Shown: positions 1 through 64,000 of the stretch, piece after piece | Layout: each line of letters starts with the position of its first letter | How positions within the stretch are numbered: position 1 is the first letter of the stretch | DNA from: a virus | DNA length: 64,000 nt | Direction: 5' to 3' (one strand) | IMG/VR virus record: IMGVR_UViG_3300036832_000827 | Coordinates: 4,916 to 68,915 of that record | The notes under the pieces: generated by a model | What the model was told of the DNA's origin: nothing | Databases searched by the model: none | The model's input: only the letters and a program-made list of their open reading frames with translations | Made by a program: the position numbers and the translations under genes

Positions 1-1
1 A

Positions 2-1177
2 GACAAAAGCCTCAAAGCGCGAAGCGAAACCGTTGGCCCTCTGGTAGTCGTCGCCTACGAAAAGTTCCATTTTGCGTTTCTTGAATTCGGCGACCTCGGG
101 CGTGTCGTCACGGTGGACCTCAAGCCCGGTCGTTCTTCGGATATGCGGGGTGAATTTTTCCTCGATCACCTTTTGATAATCGTTTCCCACCCGGTCGAGT
201 TCGGCGAGGAGCTTTTTCTGCTCTTCCGTTTTCCCGGTCTCGTTGATCTTTTCGACGTTCTTTTCGAGGCTGGCGAGTTTCTCCGACAATTCGCTCTTGA
301 TCTGGCCTTCGGCGATCGCTTTGGCTTCGAGCCCACGGATCGTCTGTGCCATCTTCATCTCGCGTTCGTCGACGAACTGGTCGTCGTTTTTCTCGTCGCG
401 CCAATTGAAGTCGATGACAGAGTCGAGGTCGCGCGTAAGCTCGGCGAGATCTTTCGGGGTCGGGCTTGCGGTCTCCGCTCGTTTGGCAGCGGCCGGTGTC
501 TCCACTTTCCCGTTCCCGAACACGATCTCATCGAGATTCGGCACCTTGTCGGGCGAATATTGCCAGTCCGGGTCGCGGCTCAACTGTTTGAGCGCGTAGA
601 TCCGGTGAAAAGCGATGTCGGGGTTTTCGTCGACCAGGCGGTGCGCCTCAAAAGACGCCAGCTCGCCGGTCTTTTCGTCACCTATGAAGTCGCTCAGCTT
701 ATCGTGGAATTCAGCGACGGGAATATTCCCGTATTTGAAGTCCTTGGCTGGGGCGTAGACGCGTTCGGCCCTTTGGAGATACGACTTGGCGGTCGCATTG
801 CGCTGACTTTTCAGCATTTCCTCCGCGTCTTGTTTGTCTACGTCTTCCTCGGTCGGCTCCTTTGGCTTCTCCGCTTTTTTCTCGTCCGGTTTGTCGTCCT
901 CGTCGAAAGCTTCGGCGATGGCCTTTTCTTCGTCGTCGGGTTCTTCGCCGTCCTCTTTCTTTTCCTTCGATTCGTCGCTTTTATCAACGTCTGTGGTTTT
1001 CTTATCGTCGGGTTTATCGGGTTCCTCTTTGCCGAAGTCTTCCCACGGATCGCCGCCTATGGACGGCATCTCGGTCTTTGAAGGCTCGGCTGGAGGCGTT
1101 GTCGATCCGGCTGGCTCGGCCGGGGCGGGAGTTGTCGCACCCTCGGCTGCGGTCGGATCTTTTTCTGTGTCGCCCAT
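2..1177 (-). CDS. Putative capsid scaffolding protein (partial, runs off window start)
   Basis: Not in the ORF track, presumably because it has no stop inside the window. ATG at 1177 with AAGGAGA RBS; reads MGDTEKDPTAAEGATTPAPAEP...; very acidic, low complexity; directly downstream of the portal. Confidence 0.55.
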   Translation of the reverse strand, partial: MGDTEKDPTAAEGATTPAPAEPAGSTTPPAEPSKTEMPSIGGDPWEDFGKEEPDKPDDKKTTDVDKSDESKEKKEDGEEPDDEEKAIAEAFDEDDKPDEKKAEKPKEPTEEDVDKQDAEEMLKSQRNATAKSYLQRAERVYAPAKDFKYGNIPVAEFHDKLSDFIGDEKTGELASFEAHRLVDENPDIAFHRIYALKQLSRDPDWQYSPDKVPNLDEIVFGNGKVETPAAAKRAETASPTPKDLAELTRDLDSVIDFNWRDEKNDDQFVDEREMKMAQTIRGLEAKAIAEGQIKSELSEKLASLEKNVEKINETGKTEEQKKLLAELDRVGNDYQKVIEEKFTPHIRRTTGLEVHRDDTPEVAEFKKRKMELFVGDDYQRANGFASRFEAFV

Positions 1178-1245
1178 ACTGCTCTCCTTGTTTTCCCGCG
1201 TGTGAAACTCAGCATCCTTTCGGATCTCACGCGCGGGCAATTCGT

Positions 1246-4083
1246 CTAAGCTGCTGCTTTCGCCTTGTTATTGGCGATCGCGGTCTTGGCCGCTATGTCG
1301 GCCCGATTCATCTCTTGCTGCGTGGCGAGTGTGGCGGCGTGTATCCGCTCCTTGCTCGCCAGTTGCTCGTTTTGCATCGCTGCGGCGTGCTGGCGATCGG
1401 CGTCCTGGTTGTTGTAATCGGCCAGGGCTCCGGCGACCTGCATCTGTTTCTGCTCGTTCATATTCTGCTGCTGGACGGCCATCTGCTGATTCTGCATTTC
1501 CTGCATCGGGGCCATTCCGGCCTGTGCGGTGGCCGTTGTGATCTGCTGCTGTTTAGCGACTCCGCCCTGATGCTGCATATAGCGAAGGGCGACCGTCGCG
1601 AGTAAGAGGTTCGAGGCGTTCTGGCCTTCGTCGCTCGCTCTCCAGTCTTTGAGAATGTCCTGGATGGCGGAGTGATTATCGAGAAAGATGTCGACCGGCA
1701 TCGCCGCATGTTTGTCGACCATCTGTGCAGCCTGGAGGGCCGGGCTCGGCATCATCGCCGGCTGGCCCGTCTGAGGATCGGCGGCTCCTGACGGATCGGG
1801 CACGGGCGAAAGATCGTTCGTCGGAACATCGCCGTACTGCTGGATGAACATGTCGCAGAGCATCCTGTAGCGGGCGATAAGGCGATAGGTCGAGCTTCGC
1901 TCGGTCTGCCATCCGCCCAAAAATTCCGGCATCCCGAAAACTTCCGAGGCGTATGCGATCAATTCCGGATTCTGCGACTGGATGATTATCGGAAGGATCT
2001 GAGCGAAGGCCATCATCTTCGACTGCATTTGTGCGTCGGACTTTGGCATCCACGAGCCCGGTACGATCGTGACGATCAGATCTTCGCGAATATTGATCTG
2101 GCGAAACTTTTCGACGCCCGCCTGGTCATGCGAGCCTTTGTAGCGTTCCCAGTCCTGCGGCGTGTTGTACTTCTGCTCGATCTCCAGGAATTGATAGGCT
2201 TGCGGCCGGTCTAGTAGATCGGCCATAAGTTCCAGGTCGGGTGAGAAACGTCCAACGGCAAGGTCACGCTTGATAGAGATCGCGGTAGCGGTGTCTCCCC
2301 ACTTCTGCGCATCTGCCAGGCCGCCTGCTCCGGTGCCTGAGAGAGCGCCGATCTTGTTTTGCATGTCGCCTTTGGTGACGTCCGTGAGGCCGTAGATCTC
2401 GGAGGAGAGCTGTAGGGCCGGTGCGGTCGCGTAGCCGTAGCCGATGACTGACGGGATGCCCGGCTCAAGCGAGAATTTTGTCGGTATTTGGGGATCGGCC
2501 GAAAGTTCTGAAATGATCTCGTCATTTATAAATTCTCGCGGGACGCCGTTGGACCAGGCATTTGCCATGACCAGGCGGCGGAGGTCGTTAATGAGCTCCT
2601 GGTCGGTGAGAGCGACGCTCGATCCGGTGCCGTACATCGATCCGGCGCGGATACCGTAGGGCGATGACGTCCATTTGCTGTTTTTGCACTCGTTGAACAT
2701 GTCGACGATCAGGTCTTCGCAGTGGGCGTACCAGAGACCGTGCTCGTACATCGAACCGAGCGGTTTCCCGGCCTTGAGCGTGCGGCCGTCGCCAAGCGGC
2801 ATGTCCTCGTCGAAACTCTTCATGCAGATCAATTCGTAGTCGAGCCAAACCTGATGGAATTCCAGTTCTTCAAGTTCGTCGAGACCTTGCGACATCCGCG
2901 AGCGCATCCCGGTGTCGTCGTAGAGCGTCTCGCTGCGCCAGTTCGCGTTCGAGCCCGGCGTCGATCTCTGTTGACCTGCGATATATCGCAGTTCGAGCGA
3001 CTTGACCTCGGCCGATGGCAGCTTGAGGTCCTTGTAGCGTTCCTGGAGCACGCTGCGCAGCACGATCTGTTTCCATTTCAGGAAGGGCGTCTCTTCGATA
3101 CGTGACGCCGACATCGAAACGATGATCGATGCCGGATTCGGAACTATCCAGCAACTCTTGCAGTGCGGGAGGTCCTGGTAGCCGATGACGACGTCGGTGT
3201 CGTCTTCCCCGCTGCCGCCGTACTCGTTGAACATCTCCGAGCCGCAACTGAGGCACTTGTCCGGAGCGTTCCCCGTGCCGATGTCCGGAAGTTCCGGCTT
3301 TGGTCTCATGCACATCGCGCAGATCTTGACGCTCTGTGCACTTTTTGGCCCCTCATCCGAGGCGGGGCTTTGTGCGGTCTCTTCGGCTTGTTCCTGGTCG
3401 GGCGGTTCGCCGTACTCTTCACTGGCCGGCTCGGCCTGCTCGTTTGCGAGCTCACTTCGCTTTTTTATGATCGGGATCTTCTCTTTCCTGGCGCTTGTGT
3501 CCGAGCCTGAGAATTCCGGATACGTGTATCTGTAGGTGATGCCGTTCAGGAGGGCGTAGCAGTTCTCCGTCTGCTTTAAGAGAGCGCTGAAGGTTTGGGC
3601 CTGGATCGCGTCGTATCTCTTTTGGGCGAAGTTTGCCGCCGCCGTCATTTCTTCGTCATCGTCGTTTGCCGGCGTGATAACGACCTCGGTCTGCGTTCGC
3701 GCGAGTTCCATCAGCGCCGTACGCCAATATGGATAAAGCTGATTGTCCGTGTACCAGATCTCGTCCGGTCCGCGATCGACCTGCACCCAGTTGAGATCCG
3801 AATCGATGTAGCCGAAAAAATTCCCGTCGAAATATTGATGGGCCTTGATCTGCGAGCGAACATGCCTGAGCCGTTTCTCGTGATCGAGGCCCTCTATATC
3901 ATTCGACAACTGGATGAGCCACTTGGACAGCTTCTCGCCTACCGGCTTGTCCGCTTTTAAGTCATCGCGGGCCTCTTGGAGCCTGTCTTTGTTGTCCTCA
4001 TCCAGGGGTGGAGAAGGCACACCGGAACCGGTCGGCGAAGAGCCGTAGTTCTTTGGCGTGCCTCCTCCGCTGTCGTATGCCAT
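1246..4083 (-). CDS. Portal protein (podovirus-type), 945 aa
   Basis: Size, position downstream of TerL and upstream of the scaffold-like gene, Q/M-rich helical C-terminus typical of P22-like portals; internal acidic/CxxC insertion. Confidence 0.7.
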   Translation of the reverse strand: MAYDSGGGTPKNYGSSPTGSGVPSPPLDEDNKDRLQEARDDLKADKPVGEKLSKWLIQLSNDIEGLDHEKRLRHVRSQIKAHQYFDGNFFGYIDSDLNWVQVDRGPDEIWYTDNQLYPYWRTALMELARTQTEVVITPANDDDEEMTAAANFAQKRYDAIQAQTFSALLKQTENCYALLNGITYRYTYPEFSGSDTSARKEKIPIIKKRSELANEQAEPASEEYGEPPDQEQAEETAQSPASDEGPKSAQSVKICAMCMRPKPELPDIGTGNAPDKCLSCGSEMFNEYGGSGEDDTDVVIGYQDLPHCKSCWIVPNPASIIVSMSASRIEETPFLKWKQIVLRSVLQERYKDLKLPSAEVKSLELRYIAGQQRSTPGSNANWRSETLYDDTGMRSRMSQGLDELEELEFHQVWLDYELICMKSFDEDMPLGDGRTLKAGKPLGSMYEHGLWYAHCEDLIVDMFNECKNSKWTSSPYGIRAGSMYGTGSSVALTDQELINDLRRLVMANAWSNGVPREFINDEIISELSADPQIPTKFSLEPGIPSVIGYGYATAPALQLSSEIYGLTDVTKGDMQNKIGALSGTGAGGLADAQKWGDTATAISIKRDLAVGRFSPDLELMADLLDRPQAYQFLEIEQKYNTPQDWERYKGSHDQAGVEKFRQINIREDLIVTIVPGSWMPKSDAQMQSKMMAFAQILPIIIQSQNPELIAYASEVFGMPEFLGGWQTERSSTYRLIARYRMLCDMFIQQYGDVPTNDLSPVPDPSGAADPQTGQPAMMPSPALQAAQMVDKHAAMPVDIFLDNHSAIQDILKDWRASDEGQNASNLLLATVALRYMQHQGGVAKQQQITTATAQAGMAPMQEMQNQQMAVQQQNMNEQKQMQVAGALADYNNQDADRQHAAAMQNEQLASKERIHAATLATQQEMNRADIAAKTAIANNKAKAAA

Positions 4084-4088
4084 CGGCT

Positions 4089-4565
4089 TTAATTGCCGGC
4101 TGCCTTAGCGGCCTTTCTCGTTTCCGTTAGGTGAGCTTTAAGCTCCGCGTCCTCGCCCTCGGGTATCAGGAACGCGCCGTCCAGGTTGCACTCGGCCCAG
4201 CTCGTGCATCCATCGGGCGGAAAATAATAAGTTCCCGATGCCGGGTCCTTGATCTGCATCGCCTTGTTGAACGGAACGCCGTCGATCGATGCGAACGTGT
4301 AGCGTCCGCATGGCTGCCCATCCGGGCCTTTACACTTGTCGCCTTCGCGTCCGGGACTGAGTCCTATGTATCGGGCATCGCGTCCCAAAAGGTCGACAAC
4401 GCCGATCCCCGCAAAATTGGCTTTGGCCACCGGGTTGCTGGCTTCTACTTCTATTTCAGCCTCTTCTTCTTTTGTCAGATCCGTCGGCGATGCTGCCGGA
4501 GCGGTCTTCGCCGGAGCTTCTTTCGCCGGAGCTTCTTTCTCATCCTTCTTGTCGGTTGTAGCCAT
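4089..4565 (-). CDS. Hypothetical protein, 158 aa
   Basis: ORF with AAGGAGA RBS, in operon with the portal. Confidence 0.6.
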   Translation of the reverse strand: MATTDKKDEKEAPAKEAPAKTAPAASPTDLTKEEEAEIEVEASNPVAKANFAGIGVVDLLGRDARYIGLSPGREGDKCKGPDGQPCGRYTFASIDGVPFNKAMQIKDPASGTYYFPPDGCTSWAECNLDGAFLIPEGEDAELKAHLTETRKAAKAAGN

Positions 4566-4938
4566 TTGATTTCTCCTTATCTTTTTGGGTAGCGGCTTCA
4601 GTTAAAAATTCGGCAGCGACTGCGGGCGGCATCCTCTCGGGCGGTCTGTCAACCAGGCCGTCGCGTTTCTGCATCTCGTGAAATATCGCTTCTCTCGGAC
4701 TGACAATGCGGACGCCGGGCGTCGTTCTCGGCTGCGGCGGCGGTTGTCCGCGCGGGGCGTTCGGTATCGGATAATTCGGTGTAGGTTCGCCTGCGAGCGT
4801 GTCGTAGATCTTCTCGGGCTTTGGTTTGAACTCGATCTTTTCGGCGGCGCGCCCACGGCGTTCGCCAAGGAGGTAACCGACCGCAAATAGCAAAATGCCA
4901 ACTGCTGCCGCGAGCGCCGTGATCGTCCAGTTTTCCAT
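4540..4938 (-). CDS. Hypothetical membrane-anchored protein, 132 aa
   Basis: N-terminal hydrophobic helix (ITALAAAVGILLFAVGYLLG); first gene after the leader RNA. Confidence 0.6.
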   Translation of the reverse strand: MENWTITALAAAVGILLFAVGYLLGERRGRAAEKIEFKPKPEKIYDTLAGEPTPNYPIPNAPRGQPPPQPRTTPGVRIVSPREAIFHEMQKRDGLVDRPPERMPPAVAAEFLTEAATQKDKEKSNGYNRQEG

Positions 4939-4944
4939 TGCCCT

Positions 4945-5033
4945 AAAAAAAGAAATCGCCGCCCGGCGACCAGCGTGTTTATCACTGGTCTTTGGACGGC
5001 GATGACTCAGATCTGTGCCTGAGTTATGACCGA
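4945..5033 (-). promoter_or_regulatory. Late-operon leader RNA copy 1 (GCACAGAT hairpin followed by terminator hairpin and U-tract)
   Basis: Minus strand TCGGTCATA-ACTCAG-GCACAGAT-CTGAGT, then TCGCCGTCC...GGGCGGCGA-TTTCTTTTTTT; second copy at 54907-55007. Confidence 0.65.
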
Positions 5034-5247
5034 TAGGATATGTTTTTCAAGGGCGACAAGTTAGTGAAGAGACGTTTCATTTATCAAGATGTAGTCCCTT
5101 CGGGCATTCGCCCCTCTGGTTTTTGAAGGGCGCCGGGCTTGTTTCTAAGCAGTCATTCCCATTTTCGTTCTTTGATGCTTAGCTAAAACCCGGACTGCAC
5201 GCCCTCTGGTTTTGGATTATCACCTAGTGTGATACAAAAATGCAACT

Positions 5248-5288
5248 GAAAATAAAAGGGCCGGGAGTCTCCCACACCACCCGGCCCA
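5248..5288 (-). terminator. Rho-independent terminator downstream of the tas/array-1 transcript
   Basis: Minus strand GGGCCGGG...CCCGGCCC followed by TTTTATTTT. Confidence 0.6.
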
Positions 5289-5339
5289 CTTTCAAGGTTG
5301 CGGATTTTGGGGTCCGCACTCCTTGAAAACTTAAAATTG

Positions 5340-5892
5340 CTCGTTCACTGTGTGTGTAAGATCGCGATAATTAACTCGTTCGGACGTTGTGAAATTCAAC
5401 ATTTATAACTCGGTCATTGCAAATGAAATTCGCTCAGTATCACTCGTTCCCCACCTCTGAAATTCAGACTTGCTCACTCGGTCATCTTTCTTGAAATTCA
5501 GTTTTTCTAACTCGTTCTCATGGAATGAAGATCTAAACCCTTTAACTCGTTCTACGTATATGGAATTCTCGTATGCTAACTCGTTCGAATTTCAGGAAAT
5601 TCTTAATTCGTAACTCGGTCGCTGACTTTTGAAGATCGCACTCGTTACCTCGGTCGTCGATTTTGAAGATCAGCCTTGTTACCTCGTTCTATTGCCATGA
5701 AATTCCTTCGGCTGTAACTCGGTCATATATTATGAAATTCCCGCAGATTCACTCGTTCCTCAGTATTGAACATCTGTACAATTCACTCGGTCTTTGACCT
5801 TGAAATTTCCTTTACCATCACTCGTTCTAATTACTTGAAAGTCTCACCATTTAACTCGGTCGTAATATTTGTAACATCACCCTCAATCACTC
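5340..5892 (-). ncRNA. TIGR-like dual-repeat guide array 1 (16 units, ~34 nt period)
   Basis: On + strand alternating t(a/c)actcg(g/t)tc - 8 nt variable - tgaaattc (variants tgaagatc, tgtaagatc) - 8 nt variable; first repeat overlaps the stop codon of the Nop-domain gene. Confidence 0.9.
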
Positions 5893-6756
5893 AAAAGGGT
5901 CGTTCGGCGGCGCGATGTAATCTGCGTGCCCTTGTATCGCAATCGTGTACGGAGCGGCCGGACCCTTACCGAATCTATATCGATAGGCGATCTCGTGCCA
6001 GTGCGAAATAAAGAGTTTGACGGCTTTACGCTTTGCCCTGGCATGGATCTGTGCGGGCGGCAGCTTCCCGCTTGTGTAGTGGCCAAAGGCGTCGGTGTCG
6101 GTGCGGAACTTCTTCTGGCTTAGGATCTTTTTTGCCTCGTCGGCGTAGGCACCGGCGTCGTTTTGGGCCGTGTAGTATTCTTTGGCCTTCAGATAGATCT
6201 TTCCGTAAAAATCTTCTTCGCGTCCGGATTGTTTTACGAACGATTCGCCGATCTTCCAGAACAATACTTTCAGCCGGGCATTGAACGGCCGGCGCTCGCC
6301 TTTTTTCCATTCGACGTTCGGGTTGAGCCCTCCAAAGCTTTCGATATGGCCGGCTGTCGGAGCTTTTTCGATGTCGATATGAGCAAGGAGCCCGGCGGCG
6401 AGTACACCGGCGATCCCGGTTATCGACATCGACCAGCGGCCGACGGCATCGCTCTCCGCATAGGCGGTAAGAGCTCGTTGCAGTTGTTTTTCGAGATAGG
6501 CGGTGTTGTCGGCCAGCCAGCCGATGACGGCATGGGGCGTATCGGCCGCACCCGATGCCCGGACGCGTGCCGCTGCCCGGATGCGCTCTTCCTGGAGCGT
6601 GTAGTAGTAATCGACCAGAAAGCGGATCTCGTCTTTTGAGAGCGTGGCGGTCGAATCCTTGAGGTCTTTTGTGAGTTTAATGATGCCGGCCTGTTCGACA
6701 TCGGGGCCGGGTTCCGGGTCGGCGTATCTGATTTTTGTCGCTGTTGCTGTTCTCAT
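5887..6756 (-). CDS. tasA: TIGR-associated Nop-domain protein lacking a nuclease domain (TasA-like), 289 aa
   Basis: IS110/Nop-like C-terminal region (SITGIAGVLAAGLLAHID...GHIESFGGL...FNARLK...LPPAQIHARAKRKAVKLFISH) preceded only by a coiled coil; no DEDD RuvC or HNH motif seen; abuts the dual-repeat array. Confidence 0.85.
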   Translation of the reverse strand: MRTATATKIRYADPEPGPDVEQAGIIKLTKDLKDSTATLSKDEIRFLVDYYYTLQEERIRAAARVRASGAADTPHAVIGWLADNTAYLEKQLQRALTAYAESDAVGRWSMSITGIAGVLAAGLLAHIDIEKAPTAGHIESFGGLNPNVEWKKGERRPFNARLKVLFWKIGESFVKQSGREEDFYGKIYLKAKEYYTAQNDAGAYADEAKKILSQKKFRTDTDAFGHYTSGKLPPAQIHARAKRKAVKLFISHWHEIAYRYRFGKGPAAPYTIAIQGHADYIAPPNDPFE

Positions 6757-6761
6757 ATTTT

Positions 6762-7091
6762 TTAGTGTTTTGTATTATCCATCTCTTCCAAAAATTCCGA
6801 TAGTTCTTTCTGCATTCGTTCGGCTTCGGTCTCAAAATCCCCCTCGATCACTTTGTCGGCTATCTCCAAAAGCCGGCGGCTGGCGGTTCGATCTTTCGCC
6901 TTGAACACGATGAGCGGTTTTTCAAGCAAGATCGCGAATCCGACTTCAAGGGCGATCTTGATGTCGGCGCTTTTCTCGTTCGGTGCGATCGCGACGACAA
7001 GAGCGGAGTCGACGATCATCGGGCCGACCTCGCGCTCAAAGCGGGCCATGTACTCCATAAGATATTTTTGTTCTTCAGAACCGAAGGGCAT
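6762..7091 (-). CDS. Hypothetical protein, 109 aa (possible nucleoside deoxyribosyltransferase/TIR-like fold)
   Basis: ALEVGFAILLEKPLIV resembles the E-x-G-x-A-x-x-x-x-KP motif of that fold; co-transcribed with tas. Confidence 0.45.
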   Translation of the reverse strand: MPFGSEEQKYLMEYMARFEREVGPMIVDSALVVAIAPNEKSADIKIALEVGFAILLEKPLIVFKAKDRTASRRLLEIADKVIEGDFETEAERMQKELSEFLEEMDNTKH

Positions 7092-7306
7092 CAGGGTATC
7101 TCCGCTCGGAGCGTGCTGGGCGCGATCTCAAATTGCTCGATCAGGACTTTTATGACCATCAGGGCGTCTTCCTCATTCATTCCTTCGAAGGCTCCTGAGA
7201 ATTTGTCTTCCTGGCGCGAAAAAAAGACCGCGCAGATCGCATCACCGTCGTCCTTGGCGAGCTTAACAAGTGGGGCGATAAGCGTGTCATAATATTTGAT
7301 CTTCAT
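7091..7306 (-). CDS. Hypothetical protein, ~71 aa
   Basis: Likely start MKIKYY overlapping the upstream stop (ATGA). Confidence 0.5.
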   Translation of the reverse strand: MKIKYYDTLIAPLVKLAKDDGDAICAVFFSRQEDKFSGAFEGMNEEDALMVIKVLIEQFEIAPSTLRAEIP

Positions 7307-7722
7307 TGAATTTCGTCTATAAATTCCGCATCGAGCGGGTCGCCGCCTGTTACCTGGCGATCTTCGATCTCGCACATATGCTTGACGATCTGCTTGTGTC
7401 CTTCTTCGGCCTGGGCCCACGTTGAATATCGCATCATGATCTCGGCCTTCTGCCCGCGAAAGACGGCAGTTTCAAAAAGCAGCGGCGGCCCGATCCCGCC
7501 GTGGTTGTGATCGAGGCCCAGGAAAACGGTCGAGACAAAAGCGTCTCCGCTCAAGGTCGTTAGAGCAACCTGCCGATCGGCACTCTCGAACCACTCGGCA
7601 GCTTCGAGAAAATCCTCGCATGGAATGGCCTGGCGGTTCTCGTCCAGAACATAGTGCCTAATGCGGAGAAACTGCTGTAGTTCCCTTTGCCACTTTTTGA
7701 GTTCTTCCTGTAGCTGGCCCAT
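7303..7722 (-). CDS. Conserved phage hypothetical protein, 139 aa
   Basis: VSTVFLGLDHN...PLLFETAVF motif recurrent in phage hypothetical proteins. Confidence 0.6.
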   Translation of the reverse strand: MGQLQEELKKWQRELQQFLRIRHYVLDENRQAIPCEDFLEAAEWFESADRQVALTTLSGDAFVSTVFLGLDHNHGGIGPPLLFETAVFRGQKAEIMMRYSTWAQAEEGHKQIVKHMCEIEDRQVTGGDPLDAEFIDEIQ

Positions 7723-8578
7723 TGCCTACTTCTCCGCCGCTTTTTTTATCGGCCGCTTCCGGCTTACTACTGCGCTCCTTTTGTCGTGCTTCTTTTGCTG
7801 CCAGCTTGGCGGCGTCGGTGCCGTACCGGATCGGGACCTTCTTTGTCGTGCCGGAGTTGAAGATCTCTTCTATCATTAAAAGATTTTGGTCGATCTTTGG
7901 CCAGTACTGGAACATGTGTTTGTGCTCTTTCGCCCGCTCCATAAATTTATCAAAATTGAAGCCGACGCGCCCGAGGGCGATCAGCATGGCTTTTACAAAG
8001 ACATCCTGGCGATAGCCGCTCGTGTAGTCCTTAAGCTGGGCGAACATGGCCGCCTTTTTTTCGGCGTCGGCAATATCGGCGACGCGGAACTCGCCTTCGC
8101 GGAAGAGCTTTCGGCTCTCGCGCATGTCGCGTCCGGTCAAAAGGATGACGGCGACCTCATGAGGAAAGGTGTACTTCTTTCGAAATGCCCGATACGTTTT
8201 GTAGTGTTTATTGCCCAGCTCGATAAAGCTTCCGGCGTAGTCCTCATTTGTCCATTGCAGCGTTGTGTTGTTGAGCGTCTGGACGTCGTGGAGATCCATC
8301 TTCTCGCCGAACCGATAGTAGACCGGCAGTGCGAGTTCCCGCCTGGCCTCTAAGGTGTGCTGGCCGTCAACGATCTCAAAGGTCTTGTTGATAACGATCG
8401 GGACTTTCAGGTCGTGCTCCTCGATCTTTGCCTTGATGTTCTGAACATGGCCGAAACGAACAGGCCGGTTCCCCGGCATCCGTTTGAATTTGTCGTATTC
8501 CGTCGTTGTGTAGATCTTTGATTCCGGGTCGGTCGATACAAAAACCCGCTTGGGCGGCGGCGTGCTTTTTGGGGACAT
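7658..8578 (-). CDS. ParB/Srx-like N-terminal domain protein, 306 aa
   Basis: GNRPV...PIVIN...IVDGQH motif; first gene of the tas operon. Confidence 0.7.
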   Translation of the reverse strand: MSPKSTPPPKRVFVSTDPESKIYTTTEYDKFKRMPGNRPVRFGHVQNIKAKIEEHDLKVPIVINKTFEIVDGQHTLEARRELALPVYYRFGEKMDLHDVQTLNNTTLQWTNEDYAGSFIELGNKHYKTYRAFRKKYTFPHEVAVILLTGRDMRESRKLFREGEFRVADIADAEKKAAMFAQLKDYTSGYRQDVFVKAMLIALGRVGFNFDKFMERAKEHKHMFQYWPKIDQNLLMIEEIFNSGTTKKVPIRYGTDAAKLAAKEARQKERSSKPEAADKKSGGEVGNGPATGRTQKVAKGTTAVSPH

Positions 8579-8634
8579 GCTTCAGGATTCTCCTTTTCGT
8601 TTTGCTTGAGAGAGTGGTTGATTTATAAACTTTG

Positions 8635-8741
8635 CTTATATACCGTAATACTACGCACTGTCAATCGGTATTTATACGTATTTTGCCAAAAACCGACATA
8701 TAACACAACTATTGACTGCTAGTTTTTATGTGGTCTATAAT
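8635..8741. promoter_or_regulatory. Divergent sigma70 promoters (tas operon on -, RHH gene on +)
   Basis: Minus TTGACA(8664-8659)-18-TATAAG; plus TTGACT(8712)-18-TATAAT(8736). Confidence 0.6.
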
Positions 8742-8765
8742 GGCTCAAAAATCCCTTTGCGAAAA

Positions 8766-9005
8766 ATGGTAGACGAAACTATGACGAACCCACAGCGAAA
8801 GCGTCCTTCACTGATCGCTTTCAGCGCGGATGACGAAATGATAGATCGACTGAAACGGTTGGCTGCTCAGATGGGCGTGACGGTCTCGGATATTGCACGC
8901 TCGGCCCTTAGCGAGAAGCTGAATTCGCTCGAAAAGGCGATCGAGCGGGGAGAGCGTTTTGAGGTCAGGCGACCGCTTGGCGTGATCTCGCCGGTGGCGG
9001 GCTGA
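8766..9005 (+). CDS. Ribbon-helix-helix (CopG-like) regulator
   Basis: LIAFSADDEMIDRLKRLAAQMGVTVSDIARSALSEKL; start may be 8766 or 8781. Confidence 0.7.
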   Translation: MVDETMTNPQRKRPSLIAFSADDEMIDRLKRLAAQMGVTVSDIARSALSEKLNSLEKAIERGERFEVRRPLGVISPVAG

Positions 9006-9195
9006 CCGACGTTCTGGTGATCTCGAAATTGTGCTTCCAGGCGACGGTGAACCAAAGCCGGCGTAGTTCGGCGTAGATCGGTCTCGCCGTCTCCGCGTCC
9101 TCGCAAAGATCGATGATCGTCCTGAGCTCGACCAGAGCGCCCCGCGCCAGCGTTGATAAGACGAGATCTCGCATTTCCTTTTCGGCGTCGGTCAT
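8965..9195 (-). CDS. Hypothetical protein, 76 aa
   Basis: ORF starts immediately after the 3' end of array 2. Confidence 0.45.
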   Translation of the reverse strand: MTDAEKEMRDLVLSTLARGALVELRTIIDLCEDAETARPIYAELRRLWFTVAWKHNFEITRTSVSPPPARSRQAVA

Positions 9196-9213
9196 TTAGT
9201 TAAAAGTGGAAGA

Positions 9214-9900
9214 CGTTCGCATCTGTTGTAAGATCTTCAGTTATCACTCGGTCAATTTCGATGAAATTCGCCTGCTGTGACTCGGTCGCCGTTAATGAAA
9301 GTCGTTTTCTGTCACTCGGTCACTTTGATTGAAATTCCGTGCGGATCACTCGTTCGTTTCTCCTGAAATTCTCGCGCAATCACTCGTTCGCTTCATTTGA
9401 AATTCTTTAAGAATAACTCGGTCATTTCACATGTAAGATCGGACTTCGTAACTCGGTCGAGCTTCTTGAAATATCAGCATGGATGACTCGGTCACTACAA
9501 ATGAAAGATCGTAATTCCTAACTCGGTCATTGTGTTTGAAGGTCATCTTGTGTAACTCGTTCTATTATCATGAAAATTCTTCGCAGGTAACTTGGTCGCA
9601 TCTTTTGAAATTCACGGGAAATCACTCGTTCATACGCAATGCACTTCGAATCCTGTAACTCGGTCATATTTTATGAAATTCACTTCAGGCAACTCGGTCA
9701 TATATCATGAAATTCATATAACATCACTCGGTCGCACCCTATGAAATTCTCTCGCGTTCACTCGGTCAGCTTTTCTGAAATTCGCTCCAAATAACTCGTT
9801 CGTCTACAATGAAGTTCCCCACTAATAACTCGGTCATATATCATGAAATTCATTCAACATAACTCGTTCCCATTTCATGTAAGATCCTTGTCAATTAACT
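9214..9900 (-). ncRNA. TIGR-like dual-repeat guide array 2 (20 units)
   Basis: Same edge (t(a/c/g)actcg(g/t)tc) and loop (tgaaattc) repeats with 8-nt variable spacers as array 1. Confidence 0.9.
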
Positions 9901-9913
9901 GGCCGCCATTCTA

Positions 9914-10174
9914 TCATTTCCCGCCTAAGATCAGCGATTTCCAATCGGTTCCGCTGCGGGGCATATTTTTTACGAATGGGATGTGATTGTTTGGATAGAC
10001 GACGCGGGGGCGTAGCAGCCGCTTCATGCGTTGGCCAAAGTTGCAGCGGTCGCAAAGCCACTTCAGGCGTGGGTCGAGACCGGGCTCGTTTATTTTGCTG
10101 TGGCACTTTTGGCACCGGATCTCATCATCCGTGACGCGGACCAATGGCTGATCTTTTGGGACCTCTTTTAGCAT
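9914..10174 (-). CDS. Small zinc-finger-like protein, 86 aa
   Basis: CQKC...CDRC; start overlaps the upstream stop. Confidence 0.45.
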   Translation of the reverse strand: MLKEVPKDQPLVRVTDDEIRCQKCHSKINEPGLDPRLKWLCDRCNFGQRMKRLLRPRVVYPNNHIPFVKNMPRSGTDWKSLILGGK

Positions 10175-10449
10175 GGATAGTCTTCAAGCAGAATTGCGTA
10201 CATCGGTGTCTGTTCGCCGACGTAGCTGCCCTCGACATTAAAGCAAAAATGATCTTCGGCATCCTCGTGGGTCATCCCTTCCTCGATCAGGATCTCGATG
10301 CAGCGGGTCCGGTTGTAGAGCACGATCGGGTTCCCGCCAAAGGTGCACACCGTGCCGATGATCGCGTCGTCAAACCCATCGGCGCATAAAAGCTCGCCAT
10401 CGATATGCTCGGCCAGGAATTTACGTTTGTCATCAATAGGCTCCGGCAT
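10168..10449 (-). CDS. Conserved phage hypothetical protein
   Basis: ADGFDDAIIG...FNVEGSYVGEQTP motif; likely start MPEPIDDK. Confidence 0.6.
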   Translation of the reverse strand: MPEPIDDKRKFLAEHIDGELLCADGFDDAIIGTVCTFGGNPIVLYNRTRCIEILIEEGMTHEDAEDHFCFNVEGSYVGEQTPMYAILLEDYPC

Positions 10450-10639
10450 AGGCTGGCGGCGCGGCAAAAGATTCGTACGATGGCTTCTTTTTCTTTTTGG
10501 CCTTTGGGGCGATCTCCGGAAGATCGCCGTAATGGCCTTTTGTCGCCTGGTCGAATTCGTGCGTGACGGCCGGCGTGATCCCGGCCGCCCTGGCTGCTGC
10601 TGTGTGAAAAAATCCCTGCTGCTTTCTGGACTTGTACAT
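10433..10639 (-). CDS. Small phage protein, 68 aa
   Basis: AAGGAG RBS; KSRKQQGFF...EFDQATKG...LPE pattern often seen near terminase/portal genes. Confidence 0.55.
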   Translation of the reverse strand: MYKSRKQQGFFHTAAARAAGITPAVTHEFDQATKGHYGDLPEIAPKAKKKKKPSYESFAAPPAYAGAY

Positions 10640-10664
10640 AAAGAGCTCCTTGAGTCGCTGAGAA

Positions 10665-12788
10665 TCAACGCGTAACGCCTACTCGATAATTGGGACGCGC
10701 CGGCCGATAGCGTGAGAGCTTCGAGCGCTGCGCCTTGGCCTTCTCATCCATCTCCGCAAATTGCCGCATCCGGGCCACGATGGCCCGCTCTGCTGTCTGC
10801 GTCCCGAGCTCGCGCTCGATCCTGGCAATGTCCTGCAACTCTTCGGGGAGAGCACGCTCGCGGCGCTGTTTGTCCGTCATCGGCTGCGGATCGACGCCCC
10901 ACCTGGCGACCGCGTACCTGACACACGTGATGATGTCGTCGAAGACAGCCTTTGGCCGCATCCTCGGCACCGGTTTCCCGCGCTCCTCGGGCGGATAATG
11001 CCAGGAGTTCCACTCGGCCCGAAGACGCTTGAACCCGCGCTGCGACTGCGATTGCGTTATGAAATATTCGCCCTGACGCTCGTTCTTCGCCATGAAAAAT
11101 TCCGGCCGGTTGTCCTGGCGCGGCAGAGCAACGAAATAGATCCGGCAGCGTCCCATCAGATCCGGCCGAAAGGGATTCTCCAAGTGCTTGTCGATCACTT
11201 CGAAATGGAAGACCAGCTTCCGCCTTCCCCTGTCAAAATCCAGATCCGGCGTCGCCCAGTGATCCCCGCATTGCCTTAGCAATACTTCCTTCGGGTCCGT
11301 CGCCTCGTGGCTCATGTCGTTGACCTGCGGCTTCCGCGTGAATCCAGCAGAGTCCCTGAGACCCAACTGCCGCTCAAGCTGCGCGTAATACGCGTAACCC
11401 TGCATCTCCGTCGCCCCGATCGGCTCGATCGGCAACGCGTGAAAGAAAAATAACGAATCGTTCAGCGGCTGACCTTCCCCCGGCCGGCTGAATAACGTGT
11501 ACGCCCATATGTGCGTGTCGTTCTCATCCCTGGCCGACTCGCCATAGTCCGTCACCCTTCCCCAATTCCACCGGTAAGGCACGATCGGCGTGTGACCGTT
11601 GTAAAATTCCAGACGGCTCGCGCCCAGCCGCTCAAATCCCGCGACCATCTCGTCCCACGTGATAAGTACGTACGGCTCCTGTATATTTTTGAGTACGCGA
11701 CCCGGCTGTGACGCGTCGTAGTTGCGCTCAACTTCCTGAGCGATCTCTTCGGTGGTCATTGCGGCTCCGACATACCCGAACGGAAGAGCGTCGAACCAGC
11801 GCTGATCCCTCCACGGGTGATCCCGCCAATCCATCTCGAACTTTGGCGTGTTCCCGTCGTGAGCTATGTCGGCGAACTTGTTGTTCTTTCCAAACACGCT
11901 TGAGACCGGACAAAACGTGTTCGTCGTGCGTGAGAGTGCGGCGTACTGCGGGTACCCGCCAAACGGCCAGGTCGCGTACTCATCACCCAGGATGACCGTC
12001 GCACGCCGCTGCCGGCCCACATTCGCCGTCGGCGCGTCCCCGATTATCACTGAGCGATTCTCCGGATTCTCGATCAGCATGAATGGCATGTCTGACCCTG
12101 GCGAAAATCCCTTCGGCAGCATCCACGCCGGTACCATCCGCGTCTGAAATCTCAACTTCTCGAATAACGTCGATGGATCCTTCTTGCTGTCGACCAGATC
12201 CTCGTTCGCACTCAACGTCATCCCAATAAAACTCGACCGGTATCGCCAGTTCCTCCACATCCACCTGAGAAATGTCTCCGTCGCACCCATGTCCCGACAC
12301 TTCTCCGTGAGACCCGATACCCTGTGCTCAAATGTGATCTTGTCCAGCCACCTGACATACCGCTCCTGAAACGGAAATAACTCGAACGGCATTACATTCA
12401 ACGGCGCATCCGGCCTGGGGTCTACCGCCCACGCATACATCGCAAACCAATGAGCCGCATCCTTCTCGCACAGCTCGTTCTCCTCCTTTGCCTGCCGCTC
12501 CGTCTTGATCTGCGGAAGATACCTGAGCCTTTTCTCCGCTATGTCCGCTGCCCTGGTAAGCTGCCACTCGACCAACTCCACCTGATACTCCCGCGCCCGC
12601 CGCTCCACCGGATTTGCCGCCGCCTCCGCCAGTTCCCGCAACGGCTCCTGCGATGCCGCTATCAACGACCTCGCCTTTACCGCCTCTTCCAACGCCACGC
12701 TCAATGCCTCCGGCATCGAAAACGGCTCCGGCGGATCGATCCCCACCGACGCCGCACACAACTCCGCTGTCCATGAATCCCGAGCCAT
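10665..12788 (-). CDS. terL: Terminase large subunit, 707 aa
   Basis: LFPFQ adenine-binding motif, deviant Walker A EKCRDMGAT, Walker B ILGDE, C-terminal DDIITCVRY nuclease motif. Confidence 0.85.
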   Translation of the reverse strand: MARDSWTAELCAASVGIDPPEPFSMPEALSVALEEAVKARSLIAASQEPLRELAEAAANPVERRAREYQVELVEWQLTRAADIAEKRLRYLPQIKTERQAKEENELCEKDAAHWFAMYAWAVDPRPDAPLNVMPFELFPFQERYVRWLDKITFEHRVSGLTEKCRDMGATETFLRWMWRNWRYRSSFIGMTLSANEDLVDSKKDPSTLFEKLRFQTRMVPAWMLPKGFSPGSDMPFMLIENPENRSVIIGDAPTANVGRQRRATVILGDEYATWPFGGYPQYAALSRTTNTFCPVSSVFGKNNKFADIAHDGNTPKFEMDWRDHPWRDQRWFDALPFGYVGAAMTTEEIAQEVERNYDASQPGRVLKNIQEPYVLITWDEMVAGFERLGASRLEFYNGHTPIVPYRWNWGRVTDYGESARDENDTHIWAYTLFSRPGEGQPLNDSLFFFHALPIEPIGATEMQGYAYYAQLERQLGLRDSAGFTRKPQVNDMSHEATDPKEVLLRQCGDHWATPDLDFDRGRRKLVFHFEVIDKHLENPFRPDLMGRCRIYFVALPRQDNRPEFFMAKNERQGEYFITQSQSQRGFKRLRAEWNSWHYPPEERGKPVPRMRPKAVFDDIITCVRYAVARWGVDPQPMTDKQRRERALPEELQDIARIERELGTQTAERAIVARMRQFAEMDEKAKAQRSKLSRYRPARPNYRVGVTR

Positions 12789-12790
12789 CC

Positions 12791-13543
12791 CTATTGCACC
12801 GTCTCTGACGTAAATACGACCCCAAGCTTCTCGATCAATACGCTCTCCGCGATCGATACCCCGCGTGCAAATATTGCGATCGCCTCCCTAAGCTCCTCCT
12901 CCGTCGCATCCGGATTCTTCTCCCGATAAAGCGTCAAACCCTTTAACGCATTCTCGATCGTCTGGCTGTTGTCACGCTCCTTCGTGTACACCCCTTCGAT
13001 CCTCGCAAATTTATCCAAGACCACATCCACCGTCGCGATCACATCCAGCGCATACTTCCTGATGTCGATCTTCCTCGGCGCCCGAAATGCGTCGATCATC
13101 AGATCCGGATTCACTTCCTTCAGCCTTAACAAAAGCTCCTGCGCCGTCGCTACCTTCCTCACCTTCTTGATCTCCCCGTCATCCCTCCGCTCGATCTCAA
13201 AATAGATCACGTCAACCTCGTCCGCCCTCGCCGCCAGCGAGATCTTCGATGGATCGCGTGGATCGCTCAAATATTCCTCCGCCGCAAGCCGGATCTCCTT
13301 CGCAAACTGAAACTGCTCCGTCATCTCATCGTAAACCTCGATCACCCGCTTGATCTGCCCAGCCTTCTTCGTCTCCTGAAAACTGTGCTTCAAACAATAC
13401 TTCCCATGCCTCCAGATCGCCGACTTCGATAACGGCGGAAACCTCTCAGCCATGTGGAAATATGTGCAGTTCGCCAATATCGCCCGATCGATCAACTTTA
13501 CGTGCTCGTGCAAACACACTCCGCACCTCTCACTCGCCGGCAT
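12791..13543 (-). CDS. terS: Probable terminase small subunit, 250 aa
   Basis: Directly upstream of terL; N-terminal CxxC-H zinc/HTH region; GGAGG RBS. Confidence 0.6.
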   Translation of the reverse strand: MPASERCGVCLHEHVKLIDRAILANCTYFHMAERFPPLSKSAIWRHGKYCLKHSFQETKKAGQIKRVIEVYDEMTEQFQFAKEIRLAAEEYLSDPRDPSKISLAARADEVDVIYFEIERRDDGEIKKVRKVATAQELLLRLKEVNPDLMIDAFRAPRKIDIRKYALDVIATVDVVLDKFARIEGVYTKERDNSQTIENALKGLTLYREKNPDATEEELREAIAIFARGVSIAESVLIEKLGVVFTSETVQ

Positions 13544-13765
13544 TCGTCACCTCCTCCATTCCATATAAAAAATTTTTCGCAGGGAGAGAGGGTGGTAGCT
13601 GAACTGTAGAAATCGGCCGGGCGGCTGACGGCTGGGCGGGCCTCCGGGGGCGCGCGGTCGGTTGCTGTGTGGCTACGGTGGAAAGCATGCTTCGAAAATT
13701 GGTCAAGCTGCTCGGTGCGTGCGGTGTAGTGCAATGTGTATCACATATGCAGTGGAGTTGTAAAC

Positions 13766-13795
13766 AAGAAAAGCCTAGCGTGTACGCGCTAGGCT
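13766..13795 (-). terminator. Rho-independent terminator
   Basis: Minus strand AGCCTAGCG-CGTACA-CGCTAGGCT-TTTCTT downstream of the DUF932 gene. Confidence 0.65.
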
Positions 13796-13826
13796 CATGG
13801 GGTGGGGTGGATGCGGAGGGTTTGGT

Positions 13827-14933
13827 TTAGTTGATGCCTGCGAGGATGGCGTCAAGGTTTGGGGTCGAGGTCGGCGGCGGCATGGGTGCGATTGGTGCGG
13901 ATGGGATCGAATAGACCGGTCGAGCTACGCTCGGAGCGTTGGCGGTTGCTTCCATGATGACTTGAAGGGCTTCTGTTTTGAGGTCGGCGCCTGCTCCGAA
14001 GAGAGCGTTATTGGCGCGGATGGCGTCGGGGTTCCATCCTGACTTGGCGTCGGTGCGTCGGACGTTTCGAAAGTGGTCGGTGTGTTCGATGATTGCGTTT
14101 AACAGGGCATATGGCGTATCAGCGATTTGTGGGAAGGCGTTTCCGTCGTTGTATTCGAACCTCTCCAATATCTCGGCTACGAGGTTCTGGCCTCGCGTGT
14201 CTTTCTCGATCTGCTCCTCTGTCTTCTTGGCGAAAAACAAGCGGTTGAGAATCTCTCGGCGGTCGTTGTGCACAAGCTTGCGTCCTGCGAGTATGCGGAG
14301 TTTTTCTTGCAGGCTCTCGGCGGTCTGCCGTGCGCCTGTGAAAATCGAGCGGGCTTGGTTTATGCGGTTCTCGGCGTTCTTCGTGTGGCGAACAACGAGG
14401 GCATCTTTCGCTTTGCTCATTGCGTAGTTCATCGTATTTTGGCAAACGACGCGCGTTGACGTCATGAAGGCCTTGGCGGACATTGATCCGTCATGCGAAT
14501 TTACAAAGGTCAATTTGGTCTTTGCGGTATCGCCTGGGACTATTTCGGTTGTGAGTCCGAGGTCGATCTGACACCAAACTCGCTCGCCTTTCCCTAGTGC
14601 GCCTGCGGCGGTGTAGTGGGCCTGCCCGTCTGCCTCCATGAGGGCGTCGCAGAAGTTGAACTGAAAGTCATTCTGTATGAGCGTGTGTTGTGCTCCGACA
14701 TTGGCGAGCCATTCGCCGGTGTCGTCTCGGTAGATATGAAACGAGTCGATCGGTTCGCCAGTGAACAAGTGCTTCTGCTGGTGCTTGCTAACGGTGAAAA
14801 GTAAGTTTGCCTCTCGCATCGTGTCGGCGGCGGTCTGTGCTCCTTGCACGACCTGTCCAAGCTTCATCCAAGCTTCCTCGTTCGCGACCATTAAACTAAC
14901 TTTTCCGTTCGTGACGTTTAGATTGTGTGCCAT
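13827..14933 (-). CDS. DUF932 (phage/plasmid-like TIGR03299-type) protein, 368 aa
   Basis: MAHNL...AW..LG; GALGKGERVW; NSHDGS; RVVCQNT; RHT motifs. Confidence 0.8.
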   Translation of the reverse strand: MAHNLNVTNGKVSLMVANEEAWMKLGQVVQGAQTAADTMREANLLFTVSKHQQKHLFTGEPIDSFHIYRDDTGEWLANVGAQHTLIQNDFQFNFCDALMEADGQAHYTAAGALGKGERVWCQIDLGLTTEIVPGDTAKTKLTFVNSHDGSMSAKAFMTSTRVVCQNTMNYAMSKAKDALVVRHTKNAENRINQARSIFTGARQTAESLQEKLRILAGRKLVHNDRREILNRLFFAKKTEEQIEKDTRGQNLVAEILERFEYNDGNAFPQIADTPYALLNAIIEHTDHFRNVRRTDAKSGWNPDAIRANNALFGAGADLKTEALQVIMEATANAPSVARPVYSIPSAPIAPMPPPTSTPNLDAILAGIN

Positions 14934-14997
14934 GTGATTTATTGAATCTCCTGTTTTTGTTTTTGTAGAATCACGTTGTTTTATTCAACGTATATAC

Positions 14998-15026
14998 AGT
15001 GTAAACTAAGCGGGTTAGAATGTCAA
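14998..15026 (-). promoter_or_regulatory. Early sigma70 promoter
   Basis: TTGACA-17-TACACT. Confidence 0.7.
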
Positions 15027-15049
15027 ACGGCCTGCGTGTCTGCCGTGCG

Positions 15050-15346
15050 TTAGCCTGCTCGGTGGATTGCGTGCGATAGGCTCCTTGCTCCCGTGTAAGA
15101 GTGCGGCCATATGCGCAAAATGATCCGCATCAGATTGAGGCAAGTTCTCTTGTCTGGTAGGTCGGCAATGCAATGATAGAGTCCTTGGGCGTCATGTGCA
15201 TAAATGCTGTAAAACTCTGCTTCGTCGTCTTCGCATCGTTCTAGGCAGTCGGGCGCGTCGGGCGCGTGGTGTACGGCGTTCCAAGTGAATTCTTTGATTT
15301 GTGCGGGTAAAGCTTCGGGGCAAAAATCCAAGTGTATTGCTTTCAT
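15050..15346 (-). CDS. Hypothetical early protein, 98 aa
   Basis: GAGGAG RBS. Confidence 0.55.
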   Translation of the reverse strand: MKAIHLDFCPEALPAQIKEFTWNAVHHAPDAPDCLERCEDDEAEFYSIYAHDAQGLYHCIADLPDKRTCLNLMRIILRIWPHSYTGARSLSHAIHRAG

Positions 15347-15376
15347 GATTTTTTCTCCTCTGTGTCTGCTGTGTGT

Positions 15377-15670
15377 TTAGCGAGCGGTCGCTGTCTCGGC
15401 TAGGGCGTCTATCCGGGCCGCTGTGTGGATACCGTAGACATCTTCAATCGTCTCGGTCATCTCGATCTCGTCGCGTCTGGTCTGAAGCGTGGCCATCTGG
15501 TGTCTGAGCTGGCTAATGCTCTCGGCGCATTGGTCTCCGTGTCCTTCGTCCGAGCGTCTGAAGGCGTGACGGGCCAAGATTTTCTGCTCGTCTATCTCGT
15601 CGGCCAACGCCTCAATACGGGCGTCGAAGTAATCCAGAAAACTCTGTTGCTGTCTTGCTGTGAACATCAT
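15377..15670 (-). CDS. Hypothetical early protein, 97 aa
   Basis: AGGAGA RBS, own promoter upstream. Confidence 0.55.
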   Translation of the reverse strand: MMFTARQQQSFLDYFDARIEALADEIDEQKILARHAFRRSDEGHGDQCAESISQLRHQMATLQTRRDEIEMTETIEDVYGIHTAARIDALAETATAR

Positions 15671-15720
15671 TTCAATCTCCTAATCGTTTGTAGAATCGAG
15701 GCGTTTTTGCCTATGTACTA

Positions 15721-15749
15721 AGGATATCAAAGCCGCATCGTATTGTCAA
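15721..15749 (-). promoter_or_regulatory. Early sigma70 promoter
   Basis: TTGACA-17-TATCCT-TAGTACA. Confidence 0.65.
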
Positions 15750-15865
15750 ATCAGGAGCCGAAATAAAGACGGCCCTGTTAATTCTAAAGCCGTCTCATTC
15801 CAAGCTCCGCGAGGCTGTGGATTAGGCTCCGCGCGTGTTTTGATCTGGTGAGGTTAGGGGCCGCA

Positions 15866-16459
15866 TTAAGCGGCCACCTGTTCGGCGAATTCTATCGGCA
15901 GTTTGTCTTCGTCGTATATTCCCCAGTCGTCGGTGAAGTCTTCGCTACGTTTCCCGGCTGTATTGGGTGAGAGCCAATAGCGCCAATTCGGGTCACGGGT
16001 TTCAATCCGGTAGGCTTCTACGGAATGTAGCAAGGGTTCGGCGGGGGCTAGAAGCATGACCTCGTAGCTATTCGGGTGTTTGATGATGTTGAGGCTGGCG
16101 CCGGCATCGTGGTAGAAAAAACCGTCAAGCTGTTCGCTCCTGACTTCCTCGGCGTCTTCGGTGGGTCCGTCGTACAGGGCGGCGCCGCATGACACGTGGA
16201 ACTGGCTGAGACCTTCGTTTTGGATAATGGCGTCGGGGTCGTCGACGAACCAACGGCAGAAAAGATATTGCTTTCTCGGCGGCTGCGGTGCGGTCTTTTC
16301 CTTGAACTCATAGGTAGATTCGTTGCTGGAAAAGTTCCACCAGTTGACATCACGGTCGCAATACTCTTCGATTTGCTCCGGGGTCTGGTCGTCCTCAACT
16401 TCAATATCTGTCATGTAAACGTTCGTTTCGGTCTTGGTAGCTGTAAGGCGTTTCTGCAT
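15866..16459 (-). CDS. Acidic hypothetical early protein, 197 aa
   Basis: CAGGAGA RBS, own promoter. Confidence 0.6.
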   Translation of the reverse strand: MQKRLTATKTETNVYMTDIEVEDDQTPEQIEEYCDRDVNWWNFSSNESTYEFKEKTAPQPPRKQYLFCRWFVDDPDAIIQNEGLSQFHVSCGAALYDGPTEDAEEVRSEQLDGFFYHDAGASLNIIKHPNSYEVMLLAPAEPLLHSVEAYRIETRDPNWRYWLSPNTAGKRSEDFTDDWGIYDEDKLPIEFAEQVAA

Positions 16460-16508
16460 TTCTGTCTCCTGTCTTGTGTAATATCTGCTCTTTCTTGAGC
16501 ATGTACTA

Positions 16509-16537
16509 AGATTAAACTAATCTGTTTCGAATGTCAA
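16509..16537 (-). promoter_or_regulatory. Early sigma70 promoter
   Basis: TTGACA-17-TAATCT-TAGTACA. Confidence 0.7.
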
Positions 16538-17205
16538 ACCCGGTAGCAGGTCGAGCCATCTTCAAGGAATTGATATTCGTTAGCCTGAGCGTGTTCTTTG
16601 AAGTAGTCGAAGCTCTCTTGTGATTCCATCTCGGCGACAACGGCGTGAGTCAGGCTGTCGGCGCAATCGTTCATTAGGATTTCAAACGTCATGCGGGGGT
16701 CGGGCTGTTTCAAGAATTCCCACACTGGAGCGAGTATGTCTTCATCTCCACAGAATCCGGTGAAGGGGCAGGCTTGCGATTCGAGCTTCAGGCCGTGGTA
16801 CTGGTAGTAATGGTCGTTCAGCCTGCTTACCATAACGGAGTGTTTAAGTTTCCGGTGATAGATTTGCGGATCGCTGGCGGGCCGCGAAAAGCTTCGGTAG
16901 TATTTCCCTGTGTACAGGCTGCGGCGGTAGTTATTCCAGATATACGTTGCAAGTCTCCATCCTGACAGGTTGGCTATCTCGTCGCATTCGACGAATTCAA
17001 GATCGGTCGAGCTATAGCTGGATGTTCCCCAGTTATAGTTTTTGAGTTTGACGGGGAACACTTCGACGAAAGCTTTCAGGCTGTCTTTGTATTCGTCGAG
17101 CCAGACGTATTCGAATCCACGGTTGAGATAATTCGAGTGGGCATTTTCCTGAGCGTCTTCGGTGAGTTCGTCGACGGTAAATATTTTGATGGTTTCGGTT
17201 TTCAT
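16534..17205 (-). CDS. Conserved phage early protein, 223 aa
   Basis: IFTVDEL...AQENA N-terminus and ANEYQFLEDG C-terminus recurrent in phage early proteins. Confidence 0.6.
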   Translation of the reverse strand: MKTETIKIFTVDELTEDAQENAHSNYLNRGFEYVWLDEYKDSLKAFVEVFPVKLKNYNWGTSSYSSTDLEFVECDEIANLSGWRLATYIWNNYRRSLYTGKYYRSFSRPASDPQIYHRKLKHSVMVSRLNDHYYQYHGLKLESQACPFTGFCGDEDILAPVWEFLKQPDPRMTFEILMNDCADSLTHAVVAEMESQESFDYFKEHAQANEYQFLEDGSTCYRV

Positions 17206-17516
17206 TAGCTGACCTCCTCTTGAATGAACGGGTAGAAGGCCTGCTCGAATTTTGCGTAGGCGTCGGCGTTCTGCACGACGTAGCCACGGGTAATTTCATG
17301 GTCGCTCCATTCGGCGATGGCTTTAAGTATCTCTTCTCGAATCCCGCCGATCCATTCCATGTTCCATTCAAGTTCAGGCTCGGTGATACCGAGGCCTCCA
17401 CGGACATTTCCGAGCGGACGTTTTCGGTACGCGTCGGGCACGAGCATATTGACTAGGTTGGCAATCGCGTTATCGACAAAATCCTGTCGTTCGATCTGTT
17501 GCTTTGTGAGTTCCAT
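17205..17516 (-). CDS. Hypothetical early protein
   Basis: Likely start MELTKQ after CAGGAGA RBS. Confidence 0.55.
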   Translation of the reverse strand: MELTKQQIERQDFVDNAIANLVNMLVPDAYRKRPLGNVRGGLGITEPELEWNMEWIGGIREEILKAIAEWSDHEITRGYVVQNADAYAKFEQAFYPFIQEEVS

Positions 17517-17563
17517 TTTTGTCTCCTGTGTAAAATCTGGCCGCATTTCGCGGCCATGTACTA

Positions 17564-17592
17564 AGACTAATCTAATCCGCTCTAAAGGTCAA
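17564..17592 (-). promoter_or_regulatory. Early sigma70 promoter
   Basis: TTGACC-17-TAGTCT-TAGTACA. Confidence 0.65.
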
Positions 17593-17890
17593 GCGGCGTT
17601 CGTGCGTGTTCGGCGGCGCAGACTTCGCAGACCTCGACATGTTCCTCGATCTCTTCCGAGCTCATTGATCCGCAGGGTGTTGAGAATTTCTCAATGGTCT
17701 CGGTATCTGCGGGGACCCAGTCGACTTTGCATTCGCCGTCGCAGGCGTTGCAGTAGGAGTCGTCGAAAGTTTGTTGGAGTTCATATTTCTGCGTCTCTGG
17801 ATTCCACGAGGCCCAGGCGTCGAAGTTGACGTTATCTGATCCGCATTCGGTACAGACGGGTTTGGTTTTTATTTGTTTAGGCGTCGGCAT
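17582..17890 (-). CDS. Zinc-ribbon protein
   Basis: CTECGS...CNAC; likely start MPTPKQ after GGAGG. Confidence 0.55.
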   Translation of the reverse strand: MPTPKQIKTKPVCTECGSDNVNFDAWASWNPETQKYELQQTFDDSYCNACDGECKVDWVPADTETIEKFSTPCGSMSSEEIEEHVEVCEVCAAEHARTPLDL

Positions 17891-18155
17891 ATTCGACCTC
17901 CAGAGCGTAGACATCGTGACCGGCGAGAAAGTCTCTGTATTCTCTCGGCTCTTCGAACACGACTGAGAGCACGGTGACGTTACGATTTTCAAGTCCTGTG
18001 CCGATGGTGACGAAGCTCGGCGGCGAGCAATTGCAGTTCGGGATCGGGCAGCCGTCTCCGCTATGGCGAATGAATGGGTCGGTTTCGATGCTTCCGCCTT
18101 CGGGGAGTTCGCCGTTCGGGCCGACGTTTGTGTAAATGACTTTTTTGATCTTCAT
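17877..18155 (-). CDS. Hypothetical early protein, 92 aa
   Basis: CAGGAGA RBS; promoter TTGACA-18-TAGTCT-TAGTACA at 18197-18226. Confidence 0.55.
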   Translation of the reverse strand: MKIKKVIYTNVGPNGELPEGGSIETDPFIRHSGDGCPIPNCNCSPPSFVTIGTGLENRNVTVLSVVFEEPREYRDFLAGHDVYALEVEYADA

Positions 18156-18199
18156 GTTTTCTCCTGTGTATTATCTGCTCTTTGCGAGCTGTACTAAGA

Positions 18200-18451
18200 C
18201 TAATCCAACTTGCTTTCTTTTGTCAACTTGGCTTTAGGTTTTGATCCGTTGCGTGCTTCGCGCTTCTCTTTTTGTTTTTTAAGCCAGTAGCGTCGGTTGG
18301 ACTCGGCGCGGGCGCGGAGGCGTTCGGCTTCGGTCTTATATTTCCTAGCGTTACGGCGGCTGGATCGTTGTTTCTTGGCGCTTCGCGAACTGCCGCCGCG
18401 TCGGCCGATCTCGGCGAGGTATTCTCTTACTGCGTCTGGTGTGTCTGCCAT
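18200..18451 (-). CDS. Basic small protein (YLAEIGRRGG, KGG-like), 83 aa
   Basis: CAGGAGA RBS; highly basic. Confidence 0.55.
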   Translation of the reverse strand: MADTPDAVREYLAEIGRRGGSSRSAKKQRSSRRNARKYKTEAERLRARAESNRRYWLKKQKEKREARNGSKPKAKLTKESKLD

Positions 18452-18549
18452 ATGGTTTTATCTCCTGTTTTTAATTTTGGTGATCGCGCTTACGAGCATG
18501 ATGGCGAGCAAGGCGGCGAGTTTGACATAGGGTGCAACTTGGTTCCAGG

Positions 18550-18789
18550 TCATGAGCGCTCCTTCCATTCGATAGCCTGTCCGCCGCAGGGAATAAAGAC
18601 ACGGTCATCGGTCCTGAATAGATCAAATTTTCCGGCATCTGCTGTACGTGCTGCTCGGTAAAATTCCGCATGTGAGTAATTCGGGATCTCAACTTTTGGC
18701 CCGGCGTGTTTATAGAGCTGGCCGCGCTCGGCGTCGGTGAGTTTCTGGACGGGCTCAAATGTCATCCCCTGGTACTTGAATTTTCTCAT
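18550..18789 (-). CDS. Hypothetical protein, 79 aa
   Basis: AAGGAGG RBS, ATGA coupling to the upstream gene. Confidence 0.55.
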   Translation of the reverse strand: MRKFKYQGMTFEPVQKLTDAERGQLYKHAGPKVEIPNYSHAEFYRAARTADAGKFDLFRTDDRVFIPCGGQAIEWKERS

Positions 18790-19301
18790 TTCGCCTCCTT
18801 GAGTTTACCGGTGCAGTCTGAACCAGCGTGTCCGCAGACGGGGCATTCGCCAGCGGTTGTCAGCTTTTTGTGCGGGATCGGTTTACTGCCGTTCTCGATG
18901 GCGGCCTCAAGCTGGTCGGGGATTCCGGCGATCTCCATTGCCGAATTTTCAATACGTCCGATAGTTCTTGAGGCGAATGGCTCGGTGGCCTTCACGTAAT
19001 CCGCATAGAGCTCGGCGAGCTGGGCGGCTGCGGTGCAAATGTTCTGGACATCGCCGTCGACAATAAAATCGTTCTCTTCGAGAATTTCCTTGATCTTGAG
19101 CCTGATACCGGTCGGCGGTTCAAAGAGTGCGATGGCTTCCTTCTTCGTCTTGACCTCAACGGATCGGCGGCTGCCTTTGAACGATGCTTTATGATATTTC
19201 CTACCGTCACAAAAGAACGGCGTTATATCGCCTCGGTGTTTGCCATCCTCAAAAACGGAGTAGCTTCCGGTATCTGGTGAAAGTGCGTTGACTGTAATCA
19301 T
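18786..19301 (-). CDS. Hypothetical early protein, 171 aa
   Basis: CAGGAGA RBS; promoter TTGACA-18-TATTCT at 19354-19383. Confidence 0.55.
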   Translation of the reverse strand: MITVNALSPDTGSYSVFEDGKHRGDITPFFCDGRKYHKASFKGSRRSVEVKTKKEAIALFEPPTGIRLKIKEILEENDFIVDGDVQNICTAAAQLAELYADYVKATEPFASRTIGRIENSAMEIAGIPDQLEAAIENGSKPIPHKKLTTAGECPVCGHAGSDCTGKLKEAK

Positions 19302-19379
19302 TTTTGTCTCCTGTTGTTTTGTAGAATCTCCGCTAAAGTTGCGGTGTGAGATAAGAATAAGCGAAGGCGATTTGATATG

Positions 19380-19661
19380 TCAACCGCTGCCAGCCCAATT
19401 GATAGCTCTGATGATCCCGGCTTTTGAGATCGGGAAATCAATTTCTGTAACGTTGATGTCTTCTGGCCGGTCTTCCCAGGTACGGGTCGGGGCTCCGTGC
19501 TGTTCGACATTATCGCTATCGTAATACTCTTTGACTTCTTTTTCGAGTTGCTTTATATCGCGGATGATTTCTGATCGGCGTTTCTCGGCTTCGCGTTTAG
19601 ACCCGAAGGCTTCGATCTCCGGGCCGTCGACGGTGGATAGGTGTAGGTAATAGATTTTCAT
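19380..19661 (-). CDS. Hypothetical early protein, 93 aa (probably near-leaderless mRNA)
   Basis: TTGACA-17-TATTCT (19671-19699) only 9 nt upstream of the ATG. Confidence 0.55.
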   Translation of the reverse strand: MKIYYLHLSTVDGPEIEAFGSKREAEKRRSEIIRDIKQLEKEVKEYYDSDNVEQHGAPTRTWEDRPEDINVTEIDFPISKAGIIRAINWAGSG

Positions 19662-19786
19662 AGTGGACTAAGAATAAGGCAAGCGGCTTTGAATGTCAAC
19701 TCGCAGATAAAAGGAAAGGGCCTCGGGCATTTCTGCCAAAGGCCCAAGAGCACTCGTCTCGCAAAGGTGGGTAATTTTACCACAAT

Positions 19787-20026
19787 TCACGATCTCAGGG
19801 CGGCTGAGACGATATCGGCGATATGGCAGCCGGCCTCGCAGTTGGAATATTCGTTATAGGGGATGGCCTGGATATCGCGGAGGGCGTTGTAGTATTTGGT
19901 GAGTTTGAAGCTTTCGACGGCGGCGGCGAATTCTGCGGCATCGGTGACGAATGGCTCATCTCCGGCGTAGCCTTTACTGGCAAAAAAGTCCTGAGCTTGT
20001 TCGGCGATCGATCTATCTTTCGTCAT
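19787..20026 (-). CDS. Hypothetical protein
   Basis: Likely start MTKDRS after GAGGAG. Confidence 0.45.
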   Translation of the reverse strand: MTKDRSIAEQAQDFFASKGYAGDEPFVTDAAEFAAAVESFKLTKYYNALRDIQAIPYNEYSNCEAGCHIADIVSAALRS

Positions 20027-20684
20027 TTTTGTAGAACTCCTCGACGGGTTTCCTGGCGAGTCCCCAGCGTTCGATGATATCGACGGCGCGGGTGAAGCCG
20101 GCTGAGCTGCTGGCGAGTGCAGCGGAGAGGTCGGCAAAGGGTTGTTCTCCGGCGTGAAGTTTTCCGCGCTCAAAGATAAATTTGTCATGGTCTTCGCGTC
20201 GGCAGTAGAAGCACGGGATGAGGATCTCGCGGTGGGTATCGTAGGGATCGACGACATAGAATTCGCCGAGCAGGTTGGCATGATTGTGATATTTCTTATC
20301 GAACCAGCATTTCTCGATGGCGGTAGCTTGACGGGCAGTAGCTTTGGTTTCGTCGTGCTCCTGGGCGGAGATGCGGATCTGTTTATCGAGCTCGATCTTT
20401 TCCCAGGTGTTTTTCATCTCGTAGGCAGAGATGGGTGTTGCTCCGGTATGTTTCTTGAAGGCTTCTTTGAACGCGTGGTGGAGTTTATCTTCGGGAATGA
20501 TGCCGAAGAGCATATCGGTCCAGGTCTCGGCTACCGATCCTATTTTGGCGGCGGCGATCTGTTGGTTCGATAGTTGGAAGGCGGCCTCAACTATCAGGGT
20601 CATTCTTTCGAGGTACTGCTGCCTGGTCTCGTTGGGCGACTCTTGCTCTGATGTCGTTGAGATGGTCTTGGTAGCTTCTGACAT
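20013..20684 (-). CDS. Putative replication accessory protein (helicase loader/inhibitor-like), 223 aa
   Basis: Directly downstream of the initiator; W..(L)...P...L..AF helical pattern; function inferred from synteny. Confidence 0.35.
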   Translation of the reverse strand: MSEATKTISTTSEQESPNETRQQYLERMTLIVEAAFQLSNQQIAAAKIGSVAETWTDMLFGIIPEDKLHHAFKEAFKKHTGATPISAYEMKNTWEKIELDKQIRISAQEHDETKATARQATAIEKCWFDKKYHNHANLLGEFYVVDPYDTHREILIPCFYCRREDHDKFIFERGKLHAGEQPFADLSAALASSSAGFTRAVDIIERWGLARKPVEEFYKNDER

Positions 20685-21468
20685 TTTCTACTCCGGGGAT
20701 CGGTTTATGGATACGGTCGAGCCATCCGACAAAGAATGGCTCCGTCAGTTTTATGCCGTGCTCGGCCGTCCAGTCTTTCGCCTTGGCGAGTTCTTCGGTG
20801 ATATCGCAGTGCATATATTCGGGATCTTGTTTCAATTGTTCCAAAAACGTATTCTCCTTCTCATCGAGAAAATTTATCTTTTTTGAGCGAGGGCGAGCGA
20901 GTGAGTGAGCGAGTGAGTCGAGCGAGTTTTCCTCTGGCGGCGATGCGTTAGCATTGCTCGTTTCTCTCTCCTCTCTCTCTCCTTTCTTTTTATTTATATT
21001 TATATTTAACTCTCTCTCTACTTTGCATGACCCAAGCATTGCTGGGGCATTGCCCTGGGCATTGCTTGGAGCATTGCTTGAGCTTGCCTCTATCTCCTGT
21101 GGTTTCTTGTGTTTCCGCCAACGTTGGTCAGCGGCGTGCTTTGCTCTGTCAGTTTGTTGGCGGTTTATTGCCGATTGTTTGCGTCGGATATTTTCCAAAG
21201 TTGAATTAACAATTCGATTTGGTTTACGTCTCTGCGCAGAAAAAAACTGCAAAATATTCTTTGCGATCTCAACCGTGCAGTCCTTTCCGATCTTTTCCGC
21301 GAGCCGTTTTGGATCGGCCGGAAGGCTCCCTTCCCACCACTCGATATCGAGCGCCCGGCGGTAAGCTCCTTCCTCGGCGAGCGTAAGATTTTCGACACGC
21401 TCGGAGTCCAGCATGGAACGAACGTACAGCGGATACCATGGTCGTCCTGTGAAGATAGGCTTGGGCAT
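20587..21468 (-). CDS. DUF1376/YdaU-like phage replication initiator
   Basis: PWYPLYVRSML...LTLAEEGAYRRALD..W..GSLP N-terminus; internal iteron-like repeats; likely start MPKP at 21468. Confidence 0.7.
   Translation of the reverse strand: MPKPIFTGRPWYPLYVRSMLDSERVENLTLAEEGAYRRALDIEWWEGSLPADPKRLAEKIGKDCTVEIAKNILQFFSAQRRKPNRIVNSTLENIRRKQSAINRQQTDRAKHAADQRWRKHKKPQEIEASSSNAPSNAQGNAPAMLGSCKVERELNININKKKGEREERETSNANASPPEENSLDSLAHSLARPRSKKINFLDEKENTFLEQLKQDPEYMHCDITEELAKAKDWTAEHGIKLTEPFFVGWLDRIHKPIPGVENVRSYQDHLNDIRARVAQRDQAAVPRKNDPDS
20885..21089. repeat. Probable replication origin: GCATTGC iterons, AT-rich tract, GAG(C/T)GAG repeats
   Basis: GCATTGC at 20951, 21036, 21047, 21059, 21071; AT-rich 20981-21010; lies inside the initiator gene, as lambda ori lies in O. 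Confidence 0.6.
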
Positions 21469-21475
21469 GACGGGG

Positions 21476-21718
21476 CTAAAACTTTCCAAAGGTCTTCTCG
21501 AACAAGTCCTCGGTCTCCTCTGCGGCGATGGCTCCTGGCCGGCAATTCCAGACCGCCGCGAGCTCTTCCAGGCTGCCGTGCTTTTCAAGGCGAAGCTTGC
21601 ACCCGTCGCAGCGGAGTATCCACCAGTCGCCCAGCATAAAGACGCGGATCTCTTTTCCGCACAGTGGGCACGGATCGAATGAGGTCAATAGCTGCTCGCT
21701 AAACTCCTTCTCCCTCAT
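21476..21718 (-). CDS. Lar-like (restriction alleviation) zinc-finger protein
   Basis: PCPLCG...CDGC...EELAAVWNCR pattern. Confidence 0.5.
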   Translation of the reverse strand: MREKEFSEQLLTSFDPCPLCGKEIRVFMLGDWWILRCDGCKLRLEKHGSLEELAAVWNCRPGAIAAEETEDLFEKTFGKF

Positions 21719-22307
21719 CGACGATCCTGCTCTTGATCTTGTCGGATCCCTTGACCAGGTCGATGACAACGGCCCGGCCTTCGCCATTGCGAGCTCCGAC
21801 CTTGAAGTATTTGGTCTTGGTCTCGGGGTCTACCGGGAGCTCGGCCTCGTGCTTGTGCATCAGGTGATCGAGGATCTCCTTGGCTTCTACCTCCCTGGCC
21901 AGGACGCCGATCCGCTCAGTCTTAAAGGCGTGGTAATTTAGGGCCGGTTCGCGTAACTCAGGGATGTCGACCTCGGTCAAGATCTCCTCGGCACCTGGCA
22001 GGAAAGGATTGCCATCGGCGTCGGCATCGAGCACAACTTCCCTGGTCTTGACAGTGTCGTCGGCCGCATAGTCCTCGACCATCGTAAACAGGACACTCAG
22101 GCTCTCCGATGGCCCGATCTCATCCACACCGGGCTTCCCTGTCCGGTGTGCGAACCAAAGACCGCCAGTGGCCCGGTACGGCTTAAAGCCCAGGTCCAGA
22201 CAACTATCCCAATCGCTCTTTCCGTCTTCGCTTAAATTCCCATACACCGGATCGGCCGTCACCGGCAGGTCCACTACATTTCCCTTCGTTGCTACTGTTT
22301 TTGCCAT
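21699..22307 (-). CDS. Hypothetical protein, ~200 aa
   Basis: ORF in operon; likely start MAKTV. Confidence 0.55.
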   Translation of the reverse strand: MAKTVATKGNVVDLPVTADPVYGNLSEDGKSDWDSCLDLGFKPYRATGGLWFAHRTGKPGVDEIGPSESLSVLFTMVEDYAADDTVKTREVVLDADADGNPFLPGAEEILTEVDIPELREPALNYHAFKTERIGVLAREVEAKEILDHLMHKHEAELPVDPETKTKYFKVGARNGEGRAVVIDLVKGSDKIKSRIVDEGEGV

Positions 22308-22315
22308 AAAAATTC

Positions 22316-22588
22316 TCACTTCCTCCTAAACTCTTTTCTCGCCGGACACGCTGCGAAGTGCGACCGGTAGAGATTCTTTCCATAGATGGCCGCGAACTCC
22401 TTCTCCTCATCCGTCGCAAAGCGGTAGAGCTTTCGCTCGCGGTCAATGACCAGGTTCCCGGCATAATGCGGCTCGGTCTCGATCGGATTCGGCTTTGGCC
22501 TGGGCGTCTTCTCCGATGGCAGCATCGTTAAAAAGACAATTGCCTTACCACACTTCGCGCATCTGCTCGTAGTGGGCACACTACTCAT
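22316..22588 (-). CDS. Small zinc-binding phage protein, 90 aa
   Basis: CAKCG...SHFAAC. Confidence 0.55.
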   Translation of the reverse strand: MSSVPTTSRCAKCGKAIVFLTMLPSEKTPRPKPNPIETEPHYAGNLVIDRERKLYRFATDEEKEFAAIYGKNLYRSHFAACPARKEFRRK

Positions 22589-22761
22589 GCCGTCAAAAGC
22601 AGCACTGCCTTGACCAAAAGTATGATCGCCAGGGCGACCGCGATAACCCTGAAGATGACCTTGAAGGGCCCCGACATCGAGACGTAATTGTCGACGAGAT
22701 AAAAAGCTACGCCGATCACAACGATCAGACCCAGCACTGTATAGATATTCAGGTTCGGCAT
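22585..22761 (-). CDS. Small two-helix membrane protein (Thivi_2564-like)
   Basis: LIVVIGVAFYLVDNYVSMSGPFKVIFRVIAVALAIILL; CAGGAGA RBS. Confidence 0.55.
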   Translation of the reverse strand: MPNLNIYTVLGLIVVIGVAFYLVDNYVSMSGPFKVIFRVIAVALAIILLVKAVLLLTA

Positions 22762-22941
22762 ATAATTTATTTTCTCCTGTGATCGCGGGGGCGTGCCGTG
22801 CCGGCCTTGCATCTACCGCACACGCCTAAGCCGACACAGCCCGCGCTCCCGCCCTTTAGGGATCGACTCTTGAACTTCCCCTTCACTCATCCAGTTTCAC
22901 AAAAGCGAAGTTCGTCCGCGTCCTTGCGGATGGCGGTATCC

Positions 22942-23409
22942 CTAAAACTTTTCAATACCCCCTCTCCAGATATAGTCACCCTTGTCCTCGCGAACCGTCG
23001 CTTCCTCATCCTGGCACCCACACTCCAGCCCGATAAGATCTTCCCTCACCGTCCGCCAGAAGTTCCGCACCTTCCCGCCCGGCACGTGGTTGTCTTCGAA
23101 AGCTCCCTCCAGGCCAAACTGATCCAAGAGCCACTTGGCCTCATTCGACGTCACCCGGTTGACTCCACCAGAAGCCCCCTGCCGGCTAAAACTCAGGTGA
23201 TACTCCGGGCCGGCCTTCTCGCCCTCGGCGATATACTCAACGGCCGACATCACAACGAAATTAAGCTCGGGGTGATACCATGAGCGGCAAACGATAGAGC
23301 TTGGCAGGCCTCGCAGGGTGTCCGGCGTACGCATCTCGCGCCAGGCTGGATTCCGTGGCTTCAGCGTCTGAACTACACTAACTGAGCGCGTCCCTGTGAT
23401 CTTTTCCAT
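22942..23409 (-). CDS. Hypothetical protein, 155 aa
   Basis: ORF in operon. Confidence 0.55.
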   Translation of the reverse strand: MEKITGTRSVSVVQTLKPRNPAWREMRTPDTLRGLPSSIVCRSWYHPELNFVVMSAVEYIAEGEKAGPEYHLSFSRQGASGGVNRVTSNEAKWLLDQFGLEGAFEDNHVPGGKVRNFWRTVREDLIGLECGCQDEEATVREDKGDYIWRGGIEKF

Positions 23410-23418
23410 ATCTCTGCC

Positions 23419-23715
23419 TCATTTCTTCATCCATAAACTCAATTGCTCGGGCGTCGCCTTGAACTGAAAAAGTCCGAGCTCTTCGGATAGCGTCGGGCCC
23501 CGCTTCAGCGTGTAGCGCGGGTAGCACATCTCAATGAACTGATCGAAGCACAAGCTGCACATCGGAGCCTCGCCAAAATCGAGCTCAAAAATTCTGACAA
23601 ACAACCTAAGATCGTGCCCCTTGAAATGATGAACGACCGTGCTCTCGACCCACGGCTTAAGAGATTTTGCACAGTATCTGCACAGGGGAGCCGGCTCTTC
23701 TTCCTCATCGGCCAT
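23419..23715 (-). CDS. Hypothetical Cys-rich protein, 98 aa
   Basis: CRYC...CSLC. Confidence 0.5.
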   Translation of the reverse strand: MADEEEEPAPLCRYCAKSLKPWVESTVVHHFKGHDLRLFVRIFELDFGEAPMCSLCFDQFIEMCYPRYTLKRGPTLSEELGLFQFKATPEQLSLWMKK

Positions 23716-23716
23716 C

Positions 23717-24133
23717 TCACTTCAGGATCTCCTTGAACTGCCCGATAAAAGATTGCAGGCTGTCCGCTACGATGACCTTACAGTGTGCCCGCCTCATCGC
23801 GTCATGCCACTGAAGCTGCTCGGGCGTCGGCACCTGTCCCCTCATCTTTACCTCAACGAAATAGATCCTCCCGCCCAAAAGGAAAAATCTGTCGGCCGTT
23901 CCCTTCTTGCATAGCTGAAGCCAGTTCCTTCTCTCCCGCCAGGTGCCCGTCACGCGGTCCTTGAACCGCTTGACCACTTCGACCTTTCCGGAGTTGAGCC
24001 GGTCATTGTAGACACGGTGCACGTCAAGCCAGTGCTGGATCGATTTAGAGATAAAACTCTCCTTTGGCTCGATCGCCCTCGGCCGGCCAGTGACCGGAAA
24101 TAACCCGCCGCGAAAATCCTTCACTCGCATCAA
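23717..24133 (-). CDS. VRR-NUC domain nuclease (Holliday-junction-resolvase-like)
   Basis: E..I...I...L; GTAD; FVEVK...G...PEQ..W motif. Confidence 0.75.
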   Translation of the reverse strand: MMRVKDFRGGLFPVTGRPRAIEPKESFISKSIQHWLDVHRVYNDRLNSGKVEVVKRFKDRVTGTWRERRNWLQLCKKGTADRFFLLGGRIYFVEVKMRGQVPTPEQLQWHDAMRRAHCKVIVADSLQSFIGQFKEILK

Positions 24134-24135
24134 CT

Positions 24136-24555
24136 TTACTTTTCAACCCAGATCAGCCTGAATGTATGGCCGGGGTAGTGCCATGAATTAGAGAACACTT
24201 GAAAATGGCAGTCGAGAATTTTCGCTAGTTCCTCGCAAGCGACAAGCATTTTGCTATCAACGTGATAGGGTTCGGATACAAAGGCCTTACGATCCGCAAA
24301 GGTTGTGGTCCCCCAATGATCGAATCGTATGTCCCGAAAATGAATGCGGAGAACCTCTTCGACGTCGTAGTACATTTCTCGTCGGCCAATTTGCCCGCGA
24401 AAAGCTTTTCGGATACGAATCTTTACCCATCCGGGGATCCCGTAGTGGACGGGTGAAGGACCAAGCAATTTCCGTCCGGCAAAGATCACACGTTGCGTAG
24501 GATCAATATGCGCGTATTGTTCTGCACTGGCTTCTGTAATACGGTTTTGTATCAT
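24136..24555 (-). CDS. Hypothetical protein, 139 aa
   Basis: ORF with DHWG...VSEPY...SWHYPG. Confidence 0.5.
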   Translation of the reverse strand: MIQNRITEASAEQYAHIDPTQRVIFAGRKLLGPSPVHYGIPGWVKIRIRKAFRGQIGRREMYYDVEEVLRIHFRDIRFDHWGTTTFADRKAFVSEPYHVDSKMLVACEELAKILDCHFQVFSNSWHYPGHTFRLIWVEK

Positions 24556-24764
24556 CGCTTATTCAGTTCCTCGATCAACGCCTCGGCACGCAGGACGGCC
24601 AGGGCCTCTGCATCGTCAAAATTTCCCTTACGGAGATAAGCAGATAGCATCATCGCCGCGAACAATTCCCGCTTCGTCAGCCCCGAGCCGTGAACACCCT
24701 CCTGCATGAACGGCATCGAATGCGTCTCTTCGGCAAAAACCAGATCATCTCCGTTTGTCTTCAT
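24552..24764 (-). CDS. Conserved phage protein, 70 aa
   Basis: GLTKRELFAAM...AEALIEEL motif. Confidence 0.65.
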   Translation of the reverse strand: MKTNGDDLVFAEETHSMPFMQEGVHGSGLTKRELFAAMMLSAYLRKGNFDDAEALAVLRAEALIEELNKR

Positions 24765-24771
24765 TTTGTTT

Positions 24772-24876
24772 TCACCTCGCCGGATAAAAGACCACGATGC
24801 TGAACGCGACTACCGCCAGCAAGATCAGGAAAACCGTCACCGGCCGCTGTGTAATGTACGCGCTCCATCTGGCCAT
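24772..24876 (-). CDS. Small hydrophobic peptide, 34 aa
   Basis: MARWSAYITQRPVTVFLILLAVVAFSIVVFYPAR after GAGGGGG. Confidence 0.4.
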   Translation of the reverse strand: MARWSAYITQRPVTVFLILLAVVAFSIVVFYPAR

Positions 24877-24880
24877 AAAA

Positions 24881-25087
24881 TTATTTCCCCCCTCTCGGGT
24901 CGAACATCTCGATAAATTCAAAAAGACACTTCGAGCACATATCGGGATCTGGTCCGCCGTCCTTTCGCGTGACCTCGATCCCGATGTTAAGGAACTCGTT
25001 ATGGAAGACCTGCGAGTCGCGAAGCTCACGGTTCTCGTCGGATTCGCTCAGCTCGCCCTTGCAGAAATCACAAAATATTTTTGTCAT
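24881..25087 (-). CDS. Small zinc-finger protein, 68 aa
   Basis: CDFC...CSKC; ATGA coupling. Confidence 0.55.
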   Translation of the reverse strand: MTKIFCDFCKGELSESDENRELRDSQVFHNEFLNIGIEVTRKDGGPDPDMCSKCLFEFIEMFDPRGGK

Positions 25088-25524
25088 ACGTCTATCTCAA
25101 ATAGCAGTTTGCGTTGCAGTGGATGCGTGTCGACGCGTGGTCTTGATCCGCGCGACCAGGAACCGCCACCACGTTCCCCGATACATTTCCATCCCGCCGC
25201 TTTGACGCTTGTTCCCTTCTCGGTATCGAGTATGTAAGTGATCGCTCGGCGATAACCCATTTCGCGTGCGGCTCGCCAGGCTGCGGCATACAATATCGAA
25301 CACGCATTCCGCGTTCCGTCCGTACACAGCCTGACCACTTCCACGGTCCAGCCGTCGTCATAATTTCTCGACACCGGCCGTCCGACGATCGCCACTCCGA
25401 CGATCCTTTCGCCGTTCGACGCTCCGAGCGAGAACTTGTGGCCGCGTGGAACCCCATGATGCCGATGATGCTCTTCGACAAACGCATAAGCCTCGTGCAA
25501 AGTTATCGGAACGATCTCAAGCAT
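25084..25524 (-). CDS. XF1762-family protein (Mom/GNAT-like)
   Basis: PITLHEAYAFVEEHHRHH...GVAIVGRPVSR..DDG.TVEV.RLCTDG..NACS.LY. Confidence 0.75.
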   Translation of the reverse strand: MLEIVPITLHEAYAFVEEHHRHHGVPRGHKFSLGASNGERIVGVAIVGRPVSRNYDDGWTVEVVRLCTDGTRNACSILYAAAWRAAREMGYRRAITYILDTEKGTSVKAAGWKCIGERGGGSWSRGSRPRVDTHPLQRKLLFEIDV

Positions 25525-25528
25525 TTCC

Positions 25529-26203
25529 TCATACAGTCACCGGAGCATTCACTGTCAAGATCTTTACGCTCTGTTGCAATTCGACGAACTTCTCGTGCGA
25601 GCCGGTCGCGATATCCGGGTGCAATTTTGCAGCGGCACGCTTGTACGCTTCGACCCTGGCCACCGGATCGGCCAGGATGTCGTGGCGATTGAGTCCCGAG
25701 TGCGTCGCCAGGAAAGCCGCCGCGTCCTCAACGCTCGTCGTCCGCCCTTCGGCCGATGGAAGGGCCTTATACCCTTCATACTGGGCCCGGCCGCGACCGC
25801 CGCCTGTAACGCCGTACCGATCGATCTTGCGCAAGGCTTCCATCGCTTCGGCAATGGCGCGGACATTCGCTTCATAGCGCGTGAACTGATCGCACTCGAA
25901 TTGCATCGGGACCCAGCGCTTGTTCCCCAGGTCCCAAACATCGAACCTGACAACGATGCCCGGATGCTCCGGAGCGCGTGCGTCTCTCCTGAGCCGGCCG
26001 TCCGCACGAACATCCCAGGTCTGGTGCGCCGTCTGGATAACGCATGAGCCAACGCGGTATTCGAGCTTCCAAAGCTCGCGCTCCAGTTGATTCAAGATTG
26101 CGTCCCACGTTTTACCGAACGGCGACGGCTTTCGTTCATCCGCCGCCGTCAGCGGCCGTGGAAACTTTCCTTCAAGGCTTTTGTAGGTGTAGTTAAGGCT
26201 CAT
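25529..26203 (-). CDS. Phage protein with C-terminal J-domain-like HPD motif, 224 aa
   Basis: ANVRAIA..MEALR.IDRYG; AYKRAAAKLHPD...GSHEKF. Confidence 0.7.
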   Translation of the reverse strand: MSLNYTYKSLEGKFPRPLTAADERKPSPFGKTWDAILNQLERELWKLEYRVGSCVIQTAHQTWDVRADGRLRRDARAPEHPGIVVRFDVWDLGNKRWVPMQFECDQFTRYEANVRAIAEAMEALRKIDRYGVTGGGRGRAQYEGYKALPSAEGRTTSVEDAAAFLATHSGLNRHDILADPVARVEAYKRAAAKLHPDIATGSHEKFVELQQSVKILTVNAPVTV

Positions 26204-26210
26204 AAAAAAA

Positions 26211-26350
26211 CGTTCCAGGTCTTTGTAAAATCGGACGCGATCACTCGTTCAGTCTTTCTGTAATATCGGCAATCCTCACTCGTTCGTCGTCGCTGTAGTA
26301 TCGGTCTGCTTCACTCGTTCGCAATCGATGTAAGATCCATCTTCTTCACT
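26211..26350 (-). ncRNA. TIGR-like mini-array 3 (4 units)
   Basis: cgttc-8-tgtaaaatc-8-tcactcgttc-8-tgtaatatc-8-tcactcgttc-8-tgtagtatc-8-tcactcgttc-8-tgtaagatc-8-tcact. Confidence 0.85.
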
Positions 26351-26545
26351 AAGAAAATCTATCGCCATCCGTTCTCGCCGGAGCCCGTCATCTTCACTCC
26401 AAAGGCGGGTCGTGAGCTTTGCGATCTCGCTTCGCCGCCGCATGATCTCTGCCCGTCGCAGGTCCCGTTCTTCGCGGGTAAGCTGGGCGTAGTAGTTCTT
26501 CGCCTCGTAAAAATCCATCCGTTTTGGTCTCGACACGTATCTCAT
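26276..26545 (-). CDS. Hypothetical protein whose 3' end runs through array 3
   Basis: Likely start MRYVSRPK (ATGA coupling). Confidence 0.45.
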   Translation of the reverse strand: MRYVSRPKRMDFYEAKNYYAQLTREERDLRRAEIMRRRSEIAKLTTRLWSEDDGLRRERMAIDFLSEEDGSYIDCERVKQTDTTATTNE

Positions 26546-26778
26546 AAATAGATCATCGTGGCCGCGTTTCGGATCTTCATTACCAGCCGGGCGACGGCAG
26601 CTCGTGGGGATGCTCCAAAAGCCATGCCGCGCGAATTTATCCAGGCGCAGCAACGCGTTCCGGTGTTGCGGACCCGCATCTCTCCGAGCGGCGTCTCGAC
26701 CTTTACTCCGCCTGATCGGCGCAGGTTTCGCTCGACGTCGCGAATGATCCTTTCCCACTCCTTGACCGTGTCTTCCAT
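26542..26778 (-). CDS. Hypothetical protein, 78 aa
   Basis: ORF in operon. Confidence 0.45.
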   Translation of the reverse strand: MEDTVKEWERIIRDVERNLRRSGGVKVETPLGEMRVRNTGTRCCAWINSRGMAFGASPRAAVARLVMKIRNAATMIYL

Positions 26779-26983
26779 AAAAACGTAAGAGGCCGACCAT
26801 CTCCAGGATCTCTCCTAAAAACGATCGGCCTTACAGCTTATACAGGCTCAGCTCGCATTCCCCTTAACACCTAGATCTGCTAAAAGCGGAGACGTCGTAA
26901 GTCCCCCAGTTCTCGAAGGCCCTCGGCCCCTCCGCTTCTTCCCCCCGCCTTATTCCTAGTTTCGGCGGGGAAAACTTTTTCGA

Positions 26984-27460
26984 TCAATGAGCATTCATAT
27001 TTAGCCGAAGCCAACTCCGAATGTCATCGCCCCTGATCCGTCCGCCTGCCTTTGGCAGATCGAATACCGCACTCTCCTTGAATCTCTGGTGATACTTCCA
27101 GGCTGTGAAGGTCACCCTGTTGCCGTCCCAAAGTCTGACGGTCGGCTTCTCGCCCAGCTCGCGTGCAAAGAGCTCCAGGATATTCAGAGCGAAATCTGCG
27201 GGCCCCGATCCTGCGTATCCCCACTCCATGCCGGTCGGCGAGTGATGGCGAAATACCTGAAAGATGTTGAAGTGCAGGCCGTCCTCGCGGCGCTCGCAGA
27301 TGATGTCCTTCGCCGCATGATCGAACGGAAGATCGACCCGATCACTGCTCTCGAAATTGTTCGCGTTGGCCGCGCAGATCGCCCCCATTCCGCGCTCGAC
27401 GCTCTCGCTCAGGCTCAGAGGCCGGTTACATTTCAAGCATGTAGCTGTTGCAGTCGTCAT
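26984..27460 (-). CDS. DUF6011-like zinc finger + DUF6166-like protein, 158 aa
   Basis: CLKCNRPL...SVERGMGAIC; HHSPTGMEWGYAGSGPADFAL. Confidence 0.6.
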   Translation of the reverse strand: MTTATATCLKCNRPLSLSESVERGMGAICAANANNFESSDRVDLPFDHAAKDIICERREDGLHFNIFQVFRHHSPTGMEWGYAGSGPADFALNILELFARELGEKPTVRLWDGNRVTFTAWKYHQRFKESAVFDLPKAGGRIRGDDIRSWLRLNMNAH

Positions 27461-27601
27461 AACTTTTCAAAAGGATTTGAAAGGGCGGACGATCGAAGCG
27501 GTTCGACAGGAAAAGGAGCGACCGCCGCCCTTCACCGAACGGCCGGCCTGATCCCCCCTTGGATTCGCTTGAGAGGGACGCGACCGGCGCCGGGTCTGAT
27601 G

Positions 27602-28576
27602 TTATTTCTTTTTGGTGGTCGACGGCGGTGGTGGTTCGTCGTCGGTCGTGAGCGGCAACTCCGGTTCGCCTGTCTCCGGTGTCGGCGCTTCGGGAGCCTC
27701 CGGCTCCGGCTTCTCAGGCTCCGGCTCTTGCGGCGTCGATGCCATTCGCTCCTTGAGCCCGGCCATTCCGCCCGATGCCTCAGACTTGGCCCGCGCCTCG
27801 GCCGCCGTCATCAGCGGGAAAGCCTCGTCGACCGTGGTCTGGCCATCCTTGATGGCAGTCGCGTATCCCTTGAGGATAGCGATGTCATCGAGACCTACAT
27901 CGTCAAGCGATGGCCGGTCAAGCGCCGTCAGTATCCGCTCGGGCGTGACACCCATTTTCCCAAAGTATTCGACCACGTTCGCCCGAACACCCGACAACGT
28001 CGACGCCTCGCCGATAGCAACCTGACGCGCGGCCAGAAAGATATCGTTTACGTAAGCCTTCGGGATGACCCGGAAGATGGCGTTCCTCAGCGCGATCGAT
28101 ATCGCCGAATTGCCCGTCACAATTATCATGTCGTCACTGAACCGCATACCGTTCTTGTTCGTGATCTTCCGGCGATTCTGGATGCGGATCGCGATGTTGT
28201 TTTCGAGGTCCCAGCATGTCGCTTCAGCAATGACCTCGCGGTCCGTCTCGCCGGCTACACGCGACTCGACACGCAGATTTTTCCACGCCGATGCGCAGAT
28301 TTCCGCCAGCCGGACAGATGGCCCGGTGATGGGCTTGCCTGCTCGCGGCAAAGTGTACATGCACGACGCGGCCGTCGCCTCGTCAAGCGTCGCCATCTCA
28401 ACCGCCTTCTCCTTGAACGCCTTGATCGAGCGCGGATACTTGAGAGCTGTCGAGATCTGGATGTCGACCTCCGACGAATTGATGACCATCGGGAGGCCTT
28501 CGTTCCCGTTCTGGTTTCCGACGACTATTGCGTCGTCGATGGTGTCTGTCATTGCAAGTTTTGAAGTTGGGGTCAT
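27602..28576 (-). CDS. Putative single-strand annealing/recombination protein, 324 aa
   Basis: Adjacent to the YqaJ exonuclease; A.KYPR...GPSVRLAE...W.N motif; acidic Pro-rich tail. Confidence 0.55.
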   Translation of the reverse strand: MTPTSKLAMTDTIDDAIVVGNQNGNEGLPMVINSSEVDIQISTALKYPRSIKAFKEKAVEMATLDEATAASCMYTLPRAGKPITGPSVRLAEICASAWKNLRVESRVAGETDREVIAEATCWDLENNIAIRIQNRRKITNKNGMRFSDDMIIVTGNSAISIALRNAIFRVIPKAYVNDIFLAARQVAIGEASTLSGVRANVVEYFGKMGVTPERILTALDRPSLDDVGLDDIAILKGYATAIKDGQTTVDEAFPLMTAAEARAKSEASGGMAGLKERMASTPQEPEPEKPEPEAPEAPTPETGEPELPLTTDDEPPPPSTTKKK

Positions 28577-28584
28577 AATTTTGA

Positions 28585-28656
28585 TCGTTCCTTTTATGTG
28601 TAAAATCTAAGTTCCTAACTCGTTCGTCCAAATTGTAAAATCTGCCTAGATCACTC
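28585..28656 (-). ncRNA. TIGR-like mini-array 4 (2 units)
   Basis: tcgttc-cttttatg-tgtaaaatc-taagttcc-taactcgttc-gtccaaat-tgtaaaatc-tgcctaga-tcactc fills the exonuclease-SSAP intergenic gap. Confidence 0.8.
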
Positions 28657-29595
28657 CTAAGCTGCCTGTCGGCTCGCCTTCTCGCTGACTTTTTTGAATC
28701 GCGTCACGCGGCACGTCGATATCTCGACATAGTCGGCCAGAATTCCCGGATGATCGATGGCCAGACGCTTCCGGTCGATACCCGAACGGTTCTGCTCCAA
28801 AAATGTCACGGTGCCCAGGTCGCAAACTGCTGCTTCGGCATCGGCCATCGCGGTTATCATCGCCGCCTGCGCCGCCTCTGCTTTTTCCTCAGCGATCTTT
28901 TTCGCGGCCTTCTTTTCGAGCCAGTCCATGACCAGAGCATTCGCGATCGGGACCGTACGATTCGGTTCGCGCCGTACGCGTTTTAATATCTCTAAATGCG
29001 GCTGCATGTTCGTCGGCGGGATGTCCGGCACGACATGCTTATTCCAAAACTCGTCGGCACGTTCGCACATTATGTCTACGACCTGTTTGTCCCACGGCAC
29101 AAGAAACCTGGCGAAGCCTCGGCCGCCGATGAACGCCGCGACACGGCACGTATCGAAGCTGGTACATATCATGTGCACAAGCGACTGAATAAGAACGCGC
29201 TCGGGCACGACATCGCTGTCGGTGTCTCCCCAGCGTTCGCCCGAAAAGAAAAAGAGACCCGTCGTCTTTGCCTCGATCGGCTGACCCGTCGCACGTACTA
29301 AAGCGTCGACGTTCGAACCCATCGGGAATGGCAGGCCCTTCGCTACGCGGTACTGGTTTCGAATGATCTCTCCGAACTCTCGCTCTGCGTACTGCAAAAC
29401 TCCGTCTTCAAAAAATGTTCCGGCAAGCAGCGGGTCATGGTCGCGCAGGTTTCGCCCGTCGTCTGCCAGCTTTCCCGTCTTCTCCAGCCATACATCTGAA
29501 GCGTTCCGGCGCGGATCGAATCCTAATATCGCAGCCATATCGGATGACCCGATGCGGCCCTGTCGTGATGCTCTCTGTAGTTCAGTTATCGGCAT
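28657..29595 (-). CDS. YqaJ-like viral recombinase/exonuclease
   Basis: R...IGSSD.AAILG...WLEKTG; G..FE; SNVDA...IEAKT; Q...HM; likely start MPITEL. Confidence 0.85.
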   Translation of the reverse strand: MPITELQRASRQGRIGSSDMAAILGFDPRRNASDVWLEKTGKLADDGRNLRDHDPLLAGTFFEDGVLQYAEREFGEIIRNQYRVAKGLPFPMGSNVDALVRATGQPIEAKTTGLFFFSGERWGDTDSDVVPERVLIQSLVHMICTSFDTCRVAAFIGGRGFARFLVPWDKQVVDIMCERADEFWNKHVVPDIPPTNMQPHLEILKRVRREPNRTVPIANALVMDWLEKKAAKKIAEEKAEAAQAAMITAMADAEAAVCDLGTVTFLEQNRSGIDRKRLAIDHPGILADYVEISTCRVTRFKKVSEKASRQAA

Positions 29596-29636
29596 AAGTT
29601 TTGTAAGATCTTTCCTTTTTTGGAATTTAGTTTTTT

Positions 29637-29843
29637 TTAAGAATCGAAGGCCACGGCCACTTCGCTCGTTCTTTGCCTTGCGAGCCATCTCGCTATTCGC
29701 GGATCGGCCTGCATCCGTTCAAGTTTTTCCTTCAGCGCCTCGCGTATTATTTGCGCTTCAGGTATGTCCAAAATATCCGCATAATCCCTGAGCCGTTTTC
29801 GTTCGACCTCGCTTATCCGGGCGGCTACTTGTGTGTTCCTCAT
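29637..29843 (-). CDS. Cro-like RHH regulator
   Basis: VAARISEVERKRLRDYADILDIPEAQIIREAL; promoter TTGACA-16-TACAGT at 29891-29918. Confidence 0.6.
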   Translation of the reverse strand: MRNTQVAARISEVERKRLRDYADILDIPEAQIIREALKEKLERMQADPRIARWLARQRTSEVAVAFDS

Positions 29844-30022
29844 AAGCCCTCGTTCGTGTTTCACTTTGTGCGTCACCAAGTGCAACTCGTACTGTAGCAC
29901 AATGCGAGGCCATGTCAACTCTTGTTTTTACGTTTCGAATAATATTTTTACGTACGTAGAATTTGGGATTTACAATGCGTCACATCTGTGATACATGTAG
30001 AGCCTCAGTCCGCACACTAACT

Positions 30023-30358
30023 ATGGTATTTGTACCTAAAGACAAAAGCATCAATCTACGTATGAACGCGGATCTCCGCGAACGAATACAGCGTCTGGCC
30101 GATAAACACTACCTATCGCTCTCCTCGATGGCGCATATCATCCTGGCCTGGGGTGCCGACAAATTCGAAGGCGGCTCCAGTAGTTATGTCGTTGAGCCTC
30201 CGGTCCATAAGGATTACATTGTCGAGCGCCGAATTCACGAGCCGTTGCTGACCGAAGTGAAGGGTGCCGAAACTGTTCCGATCCGGTCGGCTGGCGTCGT
30301 TGGCCGGCCCCGTAATAAGAAGCGCGGCGGCGTTGGAACAAAAAGGAAAGTGAAATAG
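30023..30358 (+). CDS. Putative repressor, RHH/Arc-like
   Basis: INLRMNADLRERIQRLADKHYLSLSSMAHIIL; divergent from the cro-like gene. Confidence 0.6.
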   Translation: MVFVPKDKSINLRMNADLRERIQRLADKHYLSLSSMAHIILAWGADKFEGGSSSYVVEPPVHKDYIVERRIHEPLLTEVKGAETVPIRSAGVVGRPRNKKRGGVGTKRKVK

Positions 30359-30365
30359 GAGTAAC

Positions 30366-30812
30366 GTGAAAAATATCTCGTATTCATTTGCCGGCAATTG
30401 GCAGGAGCGCGTAAAGACGCGCCGCTCTCTCCGATTTCCGATGCCGGCCGGCGTGACCAAGGTGGTACTGACAGCTCATGAGGCGCGTCTTGCCCGTAAC
30501 GGGGACTTCTCTTTATTGGAGGTCGTCGGCGATCAGCTTGAGAGGTTCGGCATCTGCCGGGGTGACAGACTTATTTGCGAGCGTGTCGCATCTCCTAATG
30601 AGATCTCGACGCCCGGCTTTTATGTCGCGAAGCGTTGCGATGCCAAAGAAGAGGTCGTCGTAAAGATCGAGATTCGCGAGGGCCGGGTGATCGCGCTTGA
30701 TTGTGATAGCGGCGACCGACTCGATGATATTGAGATCGATCGCGCCGTCGTCCACCTTTTGCGCGACCCGGACGCGTCGGGCGACTTCAGGCGCAAGCGA
30801 CACCGGCACTGA
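30366..30812 (+). CDS. Stand-alone S24/LexA C-terminal-like domain, probably inactive
   Basis: LEVVGDQL...GICRGDRLIC resembles V.GDSM...GI..GD.(L/V)IV but lacks the catalytic Ser. Confidence 0.45.
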   Translation: MKNISYSFAGNWQERVKTRRSLRFPMPAGVTKVVLTAHEARLARNGDFSLLEVVGDQLERFGICRGDRLICERVASPNEISTPGFYVAKRCDAKEEVVVKIEIREGRVIALDCDSGDRLDDIEIDRAVVHLLRDPDASGDFRRKRHRH

Positions 30813-30879
30813 ATTTTAGGATCGGGCGAACTCGGGAAGTTCACACACAAACCAAAAAGGATAACTACAAAAAACAAAC

Positions 30880-31095
30880 ATGAAAAAACTAATGTCCACA
30901 TTTCTGCTGCTGACGATCCTCGCTCTCAGCGGTCTCGCGAACACTTTTGCAACTGCGTACTTCACCGGCAGGTCACACTACGTCACGACCGTGACAGGCC
31001 AGGCCGGTGTCCAGTGCGAATACAACTATCTCGGCAATAAATTCTGGCGCACCTTTCTTGGCAGCATGTGTCCGAACTCCGTGGAGGTTCAGTAA
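30880..31095 (+). CDS. Small secreted protein, 71 aa
   Basis: Signal peptide MKKLMSTFLLLTILALSGLANTFA; two Cys. Confidence 0.6.
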   Translation: MKKLMSTFLLLTILALSGLANTFATAYFTGRSHYVTTVTGQAGVQCEYNYLGNKFWRTFLGSMCPNSVEVQ

Positions 31096-31100
31096 GTAAA

Positions 31101-31460
31101 ATGAGATCTCTTTTCTTAACGCTTATCTTTATCGCCGCGATCGGCTGTGTGAGTTTCACTCATGCGCAAAGCGCAAAAGCGGCAGAGGCTCAAGGCTCCC
31201 CGGCCTGGCCCGAGGTCAAGGCCATGCAAAAGGAAGAGCGCGACGCTCTCAGGAATAAACAGGACTCCGAATTCCGCCTGCTCCTGGACATCCAAAAGGA
31301 TACAGCCGACAGGCTTCTTTCAAGCGCTGCGAACGCTAACGATCTCTCGAAGCTCTTTGCCGAAGAGAGGGCGGCTGCGATGAAGACGTATGCTGAGGAA
31401 CGCTCGCGGCTCGAAGACATCCAGGCCCAAGAGAGGAAGGCTTTCTATCCCAAACCCTGA
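31101..31460 (+). CDS. Secreted coiled-coil protein (lysogenic conversion candidate)
   Basis: Signal peptide MRSLFLTLIFIAAIGCVSFTHA followed by a helical region. Confidence 0.55.
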   Translation: MRSLFLTLIFIAAIGCVSFTHAQSAKAAEAQGSPAWPEVKAMQKEERDALRNKQDSEFRLLLDIQKDTADRLLSSAANANDLSKLFAEERAAAMKTYAEERSRLEDIQAQERKAFYPKP

Positions 31461-31483
31461 CCACCGATTCCCCACTGTCGAAT

Positions 31484-31512
31484 AAGGCGTCTCACATGAG
31501 ACGCCTTTTTTA
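31484..31512 (+). terminator. Rho-independent terminator
   Basis: AAGGCGTCTCA-CA-TGAGACGCCTT-TTTT. Confidence 0.75.
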
Positions 31513-31590
31513 TGTTGACATCACCCGCGCCCGAGGTATAAAGTGCTGTGCTACACACTGTGATACGTTGTAAGACACGGGGGAAGTAGC

Positions 31591-31842
31591 ATGACCGACT
31601 CGGATCGGATCGACGAACTGACCGAAAAAGTAGATCGCTTGTTAGAGCTCGCACCCACGATCGAAGCGCTCGGCCGCATTCTTATCCGGCGCCGAACCGC
31701 TGCCAAGCGCGGCGTCCTGCATCGAACGACGATCGATAAAAATAAAAATATTGATAAGTTCGAAGAGGTCGGACACAAAAGAACTTTCATCGAGATCGGC
31801 GACGTCGCCGTCATCAAGCAACGCAAAAGATCCGCCAAATAG
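31591..31842 (+). CDS. Putative excisionase/recombination directionality factor, 83 aa
   Basis: Small basic ORF abutting attP, with its own TTGACA promoter at 31515. Confidence 0.4.
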   Translation: MTDSDRIDELTEKVDRLLELAPTIEALGRILIRRRTAAKRGVLHRTTIDKNKNIDKFEEVGHKRTFIEIGDVAVIKQRKRSAK

Positions 31843-32091
31843 TTAGTAACATAGTTAGTAGCTCTACCTTAAGTATTGCCCCGCAACCACTTAGCTCGAT
31901 ATGAACGGGTTCTCTTAATCCGCGAGTCAAAGGTTCGATTCCTTTACGACCCAAACCAAAAACACAGTGAAAAAGGCCGTAAAATGGGGGCGAAACGAGT
32001 TTTCGCCCTTTTGCATTTTAAACCCCGTCTGCTACAATATGACCAGAAAGCAGACGAAACATAGTTAGTAATAGTTAGTAAATAGTTAGTA
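31839..32091. mobile_element. attP: tRNA-Lys(CTT) 3'-half core flanked by ATAGTTAGTA arm repeats
   Basis: Core CTCTTAATCCGCGAGTCAAAGGTTCGATTCCTTTACGACCCA (31912-31953); ATAGTTAGTA at 31839, 31851, 32061, 32071, 32082. Confidence 0.85.
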
Positions 32092-32104
32092 GGAGGGTCT
32101 AAAA

Positions 32105-33268
32105 ATGGCAAAAAAGACGAAGGGAAAATACCGGGATCGATGCGTCGAAATCGACGGCAAGTTGTATGGGGTCCATTATTACAAAAACGAAAAGGGCGAG
32201 CAGAAAAAGAAGCTAAAAAGAGCGGCGAACCGGACGGAAGCCCGGCAGTGGGCTGAGGCTCAGCTTGTCAAATTACAAGAGACTGGCGGCGTACTTAAGA
32301 TCGAGAAAAAGACGACCTTTGCCGAACTCGCGACGTGGTACAAAACGGCGCATCTCGTTGAGGCTGTTTTTGAAAAAGGCATCAAGGTTGATGGCGTGAA
32401 GGATTGGAAAAGATTGCGCGGAAAGCTTGATAGGATGGTTGAGTATTTTGGCTCTAAGCCATTAAGCGAGATCACTACTCCTGTGCTGGTCACGTATGCG
32501 CGCTGGCGGCGCGAAACTGACAACGTGACGACGGCGACGATCAATCGTGATTTCGCGCTGATCCGTTCGGCGTTCCTTGCCGGCAAAGGTCTCCATCGAC
32601 TTTTAGAGATACCAAAGTTCCCGATCAACAACGCGGCTGAAGTCTCCCGTGAGCGCGTGCTGTCCTTTGAAGAAGAAGAGCTCCTGCTTTCGGTCTGTGT
32701 CGACAAAGAGGTCATCACGGTCGAGCGGCTGGGGCAAACATACTCGCAAGAGATCCAGGCGAAGCGGGCGCACCTGAAAAACATCATCGTTGTCGCGGTC
32801 GATACGGCGATGCGGAAAGGTGAAATATTCAAAATGGATTGGAGCGATGTCGATCTTGGGAAAGGAATAATTACGATACCGGTCTCGAACTCGAAAACAC
32901 AAAGAGAGCGAGCCGTCCCGATGACGCCGCGCGTGCGCGAAATATTCGAAGCGATGCCAAGACGCAAAGGCAAGGTCTTCGACGGCACGGGCTGCAAACG
33001 AACTTTCGCGACCGCGTGCGAACGTGTCGGGTTGGTAGACGAAAATGAGATCCACTTTCACGATCTGCGACATACCGGCACGACGCGAATGGTTCGGGCG
33101 GGTGTCCCGCATACCGAAGTAATGAAAATTACCGGACACAGTCAAATGAAAACTTTCTTGCGATACGTAAACCTGACGGCGCCGGCGATCCAAAACGCGG
33201 GGCGGTTGCTTGGTAATTATGTCGAGTCTCAGATGGCTGAGGCTGCTGACTCGGAGGCGGTGAACTAA
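32105..33268 (+). CDS. int: Tyrosine integrase, 387 aa
   Basis: DTAMRKGEI (R), SKT (K), FHDLRHT (HxxR), TGHS...FLRY (H, Y). Confidence 0.95.
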   Translation: MAKKTKGKYRDRCVEIDGKLYGVHYYKNEKGEQKKKLKRAANRTEARQWAEAQLVKLQETGGVLKIEKKTTFAELATWYKTAHLVEAVFEKGIKVDGVKDWKRLRGKLDRMVEYFGSKPLSEITTPVLVTYARWRRETDNVTTATINRDFALIRSAFLAGKGLHRLLEIPKFPINNAAEVSRERVLSFEEEELLLSVCVDKEVITVERLGQTYSQEIQAKRAHLKNIIVVAVDTAMRKGEIFKMDWSDVDLGKGIITIPVSNSKTQRERAVPMTPRVREIFEAMPRRKGKVFDGTGCKRTFATACERVGLVDENEIHFHDLRHTGTTRMVRAGVPHTEVMKITGHSQMKTFLRYVNLTAPAIQNAGRLLGNYVESQMAEAADSEAVN

Positions 33269-36200
33269 TTATCGTGCTTCCTTGGCCTCTTGACGGCGCA
33301 TAGCTTCCCGTTGGGCTCTGATGGCGGCTCGTGCCTTCTCTCTTTGGACGGCAGTTTTCAGTAGACGCGGGAAAGCTATATCGAGTGCTGACTTAACGAA
33401 TGCCAGGCCCTCGCCTTTTGTGAGTTCCTGCTTCTTGTCGCGGTTGACGCCCAGGCTGTGCATGATGTCGCCAAGCGCCGGGTTGAGATCCAGGCCTCCT
33501 TCGAGGATGTGGCGGCCGATGCCGGCAGTCTTCGGCAGATCAGGTGGTTTGAAAAATTGGGCTCCATACTGTCCTTCGCGATCTCGAAGGGCCATGAGGC
33601 TCGGTTCGTATCCGGTCGCTGCTATCGATGCCGCCCTTACGACCGGTGAGCTGGTCAACGGGCCCGCTATCGAGTTGATCGTGCCGGTCGCTCCCGATTC
33701 GAGCATCTGCTCTTTTGATCCGCCAAGGATCGCCGTGTCGTACGCTCCTGAGATGCCGAGTGCTCTCGCCCCTCTTTCGACGAGCGGCGAGAACATCCCC
33801 AGTCCGACGTAGGCGGTCTTGTCATTGTCGCCCCATATCATTTTCGCGAGCGGTGAGTTGCGGTCCTTCGGATTTAGCGGGATCTGCAAAAAGCGGCTGT
33901 CCTTGTCATTCCAGGGCATGACTCCGCGATAGGCGTAAGACGCTGCCGCCCACATCCCGAGCATCCCCAGTACGCCCCCGGAAAACTGCTGTTGAGCTCG
34001 ACGAGCCATACGCCAGCCAGGGCTTAGACCTTCGGTTGGCAACGGCGTTTTATTTAGCCATCCCAGGACGCCGTTCTTTAGCATCTGGCTGCCAGCGGTA
34101 AAGAATGGGGCTAGTTGCGAACCTTTGAGCGATCGTGACAGTTGCGATTCGAGAGCACGGTTATAGATCCCGAGCTTCTGCACGAATTCCGCTTTCTCAT
34201 AGCGCGATGCGTTGGGGTTGATCGTTTCGGCAATTTTCCACATCACGATGCGAGAGCGCGTGTCGATCCCTTTCGGGCCTGTCAAAAACGGCCTGATCGG
34301 ATTCCATGTATGCTCGATCCCGAGTTGTGCAGCCAGCTTTTTCGAAAACGTCTTGTTGGCGAACTCGCTCGGAAACGCGCCGCTTTCGGCCATGTCCCTA
34401 AGCATGGCGGGGTCGCCTTTTAGCGGGTCGGTCATCGCCACATGGATGATCCCAGTAAGGATCTTTGTCGCCGGTGTATTGCCGATCGTGCGTGAAAGAA
34501 TATCCTGGCCTATGAATGGCGTTCCGCCGATAAGTCCGCCGACGAGATTCGCTGTATGGTAAATGGGCTCAAGAAGTCCGGTAGCACCAAACATGTTTAG
34601 CCGATTGAGTGTTTTGTTGACGATATTTGGGTCGTCCGGGTGTTCGAGCACGGGCTTTAGTTCCTTTGCCAGCCACTTCGGCACGGTGTACGGAACATTG
34701 CCGATCCGAAGGAAAGTCGTTGGTTGGCCCATGATCTCCGATGGCGGCTCGGCACCCGGCTTTAACGGTTTAGCGAGTCCCGCTATCTCCACCGAATCCT
34801 GCAAGTCGCTCATGTTCTGGTCTCTCAGGGCCTTTGCGATCTCAGGTGTCGGATTGGCTCCCGCGAGTATCTGCGCCTGGATCTGAGCGGTGGTCGTGGC
34901 ATACTTGACGACCTCGTCGGCCGCTTCCGGATCGACGTGGCGCAACTCGTTGAGGTTTTTGTTTACGAAGTTCTCAAGCGAGCGGGCCGACCTCATCACC
35001 TTGCCGCTCGTCAAGGCGTCATCGAGTTTGCCGAGGATCTTACGGGTAGCTGAGAAGCTTAATTTTTGTTGTACAGGACGTGTTTCAGGAACCTTTCCTT
35101 GTTGAAGTTCGGATGGCTGGGGTCGACCTTCACCATAAGCCGCTTGGCCCTGGCCGCCGCCTGGTCCCCGTGTTTCTCCCCGATCTCGTAGCTCAGTAGG
35201 AACTTGGCCTTTTCCTTCGGACTCCATCCCTGGGAGATGGCCTTGAGATTCGCTAGTGCGGCTTCTTTGCTCATATCGTTGAATTGCTTTTTCTGTTTGT
35301 TTACTGATGCCGCCAAGGGCTTGTCTGACCCGCTCTGCGGTTACGCCTTCAGAGCGTAGGTGCTTTTCGTATGCTAATTGTAACTCAGCAACCTCTCTGC
35401 GCGTCAAACCGAGATCGAGATGGCCGTCATCCCGATAGGCTTTGTTCATGATCTCTTTATACATGCCGGCATCGGAGATGTTCCGGTAGCTGGGCACGGT
35501 TCGTAAATTGGCCTCAGCTTTCTTGTAGGCCTGAAGTCCTCTGCCTTTGTCCGATATTTTGCCGCCTAGCAGTTCCTCGTGGGCTTGGTGAAATCGCTCT
35601 TCCTGGCGGGTTCCTTCGGACAGCGTAGGATAGTTCTCATCGACCAGACCAGTCGGAAGACCGTGTTCAGGGTGAACATTATCCTCAAAGGTCTTGATGA
35701 TCCGATCGAGGCCGTCGGCCATTTCGGGATGCTCCTTGCTGACAGAATCTCGCGCCAGCTTCAGCGCGTTGGTTACGTCTGCAACGTCTGCCGGCAGCAT
35801 CTGAAGTCCCAGGAACCTCTCGTCTGGCTCTACGCCGCCCAGTCTTCTGAGGAGGCGGTGCATTAACTCCAAGGCCGGTACGTTCATCTCGATCATCGGA
35901 CTTTTTGGATCTTTGGTGAACGTGGCGTCTCGCAGCAATTCACTATCCTTCTTATCCGCCAGGCCCGCTTGTTCCTGCCTAAGCTGATCGACCTCCTTGT
36001 TATAGTTTTCGATATGAGCCCGGTCCTCGGCCGGAGTCTCGGGTTCGGGAAGATGTTCGGCCGCATTGAAATTGATGTCGCCGGGGGTGATCGTCCTGTC
36101 ACCTTTGGGAGGCCTGAACAGATCTGACTGGGCCTCTTTCCGAGAGCTCTTCGCCAGGCCCTCTTCTGTTTCCCGCTTACCGATCTCGCCGATGTCCGCG

Positions 36201-39200
36201 ACCGTGAATCCCCCCTTGTCGCGAAATAGGGCGAGTTCCTTACCGGGATTCTTCTCTTGAAGCTCGGTTAATTTTGCTTTGGCGGTTGCCTTATCGGTCG
36301 GTTCTATGAGGCGATCGATCCTCTCGGGCGCGAATGGCGTCTCTTCGGCCTTGGTCTCGGGTTCGATCCGCTCGGCCGCATTGCTGTCTGCGATCTTTTT
36401 GAATTGCTCTGGCGTGAGTAGGTGGACATCTCCAGCCTTATTTTCGAGTTCGACCTTTCCCTCATCGTTGATGCCTTCAAAACGATAGGTGCCTTTCGGG
36501 AGGCCGGAAACGTCGCGGTTGGTCGCGATGCGATCGCCTTCCCGGAACTCCGTCCCTTTCTTTGTGGTGATCGCTGCCTCGGCTGGCTTGGTGACGGCTG
36601 GCTCTTCTCTCGGTGCTTCGGCCTTTGAGACTTCGGGCGGCTCGGTCACTTTCGCCGATGGCTCGGCGGGCTTGGCTTCGACTTGGCCCGTTGCCTCATC
36701 GACAAATTTATAGATCGCGTCGATCGCATTGTCGCGGGCCTCTTCGGATTTGAAGTAAAGGGTCTTTGTACGGTCGTTGGCAAAGTCCAGTTGGAGCCCG
36801 GCGTTTGCAACACCTTCAATCTGCGCTTTTCCGCCTTTTGTGATCCCGGTAATTGATGTCGGCTTTTCTTCTGAATAGGAAATACCCCTAAAGTTCTCTG
36901 GATATTCGCTAAGAAATCCAAGAGCGTCATTGTTTTTAGCTCCGAGACCGTGAAGGGCGCTGTTGTCAAGGCCCTCGATGTCGCGGGCCATTATTCGTGG
37001 TTTTTGAGTCGATGGCTCGGCAGGCTTCGCGGCGCGTTCGGCTGCTGCGGCCTCGAACGTCTGACCAGGTGTGGACAGAAGATCCTTGGGGTCCATCTTC
37101 CCACTAAGGATGTCGTCGATGGCTGCGGCGTCCTTTTCAGGATCGAGATGGTATTTCTTGATTAGGTCGGCGCGGCGTGTCGCCTCATGCTCAGCCTCAA
37201 CGGCGGCAGCTTTCTGCTCGGCGATCGTCGTGGTCGGCTTCCCTGGCTTGGTTTCTTCGGTGGTTTTTAGTTCTTCCGGCTTTCCAGCTCGTGCCTCAGG
37301 CGATCCTTCCTGATCTGGCCGCGAAGCTTGTTTATCCTCTTGTTTAGGGCCTCGCTGTCCTGTCTCATCTTCAAGTTCCCTTCTTTCAATGATCTCTCTA
37401 CGAGCTTGCTGATATATCCGGTCGAGGTTGGTTTCCTTGAGGGGTTTTCCATTCGCTAAGAGACTATCATAGAGCTCCGACTTCTTAAAGCCCTTAATGC
37501 TGTCGTGCGGCAACGGGTCTTCCTCTGTCCCATATTTTGCTATAACGTCCTTCAGCCAGCCTGGGAAAAACTTACCTTCGCGAAAGGGAATGATCTGGTT
37601 TGTTATGAACGCATCGGCGGCTTGAATGGTGTCCAGAAATGCATCGGCGGTCTTGCCGTCTTTAGGCAGCGCGTCACGGTGATTGGCAATCCAGTCAAGC
37701 CACTCTTCGGGCGTCATGTACGACGAGCGCTCCTTGCCGAACTGCTCCTGGGCCATCTTGTCGCGGAAAGCGGAAAACGCTGTTTTGAAAGCGGCGTGGT
37801 CGGCGTCGGCCGGCAACGCGTGGTCTCCCAGGCCGATCGCTTTAAGTAGCTGGTTGACCATCTTGATGCGGTCCGCCTTCTCCGCGTCGGGCATGGCTCC
37901 TTCGAGGCCAAAGCGGTCGATCATGTAGTTGTTGACCATCCCGTGAGGTCCGGGTATGGGCAATTCTTTAAGTCCTTTGACCTGGTCGACGGAGATCCCT
38001 AATTTCTCCGCGATGGCGTCGTCCGTCTTGCCGTCGCGCTTCATCCGGCGCGCTTCTCTTGTGGCCTCTGGCGTGAGTGGCTCGGGTTTGCCGGGAAAGA
38101 GTCCTGGCACTTCGCCAACTCCGGCACCCACGGTCGCGGGTTCGCCTTCCTTGGCAGGTTCGGGTTTTACTTCTTCAGCTTTAGGGGTTTCAGCGGCGGG
38201 GGCTGCGGCAGTGGTCGCGGCGCCGGGGGCGGTTTCGGCTCGTTCATGATCTGCGCGTGGTTCGTTCTCAAGATCCGGCCCAGCACCCTCGGGCTGAACT
38301 CCCTGCCGTGCTTCGTTATAAGCCTGGAATATCGCATCGCCGTGGGTAGCTCCACTTTCGGCGTCGGTGGCAAGGGGTTCAAGGCCGTGTTCGAGCTGCT
38401 TGTCGTCGTAGGCTTGTCTAAGTCGTCTGACGTCGGGGTCGGATTCGTTGAATCTGAGGTTGCCATTCGGGTCATAGTCTACTCCTTCGTCGTTATCGAT
38501 CCTATCGCGTATTTCGTCCAGGATCTTTTGAGCTTCCGGGTCTTGGAGAAAGTTCTTCGTGCTCCGGATCAGCGCGGCCTGTCTTCGGGCGTACTCTCCT
38601 GCGGCTTCCGGAGCGTTGTCACGCTTGCGGACATATTCCTCTTCGGCTGCGGCGTAGTCGGTGTTGTCGTAAAGCTTCTCGAAATCATCCTTCGAAAAGT
38701 GCAGGCCGCGTCCCGTTTCCTTGTGACTGGCGACGTCGTCTTCGATAGCCGTCCACAACTGATTGCCATTGGCATCTCGTCGGTCGGGCCAGAGGTCGCG
38801 CAGGTAGCCGGCATCCCAGGCCATCACGGCCATTTGCTCGGCGGTAAAGGGCGCGTTTTGGTTCTTAAGGCCGGAACTGCCGGTCTCTTTGTCCGACAGA
38901 CGCCGGCCCTCGCCGCTGTCTCGTGATACTGGTCTGATCCCGCTTTGCCCGTCTCGCTTCTGGCGCACCCATTGGGAAAGCGACTTGACTCCCTGCGGCA
39001 CGGGCGGCTGCGTTTTGCCGCCTTCTTCGGTGCCGGGTCCGCCCATTGCCCATGGCGGGACTTCTTCCTCTGTTGGCGGCTTCGCAGGTTCGGCTGCGAT
39101 TTCCGCTTCACCCTCAGATGGGACGTGTATTGGAAGCGATGCGTGTGCGGTGGGTGTGATTTTGTCGCCTTCTGGCCTCTCAAAGTGAATTATCACATCT

Positions 39201-42200
39201 GCGGCGGCCCCAGTTCCGGCTCGCTCCCCGACGCCTTCGCGGGTTTCACGAATGTTTACTTCGACGGGCTTGCCTCGATGTGGGCCGGTCGTCTCCCAAT
39301 CTTCAACGTCATCGGGATGTGGTCTGTATTCCTGTTTGAATTGTTCCCAAGATATAACGCGCCCACCTAGTGTGGTCTTTCTGCCGTCAGCTCGAAATCC
39401 ACTGAAAACCGTTTTTCGAACGCCGTCCTTTTCAGTTGTTTCCGCTGTCCACGTACCGCCTGACGGGTTCGTGCCGCTTGTGGGGCTTTCTGTCGGCGTC
39501 TCGGCCTTTGGCGTCGGCTGGGCTACTTCTTCTCTTCGAAGTCGCTCACGCTCGTCGCTGAGCGCGGCGTGTTCGTGGGTGCGGTCTGGCAGCGGCAGGC
39601 GGTTATCGCCCGTGATCGCGGCGATACGTTTGTCGAGCTCCTTGATGGCTCCTGGCCGGCCGTGTTTCTCTACAAGAGCGTTCGCCACTTGTTTTGCGTT
39701 GGCCTTGGCCTTGTCTTTGTTGGCTTGCTCTTCGGCTGCGGCCTTGGCCTTTTCTTCCGTTGCGGCCTTGGCTTTGGCCACTCCTTCGAGGCGGCCGGGC
39801 TCGTTCGCGATGTAGTCTGCGGCGTCTGTTTTTGGAACGTTCGCATCCGGCAACTTGCTGCGGTAGACTTTCTCACCCTTCGGGCCGTAATTGAACCGGC
39901 GCGCTTCCAGGGAACCGGTCGGCGTCTGGCGGCCGGTAAGCTCAACCATTCCGTGCTGCGGGTGCATGAAGGTCTGACCTGCGAGATCGCTCGTCGCCTT
40001 TGGCGTCGGCATCTTCCCGGAGTCGAGTTCTGCCCTGCCTCGTTCGCTTATCAGTTGGTGAGCGTAATCCTCGTATGAAAGTCTATACGTGTCGTCCGAA
40101 TTGAAGTCGACGATCCCTGCCTTGTGAAGTTTGCGGAGAGCTTTCTGGACCTGGTCGAGTGGTGCGTTGTTGAGTGCTTTCGCGATCTCCGTAGAGGACA
40201 TTCGCTTGTCGCCAGTCAGGGCCCTGATGATCGGCTCGGCGTGCTTATCCCTGTTGATCGCGTATGCGACATCCTGGACGCGCGGGTTTGTTTTCCGCAG
40301 AGCTCCTTCTTCGGGCTCTTTGATCCCTGCGATCGGCTCTGCGCCGGGTGCTGTCGCGGTCGGCTCCGCTGCTGCGGTCGGTGCTGCTGTCGGCGCTGCT
40401 GGCTCGGGAATGTTAATTCCCGCTTTCCTCGCAGCGTCACGCAGCGCGGCCGGATCGCGAAGTCTGCTGGCGTCCGGTTTCACCGATTTTACGATCTTGC
40501 TGGCCTGCTTTGGATCTACTCCATTTGCGACCAGATATTTGTGTGCGTCCTCTGCCCCGAGTGGCTCTTCTGCGGGTGCAGCGGCCGTAGTCGGCTCGCC
40601 TGTCGGCGTTGTCGTCGGTTCGCCTGTCGGCGTCGTCGGCGCTGCGGGTGGAGTCTCGGTTGGTGGCGTCGGTGGAATTATCGGTTGGCCGGCGATGCCA
40701 AGCGGTTCTGTCGCCGTTCCTGTCGGCGTCGGCGTCGGGGCTCCTGGCGTTTCCTCGGTCGGCGGCGCTTGATATTGGTCGGTAAGCCCGAGGGGCTCGG
40801 CTCCGAACCTACGCGGGCCTTTGACGCCTGGCGCTTCTGGTGCTTCTGGATATACGAGCGGCGGTTTTGCCTGATTGCGCCAGTCATTGACCGTTCTTAA
40901 CTCGGCATCGATGTCGTCGATGCGAGAGCCGCTTCCCGGTTTGGGAACCTGTATGTCTTCCTGGGCCGCTGTCGAATTCGGAAAGAGACGCTGATAATTC
41001 GCGTACTCCGCATCTGTCATCGGCCGGAGTAGCCCTTGCTTCTCCTTATAGAGGTTGTCCTCATGCTGGCTGAGCACGCCGATATGTCTCGGCCCGATGA
41101 TCGCCTGCTGCACGCCGTCCGGCACCTTGCCCGTAACGTCGGTCAACGTGATGCCTCCGCCTTCCTTTTTGGTGATAAGGACATCTCTCGGATTCCCCTG
41201 GTTGTCCGGCAAGCGGATAAACTTGTTGTCCAGTTTTTCGAGAGTTTTGATATCGGCTTCCGTGGGGTCGGCTGTTGTTCTCTTTCCCTTACCGGCCATC
41301 GCAAAGTGCAGGATGCCCATGAGAAGAGCTTGGTCCAGCGCCTCATCCGATGTCCCGCCTTGGGCCTTCACCTGACCGTAGGTGATACTTCCTATGGTTG
41401 CGGCTCCGAGACTTTCGTTGGTGAGCCTTGAGATGATCTGTCCCGCTCCGGCTGTCGTGTCGAGGCCGACGCTTGTGGCCAGCTTTTCGATCAGCGGTCC
41501 GGTCAATCCTTCGAGGATCGCCGGCGTCTCAAAAACTGCTCCGGTGAGACCGTCCTTCCAGGATTGCATAACCATCTCGCCGAACGGTCTGTTGGTGTTC
41601 GTCAAAGCTCCGTGAATGGCAAAGCCAAGGATCGGATCGCCGCCCGCCGCTACCGTTGAGCCGATGATTCCGGGAAAATCGCCAAGCCCCTGCGCGGCTG
41701 CGACGACCCTGCTGAAATTCGGATTTGGCTGGCCGTTTGGGAGCTTCTCGGGATTTGCTGCCTGGGCGGCGATGCCTGCCCCTTCGGACAATCTATCAAG
41801 CCAGGCGCTGGCGTTCCCGCCTGTTGCCCAGTTAAGCACCGGCTGCGTGTAGCGTAAGGCTCCCGCTCCCATCGCCGCTATGTCCCTGACCAACTCAAGC
41901 CCAGGCTGCGTGCCAACACGATTGAGAAGATTTTCCTTCCCTATCGTCTGACCGGCCTGCTGCATCTGAGCGATCTGCTGGTCGGTCATCTTTGTCTTGT
42001 TGAAATCGATGTCCTGAGTCAGCAAGTCTCGTTTGGCTTGGGCGACAAGTGCCGGGTTGCCTGCTACGGCGTAGGGCATGAGGTAGCGCTCAGCCGCCAG
42101 GGAACCGAGTTGCTGCTGCTGCTGCTCTGTCTTAGCTTTCTGTAAGTTGCGGAAGCTTCCGTAGTTTCCTAAAACGTTACTGACGAGGTCGTTGAGTTCC

Positions 42201-43732
42201 TTCGTGTGAGTACTTACATAATCCTGGTCGGGAAAGCCTGCCTGCTGCTTGATAGCGTTATAGGCTTTGGCTTCGTCATTCGCATCGGTTCTGAGACCTG
42301 CCTGCTGGTCGGCAAATATCTGTGCGAGATAGTCATCGTTGCCGTTGTTCTTGAGCAGCGTCGCTTTGTAGTCCTGCGATACGCCCTGCGCCTGTTTTGT
42401 CTGTCCGTACGCGTCAAGGATCTTTTGTATGAACTGGCTTGGGACAAGCTGCTGATGGGCCTGCCCGGTTTGAGCATTCGACTTTGCCAGATCCTCAAGG
42501 TTGCTCTCGGTCGTGCCGCCGCCCATCTTGTCGGCGTACTGCATCGGCTGTCGATCGACGTAAGCCTTCACAAAGTCGTACGGAACGCCCGTCGCCTGTG
42601 AGATACGGTACGTACTGGCGTCTTTTATGAACTGCGAATAGGTTTGGTCGGCCGGTTTTTCTCTCAGGTCTATTCCAAACTTGATGTCTTGCGGCGCGTA
42701 CTGGTTCGTGACAACGTTGGCCATCTGGTCCGGCGCTGGCGGCTGAGCGGGTTGTGCTGGTGCTCCGGGAGCTCCGGGCGCCGTGGGCGCTCCGGTTGGC
42801 TGCTGCTCTCCGGGCTGTCTGTATGTGATCTGACTGGGATCGATCTGCTGGCCGCCCTCGGTGTAGCCCGTATCCGGGGCTACCTCCGTGTTGGCTGAGC
42901 CGGTAGGCTGTGCGGCCGCCTTGAAAAAATCGTCCCGCGAAATTGGCGTCTGGCCTTGATCCTGGGTGAACTTCAAATACTGCTGATAGTCATCCTCGCT
43001 CGCCGGCGCAGCATTTTCGGCTGGAGCCTGTGTTGCGATCGGAAGTGTCGGCGCTACTGTCGTCGGCGCCGGCCGCGCTCCGGGAAGTGTCGCGGGCGAT
43101 GGCTGCTGTCCAAGGAACTGCGCAAGGCTTGGAGCATTCGCTCTGGACGCGGCCAATTTCGCGCTGATGTTGCGGACGTAGTTCTGTGTTTCTGGAACGT
43201 TTGGGATCTGCCCGTTTCGAAGGGCCTGCTTATATTCGCCCCCGTTGTATCCGGCAAGTGCGAGATTTTCGTCGCCGCCAAACTGATCGAGAAGTTTCCG
43301 CATGTAGCGGGCCTGGCCGTTGATCGATTGGATAGGATCGGTTCGATCGGTGACGCCGTACTTTGCGGCGGTGGCGGGCATGAACTGACCTGCCCCAAGC
43401 GCTCCGGCTGAGGAGCCGCGCCTTCCGTAGAGCACGTCCGGGCTGAAGCTTGTTTCCTGGCGGCCTTGTTCGAGAAGCAAGTTCGGGTCGACGTCGTTCG
43501 CGCGGCCGGCCTGTTCATAGAGACTGTCGAGTTTTGGGTGGCCGCTCGTCGTGTGAAGCAAACTAAAACCGCTCGGAAGATCTACGTTGTCGGCGTATGA
43601 CGGATATTTGCGTACGACGCGCGCCGCAAGATCGCTGTTGTCAAGATCGGCGTACTCGGGATATTTATCCTTGATCCGCTGAGCGAAATCGTCGACGGAC
43701 AGTTTCTGGTCAGTGTTGTCGCCATCGGCCAT
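33269..43732 (-). CDS. Giant internal virion/DNA ejection protein with N-terminal lytic transglycosylase, 3487 aa
   Basis: SLT motifs QETSF, GALGAGQFMPATA, ALAGYNGG within the first ~200 aa; last gene of the virion module. Confidence 0.75.
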   Translation of the reverse strand: MADGDNTDQKLSVDDFAQRIKDKYPEYADLDNSDLAARVVRKYPSYADNVDLPSGFSLLHTTSGHPKLDSLYEQAGRANDVDPNLLLEQGRQETSFSPDVLYGRRGSSAGALGAGQFMPATAAKYGVTDRTDPIQSINGQARYMRKLLDQFGGDENLALAGYNGGEYKQALRNGQIPNVPETQNYVRNISAKLAASRANAPSLAQFLGQQPSPATLPGARPAPTTVAPTLPIATQAPAENAAPASEDDYQQYLKFTQDQGQTPISRDDFFKAAAQPTGSANTEVAPDTGYTEGGQQIDPSQITYRQPGEQQPTGAPTAPGAPGAPAQPAQPPAPDQMANVVTNQYAPQDIKFGIDLREKPADQTYSQFIKDASTYRISQATGVPYDFVKAYVDRQPMQYADKMGGGTTESNLEDLAKSNAQTGQAHQQLVPSQFIQKILDAYGQTKQAQGVSQDYKATLLKNNGNDDYLAQIFADQQAGLRTDANDEAKAYNAIKQQAGFPDQDYVSTHTKELNDLVSNVLGNYGSFRNLQKAKTEQQQQQLGSLAAERYLMPYAVAGNPALVAQAKRDLLTQDIDFNKTKMTDQQIAQMQQAGQTIGKENLLNRVGTQPGLELVRDIAAMGAGALRYTQPVLNWATGGNASAWLDRLSEGAGIAAQAANPEKLPNGQPNPNFSRVVAAAQGLGDFPGIIGSTVAAGGDPILGFAIHGALTNTNRPFGEMVMQSWKDGLTGAVFETPAILEGLTGPLIEKLATSVGLDTTAGAGQIISRLTNESLGAATIGSITYGQVKAQGGTSDEALDQALLMGILHFAMAGKGKRTTADPTEADIKTLEKLDNKFIRLPDNQGNPRDVLITKKEGGGITLTDVTGKVPDGVQQAIIGPRHIGVLSQHEDNLYKEKQGLLRPMTDAEYANYQRLFPNSTAAQEDIQVPKPGSGSRIDDIDAELRTVNDWRNQAKPPLVYPEAPEAPGVKGPRRFGAEPLGLTDQYQAPPTEETPGAPTPTPTGTATEPLGIAGQPIIPPTPPTETPPAAPTTPTGEPTTTPTGEPTTAAAPAEEPLGAEDAHKYLVANGVDPKQASKIVKSVKPDASRLRDPAALRDAARKAGINIPEPAAPTAAPTAAAEPTATAPGAEPIAGIKEPEEGALRKTNPRVQDVAYAINRDKHAEPIIRALTGDKRMSSTEIAKALNNAPLDQVQKALRKLHKAGIVDFNSDDTYRLSYEDYAHQLISERGRAELDSGKMPTPKATSDLAGQTFMHPQHGMVELTGRQTPTGSLEARRFNYGPKGEKVYRSKLPDANVPKTDAADYIANEPGRLEGVAKAKAATEEKAKAAAEEQANKDKAKANAKQVANALVEKHGRPGAIKELDKRIAAITGDNRLPLPDRTHEHAALSDERERLRREEVAQPTPKAETPTESPTSGTNPSGGTWTAETTEKDGVRKTVFSGFRADGRKTTLGGRVISWEQFKQEYRPHPDDVEDWETTGPHRGKPVEVNIRETREGVGERAGTGAAADVIIHFERPEGDKITPTAHASLPIHVPSEGEAEIAAEPAKPPTEEEVPPWAMGGPGTEEGGKTQPPVPQGVKSLSQWVRQKRDGQSGIRPVSRDSGEGRRLSDKETGSSGLKNQNAPFTAEQMAVMAWDAGYLRDLWPDRRDANGNQLWTAIEDDVASHKETGRGLHFSKDDFEKLYDNTDYAAAEEEYVRKRDNAPEAAGEYARRQAALIRSTKNFLQDPEAQKILDEIRDRIDNDEGVDYDPNGNLRFNESDPDVRRLRQAYDDKQLEHGLEPLATDAESGATHGDAIFQAYNEARQGVQPEGAGPDLENEPRADHERAETAPGAATTAAAPAAETPKAEEVKPEPAKEGEPATVGAGVGEVPGLFPGKPEPLTPEATREARRMKRDGKTDDAIAEKLGISVDQVKGLKELPIPGPHGMVNNYMIDRFGLEGAMPDAEKADRIKMVNQLLKAIGLGDHALPADADHAAFKTAFSAFRDKMAQEQFGKERSSYMTPEEWLDWIANHRDALPKDGKTADAFLDTIQAADAFITNQIIPFREGKFFPGWLKDVIAKYGTEEDPLPHDSIKGFKKSELYDSLLANGKPLKETNLDRIYQQARREIIERRELEDETGQRGPKQEDKQASRPDQEGSPEARAGKPEELKTTEETKPGKPTTTIAEQKAAAVEAEHEATRRADLIKKYHLDPEKDAAAIDDILSGKMDPKDLLSTPGQTFEAAAAERAAKPAEPSTQKPRIMARDIEGLDNSALHGLGAKNNDALGFLSEYPENFRGISYSEEKPTSITGITKGGKAQIEGVANAGLQLDFANDRTKTLYFKSEEARDNAIDAIYKFVDEATGQVEAKPAEPSAKVTEPPEVSKAEAPREEPAVTKPAEAAITTKKGTEFREGDRIATNRDVSGLPKGTYRFEGINDEGKVELENKAGDVHLLTPEQFKKIADSNAAERIEPETKAEETPFAPERIDRLIEPTDKATAKAKLTELQEKNPGKELALFRDKGGFTVADIGEIGKRETEEGLAKSSRKEAQSDLFRPPKGDRTITPGDINFNAAEHLPEPETPAEDRAHIENYNKEVDQLRQEQAGLADKKDSELLRDATFTKDPKSPMIEMNVPALELMHRLLRRLGGVEPDERFLGLQMLPADVADVTNALKLARDSVSKEHPEMADGLDRIIKTFEDNVHPEHGLPTGLVDENYPTLSEGTRQEERFHQAHEELLGGKISDKGRGLQAYKKAEANLRTVPSYRNISDAGMYKEIMNKAYRDDGHLDLGLTRREVAELQLAYEKHLRSEGVTAERVRQALGGISKQTEKAIQRYEQRSRTSESQGHLPGMESEGKGQVPTELRDRGETRGPGGGQGQAAYGEGRPQPSELQQGKVPETRPVQQKLSFSATRKILGKLDDALTSGKVMRSARSLENFVNKNLNELRHVDPEAADEVVKYATTTAQIQAQILAGANPTPEIAKALRDQNMSDLQDSVEIAGLAKPLKPGAEPPSEIMGQPTTFLRIGNVPYTVPKWLAKELKPVLEHPDDPNIVNKTLNRLNMFGATGLLEPIYHTANLVGGLIGGTPFIGQDILSRTIGNTPATKILTGIIHVAMTDPLKGDPAMLRDMAESGAFPSEFANKTFSKKLAAQLGIEHTWNPIRPFLTGPKGIDTRSRIVMWKIAETINPNASRYEKAEFVQKLGIYNRALESQLSRSLKGSQLAPFFTAGSQMLKNGVLGWLNKTPLPTEGLSPGWRMARRAQQQFSGGVLGMLGMWAAASYAYRGVMPWNDKDSRFLQIPLNPKDRNSPLAKMIWGDNDKTAYVGLGMFSPLVERGARALGISGAYDTAILGGSKEQMLESGATGTINSIAGPLTSSPVVRAASIAATGYEPSLMALRDREGQYGAQFFKPPDLPKTAGIGRHILEGGLDLNPALGDIMHSLGVNRDKKQELTKGEGLAFVKSALDIAFPRLLKTAVQREKARAAIRAQREAMRRQEAKEAR

Positions 43733-43741
43733 AAGATTGAA

Positions 43742-45529
43742 TTACAAGATCCGAAGTCGGTCCTTACTCTTGGGAATTGGCCCCGCCCTCGGCGCTGGAG
43801 CCGGCAACGTCATCGCCTTGAGCTCTTGCGGCGGCTCAAGCTTCAGAGCTTTCAGTTGCTGGATAGCCTGTTGGCCGGCGACGGTCTTGCTCATTTCTTC
43901 CAGGTAGGTCTTCTGAGCGTCGTTGATCTTGCTGATCTGCTCCCGATACCCTACACGATCGTCTTCTTCCTTCATCTTGCTGAGATCGCTCAAAAGGTCG
44001 GTCACCCGCTGCTTGAAGTCTGTGGCCTTGGTGAGAGATCCGGCCGCCTGGCCGCTCTGCTGTGCAATGTTCTGGGCGATCTTGAGTGCCTTGTCGTTAT
44101 AGGCGGTTGTGTTTCTGACGTTTGCCCGCGCCATCCTGTTCTGCTCGGTGATGTTGAGCTTCTGGCGTTCGAATTCCTGCTGCTGTGCCGCCTTTCCGAA
44201 ATTGGCGACTTGCTCGCCGGTGAGTTTCAATGTCTGCCCAGGGTTGTTCGGGTCGGGGTAATCGTAGAGTCTCTTGCTTGGATCGATGGCCTGCTTTCCT
44301 GTCGTTGGGTCGATGTCCGCAACTCGGCTTCCGGTCGGTCGGTTGGGGTCGTTCTTGAAAACTCTCCAGCGGAGCCCGTTAGCGTCGGTTTCGGTCTCGA
44401 ATTTGTCTTTCTCGTTTTTGATCCTCTGCCCTTCCTGGTTTATGCGCTGCGATTCCTGATCGAATCTTTGCTGGTCGGCTTCGGCCTTTTGCCGTATGGT
44501 TTCGGTCTCGATCCCCGGCCGCGCTCGGTTGTACGCTGCCAGAGCGGCTTCCGATTCGATCTTCTGTCGTGCCTCGATCTGCGGAAGTACGCGGGCGAGA
44601 TCCCGCTGCTCCCCAAGCTGACTAAAGTAGTTGCGGTTCGTGCCGGCCGCGATCGCTCCGGGAAGTCCGCCGCCTGCCCAGCCGGCGAGAGCGGAACCGA
44701 TCTTTTGCCATGTCGACCATCTCTGGTTGACGTCGGCTCCGGGCGGCCGTTGCTCGACGGGATAACCTGCATCGCGCGCGGCCTGAGCGCTGGAGAATTC
44801 CTTTGTATCGTTCGGGTCGTCCGCTTTGCCGTAGAGACCTTTGGTGTAGTCCTTCATTCGCCGCAGACCTAATGCGTCCGTCGCGGCTGGCGCTGTCGCG
44901 GCTGGCGGCGTGACGGGCTCCGTTGCTGCGGGGGGTAGCGCGGGAAGCGTTGTCGCTGTCGTGTCTATCGTCGCCCCTGGAGTGGCCGTGGGTCTCAGCC
45001 ACGGCGGCGTGGCTCCTTGCTCGGCGGCTGCGGTGGCCGGATTAAGAATGCTCGCCATTTGCTGATAGGCTGGTGGCGTTATATCGATCGGGGTTGTCGT
45101 TCCTGGCGGTGCTCCCGGCTGAACGACGTTCTGGTCTTCTGGAATTAACGGCCGTGGAGCAAGATCGGGAAGAGTTGTCGGCGTCGAATCTGCCGATGTG
45201 TCTTGCGGGGTGGCTGTCTGCCTCAGCCACGGCGGCGTTGTCCCGCCAAGGTCCGGCAAGGCGGTCGCGGGCGGTGCTGCCGTGCCTCCAAGCGCCGGTA
45301 GCCCGAAAGCTGCCTGATTGTTTGCGATCTCCTGTGGCGAACTTACGAAGCTGCCGCCAGCCGATGCGCTATCGCTTCCGAGTGCCGGAGCTCCGCCCAT
45401 CATCGCCGGCATCTGGTCGCTATTGACCTGCCCGCCGCCGGCCATCGTGTTGCCAAGGTGGAACTTGTTTATCAGGTCTTCCAGAAATGGAATATTCTGC
45501 TGGGCCTGGTATGTGTCGCCTAGTGCCAT
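43742..45529 (-). CDS. Probable internal virion/ejection protein
   Basis: P/A/T-rich then coiled coil; likely start MALGDT at 45529; upstream of the giant ejection protein. Confidence 0.5.
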   Translation of the reverse strand: MALGDTYQAQQNIPFLEDLINKFHLGNTMAGGGQVNSDQMPAMMGGAPALGSDSASAGGSFVSSPQEIANNQAAFGLPALGGTAAPPATALPDLGGTTPPWLRQTATPQDTSADSTPTTLPDLAPRPLIPEDQNVVQPGAPPGTTTPIDITPPAYQQMASILNPATAAAEQGATPPWLRPTATPGATIDTTATTLPALPPAATEPVTPPAATAPAATDALGLRRMKDYTKGLYGKADDPNDTKEFSSAQAARDAGYPVEQRPPGADVNQRWSTWQKIGSALAGWAGGGLPGAIAAGTNRNYFSQLGEQRDLARVLPQIEARQKIESEAALAAYNRARPGIETETIRQKAEADQQRFDQESQRINQEGQRIKNEKDKFETETDANGLRWRVFKNDPNRPTGSRVADIDPTTGKQAIDPSKRLYDYPDPNNPGQTLKLTGEQVANFGKAAQQQEFERQKLNITEQNRMARANVRNTTAYNDKALKIAQNIAQQSGQAAGSLTKATDFKQRVTDLLSDLSKMKEEDDRVGYREQISKINDAQKTYLEEMSKTVAGQQAIQQLKALKLEPPQELKAMTLPAPAPRAGPIPKSKDRLRIL

Positions 45530-48500
45530 TACATCGCTCCGGTGCGGCGCGTCTCGTAGACGTTCGTGCCGTCGCTCCAAAATTTCACAATAAAATATTT
45601 CCCGGTGACGGTGCCGGTATTAAGTACGCCCTGGTCTGTCTTAAATCCCGCGCCGAAGGTCAGCGCTCGCGACGTCGCTCCGGAGGTTAGGACCCTGAGC
45701 GTGATCTCCTGGCCTGCCGCCATATTCGTGATGCTGATGGTCTCATCTTCGCCCGGCGTGAGAGTGAAGTTGTTTGAAACTTTGGCATCGATCGCGGGCG
45801 TTGGTCCGGGCGTGACGACGATGCTGGCCGAATTGCTCAATCTTCCGCTCAAGCTCAGGCCGCAATTCATCGAGACAAGCTTGTTCGGGTCGGCCTGATT
45901 AGCAAGGATCTTCAGGTAGCCGGTCGCGGTCTCGCGATAGAAGTCGTAGTAAAAGTCGCCGAAGCCGGAGACGTCGGCGCGACCGAGCCTCAAAAGTATT
46001 TGATCGGTGTTCCTGGCGAGGATCTCGAACCACGGTTCGGTCGGCTGCCAGAACCACGCGGCCTGCGTCTGCACGTATCGCGCAGATTCCTGGACGGTGT
46101 TATGCGGAAAGGAAAAGCGATCGATGGCGTTGAGCTCGACGACGTGGCTTGAGGTCGCTCCGTTCGCATCGGAGATATTGTGTGCCCGCTGCTCCGTCTC
46201 CCGCCAGGCTCCGCTGATAAAGGCGTGGCTTCCGACCGTGCATCCGAAAAGAACGACCTGTGACCCTGAACCGCCCGTGCCGTCGCGGATGACCTTCGGG
46301 AAAAAGACACAGCCTACGGCGGTGAGCCGGCCGTAGCTTGTCATCACGACCCTGCCCTGGACCGCGCAGCTAATGAGGCTGAGATTTCCGTCGTAAGCGT
46401 TCGCGTAACGATGCTTGATCGTGTTCGTGAAACCCTCATCGGTAGTGTTGTACATACCGATAAGGCCGTATGGCCCGGTGATATCTATGACGGCTTCAGA
46501 CAGCGACACGCTGCCGTTCCCTGCGGTGTCGGTCGATGAAGTGGTCGACGGGGTGACGCCCGTGGCCGTTCCGGTCGCGATCGTAAAATTGAGCGTACCG
46601 TCGGGTGCCGCCGCGTCGATCGCCGCAAGATAGATATCGGCGCTTGAGTCGTCGCCTATGACATGAAAGAAAGATGCAACGTAGGGATCTTTTGCGAGAG
46701 CTTTCCTGAACTGCTGGGCGATCAGCGGGCCGGTATTATGTGCCGTGGTCACAGGAACGAGTACGGTGACCGGGCTGCCTATCATTCCGGCTGCGGTGAC
46801 GACGGACTGGGCGAGACCGGCGATGGTCACTGCACCGGCGACGGTTTGCTTTTCGACCTGGTTGGCACCGTAGCTTACGTTCGCTCCGGCGAATTCGTTC
46901 CCGCTCATCCTGAGCTGCCCACACCGTTCGACCATGACCGCCAGGCTTCCCACCGGCACATAAAAATCCGCATCGCATTCGATGTTCGTGTTGGCCGTGT
47001 TGATGTGAAGGCCGGCCCGGATGTTGAAGTTGAAGATGGTGGAGCGATCGAAAAAGATCTGCCGGATCTGCCAGTCGCTGATGCCGTGCAGGTAGACGCC
47101 GTCGTTGAAGGTGACAAACGTGCAATTCTGGACGTAGAGGCCGGAGAAGATCGCATCGGTCCCGGCTGTACCCTGGATCAGTATCCCGGTCGAGTTTGTC
47201 TGGTTATCGCCATTAAGCAACAGATCTCTAAGAGAGACCTCGCTCGTGCCCGGCAGGAGCTGGAACAATGGCGTCGACGCTGCCGTGAGTTTTATCTCGC
47301 TTGCGGAGCCGGCCGCACTTTTTCTCGATTGTCCTTCAAGCAGCGTGGCCGTCGGAATATTGTGATTGCCTGTCGTCAGCCAGGTGCCGCTCGGAAGATA
47401 GACGCGTCCGCCGCTGTTCGCAAGGCATGAGGCAAGGCAGTCGTTGAGGGCCTGCGTGATGCTCGCTCCCGATGTCGGGCCGGTCCACCAGGCTGTGTTG
47501 AATCGGGGCACGCTTGCCCGCCCCAGCCGGACGGCACCGGTCCCCGCAAAGATCTGGCGATTGCCGGGATCGAGGAGCGATGCGACCGTCAAGGTTTTGC
47601 CCGAGGCGATCGTGATGAGACCTTCGGGTCTCACGTCGAGCTGGATGTTGGCCGGCAGACTCCGATCGCTGCTCTCGGTGACGGGTGCCGATACGACAAG
47701 CCGCACGTTGTTGGCTCCGATGTCGGAGATGGCCTGCGCAAATGAGTTGGCATGGTCGAGAGCGAGCGTCTTTACTATTCGCGGGCTGTTCACACCCACG
47801 GCGATCGGGTTGTTCGGATCTGCCGGCGCAACGTCCGTCTTGATACGTCCGAGTGCCGCTGCGCTTGCAGGTGCGAAAAGCGGGGAGTTGCTTCCCACGA
47901 CGATCGGATTGGCCGGATCGACCGGAGCGACATCGAGCTTCGTGCGTCCAAGCGCCGACACGCTCGCGGGCCCGATAAGCGGCGAGTTGTTCCCGACTGC
48001 GATCGGGTGAGCGGGGTCGACCGGCGCGACGTCCGTCTGGACACGGCCCAGCGTTCCTACTCCGGCGAGTGCGGCGACAAGCGGCGAATTCGTGCCTACC
48101 GCTATCGGATCGCTCATCAGGGCCGGGTCGACGTCCAGCCTGACCGAACCCACCTGCATCGAGTTCGCCTTGAGCGTCGGATTTATCATGGACGCAAGCC
48201 GCTCCTCGATCATGTCCGTGCTCATGTAGGTCGGCGGGTTTCTGAGAGGAACGGACTTCGAATATTCGCTGATGGCATCCCACGTCGTCGGGTTCGGCAT
48301 CGGCAGGATGCGAAGGCGTGCGAGGATGTGGCCTATGAATTCGCCCTGGTCGTCATAGAGGTCGAGGTCGTATGTCGCGTCGGGCTGATCGGAGTCGGTT
48401 GTCGAGAATGCCGTTCCCGTCTCGATGCGGACCAAGTCGCCGTTCATCGAGGCGTCGAAGTCCTGATAGAAATCCGGGTTGCCGACGCTGCCGCCTTGAA

Positions 48501-48675
48501 CAAGCGTCTCGTCCGCTGCCTTGAACGATTTATTGGCGTAGAGCCTGGCCTGGGCCACGACCCGATCGCCGTGATATTCGGCGATGTCCTGGGCGGCGAT
48601 CCCGATACGCGAGCCGCCGACCGGCTCGATAGCGGCCGGCGTGATCCCTGACGACGATGGCGATCCTAGCGGCAT
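45529..48675 (-). CDS. Tailspike/receptor-binding protein with pectate-lyase-like beta-helix, 1048 aa
   Basis: GGRVYLPSGTW...LLEG...SLRDLLLNG beta-helix entry motif; four tandem LGR..TDVAP.DP..PIAVG.NSP repeats. Confidence 0.7.
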   Translation of the reverse strand: MPLGSPSSSGITPAAIEPVGGSRIGIAAQDIAEYHGDRVVAQARLYANKSFKAADETLVQGGSVGNPDFYQDFDASMNGDLVRIETGTAFSTTDSDQPDATYDLDLYDDQGEFIGHILARLRILPMPNPTTWDAISEYSKSVPLRNPPTYMSTDMIEERLASMINPTLKANSMQVGSVRLDVDPALMSDPIAVGTNSPLVAALAGVGTLGRVQTDVAPVDPAHPIAVGNNSPLIGPASVSALGRTKLDVAPVDPANPIVVGSNSPLFAPASAAALGRIKTDVAPADPNNPIAVGVNSPRIVKTLALDHANSFAQAISDIGANNVRLVVSAPVTESSDRSLPANIQLDVRPEGLITIASGKTLTVASLLDPGNRQIFAGTGAVRLGRASVPRFNTAWWTGPTSGASITQALNDCLASCLANSGGRVYLPSGTWLTTGNHNIPTATLLEGQSRKSAAGSASEIKLTAASTPLFQLLPGTSEVSLRDLLLNGDNQTNSTGILIQGTAGTDAIFSGLYVQNCTFVTFNDGVYLHGISDWQIRQIFFDRSTIFNFNIRAGLHINTANTNIECDADFYVPVGSLAVMVERCGQLRMSGNEFAGANVSYGANQVEKQTVAGAVTIAGLAQSVVTAAGMIGSPVTVLVPVTTAHNTGPLIAQQFRKALAKDPYVASFFHVIGDDSSADIYLAAIDAAAPDGTLNFTIATGTATGVTPSTTSSTDTAGNGSVSLSEAVIDITGPYGLIGMYNTTDEGFTNTIKHRYANAYDGNLSLISCAVQGRVVMTSYGRLTAVGCVFFPKVIRDGTGGSGSQVVLFGCTVGSHAFISGAWRETEQRAHNISDANGATSSHVVELNAIDRFSFPHNTVQESARYVQTQAAWFWQPTEPWFEILARNTDQILLRLGRADVSGFGDFYYDFYRETATGYLKILANQADPNKLVSMNCGLSLSGRLSNSASIVVTPGPTPAIDAKVSNNFTLTPGEDETISITNMAAGQEITLRVLTSGATSRALTFGAGFKTDQGVLNTGTVTGKYFIVKFWSDGTNVYETRRTGAM

Positions 48676-48998
48676 TATTTTTTCTTCTTGGCCTTCGCGG
48701 CTTCCTTCTCTTTCAGCACCTTCTGTACGTCCTTCAGGAACAACGTCACACCATCGTGATATTTCCCGAGCCGCTCTTTTTCACTCGCATAGTTGTTATC
48801 GAGCGCCGTTAGCTGCGCCTCGATCTGGTTCTGAGCGCTCTCGATCTGCGGGACCGTGAAGTTCCCCATGTCCTCCCACCCGTGCGCATCCGTATTGATG
48901 TCGTAGTTGTTCATCTTAAGGTTCGCGTTCTGGTCGTCGACCTTCGTGAGCTCCGTGTTGCCGTTCGCTTTCTTGGCTGGGTAATTTTGGTATTCCAT
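48675..48998 (-). CDS. Hypothetical protein, 107 aa
   Basis: TAATG coupling in the structural operon. Confidence 0.55.
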   Translation of the reverse strand: MEYQNYPAKKANGNTELTKVDDQNANLKMNNYDINTDAHGWEDMGNFTVPQIESAQNQIEAQLTALDNNYASEKERLGKYHDGVTLFLKDVQKVLKEKEAAKAKKKK

Positions 48999-49279
48999 TA
49001 GAAAAAAGATCCTCTGATCCAGAATTCGCCTTCTTCGGCGGCCTGGGCGGTCCCGCTAGATTCAAAACGATATTGCCAGGTGCCCTCCTCGTCGGCGTTG
49101 ACGACGGCCTGATACTGGCCTGTCCCCGTATGTGTCAATCCGCCCCCGGTAAGTACGTTCGTGTTGCCTGACGGGTCTTTAATGCGGCAGGTCACTGTTG
49201 ACGGGTCGACCTGTACGCCGTTGTCGTCCTTGAACACGGCCGAAATGATGACATCGTCCCCTTTGTCGAATGCGTTCAT
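48998..49279 (-). CDS. Small Ig-like/BppU-like virion protein, 93 aa
   Basis: GDDV.I...F....G..VDP...IKDPSG...TGQY......EGTW.YR. Confidence 0.55.
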   Translation of the reverse strand: MNAFDKGDDVIISAVFKDDNGVQVDPSTVTCRIKDPSGNTNVLTGGGLTHTGTGQYQAVVNADEEGTWQYRFESSGTAQAAEEGEFWIRGSFF

Positions 49280-50436
49280 AGAACAAATACTTTCGTCTCT
49301 ATCTGCGTACGAGAATTCACCTGCGTTTCTACCTGCGCTTTGTTGGCCGATGTCTCGACCGTGGCGCCGGTCGTGGCTGCTGTCGCGACGTCCGTCTCTG
49401 CCGAAAGCGAAAGTCCAACGGTCGGCGACGAAACCGTTACCTCGATATGTCCCGCAACCGGCGGCACGTTGGCGATGATATGGGCGCGGCCTGAAATGTT
49501 TCGAGCGGCCGACACCAAGATCCGAGCCTTCGCGTTGATCGTTCGCGTACTGTGACCCGCGATGTTCGCCTTCGCATTGATGGTCTGCGTCGTGACGATG
49601 TTGCCGGTCGAGATGTTCGCCTTGCCCGCGATGGTCTGAGCGACGGTCTTGGCAACTCGTCCGAGACCCGTGATCGTACGCAATGTCTGTATCGAGATGC
49701 GCGCCCTTCCGCTGATGTTCGGATTTGCGGTCGTCCGCAATCTCGCCATTCCGTTGATCGCCTGATTTGCGGTCGTCCGAACGCGCGCCATCCCGTTGAT
49801 CGCCTGAGTGGTCGTTGCTCTGATGTCCGCCTTTCCCTGAATGGCTTGGGTGGTGAAGCCGGTCACTGCAATTTTAGCGAGGCCGTTAATGACCTTGGCG
49901 GTGAGGATCTGGACACGCGCCATTCCGTTGATCGCCTGGTTGGCGGTCGTCCGCATTCGAGCCATCCCGTTGATCGTCTGCGTCGTTGTCGCTCTGATGT
50001 CCGCCTTGCCAAGTATCGTCTTGGCGCTCAGGATCTGGACGCGCGCCATGCCGTTGATGGTCTTAGCGGTCAGCAACGCGACCCGCGCCATCCCATTGAT
50101 CGTCTTGGCAGCCAACGTCATCACGCGAGCTATTCCGTTAATGACCTTGGCGGTGAAGATCTGGACACGCGCCATTCCGTTGATCGCCTGGTTGGCCGCT
50201 GCTGTCATCCGCGCCTTGCCAAAGATGTTCTGGCTGCTAAGGATCCGAACGCGCGCCATTCCGTTAATGGTCTGAGTGGTCGTTCCCCGGATGGCTGCCT
50301 TGCCAGGTATCGTCTTGGCGCTCAGGATCTGGACGCGCGCCATGCCGTTGATGTCCTGCGTTGTCGTGACGTTGAGCCGGAACGCGGGCGGGCGTCCGTA
50401 ATAGACCTTCGCTGTAGATCTTAAGAACCGTGCCAT
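49276..50436 (-). CDS. Repetitive virion protein with 16-aa TINGMARV repeats, 386 aa
   Basis: Many tandem x-INGMAR(V/M)-x units (48-nt period). Confidence 0.65.
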   Translation of the reverse strand: MARFLRSTAKVYYGRPPAFRLNVTTTQDINGMARVQILSAKTIPGKAAIRGTTTQTINGMARVRILSSQNIFGKARMTAAANQAINGMARVQIFTAKVINGIARVMTLAAKTINGMARVALLTAKTINGMARVQILSAKTILGKADIRATTTQTINGMARMRTTANQAINGMARVQILTAKVINGLAKIAVTGFTTQAIQGKADIRATTTQAINGMARVRTTANQAINGMARLRTTANPNISGRARISIQTLRTITGLGRVAKTVAQTIAGKANISTGNIVTTQTINAKANIAGHSTRTINAKARILVSAARNISGRAHIIANVPPVAGHIEVTVSSPTVGLSLSAETDVATAATTGATVETSANKAQVETQVNSRTQIETKVFVL

Positions 50437-50952
50437 TTATACCTCAACTATCATGTACGCATAGGCGTTGACGCCTGCGGCGAACGTGACGCGAATACGG
50501 GCGAATTTTCCGGCCTGTATCGTCGGTCTCTCACCTAATGGAAATTGTTCGAGAAATTGGTTTGTCGGAGCGACAAGCTGAGCTCCGGCCAGGTTCCGTA
50601 GTGCTGTGATCGCACCCTCGGCGCTGGCGTTGTAGCCGGTCTTTGATGTCGCACTGCAATCGAAGAGCGCCGTGGTCGGGTCGCCGCCAAGCAATGCCTC
50701 GTCGTCAAATTTCGTGATGTCGTTGGCGACCGACTGCGTGATCGTCGCTCCGACGTCGACCTCTATCAGTTCGATCTTGCCGGGCGTCGCGGCTGCCGAT
50801 CCGTCAAACGATACGCCCCATTCAACGATACGGGCGCAAACCGTCGCCCCCATGACCACCTGGAGCAAGGTCTTGATCGCGGCGCCGGTCGCTATCGCCA
50901 CGGGTGCTGCGGTCGTCTGACGCGGATAGCTTCCAATCAAATAACGTGGCAT
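50437..50952 (-). CDS. Virion-associated hypothetical protein, 171 aa
   Basis: ORF in the structural operon. Confidence 0.55.
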   Translation of the reverse strand: MPRYLIGSYPRQTTAAPVAIATGAAIKTLLQVVMGATVCARIVEWGVSFDGSAAATPGKIELIEVDVGATITQSVANDITKFDDEALLGGDPTTALFDCSATSKTGYNASAEGAITALRNLAGAQLVAPTNQFLEQFPLGERPTIQAGKFARIRVTFAAGVNAYAYMIVEV

Positions 50953-50964
50953 AAACTCAACTTC

Positions 50965-51369
50965 CTAGATCCTGATGTACCGTTGTATCGTTTCGCCCTT
51001 GTGGTCGGTCTCCCAGCCAAGGATGTAACCGAGATCGTAGCCCTCGCTCGAATCGCCGTTCGCACTGATGGTCTTGTGCACCTTCACGTCCCGAAAATAG
51101 ACAAGCCGAAAATCCCGGTAAGGTTCCGAATGCTGAAAGAACGGAATGTTGCCAACTTCGAAGTGGCCGTCTGTAAGATCCACGCCCATCGGGTGATAGC
51201 CCTCGGCCATCAGCACAAAACATCTCAGCGGCACCGTCTTTTGTTTTTGAAGCACGTCGTAATAGCAATTGCGTCCCTCGTGCGTCTCGGATACGTCCTC
51301 GGGGTTCTGGTATATCTGCGAGTCGTCCGCAAATGTCGCGACAAAAAATAAGTAGTTCGGGATCTCCAT
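50965..51369 (-). CDS. Hypothetical protein
   Basis: Likely start MEIPNY (TAATG coupling). Confidence 0.55.
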   Translation of the reverse strand: MEIPNYLFFVATFADDSQIYQNPEDVSETHEGRNCYYDVLQKQKTVPLRCFVLMAEGYHPMGVDLTDGHFEVGNIPFFQHSEPYRDFRLVYFRDVKVHKTISANGDSSEGYDLGYILGWETDHKGETIQRYIRI

Positions 51370-51611
51370 TATTTCTCTTCGAACCACGCCTCTAGTTCTG
51401 CTTTCTTCGCGTCGGCTTCTTCGGCCAGGACCGGCACTTCCCCGTTGTGCTTGTTGTGCTCTTTGAGCGCGGCCTTAAGATCCGCGTCGGGCGGAAATTT
51501 TATGAACTGGCGGTCCTTGCGCCAGCAAATGATCTCGCCGTTGTCGGCCGTCTGAACAAGACACTCGTGCATCTCGCCGTCGAACATCACCTGGACTGTT
51601 TTACTTGCCAT
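51369..51611 (-). CDS. Hypothetical protein, 80 aa
   Basis: Start MASKTV after AGGAGA. Confidence 0.55.
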   Translation of the reverse strand: MASKTVQVMFDGEMHECLVQTADNGEIICWRKDRQFIKFPPDADLKAALKEHNKHNGEVPVLAEEADAKKAELEAWFEEK

Positions 51612-51613
51612 CG

Positions 51614-52162
51614 TTAGTTCTCCTGATATTGCAGGGTCAAGGTGACCAGGGGCGTATCGCCCGACGCCGAACCGCTGGTCTGGAGCTGCATCGGCAGATA
51701 ATTCGTATAGCAAGGAATTGTCGACATGGAAGCAGCCTTGCCGGTGGCTTCCGGGCCGGTCGGTCCGAAACATACCGAGACGCCCGAGGCGATGGCGATG
51801 GCCGTGGTCATATTCACCGTCAGAAGCGCATTTGCCGTTGTCGACGGGGTCGTATAGGTCATCTTGTCGCCATCGCCCGTGCAGTTCGGCACCCCTTTGA
51901 GCGTCTGACCCGTGGACCAGGGGCCTACGGTATGGGCAAATTTCCCTGCGAGTACCTGGTTGACCAGGCCCGAGAGCTTTGCGAAAGCCCATATCTCAAA
52001 AGAGTTGTTTCCATCGGTGATCGGATTCAACGAATAGGTGGTCGTCGCATCGTCAATGTTCTTCCAGTTGTAATCGGAACGTCCGAGGGCCCTGGTCGTC
52101 CCCTTCGCCGGTGAGCCTGTTGCCGGGCCGTGATCCGATTCCCAATCGATCGTTGCCGCCAT
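51614..52162 (-). CDS. Virion-associated hypothetical protein, 182 aa
   Basis: AGGAGA RBS; beta-rich. Confidence 0.55.
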   Translation of the reverse strand: MAATIDWESDHGPATGSPAKGTTRALGRSDYNWKNIDDATTTYSLNPITDGNNSFEIWAFAKLSGLVNQVLAGKFAHTVGPWSTGQTLKGVPNCTGDGDKMTYTTPSTTANALLTVNMTTAIAIASGVSVCFGPTGPEATGKAASMSTIPCYTNYLPMQLQTSGSASGDTPLVTLTLQYQEN

Positions 52163-52172
52163 AACATTTCTC

Positions 52173-53957
52173 CTACCAATAAGCTGCTCTGTTTACCGCC
52201 TGCATCGCAACAATTCTTCGAGTGAAGATCGGGGCCGTCTTTGAGATCGAGGCTTCCGGCACGAGGCTGTAGCTGCCGATCGCGGCCCCGTTCCGATAGA
52301 CCTTGAAATCGAGTACGTCGCTGTTGTTAAGTCCCGCTTTTACAAATTTCACCGTGAACAAAAGCTCGGTGTAGTTACTGGCCGTGATCTGAACATCATT
52401 GACTTCGCCGTCCTCGCTGATCTTGCCCGCAACAAATGAGCCCGTTCCCGCGCTGAGCCGATTCGTGGTCGGGTTCCCATCGGTTAGACTGGCCGAATCG
52501 AACGGGATAACTGCTTCAGGTCCGGGCGTGATCGAGAAAACAAGGTTGTTCGAAGATGCCTGATTCGACCACGTGACGTTATTCCGAAAGACCTGGCTTC
52601 CGGCGTGGACTTTACCGACTGTGGAAACGTTGTTCGACTCGATGACAAGGAGGTCATTGGCGACCGTAGCCCCTGAGAACTCGAATGTGATCGCGTAGGC
52701 CGTCCCCGCTGTCAGTACGATCTGGTTGGCACCCGAGAATGTGAAGTTGACGTCGGCCAGGCTTGTCGTTAATGTGGCCGGGTTGAACGCGTCCGAGACG
52801 GCGAGCGGCGAACCTGTCGGCACTTCGCTTCCCGAACCAAAGGTGCCGCTGATGGCATAAATATTTGCAAAGACATTCGCCGTATAGGAACCGGCCGCGT
52901 TGGCCTTCGCTATTCGCGCAAGCGCTCCGGTGATGGTCTGGCCTGCCCCAATGATGGTCTGACCTACGCCGTTGTTCGCGGTCGCGAATCCGTACTGATT
53001 ACCACTGCCTGACAAAACCAGTTGCGAAAACATCGGTCTCACGATCAGAAAAGAGCCGCCGTTCCTGCTTACGCGCAACTGATAGTCATCGGTTGTTAGA
53101 CCTGGTATTCCGCCGCCTTCCTGAAGCCTGACGCGAAGTCCGAGTGAGGCGTCACCGCTGGTAAGGTCGAGAGCGATATTGCTATCCTGAGCGGCGGCTG
53201 GGGTCGAACCTAATTCCGTGCCGTCGGCATAAAAGCCAAATGAACTTTGGTCGAGGGCGGGAGGCGGATCGACCCAGGTTAGTAGTGCAATACCTTGAGC
53301 TCCATTGCCGCCAGCTCGGTCGGTATTGGTACTTGCCGCGCCGCCTGAGCCGGCGCCGCCATAGAGAAAGCCGGCAGTTCCTACTGACGCCGCTGCTCCT
53401 GTGCCGCCTGCTCCACCGCGTGTCGCAGTGCCGTCCTGCCAGTTGCCCGTGCCTCGGCTGCCTCCGGTAAGACCGGATGCGGCGCCGCCTGCGCTTGTAG
53501 GGCCAGCCGCTCCGCCCCCGCCGCCCGAACTCGTAGCTCCGGTCCCAGCCGCGCCGCTGCCGCCTAAAAATGTAGTGTCGCCAGCCGCCGTACCGATGTC
53601 GGTTGTCGCGGCGCCCCCTAACGTTGTCGTGACGTTTGCGATGGCGCTCGCTCCTGCCGTGGCCGTTGCGACGGTCGTGCCGCCTTGAACTACCGAGGAC
53701 ACTGCGGCGCTGGCACCGTTGGCGGTCGTGCCGCCGATACCGCCCGTGCCTACGTTGATCGTGAGTGAGGCTTCGGCTCCTTTAGTGATGGTTTTTTTCG
53801 AGTAGCCGCCGCCGCGACCGCCGCCGCCAAGCGCCGGGTTGCCTGTCGCTCCGCCGCCCGCGCCGCCGCCGCCAAGCAGTTCAACGATGACCGTCGTGAC
53901 ACCGGCTGGCCAATTCCAGGTGTTAGCCCCGGTCGTTGTGATCTGGAGACTGCCCAT
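52173..53957 (-). CDS. Glycine-rich tail-associated protein, 594 aa
   Basis: W..PAGVT.V.VEL.GGGG.GG glycine-rich domain. Confidence 0.65.
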   Translation of the reverse strand: MGSLQITTTGANTWNWPAGVTTVIVELLGGGGAGGGATGNPALGGGGRGGGYSKKTITKGAEASLTINVGTGGIGGTTANGASAAVSSVVQGGTTVATATAGASAIANVTTTLGGAATTDIGTAAGDTTFLGGSGAAGTGATSSGGGGGAAGPTSAGGAASGLTGGSRGTGNWQDGTATRGGAGGTGAAASVGTAGFLYGGAGSGGAASTNTDRAGGNGAQGIALLTWVDPPPALDQSSFGFYADGTELGSTPAAAQDSNIALDLTSGDASLGLRVRLQEGGGIPGLTTDDYQLRVSRNGGSFLIVRPMFSQLVLSGSGNQYGFATANNGVGQTIIGAGQTITGALARIAKANAAGSYTANVFANIYAISGTFGSGSEVPTGSPLAVSDAFNPATLTTSLADVNFTFSGANQIVLTAGTAYAITFEFSGATVANDLLVIESNNVSTVGKVHAGSQVFRNNVTWSNQASSNNLVFSITPGPEAVIPFDSASLTDGNPTTNRLSAGTGSFVAGKISEDGEVNDVQITASNYTELLFTVKFVKAGLNNSDVLDFKVYRNGAAIGSYSLVPEASISKTAPIFTRRIVAMQAVNRAAYW

Positions 53958-53965
53958 TTAGATCT

Positions 53966-54301
53966 TTATGCTCCCATCGCCATTATCTTGATACCGGCTA
54001 TCGATGCCGCCGTGAAGAGCCAGCACGTAGCAAGATCGAGCGACGACTGGTTTGCTCCGCGATCCGTGAAAAACGTAGTGCCCGCATTGCCTGTCGCTGT
54101 ACCGATCGGCCAGCCGTCCGTGCCTGTCCCCGGCGCCGTGATGCCGTTGTCGGTCGCGTGGATATATAAAAGGTTGGTCGCGTCCGGGTTGTATATCTTA
54201 AGGATGGAAACGATGCCTGACCCCTGATACCCTGCCGCCTTCATGGCCGTCAGTAGATTCACGAAGCCATTGACCGTTATCGGTTTTGTAAAATTTGCCA
54301 T
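53966..54301 (-). CDS. Hypothetical virion protein
   Basis: Start MANFTK after AAGGAGA. Confidence 0.55.
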   Translation of the reverse strand: MANFTKPITVNGFVNLLTAMKAAGYQGSGIVSILKIYNPDATNLLYIHATDNGITAPGTGTDGWPIGTATGNAGTTFFTDRGANQSSLDLATCWLFTAASIAGIKIMAMGA

Positions 54302-54314
54302 GATGTCGCTCTCC

Positions 54315-54884
54315 TTAAACGCCCAGAGCTTTAAGTCCTGTGCCTCCGCCCACGGCGCTAAGTCCGCCCATCGCAAGCCCAGCGATCTGCTTCCAAAGCG
54401 GCACCTGCTGCGGTCGATTGTAGTAGCTCGTGCCGTAGGCGTTTTGAAGTTGGCCGTACATGTTCTGACGGTTGATCTGTTCCTGCGCGCTTTCCTGGCC
54501 AAGTCCGAGGGCCTGTGCCTTTGCCGTTTGAAAAGCGTTGCTCAAACCAGCGGCGCGCGTGTTGTACATGTTCATCGCTTTCTGCTGCTGGAGTTGGTTG
54601 TTGAATCCGGGAAGATTTGCGGTAAAGGCGTGGGTCGGGTCGCCGACTCGCTGTTGCGCCGCGAGCGAAGCCGCATTGCCGTAGATGTCCCCTGAGACAT
54701 CCATCCCCGGCGCGGTCATAATGTCCTGCTTTTGCCCCGTTGGGTTTATCCACGGCTGCCAATTGGTGAGTGATTGGTTTCCGACCTGTTCCAGAAGTGT
54801 TGGGGTGTTTGTCCCAGCGATGGCAGCCTGGGTTCTGGTATCTGTCGGCTTATCCGCCATTACCTTGTTGCCGCCTGAGCCCAT
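54315..54884 (-). CDS. Probable small ejection (pilot) protein
   Basis: MGSGG start, Q/A/N-rich, C-terminal Gly-rich hydrophobic helix; first gene after leader RNA copy 2. Confidence 0.5.
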   Translation of the reverse strand: MGSGGNKVMADKPTDTRTQAAIAGTNTPTLLEQVGNQSLTNWQPWINPTGQKQDIMTAPGMDVSGDIYGNAASLAAQQRVGDPTHAFTANLPGFNNQLQQQKAMNMYNTRAAGLSNAFQTAKAQALGLGQESAQEQINRQNMYGQLQNAYGTSYYNRPQQVPLWKQIAGLAMGGLSAVGGGTGLKALGV

Positions 54885-54906
54885 GTCGCGTTTCTCCTTC
54901 GACTCC

Positions 54907-55007
54907 AAAAAGAAAAAGCCGTCCGCGAAATACGAGATGACGGCTGTCGAAATCATCTCTTATTCGAGAACGGCGAAAGTTTAGATCTGTGCCTAAACTA
55001 TGACCGA
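54907..55007 (-). promoter_or_regulatory. Late-operon leader RNA copy 2
   Basis: TCGGTCAT-AGTTTAG-GCACAGAT-CTAAACT, then GCCGTTC...GGACGGC-TTTTTCTTTTT; upstream TGGACA-16-GATAAT promoter near 55048-55075. Confidence 0.65.
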
Positions 55008-55078
55008 AAACAATCTTGTCAATTACTACTGACTGTCGCCTGCTAAATTATCACGGCTTGCGCGCCCTTGTCCATACA

Positions 55079-55420
55079 TCAATTAAAATCGCGGCGAAAA
55101 ACCTTTCCTTCGACGGGGCGCATCTGGAAGGCTTCGCACAAAGACTCGAATCTTTCAGAGCTGGCGATGGCGATGACGGCCACATCGCGCGGCATCCGTT
55201 CGAGCATCCACTGGAACATGGCACGACCCGAGTTCCCCGGCTTGTGAATTTGTCCGACGCGTATCAGTAGTTCCGTTACAAGGAATCCTTTTATCTCGCC
55301 TGTTTCGTCGTCGACGTCGGCGATGATCTGCGAGCTCTGGTGAGGGAGGATAGCGTCGAATTCTACCTTGAATATTTCTTCGAGCTCATGCCAGCGCTCT
55401 TTTGGCAGCATATCGATCAT
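55079..55420 (-). CDS. Hypothetical protein (possible GNAT-like tail assembly protein), 113 aa
   Basis: Size and position as in podovirus tail modules. Confidence 0.4.
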   Translation of the reverse strand: MIDMLPKERWHELEEIFKVEFDAILPHQSSQIIADVDDETGEIKGFLVTELLIRVGQIHKPGNSGRAMFQWMLERMPRDVAVIAIASSERFESLCEAFQMRPVEGKVFRRDFN

Positions 55421-57219
55421 GGTAACTCCAGATCTACCGGTTTGTTATGAAACAGGAAACCTCCGGCGATATAGATGCCGCCGTCGACGGTCGGCTCGCC
55501 AACGGTAAAGTCTCCCGATTCGCCGACGATCGACACGATCTTTGTTCGCATCACTTCCTCGCCTGGCTTCGTCAGTACCATGACCGTCTTACCGTCGGCC
55601 ATTCGCTGTTGGAGCACGACGAGCGGCGTCCCGCCTGCATCGCTTTCATCGGTGATAAAGGGCTCGTCCGGCGTGCACCTGACTTTGCAGCCGTTTTCTG
55701 CTTCGACGCGAAGGACGTAGCTTGCGTGTCCGACGCGGACGCCAAAAACACGGCGATGCACCGGCCCGCCCGCATCGATCAATTTGCCGCTGCGGGTCGT
55801 CGCCTGAAGTTCCCGGAACGGGATCTCGCCGTCCGCCATTCTGACGGGCGTGTCCGTCACGACGCAGTAGCCGCCCGATGGCGGAGGCGGAGGATCGATG
55901 CCGCCCGAGCCTCCTGAGCCGCCCGATGGCGGCGAGCTTTCTGCGGCTGAGCCTGACGGTGTCGAGTGGGCTCCGGCCCTCGTATCGTTCGACGACCGTG
56001 CCCAGTTCCCGTCGCCCATTGAAAGCCCGAGCTTGCGGATGTGCACTTGTCTTGCAGTTGCCGTGGGCCCTGTCAGACCAAAGCGAAGATATTGCTGGCC
56101 GGCCGCCGTAAGACTGCGGTTGTAGGTCGTCGGCACAAGGATCGTCATCGCGTTGCGGACGTAGCCCAGGCCGAACAGCGTGCCGGCGACAAAGTTGGTC
56201 GTCACTGCGTAGGCTCGCGGTGCCGTCGTCGTCACTGCCGGCCAGCCTGGGACGTAAGCCTCGGGAGGATTGCCGACGTCGAAGTATGTTCCGTCGATCG
56301 AGTTGCGAACGGTGAATTGCCGAACGTAAACGGTACCGATCCTGCGATAGATCTGGAATTCGATAAAACCTGCAACGCCCGTGAACCTGATCCTCGGGTG
56401 ATTGTTCTGGTCGAAGACGGCCGGTGCATTCGGGAAGTTGAGGACCTGCGAGATCGCTTCTTCTCCGGAGTCCGTCAACGCAACGACGCGATAGTCGACG
56501 CTTGTCGAGCCGGGAATTCCATAGGTAACGCCTGGGTCGTTGCCCTTATCGTCGGAGATCTTGAAGTCTCCGCCCTCGATATATTTCTCGTGGCCGGGCG
56601 TCGAATCGTAGAAGCCCGCATAGAACTGCAAAGTCGGCAAGGGACTTGTGCTCGCGGGATCGACCAGTGCTTCGAATTGAAAGGTGAAGCGCTGCCCAGG
56701 GAAAATGATGTCGTTCGGTATCGGGTAGTAGATGTCCCAAGGCTCGCTCACTCCGCCCATTTCGATCCACGCATTTGTCTTATTCCAGCGCGGTATGTCG
56801 AGGTTGGTCGCTTCGTTTGGCGATCCCCAAAGCGAGTGATCGGCAGGCTCGACGGTCTTCGCTGTCTTGAGTGCTGTCGCCGATGCCGGACTGAGCGGTG
56901 CGTCGCTTGTAAGCTGACGGTAAAAGTCCTTGCATTCCATGTTGCCGTCGCCCGCGTCCGATGGTATGACCGGTGGCCCCGGATCGAGCGGTGTGTCGTA
57001 GGCGATCTTCGACCATTCTGGCAGCGAGTTGTCGAGTGTGTTGACGATCCCGGAAAAGTTGCTGGCGGCCGTGGCCTGGGCGTCGACCGTTCCCTGAACG
57101 CTGGTAAGACTCTGATTGATCTGATCGATCTGATCCTGAAGAGCGGAGATCTGCTTGAGGGACTCGCGCCGAACGTCGTTAAGCGACATCGTCCCGTCGT
57201 AGTTGTACGCTTCCACCAT
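55417..57219 (-). CDS. Virion protein with C-terminal Hint (intein-like) domain, 600 aa
   Basis: After a G/S/P linker: CVVTDTPVRMADG...VRCTPDEPF...YIAGGFLFHN-K. Confidence 0.7.
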   Translation of the reverse strand: MVEAYNYDGTMSLNDVRRESLKQISALQDQIDQINQSLTSVQGTVDAQATAASNFSGIVNTLDNSLPEWSKIAYDTPLDPGPPVIPSDAGDGNMECKDFYRQLTSDAPLSPASATALKTAKTVEPADHSLWGSPNEATNLDIPRWNKTNAWIEMGGVSEPWDIYYPIPNDIIFPGQRFTFQFEALVDPASTSPLPTLQFYAGFYDSTPGHEKYIEGGDFKISDDKGNDPGVTYGIPGSTSVDYRVVALTDSGEEAISQVLNFPNAPAVFDQNNHPRIRFTGVAGFIEFQIYRRIGTVYVRQFTVRNSIDGTYFDVGNPPEAYVPGWPAVTTTAPRAYAVTTNFVAGTLFGLGYVRNAMTILVPTTYNRSLTAAGQQYLRFGLTGPTATARQVHIRKLGLSMGDGNWARSSNDTRAGAHSTPSGSAAESSPPSGGSGGSGGIDPPPPPSGGYCVVTDTPVRMADGEIPFRELQATTRSGKLIDAGGPVHRRVFGVRVGHASYVLRVEAENGCKVRCTPDEPFITDESDAGGTPLVVLQQRMADGKTVMVLTKPGEEVMRTKIVSIVGESGDFTVGEPTVDGGIYIAGGFLFHNKPVDLELP

Positions 57220-57289
57220 CTTGAAAAGGCTCGTAAACTACGCTGTTCATTTAAGTTGTAATTTTGGAAAGGTTGGGTATAATAATTAA

Positions 57290-57409
57290 GGCCAGGCGGG
57301 AAAGCTGATAACTTCCCCGCCCAGGGGCTCAAACCTTTTTAGGTTTGTCCGTAAGTTGAGGGCGTTGATGGTCTTTTTCCACGAGAGCCATCAATGCCTT
57401 TTCTCTTTT
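57290..57409 (+). ncRNA. Putative antisense sRNA (type I antitoxin-like)
   Basis: TTGTAA-16-TATAAT (57256-57283); hairpins; terminator GGCGTTGATGG...CCATCAATGCC-TTTTCTCTTTT; overlaps the 3' half of the small ORF on the minus strand. Confidence 0.55.
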
Positions 57410-57490
57410 CCATGTAATTATCTGGCGAGCCAGACTCATACCGAAATCAAGAAACAACTTAAGGAGCGCCCATAATGGAACGTGGTCCAT
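57329..57490 (-). CDS. Unannotated 53-aa amphipathic/basic peptide (type I toxin candidate)
   Basis: AGGAGGT RBS; TATAAT at 57561-57556; MDHVPLWALLKLFLDFGMSLARQIITWKREKALMALVEKDHQRPQLTDKPKKV. Confidence 0.55.
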   Translation of the reverse strand: MDHVPLWALLKLFLDFGMSLARQIITWKREKALMALVEKDHQRPQLTDKPKKV

Positions 57491-57586
57491 ATGGCGTTAC
57501 CTCCTGTTACCTTAATTTGTCAAAGAATCAGGGTTTCTGATCCCCTGACTCATCTATTATACCGCAAGTCTAACTTTTCAAACAAC

Positions 57587-59677
57587 TTAGCGTAGCATCG
57601 CATGTCCGCTGCCGAACGATTCGGCCAGTTCCAATCCGCAATCGCCTTCGGGTGTCGTCGACGTGATCGTGATCTCAAGCTTGTGCATCTCGCAGTCCTG
57701 GACGTTCGGCCAGATGGCGGGAAGACGCTGAAAGCCGGTCCGTGGCGGGATGAGATCGAAGGAACAAATTTCGGTATCGTCATCGCCATCGGCGAACACT
57801 TTTATCGTCACGGGCTGGGTCGTATTGTCGGCCCGTATCGAGGCGATGATCGCAGCCACGGTGTCCATCGAATTCGAGCTTGGTATCCAGGCTGTTCTGA
57901 CCTTGCCGACGCTGCCCGTGCCGACGTCGTAAATGTAGAGGTTGTCCTTATCGTCGGAGATCTGGAGCTGGCGGGCGACGGTGACGGCCGAAACGATATG
58001 ATCGCCGGCTATCAGACCCGTCAGATCGGCGGGTGCTCCCCATTCTTCGAGGTCGGCGAACCACGGCCAGATCTTTTTCCCATAGCAGAACACGACAACG
58101 TGAAGGTCGTCGTACCAGCCAAGCACGCGTTGCACGGCGTCGGTGCAATCGATCAGGTCGTCGGCGATCTTGACGGCGAAGGAAGCATCGACCAGGCCGT
58201 AATAGTCCATGCGGATCGGGCCGCGTTTGGTTGGCCACATGTAGAGGCGTCCGCCTTCGCCAAGCACGGCGTTGTGCTGATAGTCGCATCCCATGTTCTG
58301 CCAGACGGGCTCGACCGAAAGTCCCTGAATGTAGCGAAGGACATAGACGCTGTTCTTGCAGAGACGCCAGTAGACCTCGTCGCCGCGTATGAGCCCGACT
58401 GGCGTGTCGTTCGTAAAGATGACGGTGTCGGGTGAAAAGCTTTCGGGCTTTCCGAACTCTGACGGTGCGATCGCGGATGGCCGATTGCTCGTCGGTGTCA
58501 GCGAGTTGTCGCCGTAGCAGCCGTCCACGAACGTGAGGTCTTGGAGTGATCCGGCATAGAGGCCTTCGGGCGGCGGAAAGTCGCGTGTCGGGGCGAGCGG
58601 TTTTCCTACGAGATCTCCGTCGCGCCATTCGACAACGACCGTGCGGGGTGTTCCTGCGGCTCCGGTCGATGCGGTCATATGGACGCCTGTGGAGGTCGTG
58701 GGCGCATTTGCGGCCAGTGTTAGCTGGTCGGCGGCCGGCACGGCGATGACATAACTGTTGAATGGGGTCCCGATGTCCGGCGTTCCGCCTGACAGTATTA
58801 CAGGCCAGCCGATCATGTCGGACGTGAAAGTCGCTCCTACACTTTGGATCGTCGGTGAGCCGGCCGTGATCGCCATGTTGACCTTTACGACCGAATGGCT
58901 GACGTCGCTCTCCGGGATCTCGGTGAGCTCGAAGTGCGAGCCGGTCGAGCCTTCCTGGTTGAGCGTGACGCCGATGCCCCAGTAGTCCTGCCCGTTCGCG
59001 TCGGGGAGCGGCAGCGTGACGGCGATCGACTGATTGAAGGCCGACACGATGTTCGAGACTTCCGACTGGATCGAGACGGCTCCGGTCGTCGAACGAATAC
59101 GCCAGGTCACGACGCTGACGACGCCATTCACCTTTCCCGAAAATCCCGTGGGCGGGTTGACGGCCTGGATCGACGGCGCTGACGGTTGAGCGAGACCGGC
59201 TTGCCACGGGCCTGATAATGGGTCCGTGTATGAACCGTTGTATTTGACCAGAAGCTGCAACGTCGTGTCCGCAACGACCGGAACGGGCGGAGGCAGCGGT
59301 GCGGGCGGACTGGGTTTATAGGATAATGCGTCGACGCCCGAGACCCTGAGCAATCCCTTCCCGATAAAAAACAAGGCTGAGAAAACATTAAAGACGTTAC
59401 CGAAGGCGGTTCCGTCGATGACGGACGTCGGTCCGTAAGGTGTGCCGCTGCCAAGCCCGGCAAAATCTTCGGCGACATTCATCATCACGATGCTGCCAAG
59501 TTTGCCTGGGATGATCGTGAGACCTTTGAAGACTTGCAGCTTGCCAAGGCCGGTGAGCATGAAATTCTCGGAGCCGCGCGTCATCATGTCGGGCGATTCG
59601 CGCATGTTCGGTGACGACGAAACGTATCTCGTCGGCGCCCATTCTCCGATCTTTGGTATCTGTGCAAGGTCGGCCAT
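57587..59677 (-). CDS. Probable tail nozzle/stabilisation protein (P22 gp10 / T7 gp12-like), 696 aa
   Basis: Size, beta-rich composition, SEFGKPESF and MGCDYQHNAV motifs, position after adaptor-size genes. Confidence 0.5.
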   Translation of the reverse strand: MADLAQIPKIGEWAPTRYVSSSPNMRESPDMMTRGSENFMLTGLGKLQVFKGLTIIPGKLGSIVMMNVAEDFAGLGSGTPYGPTSVIDGTAFGNVFNVFSALFFIGKGLLRVSGVDALSYKPSPPAPLPPPVPVVADTTLQLLVKYNGSYTDPLSGPWQAGLAQPSAPSIQAVNPPTGFSGKVNGVVSVVTWRIRSTTGAVSIQSEVSNIVSAFNQSIAVTLPLPDANGQDYWGIGVTLNQEGSTGSHFELTEIPESDVSHSVVKVNMAITAGSPTIQSVGATFTSDMIGWPVILSGGTPDIGTPFNSYVIAVPAADQLTLAANAPTTSTGVHMTASTGAAGTPRTVVVEWRDGDLVGKPLAPTRDFPPPEGLYAGSLQDLTFVDGCYGDNSLTPTSNRPSAIAPSEFGKPESFSPDTVIFTNDTPVGLIRGDEVYWRLCKNSVYVLRYIQGLSVEPVWQNMGCDYQHNAVLGEGGRLYMWPTKRGPIRMDYYGLVDASFAVKIADDLIDCTDAVQRVLGWYDDLHVVVFCYGKKIWPWFADLEEWGAPADLTGLIAGDHIVSAVTVARQLQISDDKDNLYIYDVGTGSVGKVRTAWIPSSNSMDTVAAIIASIRADNTTQPVTIKVFADGDDDTEICSFDLIPPRTGFQRLPAIWPNVQDCEMHKLEITITSTTPEGDCGLELAESFGSGHAMLR

Positions 59678-59680
59678 GTT

Positions 59681-60214
59681 TCAGATCACGTTCGAGAAGC
59701 CGCACGCGCGGCAGACATGAAGAGCTCCGAGGCGTCCGGTCTTCGGGTTGTAAATATTAGCGATCTTCTGAAATGGCGATTGGCGTATCGAGGAGTTCGT
59801 CTTTCGGTTGATGATCGTCTCGGTCGGGCATTCACATCGCTCGGCTGGATCTCGATCGATCGCGCCCTTTATCATTTCAAACCATTTTCGCCGTTCGGGA
59901 TTCGGTGTTACGTCAACGGCCTCGGCGTACCTTCCCTGTTCCGCGTAGAGTTCGGACAATCGATCGAGCGACATCTCGATGCGTCGCCGTTCCAGTTCGC
60001 TCGCCGGCGTCGTCACGTTGAGAGCTCCGAGATTTGCCAGGACGGCCTTCTCTTGCGCCCGTGCGATCGCGATCCGGTTCTGGACAAGTTTCTGGCTAAG
60101 GAGATTGCGGCCGTCGCTGTTAAGTTTTGCCTGAGCTTCGCGGTCGGCGTCGGTGACGCGCGAATGAATAGTGGCCAATGCCCGCGAGAGATCGAAAGAT
60201 GATGGTGTTGTCAT
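59681..60214 (-). CDS. Hypothetical protein with TPR-like helix and zinc motif, 177 aa
   Basis: LSELYAEQGRYAEA; CEC...CRAC. Confidence 0.5.
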   Translation of the reverse strand: MTTPSSFDLSRALATIHSRVTDADREAQAKLNSDGRNLLSQKLVQNRIAIARAQEKAVLANLGALNVTTPASELERRRIEMSLDRLSELYAEQGRYAEAVDVTPNPERRKWFEMIKGAIDRDPAERCECPTETIINRKTNSSIRQSPFQKIANIYNPKTGRLGALHVCRACGFSNVI

Positions 60215-60921
60215 TGCTGATGTACTTCACCCGTGGGTTCGGGGTCGCTCACTTCGGAGAACGTTCGACGGCCGTTCGCGAATTCAGTCATGTCGCCGTC
60301 CCCTTTCTGGCCGTAGAAAGCGACGACGCCCATGTCGTATTGCCCAGTGCCGGATTTCGCGCTTTCGCCTACGGCCAGGCGTATCCACGTGTTCTCCATT
60401 ATGGCCGGGACCTTCGTCGCGACGTCCGCTCGGGTGATGATCGCGAGCCCCAGGAGCGCCTCCATGCCCGTAAAATAAAACCGCTGCTCCCATATGTCGT
60501 AATAGCCGGCGAGCGAAGAGCCTTTGACGTTGTGGGGTATCCCGGACGGGTCGTAGATCTTCCCGAGGGCTCGATACGAATCGATCTTCTGATAATTGAG
60601 CGGTGCTCCCGGCTGCCAGGGGCCTTCTGGATAAGGCATGATGTCGACGGAAGCGGGCTGTCCCTGGTGATCGGGTAGAAGATCCTGATAATTGAGAGGG
60701 GTCGGGACGAGGTAGTTGCCCCGGTACTCGTTCGGCAGCGTCGCCAGCATCTCCAGCACCTTGAAGCCCGCTTCCGTCACAAAGTCCGCGATGGCGTTCT
60801 CGTTCCTCGTCTTTATACGCGGGCTGATCGCCGCCGAATACGTCCCCGCCTCGCAGAGATCGAGGATCTCCGTCACGCGCTTTAGAACTCTGCCCTGGTC
60901 TGCTGCATCCATGATCGTCAA
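60211..60921 (-). CDS. Putative head-tail adaptor, 236 aa
   Basis: Size and synteny only. Confidence 0.35.
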   Translation of the reverse strand: MTIMDAADQGRVLKRVTEILDLCEAGTYSAAISPRIKTRNENAIADFVTEAGFKVLEMLATLPNEYRGNYLVPTPLNYQDLLPDHQGQPASVDIMPYPEGPWQPGAPLNYQKIDSYRALGKIYDPSGIPHNVKGSSLAGYYDIWEQRFYFTGMEALLGLAIITRADVATKVPAIMENTWIRLAVGESAKSGTGQYDMGVVAFYGQKGDGDMTEFANGRRTFSEVSDPEPTGEVHQQ

Positions 60922-61169
60922 CCTTCATTTTCTTGCATGGCGACCTGACGTTTACCATTCGCCCGCGCGGTCGACGCCAGTTTTTCATCGTTTGGCGGCG
61001 CCGGAAATCCGATCTCCGGAGACTCCGGATGCGGCTGTGCCTGCGAAAAGACCGTCATGAAGCCGGCCACTTCGCCGAACGGTTTGGTTTGAAGGTAATT
61101 GACCACGGACTGACAAAAGTCCAGGTCAAGCGTCACTACCATTTTTTGTTGTCTGTTTTGCATATTCAT
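60918..61169 (-). CDS. Small protein (tail fibre chaperone-like), 83 aa
   Basis: VVNYLQTKPFGEVAGFM pattern seen after tail fibre genes. Confidence 0.45.
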   Translation of the reverse strand: MNMQNRQQKMVVTLDLDFCQSVVNYLQTKPFGEVAGFMTVFSQAQPHPESPEIGFPAPPNDEKLASTARANGKRQVAMQENEG

Positions 61170-61495
61170 AATTGGAAACTCGCTGTTACGTTCTTTGTCG
61201 GCTCTTGTCGGGCCATAAGCTTTCGCTTGAGCCCGGCCATGTGATCGCTGACAACCTGGCCGATAAGGCTGACGGCGAATTCCTCTCTGAGCTTTGGGGC
61301 GTCGACCGTGTGCGGCTCTATTTTTACGGTGCGCTTTTTTGGCGGTTTGCTTCTGTCGGAGACGTCCACGCCCGGCACTTCGATCTCGCCTCCGGGTTCG
61401 CTTTCGGGCGGCACAAAGTTGTAGGCATCGCAGATAAGGTCGATCATCTCGTCCCTGCTCATCTCAATTTCCAAAGTCAACGATGTTTTCGCCAT
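61166..61495 (-). CDS. Hypothetical protein, 109 aa
   Basis: GGAGA RBS. Confidence 0.5.
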   Translation of the reverse strand: MAKTSLTLEIEMSRDEMIDLICDAYNFVPPESEPGGEIEVPGVDVSDRSKPPKKRTVKIEPHTVDAPKLREEFAVSLIGQVVSDHMAGLKRKLMARQEPTKNVTASFQL

Positions 61496-61518
61496 TGTGA
61501 TCTTCTCCGTAAGAGCGA

Positions 61519-63999
61519 CTAAAGAATTGTTATCGCCTGATCCGAATTATTCTCGATCGACCAGATAACGTAGAGCGTCGTCGGCGTGATGCTCGACGTT
61601 GCGTTGAGGTTAAGCGTGATCTTGTTGGTCCCGTTGGTCACGGTCCAGGCTCCTGTCAGTGTGCCGGTCGAGACGACCACACCTTCGAACGCGATGGTCA
61701 CGTCATTCGTATAGACGCCGCCCTTGTTGACCGAGCTGAATCTGACAAGCTGTGTACGTTCCTGAACATCGGTTGCGTTGATAGCGACGATCGTGGCCTT
61801 TATCACGCCGCCCGTCGCCTTGAGGGTCGGCAGTGCGACATCGATGAGAGCAACCGGGGTGCCGCTCGTCAATGTCTTCTTCATCCCGGTGACATACTTG
61901 TCCGCCCCTGAAGCCATCAGATGTATCAACTTCCCGGCATTAGACGTCACAAGGACGATGTCATTGGCGGAAGCACCGGCGTTTAGTAACAGATTGCCGC
62001 CTGCTGCTGCGATCGATAGCCCTCCCGTACTCGGGTCTCTTGCAAAGTTTCCGACGAAGGCACCGGCCTGCCACAAATTGACCCCGCTGTTGGCCCCGTT
62101 GTCGAGGTTTATCGACCCATTGGCCCCAAAGGCAACAAGTGGAGTTGAGCCCACGCTGGGCATGAGCTGGAGAAGATCGGCTGTCTGTGAGGCCGCGCTT
62201 ACAATTACCAGTCCTTTCTGCGTTGGCTGGACGGGCGTAAGTTTTAGTGCCGGATCGGTGCTGTAGTTCGTTGAAATAAAGGCTACTTGATACGCCGCAT
62301 CGCCAAAGGAATAAACGGCACTAACCCCGGCCGACCCGAACGATATACCGTTGACGCCGGTGGTCGAGATCTGGGCCGTTGTGTTGTACGCAGTATTTTT
62401 GAGAAAAATGTGTACTGGGTAATAACCAGCCGGGTCGGTCGAAGTTATCTGAAGGCCGCGCGTGTAGGCGCCTCCGTCCCATCCGCGAAAACGAAAATCG
62501 AAGGCGGGGACCGTGATGCCGGCCTCTGTGGTCACAAGAGCATTGAGCGGCCCGCTGAAGAGTGAAGGGCTGGTCGCCAGCGAGTAAATAAAATATCGCG
62601 TAGTGCCGCGATCGACGGTCGCATCGGCGTAGATGCCGTAGCTTGTGTCGACCGTTCCGCCAGAGGTTGACCATCCCTGGATCGCGAGACCTTTGAGCGC
62701 GACGATGTGCCCGGCCCCTCCTGAAAACCCAACGCGCAATACGCTCGCATCGGTGATAATGCCTGACGAGATCTGGATACCTGAGTTGACGCCTGCGGCT
62801 ATCGGTATCGTTCCCGAGACGCTACCGCGCGCTCCGGCGCTGACGTTAAGCCCGTAAACGGCTCCTGCTGCCGGCCCAGCCTGACATGCTGCGTTCAAAT
62901 TGCACCCGATCACGGTGGCGGCTGCTGTGGTGTTCGACACTGAAAGGGCCTGAGCGAAAATACCATAGACGGTGTGCCCGGTGCCCGAGCCGACAAAGTT
63001 GGAGTAGACCTCAATTCCCTTGGTGAGTTTGGTGGCGCCGCTGGTCGCATTGTCCTGTTCGATAAAGATCGCCGACCAGTTCACATTGCCGGGGTCGTAA
63101 CTGGTGGAATACTGAGCTCCGTCCGGCTGGATAAGAAGATTGGTTTTCTGCGTGCCCAGGTAATCGATGCGCGACCATTTGGAGTCGAGGGCAAGCATGT
63201 TCTTCGTGTCATCCCAAAAGAAAATGTCGTTGTCTTGTGCGATCACCGGGCCGGTCGCCACAAAAAGGATCGAGCCGGCCGTGCCGCCCGTCATCGGGCC
63301 GCCGATAGCCGCGCCCGCTCCGAGCGTCTGGATCTTGTCGTAGACGGCGTCCTTTGTCGGGACCGCGACGTTTCCGTTCCAGCTTGGCCCGTAAGGATCG
63401 TTCGGCACGCGGATGTCGCCCGAGAAGAGTGAGGGGCTCGTCGACAATGAATAAATGAAATATCGTGTAGTGCCGATGTCGATCGAGGCGTCGGCGTAGA
63501 TGCCGTAGCTTGTGCCCACTCCCGACCCACCGGCGAAGACCCAGCTATCGAGACTGAGTCCGCGAAGGCTTGAGATGAAGGTCACCGAGCTCCTCATCCA
63601 CGTTTTTGCGTGATAGCACGCTGCGACATCGAGTTTGGTGAGTGGACCGCCGCTGACGACATAAACGATACCGTCGAAACCGTAGCCCGTTCCGCTGGCC
63701 GTGTTGTGCGGCCCGACATAGGCCGTGGCCCCGACCATGAGACCGGTGCCCTCGGCCGCGTTACTGCCGGTTCCCGAAAGCATCCAGAGCCCGTGCATCT
63801 CGTTGGAAGGCGATTCGCCGTTGACCCATATATATTGTCCGAGTATCTGGTAGGAGGTTCCGAACGTTACGCCACCGGCCGATCTCGGGCTGACGGTAAT
63901 CATGTTGCCGAACAGATTCGACCCCGTTGCTGGTCCGCCAACGGAGAGATTTATATAATTGGGTACTATGTAAGTGTTGTTGGTGCTCGTCAGAAAAGA
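61519..63999 (-). CDS. Tail fibre protein (partial; frame open to window end)
   Basis: G/S/T/A-rich; no in-frame stop between 63904 and 63999; duplicated TSYGIYADA...TRYFIYSL.TSPSLFSG module. Confidence 0.65.
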   Translation of the reverse strand, partial: SFLTSTNNTYIVPNYINLSVGGPATGSNLFGNMITVSPRSAGGVTFGTSYQILGQYIWVNGESPSNEMHGLWMLSGTGSNAAEGTGLMVGATAYVGPHNTASGTGYGFDGIVYVVSGGPLTKLDVAACYHAKTWMRSSVTFISSLRGLSLDSWVFAGGSGVGTSYGIYADASIDIGTTRYFIYSLSTSPSLFSGDIRVPNDPYGPSWNGNVAVPTKDAVYDKIQTLGAGAAIGGPMTGGTAGSILFVATGPVIAQDNDIFFWDDTKNMLALDSKWSRIDYLGTQKTNLLIQPDGAQYSTSYDPGNVNWSAIFIEQDNATSGATKLTKGIEVYSNFVGSGTGHTVYGIFAQALSVSNTTAAATVIGCNLNAACQAGPAAGAVYGLNVSAGARGSVSGTIPIAAGVNSGIQISSGIITDASVLRVGFSGGAGHIVALKGLAIQGWSTSGGTVDTSYGIYADATVDRGTTRYFIYSLATSPSLFSGPLNALVTTEAGITVPAFDFRFRGWDGGAYTRGLQITSTDPAGYYPVHIFLKNTAYNTTAQISTTGVNGISFGSAGVSAVYSFGDAAYQVAFISTNYSTDPALKLTPVQPTQKGLVIVSAASQTADLLQLMPSVGSTPLVAFGANGSINLDNGANSGVNLWQAGAFVGNFARDPSTGGLSIAAAGGNLLLNAGASANDIVLVTSNAGKLIHLMASGADKYVTGMKKTLTSGTPVALIDVALPTLKATGGVIKATIVAINATDVQERTQLVRFSSVNKGGVYTNDVTIAFEGVVVSTGTLTGAWTVTNGTNKITLNLNATSSITPTTLYVIWSIENNSDQAITIL

Positions 64000-64000
64000 A

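Follow-up and report, generated by a model that had tools for sequence, protein, structure and literature searches.

One 34-nt repeat unit of a TIGR array in a phage genome (positions 9529–9562, minus strand) belongs, as a real guide unit, to a TIGR-TasA system of the dual-repeat type that has a ParB-like partner, and the duplex target predicted for this guide closely resembles the operator box of NrdR, the ribonucleotide reductase repressor. The main reading, which is given a probability of roughly 40%, is that the guide has been retained for directing TasA to an NrdR-type operator of the host or of a competing phage. If the operators occupied are those of the host, no TIGR-Tas system would have had a natural target assigned before, and this would be the first phage guide RNA to copy the specificity of a host repressor. 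Natural targets of TIGR-Tas systems are described as unknown and hard to find, with 16–18-nt matches being noisy (PMC12045711; 10.64898/2026.09.09.750476), and the TasParB-associated TasA clade has no published natural target (PMC12045711). While TIGR-TasA/TasParB systems are already known as a kind, the hypothesis of a TasA guide directed at an NrdR-type operator is new, and in a literature search no paper linking TIGR-Tas to NrdR was found among the ten best-ranked of 26. The coincidence of the guide site with a conserved operator makes this a hypothesis that can be tested with a reporter, namely that promoters of the host or of competitors are repressed by the phage TasA in a programmable manner. 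Should the hypothesis fail, the case would show what strength of motif match one guide among a few hundred reaches without host support.

The phage, its tasParB-tasA operon and its arrays

The window, meaning the whole stretch of 64,000 nt that was analysed, covers bases 4916–68915 of a 68,915-bp contig and has a G+C content of 56%. About 155 bp are repeated, with one mismatch, at the two contig ends (window 63846–64000 and the contig's initial 155 bases), which fits either a circular assembly or the terminal repeat of a complete genome. A tyrosine integrase is encoded on the plus strand (32105–33268; phrog_1, E 1.3e-55), and approximately 150 bp upstream of it lies an attP core (31906–31953, plus strand) that corresponds to a tRNA-Lys(CUU) gene in its 3′ part, beginning in the anticodon loop and reaching the discriminator base. 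This tRNA fragment was detected via its T-loop motif; an Rfam scan around the integrase for a partial tRNA gave no match, and ARAGORN found no complete tRNA genes in the phage. The contig is read as a complete temperate soil phage. On the minus strand, a single ORF of 3487 aa (33269–43732) ends one base past the stop codon of the integrase.

The tasA gene (5887–6756, minus strand) encodes a 289-aa nuclease-free Tas protein with a coiled coil and a Nop domain. Searched against the PDB with phmmer, the protein matched TasR (9mty, E 5.2e-7) and TasH (21kl, E 9.1e-6), and amongst the PHROG families it matched phrog_4285 (E 3.9e-42). An AF2 model built on 22 relatives (pLDDT 82.1) is helical with one C-terminal hairpin and has residues 1–24 disordered; ranks 1–10 of a Foldseek search with this model are occupied only by TasH and TasR (E 3.4e-7 to 3.3e-6, TMq 0.51–0.60), with IS110-family recombinases coming next. 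The alignments begin at residue 154 of TasR and residue 123 of TasH, that is, past their nuclease domains, and Pfam detected no nuclease family in the protein, with neither a RuvC nor an HNH domain. A GH.DYI.PP stretch at the C-terminus aligns with TasR and may contain the published Y/H dyad. The protein is a TasA, encoded in an operon of the tasParB-tasA type known from Faure et al. (PMC12045711).

The same operon and strand carry a ParB-like gene of the TasParB type (7658–8578, minus strand, 306 aa; phrog_12305, E 8.2e-27), the product of which matched no Pfam family at E 0.01; a ParB-like gene associated with tasA has been described previously (Faure et al. 2025, PMC12045711). Three small ORFs lie between tasParB and tasA (6762–7091, 7091–7420, and 7303–7722, minus strand). 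The first of these, of 109 aa, belongs to phrog_18163 (function unknown) and gives a weak Pfam match, scored at 19.7 bits and thus below the cut-off of 28.8, to nucleoside 2-deoxyribosyltransferase (PF05014, E 9.8e-4). A ribbon-helix-helix (CopG-type) gene occupies the plus strand between tasParB and array 2 (8712–9005; PF01402, E 1.7e-5). A strong promoter-like site, TTGACT-18-TATAAT, falls at the listed start of this gene, which therefore probably begins downstream of that point. Amongst public sequencing runs, no RNA run is listed for window 5200–10000; the one run that contains it is a DNA run, which may be the source.

The phage possesses 42 tigRNA units, each of 34–35 nt with 8-nt spacers, in four places on the minus strand: array 1 (5347–5895, 16 units), array 2 (9219–9894, 20 units of 34–35 nt, upstream of the tasParB-tasA operon), a dispersed mini-array (26216–26345, four units that share the 9-nt loop type GATNTTACA), and a dispersed pair of units with the same 9-nt loop type (28591–28650). 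The two large arrays flank the ParB-like gene, the three small ORFs, and tasA. On the plus strand the repeat reads ACTCG[GT]TC, eight variable bases, TGAAATTC (or a 9-nt variant), eight variable bases, and two semi-variable bases, with a period of 34–35, and the edge pattern occurs 48 times in the window against 8.55 expected. Within the large arrays most occurrences of the GATNTTACA loop fall in the terminal units, first or last (5347, 5862, 9219, and 9870), and one is internal (9424). Spacer B TGATATAT is common to units 9700–9733 and 9836–9869, and its close variants TAATATAT and TAAAATAT occur in units 5725–5758 and 9666–9699, a distribution that looks like the re-use of half-guides. One target derived from the re-used spacer B, TGTTATATATATATCA, is the most palindromic of the 42 predicted targets.

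Guide geometry and likeness to the NrdR box

The geometry of the guide depends on the strand from which the arrays are transcribed. In minus-strand order, tasA runs directly into array 1, which is directly followed by an intrinsic-type terminator (5242–5287, minus strand) consisting of a G+C-rich hairpin and a T run. The TGA stop codon of tasA falls inside the 5′-truncated first edge repeat of array 1 (GAGTGA; 5887–5895), and gene and array therefore abut without a spacer. Relatives of TasA, none of them more than 56% identical, were collected from 7 genomic loci and 44 viral ones, and of the related arrays that have four or more units in a row, 34 of 34 are in the tas-sense orientation. These tas-sense arrays settle the choice of strand, and transcription of the phage arrays from the minus strand is the predicted state. 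Plus-strand transcription was considered in view of a weak terminator-like site after array 2 and was rejected because such sites are no commoner than in shuffles (8 found against 6.8 expected) and the other evidence favours the minus strand.

The repeats of the relatives read GAGCGAGCCA and GAGAGAACCA, both with a terminal CCA, and in the published systems the box C 'CCA' sits directly 5′ of each spacer (PMC12045711). PlTasA stacks on the box C adenine; SpTasH has spacers of 8 nt that form 8-bp heteroduplexes, and the architecture of PlTasA is the same. On the minus strand the phage repeats read GA[AC]CGAGTNA and GAATTTCA. As both begin with GA and both end with the box C adenine, the spacers are exactly 8 nt, as in SpTasH.

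Around the unit at 9529–9562 the plus strand reads ...ACTCGGTC ATTGTGTT TGAAGGTC ATCTTGTG TAACTCGTTC..., with variable 8-nt stretches at 9529–9536 and 9545–9552. Read on the minus strand, the unit consists of the edge repeat GAACGAGTTA (9562–9553), spacer A CACAAGAT (9552–9545), the loop repeat GACCTTCA (9544–9537), and spacer B AACACAAT (9536–9529). The predicted duplex target is CACAAGAT+ATTGTGTT, and the reverse complement of the second variable stretch followed by the first gives CACAAGATATTGTGTT. The joining order was derived from the cut pattern of TasR, since the texts of the papers give no sequences: TasR cuts both strands inside the spacer-paired stretch and leaves 8-nt 3′ overhangs (PMC12045711), which is possible only if one strand of the target reads as spacer A and then, in reverse complement, spacer B. 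With the array read on the minus strand, the published TasR data thus yield the same order in which an earlier note on this DNA had joined the two spacers. The joining rule is taken over from TasR, TasH, and PlTasA and would hold for the TasParB clade by analogy; TasA of this clade is predicted to dimerise in another way, according to an AlphaFold3 model of Faure et al. (PMC12045711). The earlier note had also argued that the palindrome forms only in this order and so supports the geometry independently, which is wrong: the other order also gives TTGTG/CACAA, with five pairs. Only the likeness to the NrdR box is specific to the order, and the palindrome therefore lends the geometry no independent support.

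The NrdR box spans 16 bp, of which C4, A6, A8, T9, T11, and G13 are highly conserved, with an A+T floor of 63% between C4 and G13 (PMC13584703). The predicted target shares all six of these core positions and the A+T-rich centre (7/8 between C4 and G13) with the operator and agrees at 14 of the 15 consensus positions covered, where the scoring consensus is that of the earlier note, extended to 16 positions, and the likeness is a consensus count only. The near-match to the NrdR consensus claimed at the outset is borne out by these counts. Guide and protein differ in what they require: NrdR needs two boxes 15–16 bp apart (PMC13584703), whereas the guide specifies a single box, of which it covers 15 of 16 positions plus one flanking base, and it would only share the site with NrdR.

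It is conceivable that this likeness is a chance resemblance, in which case the guide would be real, its natural target would be something else, and two A+T-rich 8-mers containing TTGTG would merely share a unit; this explanation is given somewhat under even odds. The extent of the match speaks against it, as 14 matches were reached in 3 of 400,000 within-spacer shuffles (7.5e-6 per guide, or approximately 3e-4 for 42 guides) and in none of 1722 cross-pairings of the phage's own half-guides, seven of which have all six core positions. In favour of chance, the motif was picked after looking, and the six core positions alone are expected 0.087 times per 42 guides. Because the shuffle figures concern one motif chosen in this way, the chance level is more like 1–5%, a rough estimate that allows for the tens of other known operators that one could notice.

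The other guides also lend weight to a chance resemblance. Nothing comparable was found among the other 41 guides of the phage, the runner-up in the same geometry having five core positions and seven matches in total, and none of the 248 unique guides in the 34 related arrays has the six core positions (0.48 expected). The targets of the related guides show no excess of palindromes over cross-paired targets. The NrdR-like guide is a single case and not a habit of the family. Short spacers are, moreover, reported to give many false target matches (Xu et al., 10.64898/2026.09.09.750476). Self-targeting was tried as a separate candidate and rejected, with the 42 targets giving no exact, no one-mismatch, and two two-mismatch matches in the 68.9-kb phage (cross-paired null means of 0, 0.07, and 1.4, respectively); copies of the 16-mer itself at up to three mismatches are absent from the window.

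The predicted target in public genomes and in the candidate host lineage

Using one genome per species from 185,579 species, an exact scan for the 16-mer returned at least 120 copies. Of the 120 copies among the matches listed, 57 have a partner NrdR-like box 28–36 bp away, compared with 84 of 4640 random positions in the same loci (1.8%), and 18 have a class I/II reductase gene as a neighbour, of which 11 lack a partner box by the criterion used. NrdR-type operator settings thereby account for 68 of the 120 copies listed, more than half, which argues against a chance resemblance. The nrdR gene itself is downstream of two of these 68 copies, and 64 of the 120 listed agree with the consensus in having an A immediately before the 16-mer. 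Several natural copies (e.g., loci L230, L260, L146, and L297) have the box between or beside promoter-like −35/−10 hexamers. Judged by its genomic settings, the 16-mer is a naturally occurring NrdR box in other organisms.

Exact copies also occur in viral contigs, where 26 of 112 have a partner NrdR-like box against the same background of 1.8%. These copies would suit a guide aimed at the NrdR boxes of other phages or plasmids, silencing the nucleotide supply of a competitor in a superinfected lysogen, and a role for these systems in contests among mobile elements is put forward in both TIGR papers (PMC12045711; 10.64898/2026.09.09.750476). A class I/II reductase match was found at only one of the 112 viral loci, a count obtained with queries that would miss distant enzymes as well as those of class III. 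No viral match is tied to the host of this phage, and a role confined to competitors is considered improbable.

The host was sought through the attP core. Exact attP pieces of 39 and 24 nt had no matches in the 185,579 species genomes, and a 25-nt piece comprising the T arm and acceptor had five, all from one order, in MAGs labelled as Deltaproteobacteria or Myxococcales. The tRNA-Lys(CUU) of these five MAGs is identical to the phage attP at 40/42 positions. The attP thus points weakly to one order of Myxococcota-like MAGs as the candidate host lineage, represented by 18 genomes, 15 of which have a tRNA within three mismatches of attP. No homologue of TasA or of a 696-aa phage protein was found in the candidate order, an absence that shows little, and the assignment, a weak one, comes from the 40/42 tRNA match. 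In metagenome contigs the integrase has relatives of no more than 39% full-length identity, and a tRNA-Lys was found at none of the 14 loci scanned.

NrdR is present in all four candidate-order genomes in which it was searched for (G001–G004), and a reductase gene is present in 18/18, most with paired NrdR-like boxes upstream. A site with zero or one mismatch to the predicted target was found upstream of the reductase genes in none of the 18, which is a further point for a chance resemblance; the closest boxes upstream of reductase genes have two mismatches (G008, G016, and G018). Genome-wide, an exact 16-mer occurs in G017 and a one-mismatch copy in G015, neither of them near a reductase gene. 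The earlier note had proposed to identify the host via the attP tRNA-Lys and to look for the site upstream of nrd genes there; the attP led to a candidate order, the reductase genes of that order lack an upstream site with at most one mismatch, and the one exact copy lies elsewhere.

In G017 a divergent dus gene lies at a distance of 57 bp from the copy, a TTGACA follows immediately downstream of it, and a second, weaker box is found 30 bp off. The region is conserved in G007, G012, and G003, where it has two mismatches to the guide and precedes a 91-aa gene of the HU/IHF family (PF00216, E 3.5e-29); in G017 the HU-like gene looks degraded. The pair of NrdR-like boxes, 30 bp apart and adjoining a −35-like TTGACA in the dus/HU-IHF interval, was observed at loci L193 (G017), L367 (G007), L368 (G012), and L179/L194 (G003). 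This box pair may represent a non-nrd member of the NrdR regulon.

At a broader scale, a sample of 401 genomes from the candidate phylum contains a site with at most one mismatch in 11 genomes, against one for the reversed control. Nine new one-mismatch sites are included, two of them beside a reductase gene and one, in a third genome, with a partner box. The proposal of a host nrd operator had been made contingent on an exact or one-mismatch site upstream of nrd genes somewhere in the host lineage or related phages, and the refuting outcome did not arise: one-mismatch sites are present in the phylum sample, in two genomes beside a reductase gene and in a third with a partner box, although the candidate order has none upstream of its reductase genes. 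In three acidobacterial genomes (L072, L153, and L154) an exact copy of the 16-mer neighbours a reductase gene. As hosts the Acidobacteria were rejected, an attP-like tRNA within three mismatches being absent from these three genomes and from two Terriglobales genomes; such a tRNA is likewise absent from five other genomes of the candidate phylum.

Predicted action of TasA and relation to known systems

If the guide acts on an NrdR-type operator, the arrays would be transcribed from the minus strand and cut into guides of approximately 34 nt, each with two 8-nt spacers that follow a repeat ending in the box C adenine. A TasA dimer would then unwind 16 bp, one strand being paired with spacer A and the opposite strand with spacer B, as extrapolated from the work on TasR, TasH, and PlTasA. 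The loading of this guide, a matching site in a host or competitor, and an effect of binding are all presumed steps. Bound TasA would sit on or beside the promoter and block transcription like the published TasA repressors, and a spreading of the ParB-like partner from the bound site would be speculation. In the specific form in which the phage TasA, perhaps loading its ParB-like partner, occupies the NrdR-type operators of the host and takes over the switch for dNTP synthesis and the HU-like gene, the proposal is considered doubtful.

Phages commonly raise the dNTP supply, and it might be supposed that TasA evicts NrdR without blocking RNA polymerase, so that expression of the reductase and the supply of dNTPs increase. 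TasR bends and unwinds its 18-bp target and might in principle open a promoter (PMC12045711). The natural boxes, however, often lie between or beside promoter-like hexamers, as at the four loci named above, and repression is the only function shown for TasA, the nuclease-free protein having been found to repress transcription in E. coli (Xu et al., 10.64898/2026.09.09.750476). Eviction is accordingly regarded as very improbable, and repression is favoured over it because published TasA and dead TasR block transcription in E. coli and natural boxes overlap promoters. The earlier note had left open whether Tas displaces NrdR from an nrd operator or blocks the operator; displacement is the weaker half of that proposal, and blocking is the likelier given that the boxes lie at promoter hexamers.

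The main reading, of TasA placed on an NrdR-type operator, draws on a precedent for nuclease-free DNA binding guided by two spacers, which is assumed here for the phage protein and has been described for MbTasA and catalytically dead TasR (Xu et al. 2026, 10.64898/2026.09.09.750476). Those are stem-loop systems with engineered guides in E. coli, whereas the phage system is of the dual-repeat type with a native guide. Cas12m (type V-M) and the type IV CRISPR effectors, which are nuclease-free and block transcription, are likewise borne on mobile elements and bind DNA under RNA guidance without cleavage; they differ from TasA in having another fold, a single spacer on one strand, and a required PAM (PMC12045711).

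The closest parallels are the dual-repeat TIGR-TasA/tasParB systems of Faure et al. 2025 (PMC12045711), which share with the phage a nuclease-free Nop-domain Tas, an operon that also contains a ParB-like gene and has arrays on either side, edge repeats that alternate with loop repeats, two short spacers per unit, and a terminator after the array. Compared with those systems (PMC12045711), the units of the phage are shorter (34–35 nt against 36, with a 10-nt edge repeat, an 8–9-nt loop repeat, and 8-nt spacers), only the final A of box C is left, and the repeats begin with GA in place of UG. The phage also differs from those systems (PMC12045711) in its two extra mini-arrays, the six dispersed units of which sit 17–20 kb from tasA amid unrelated phage genes.
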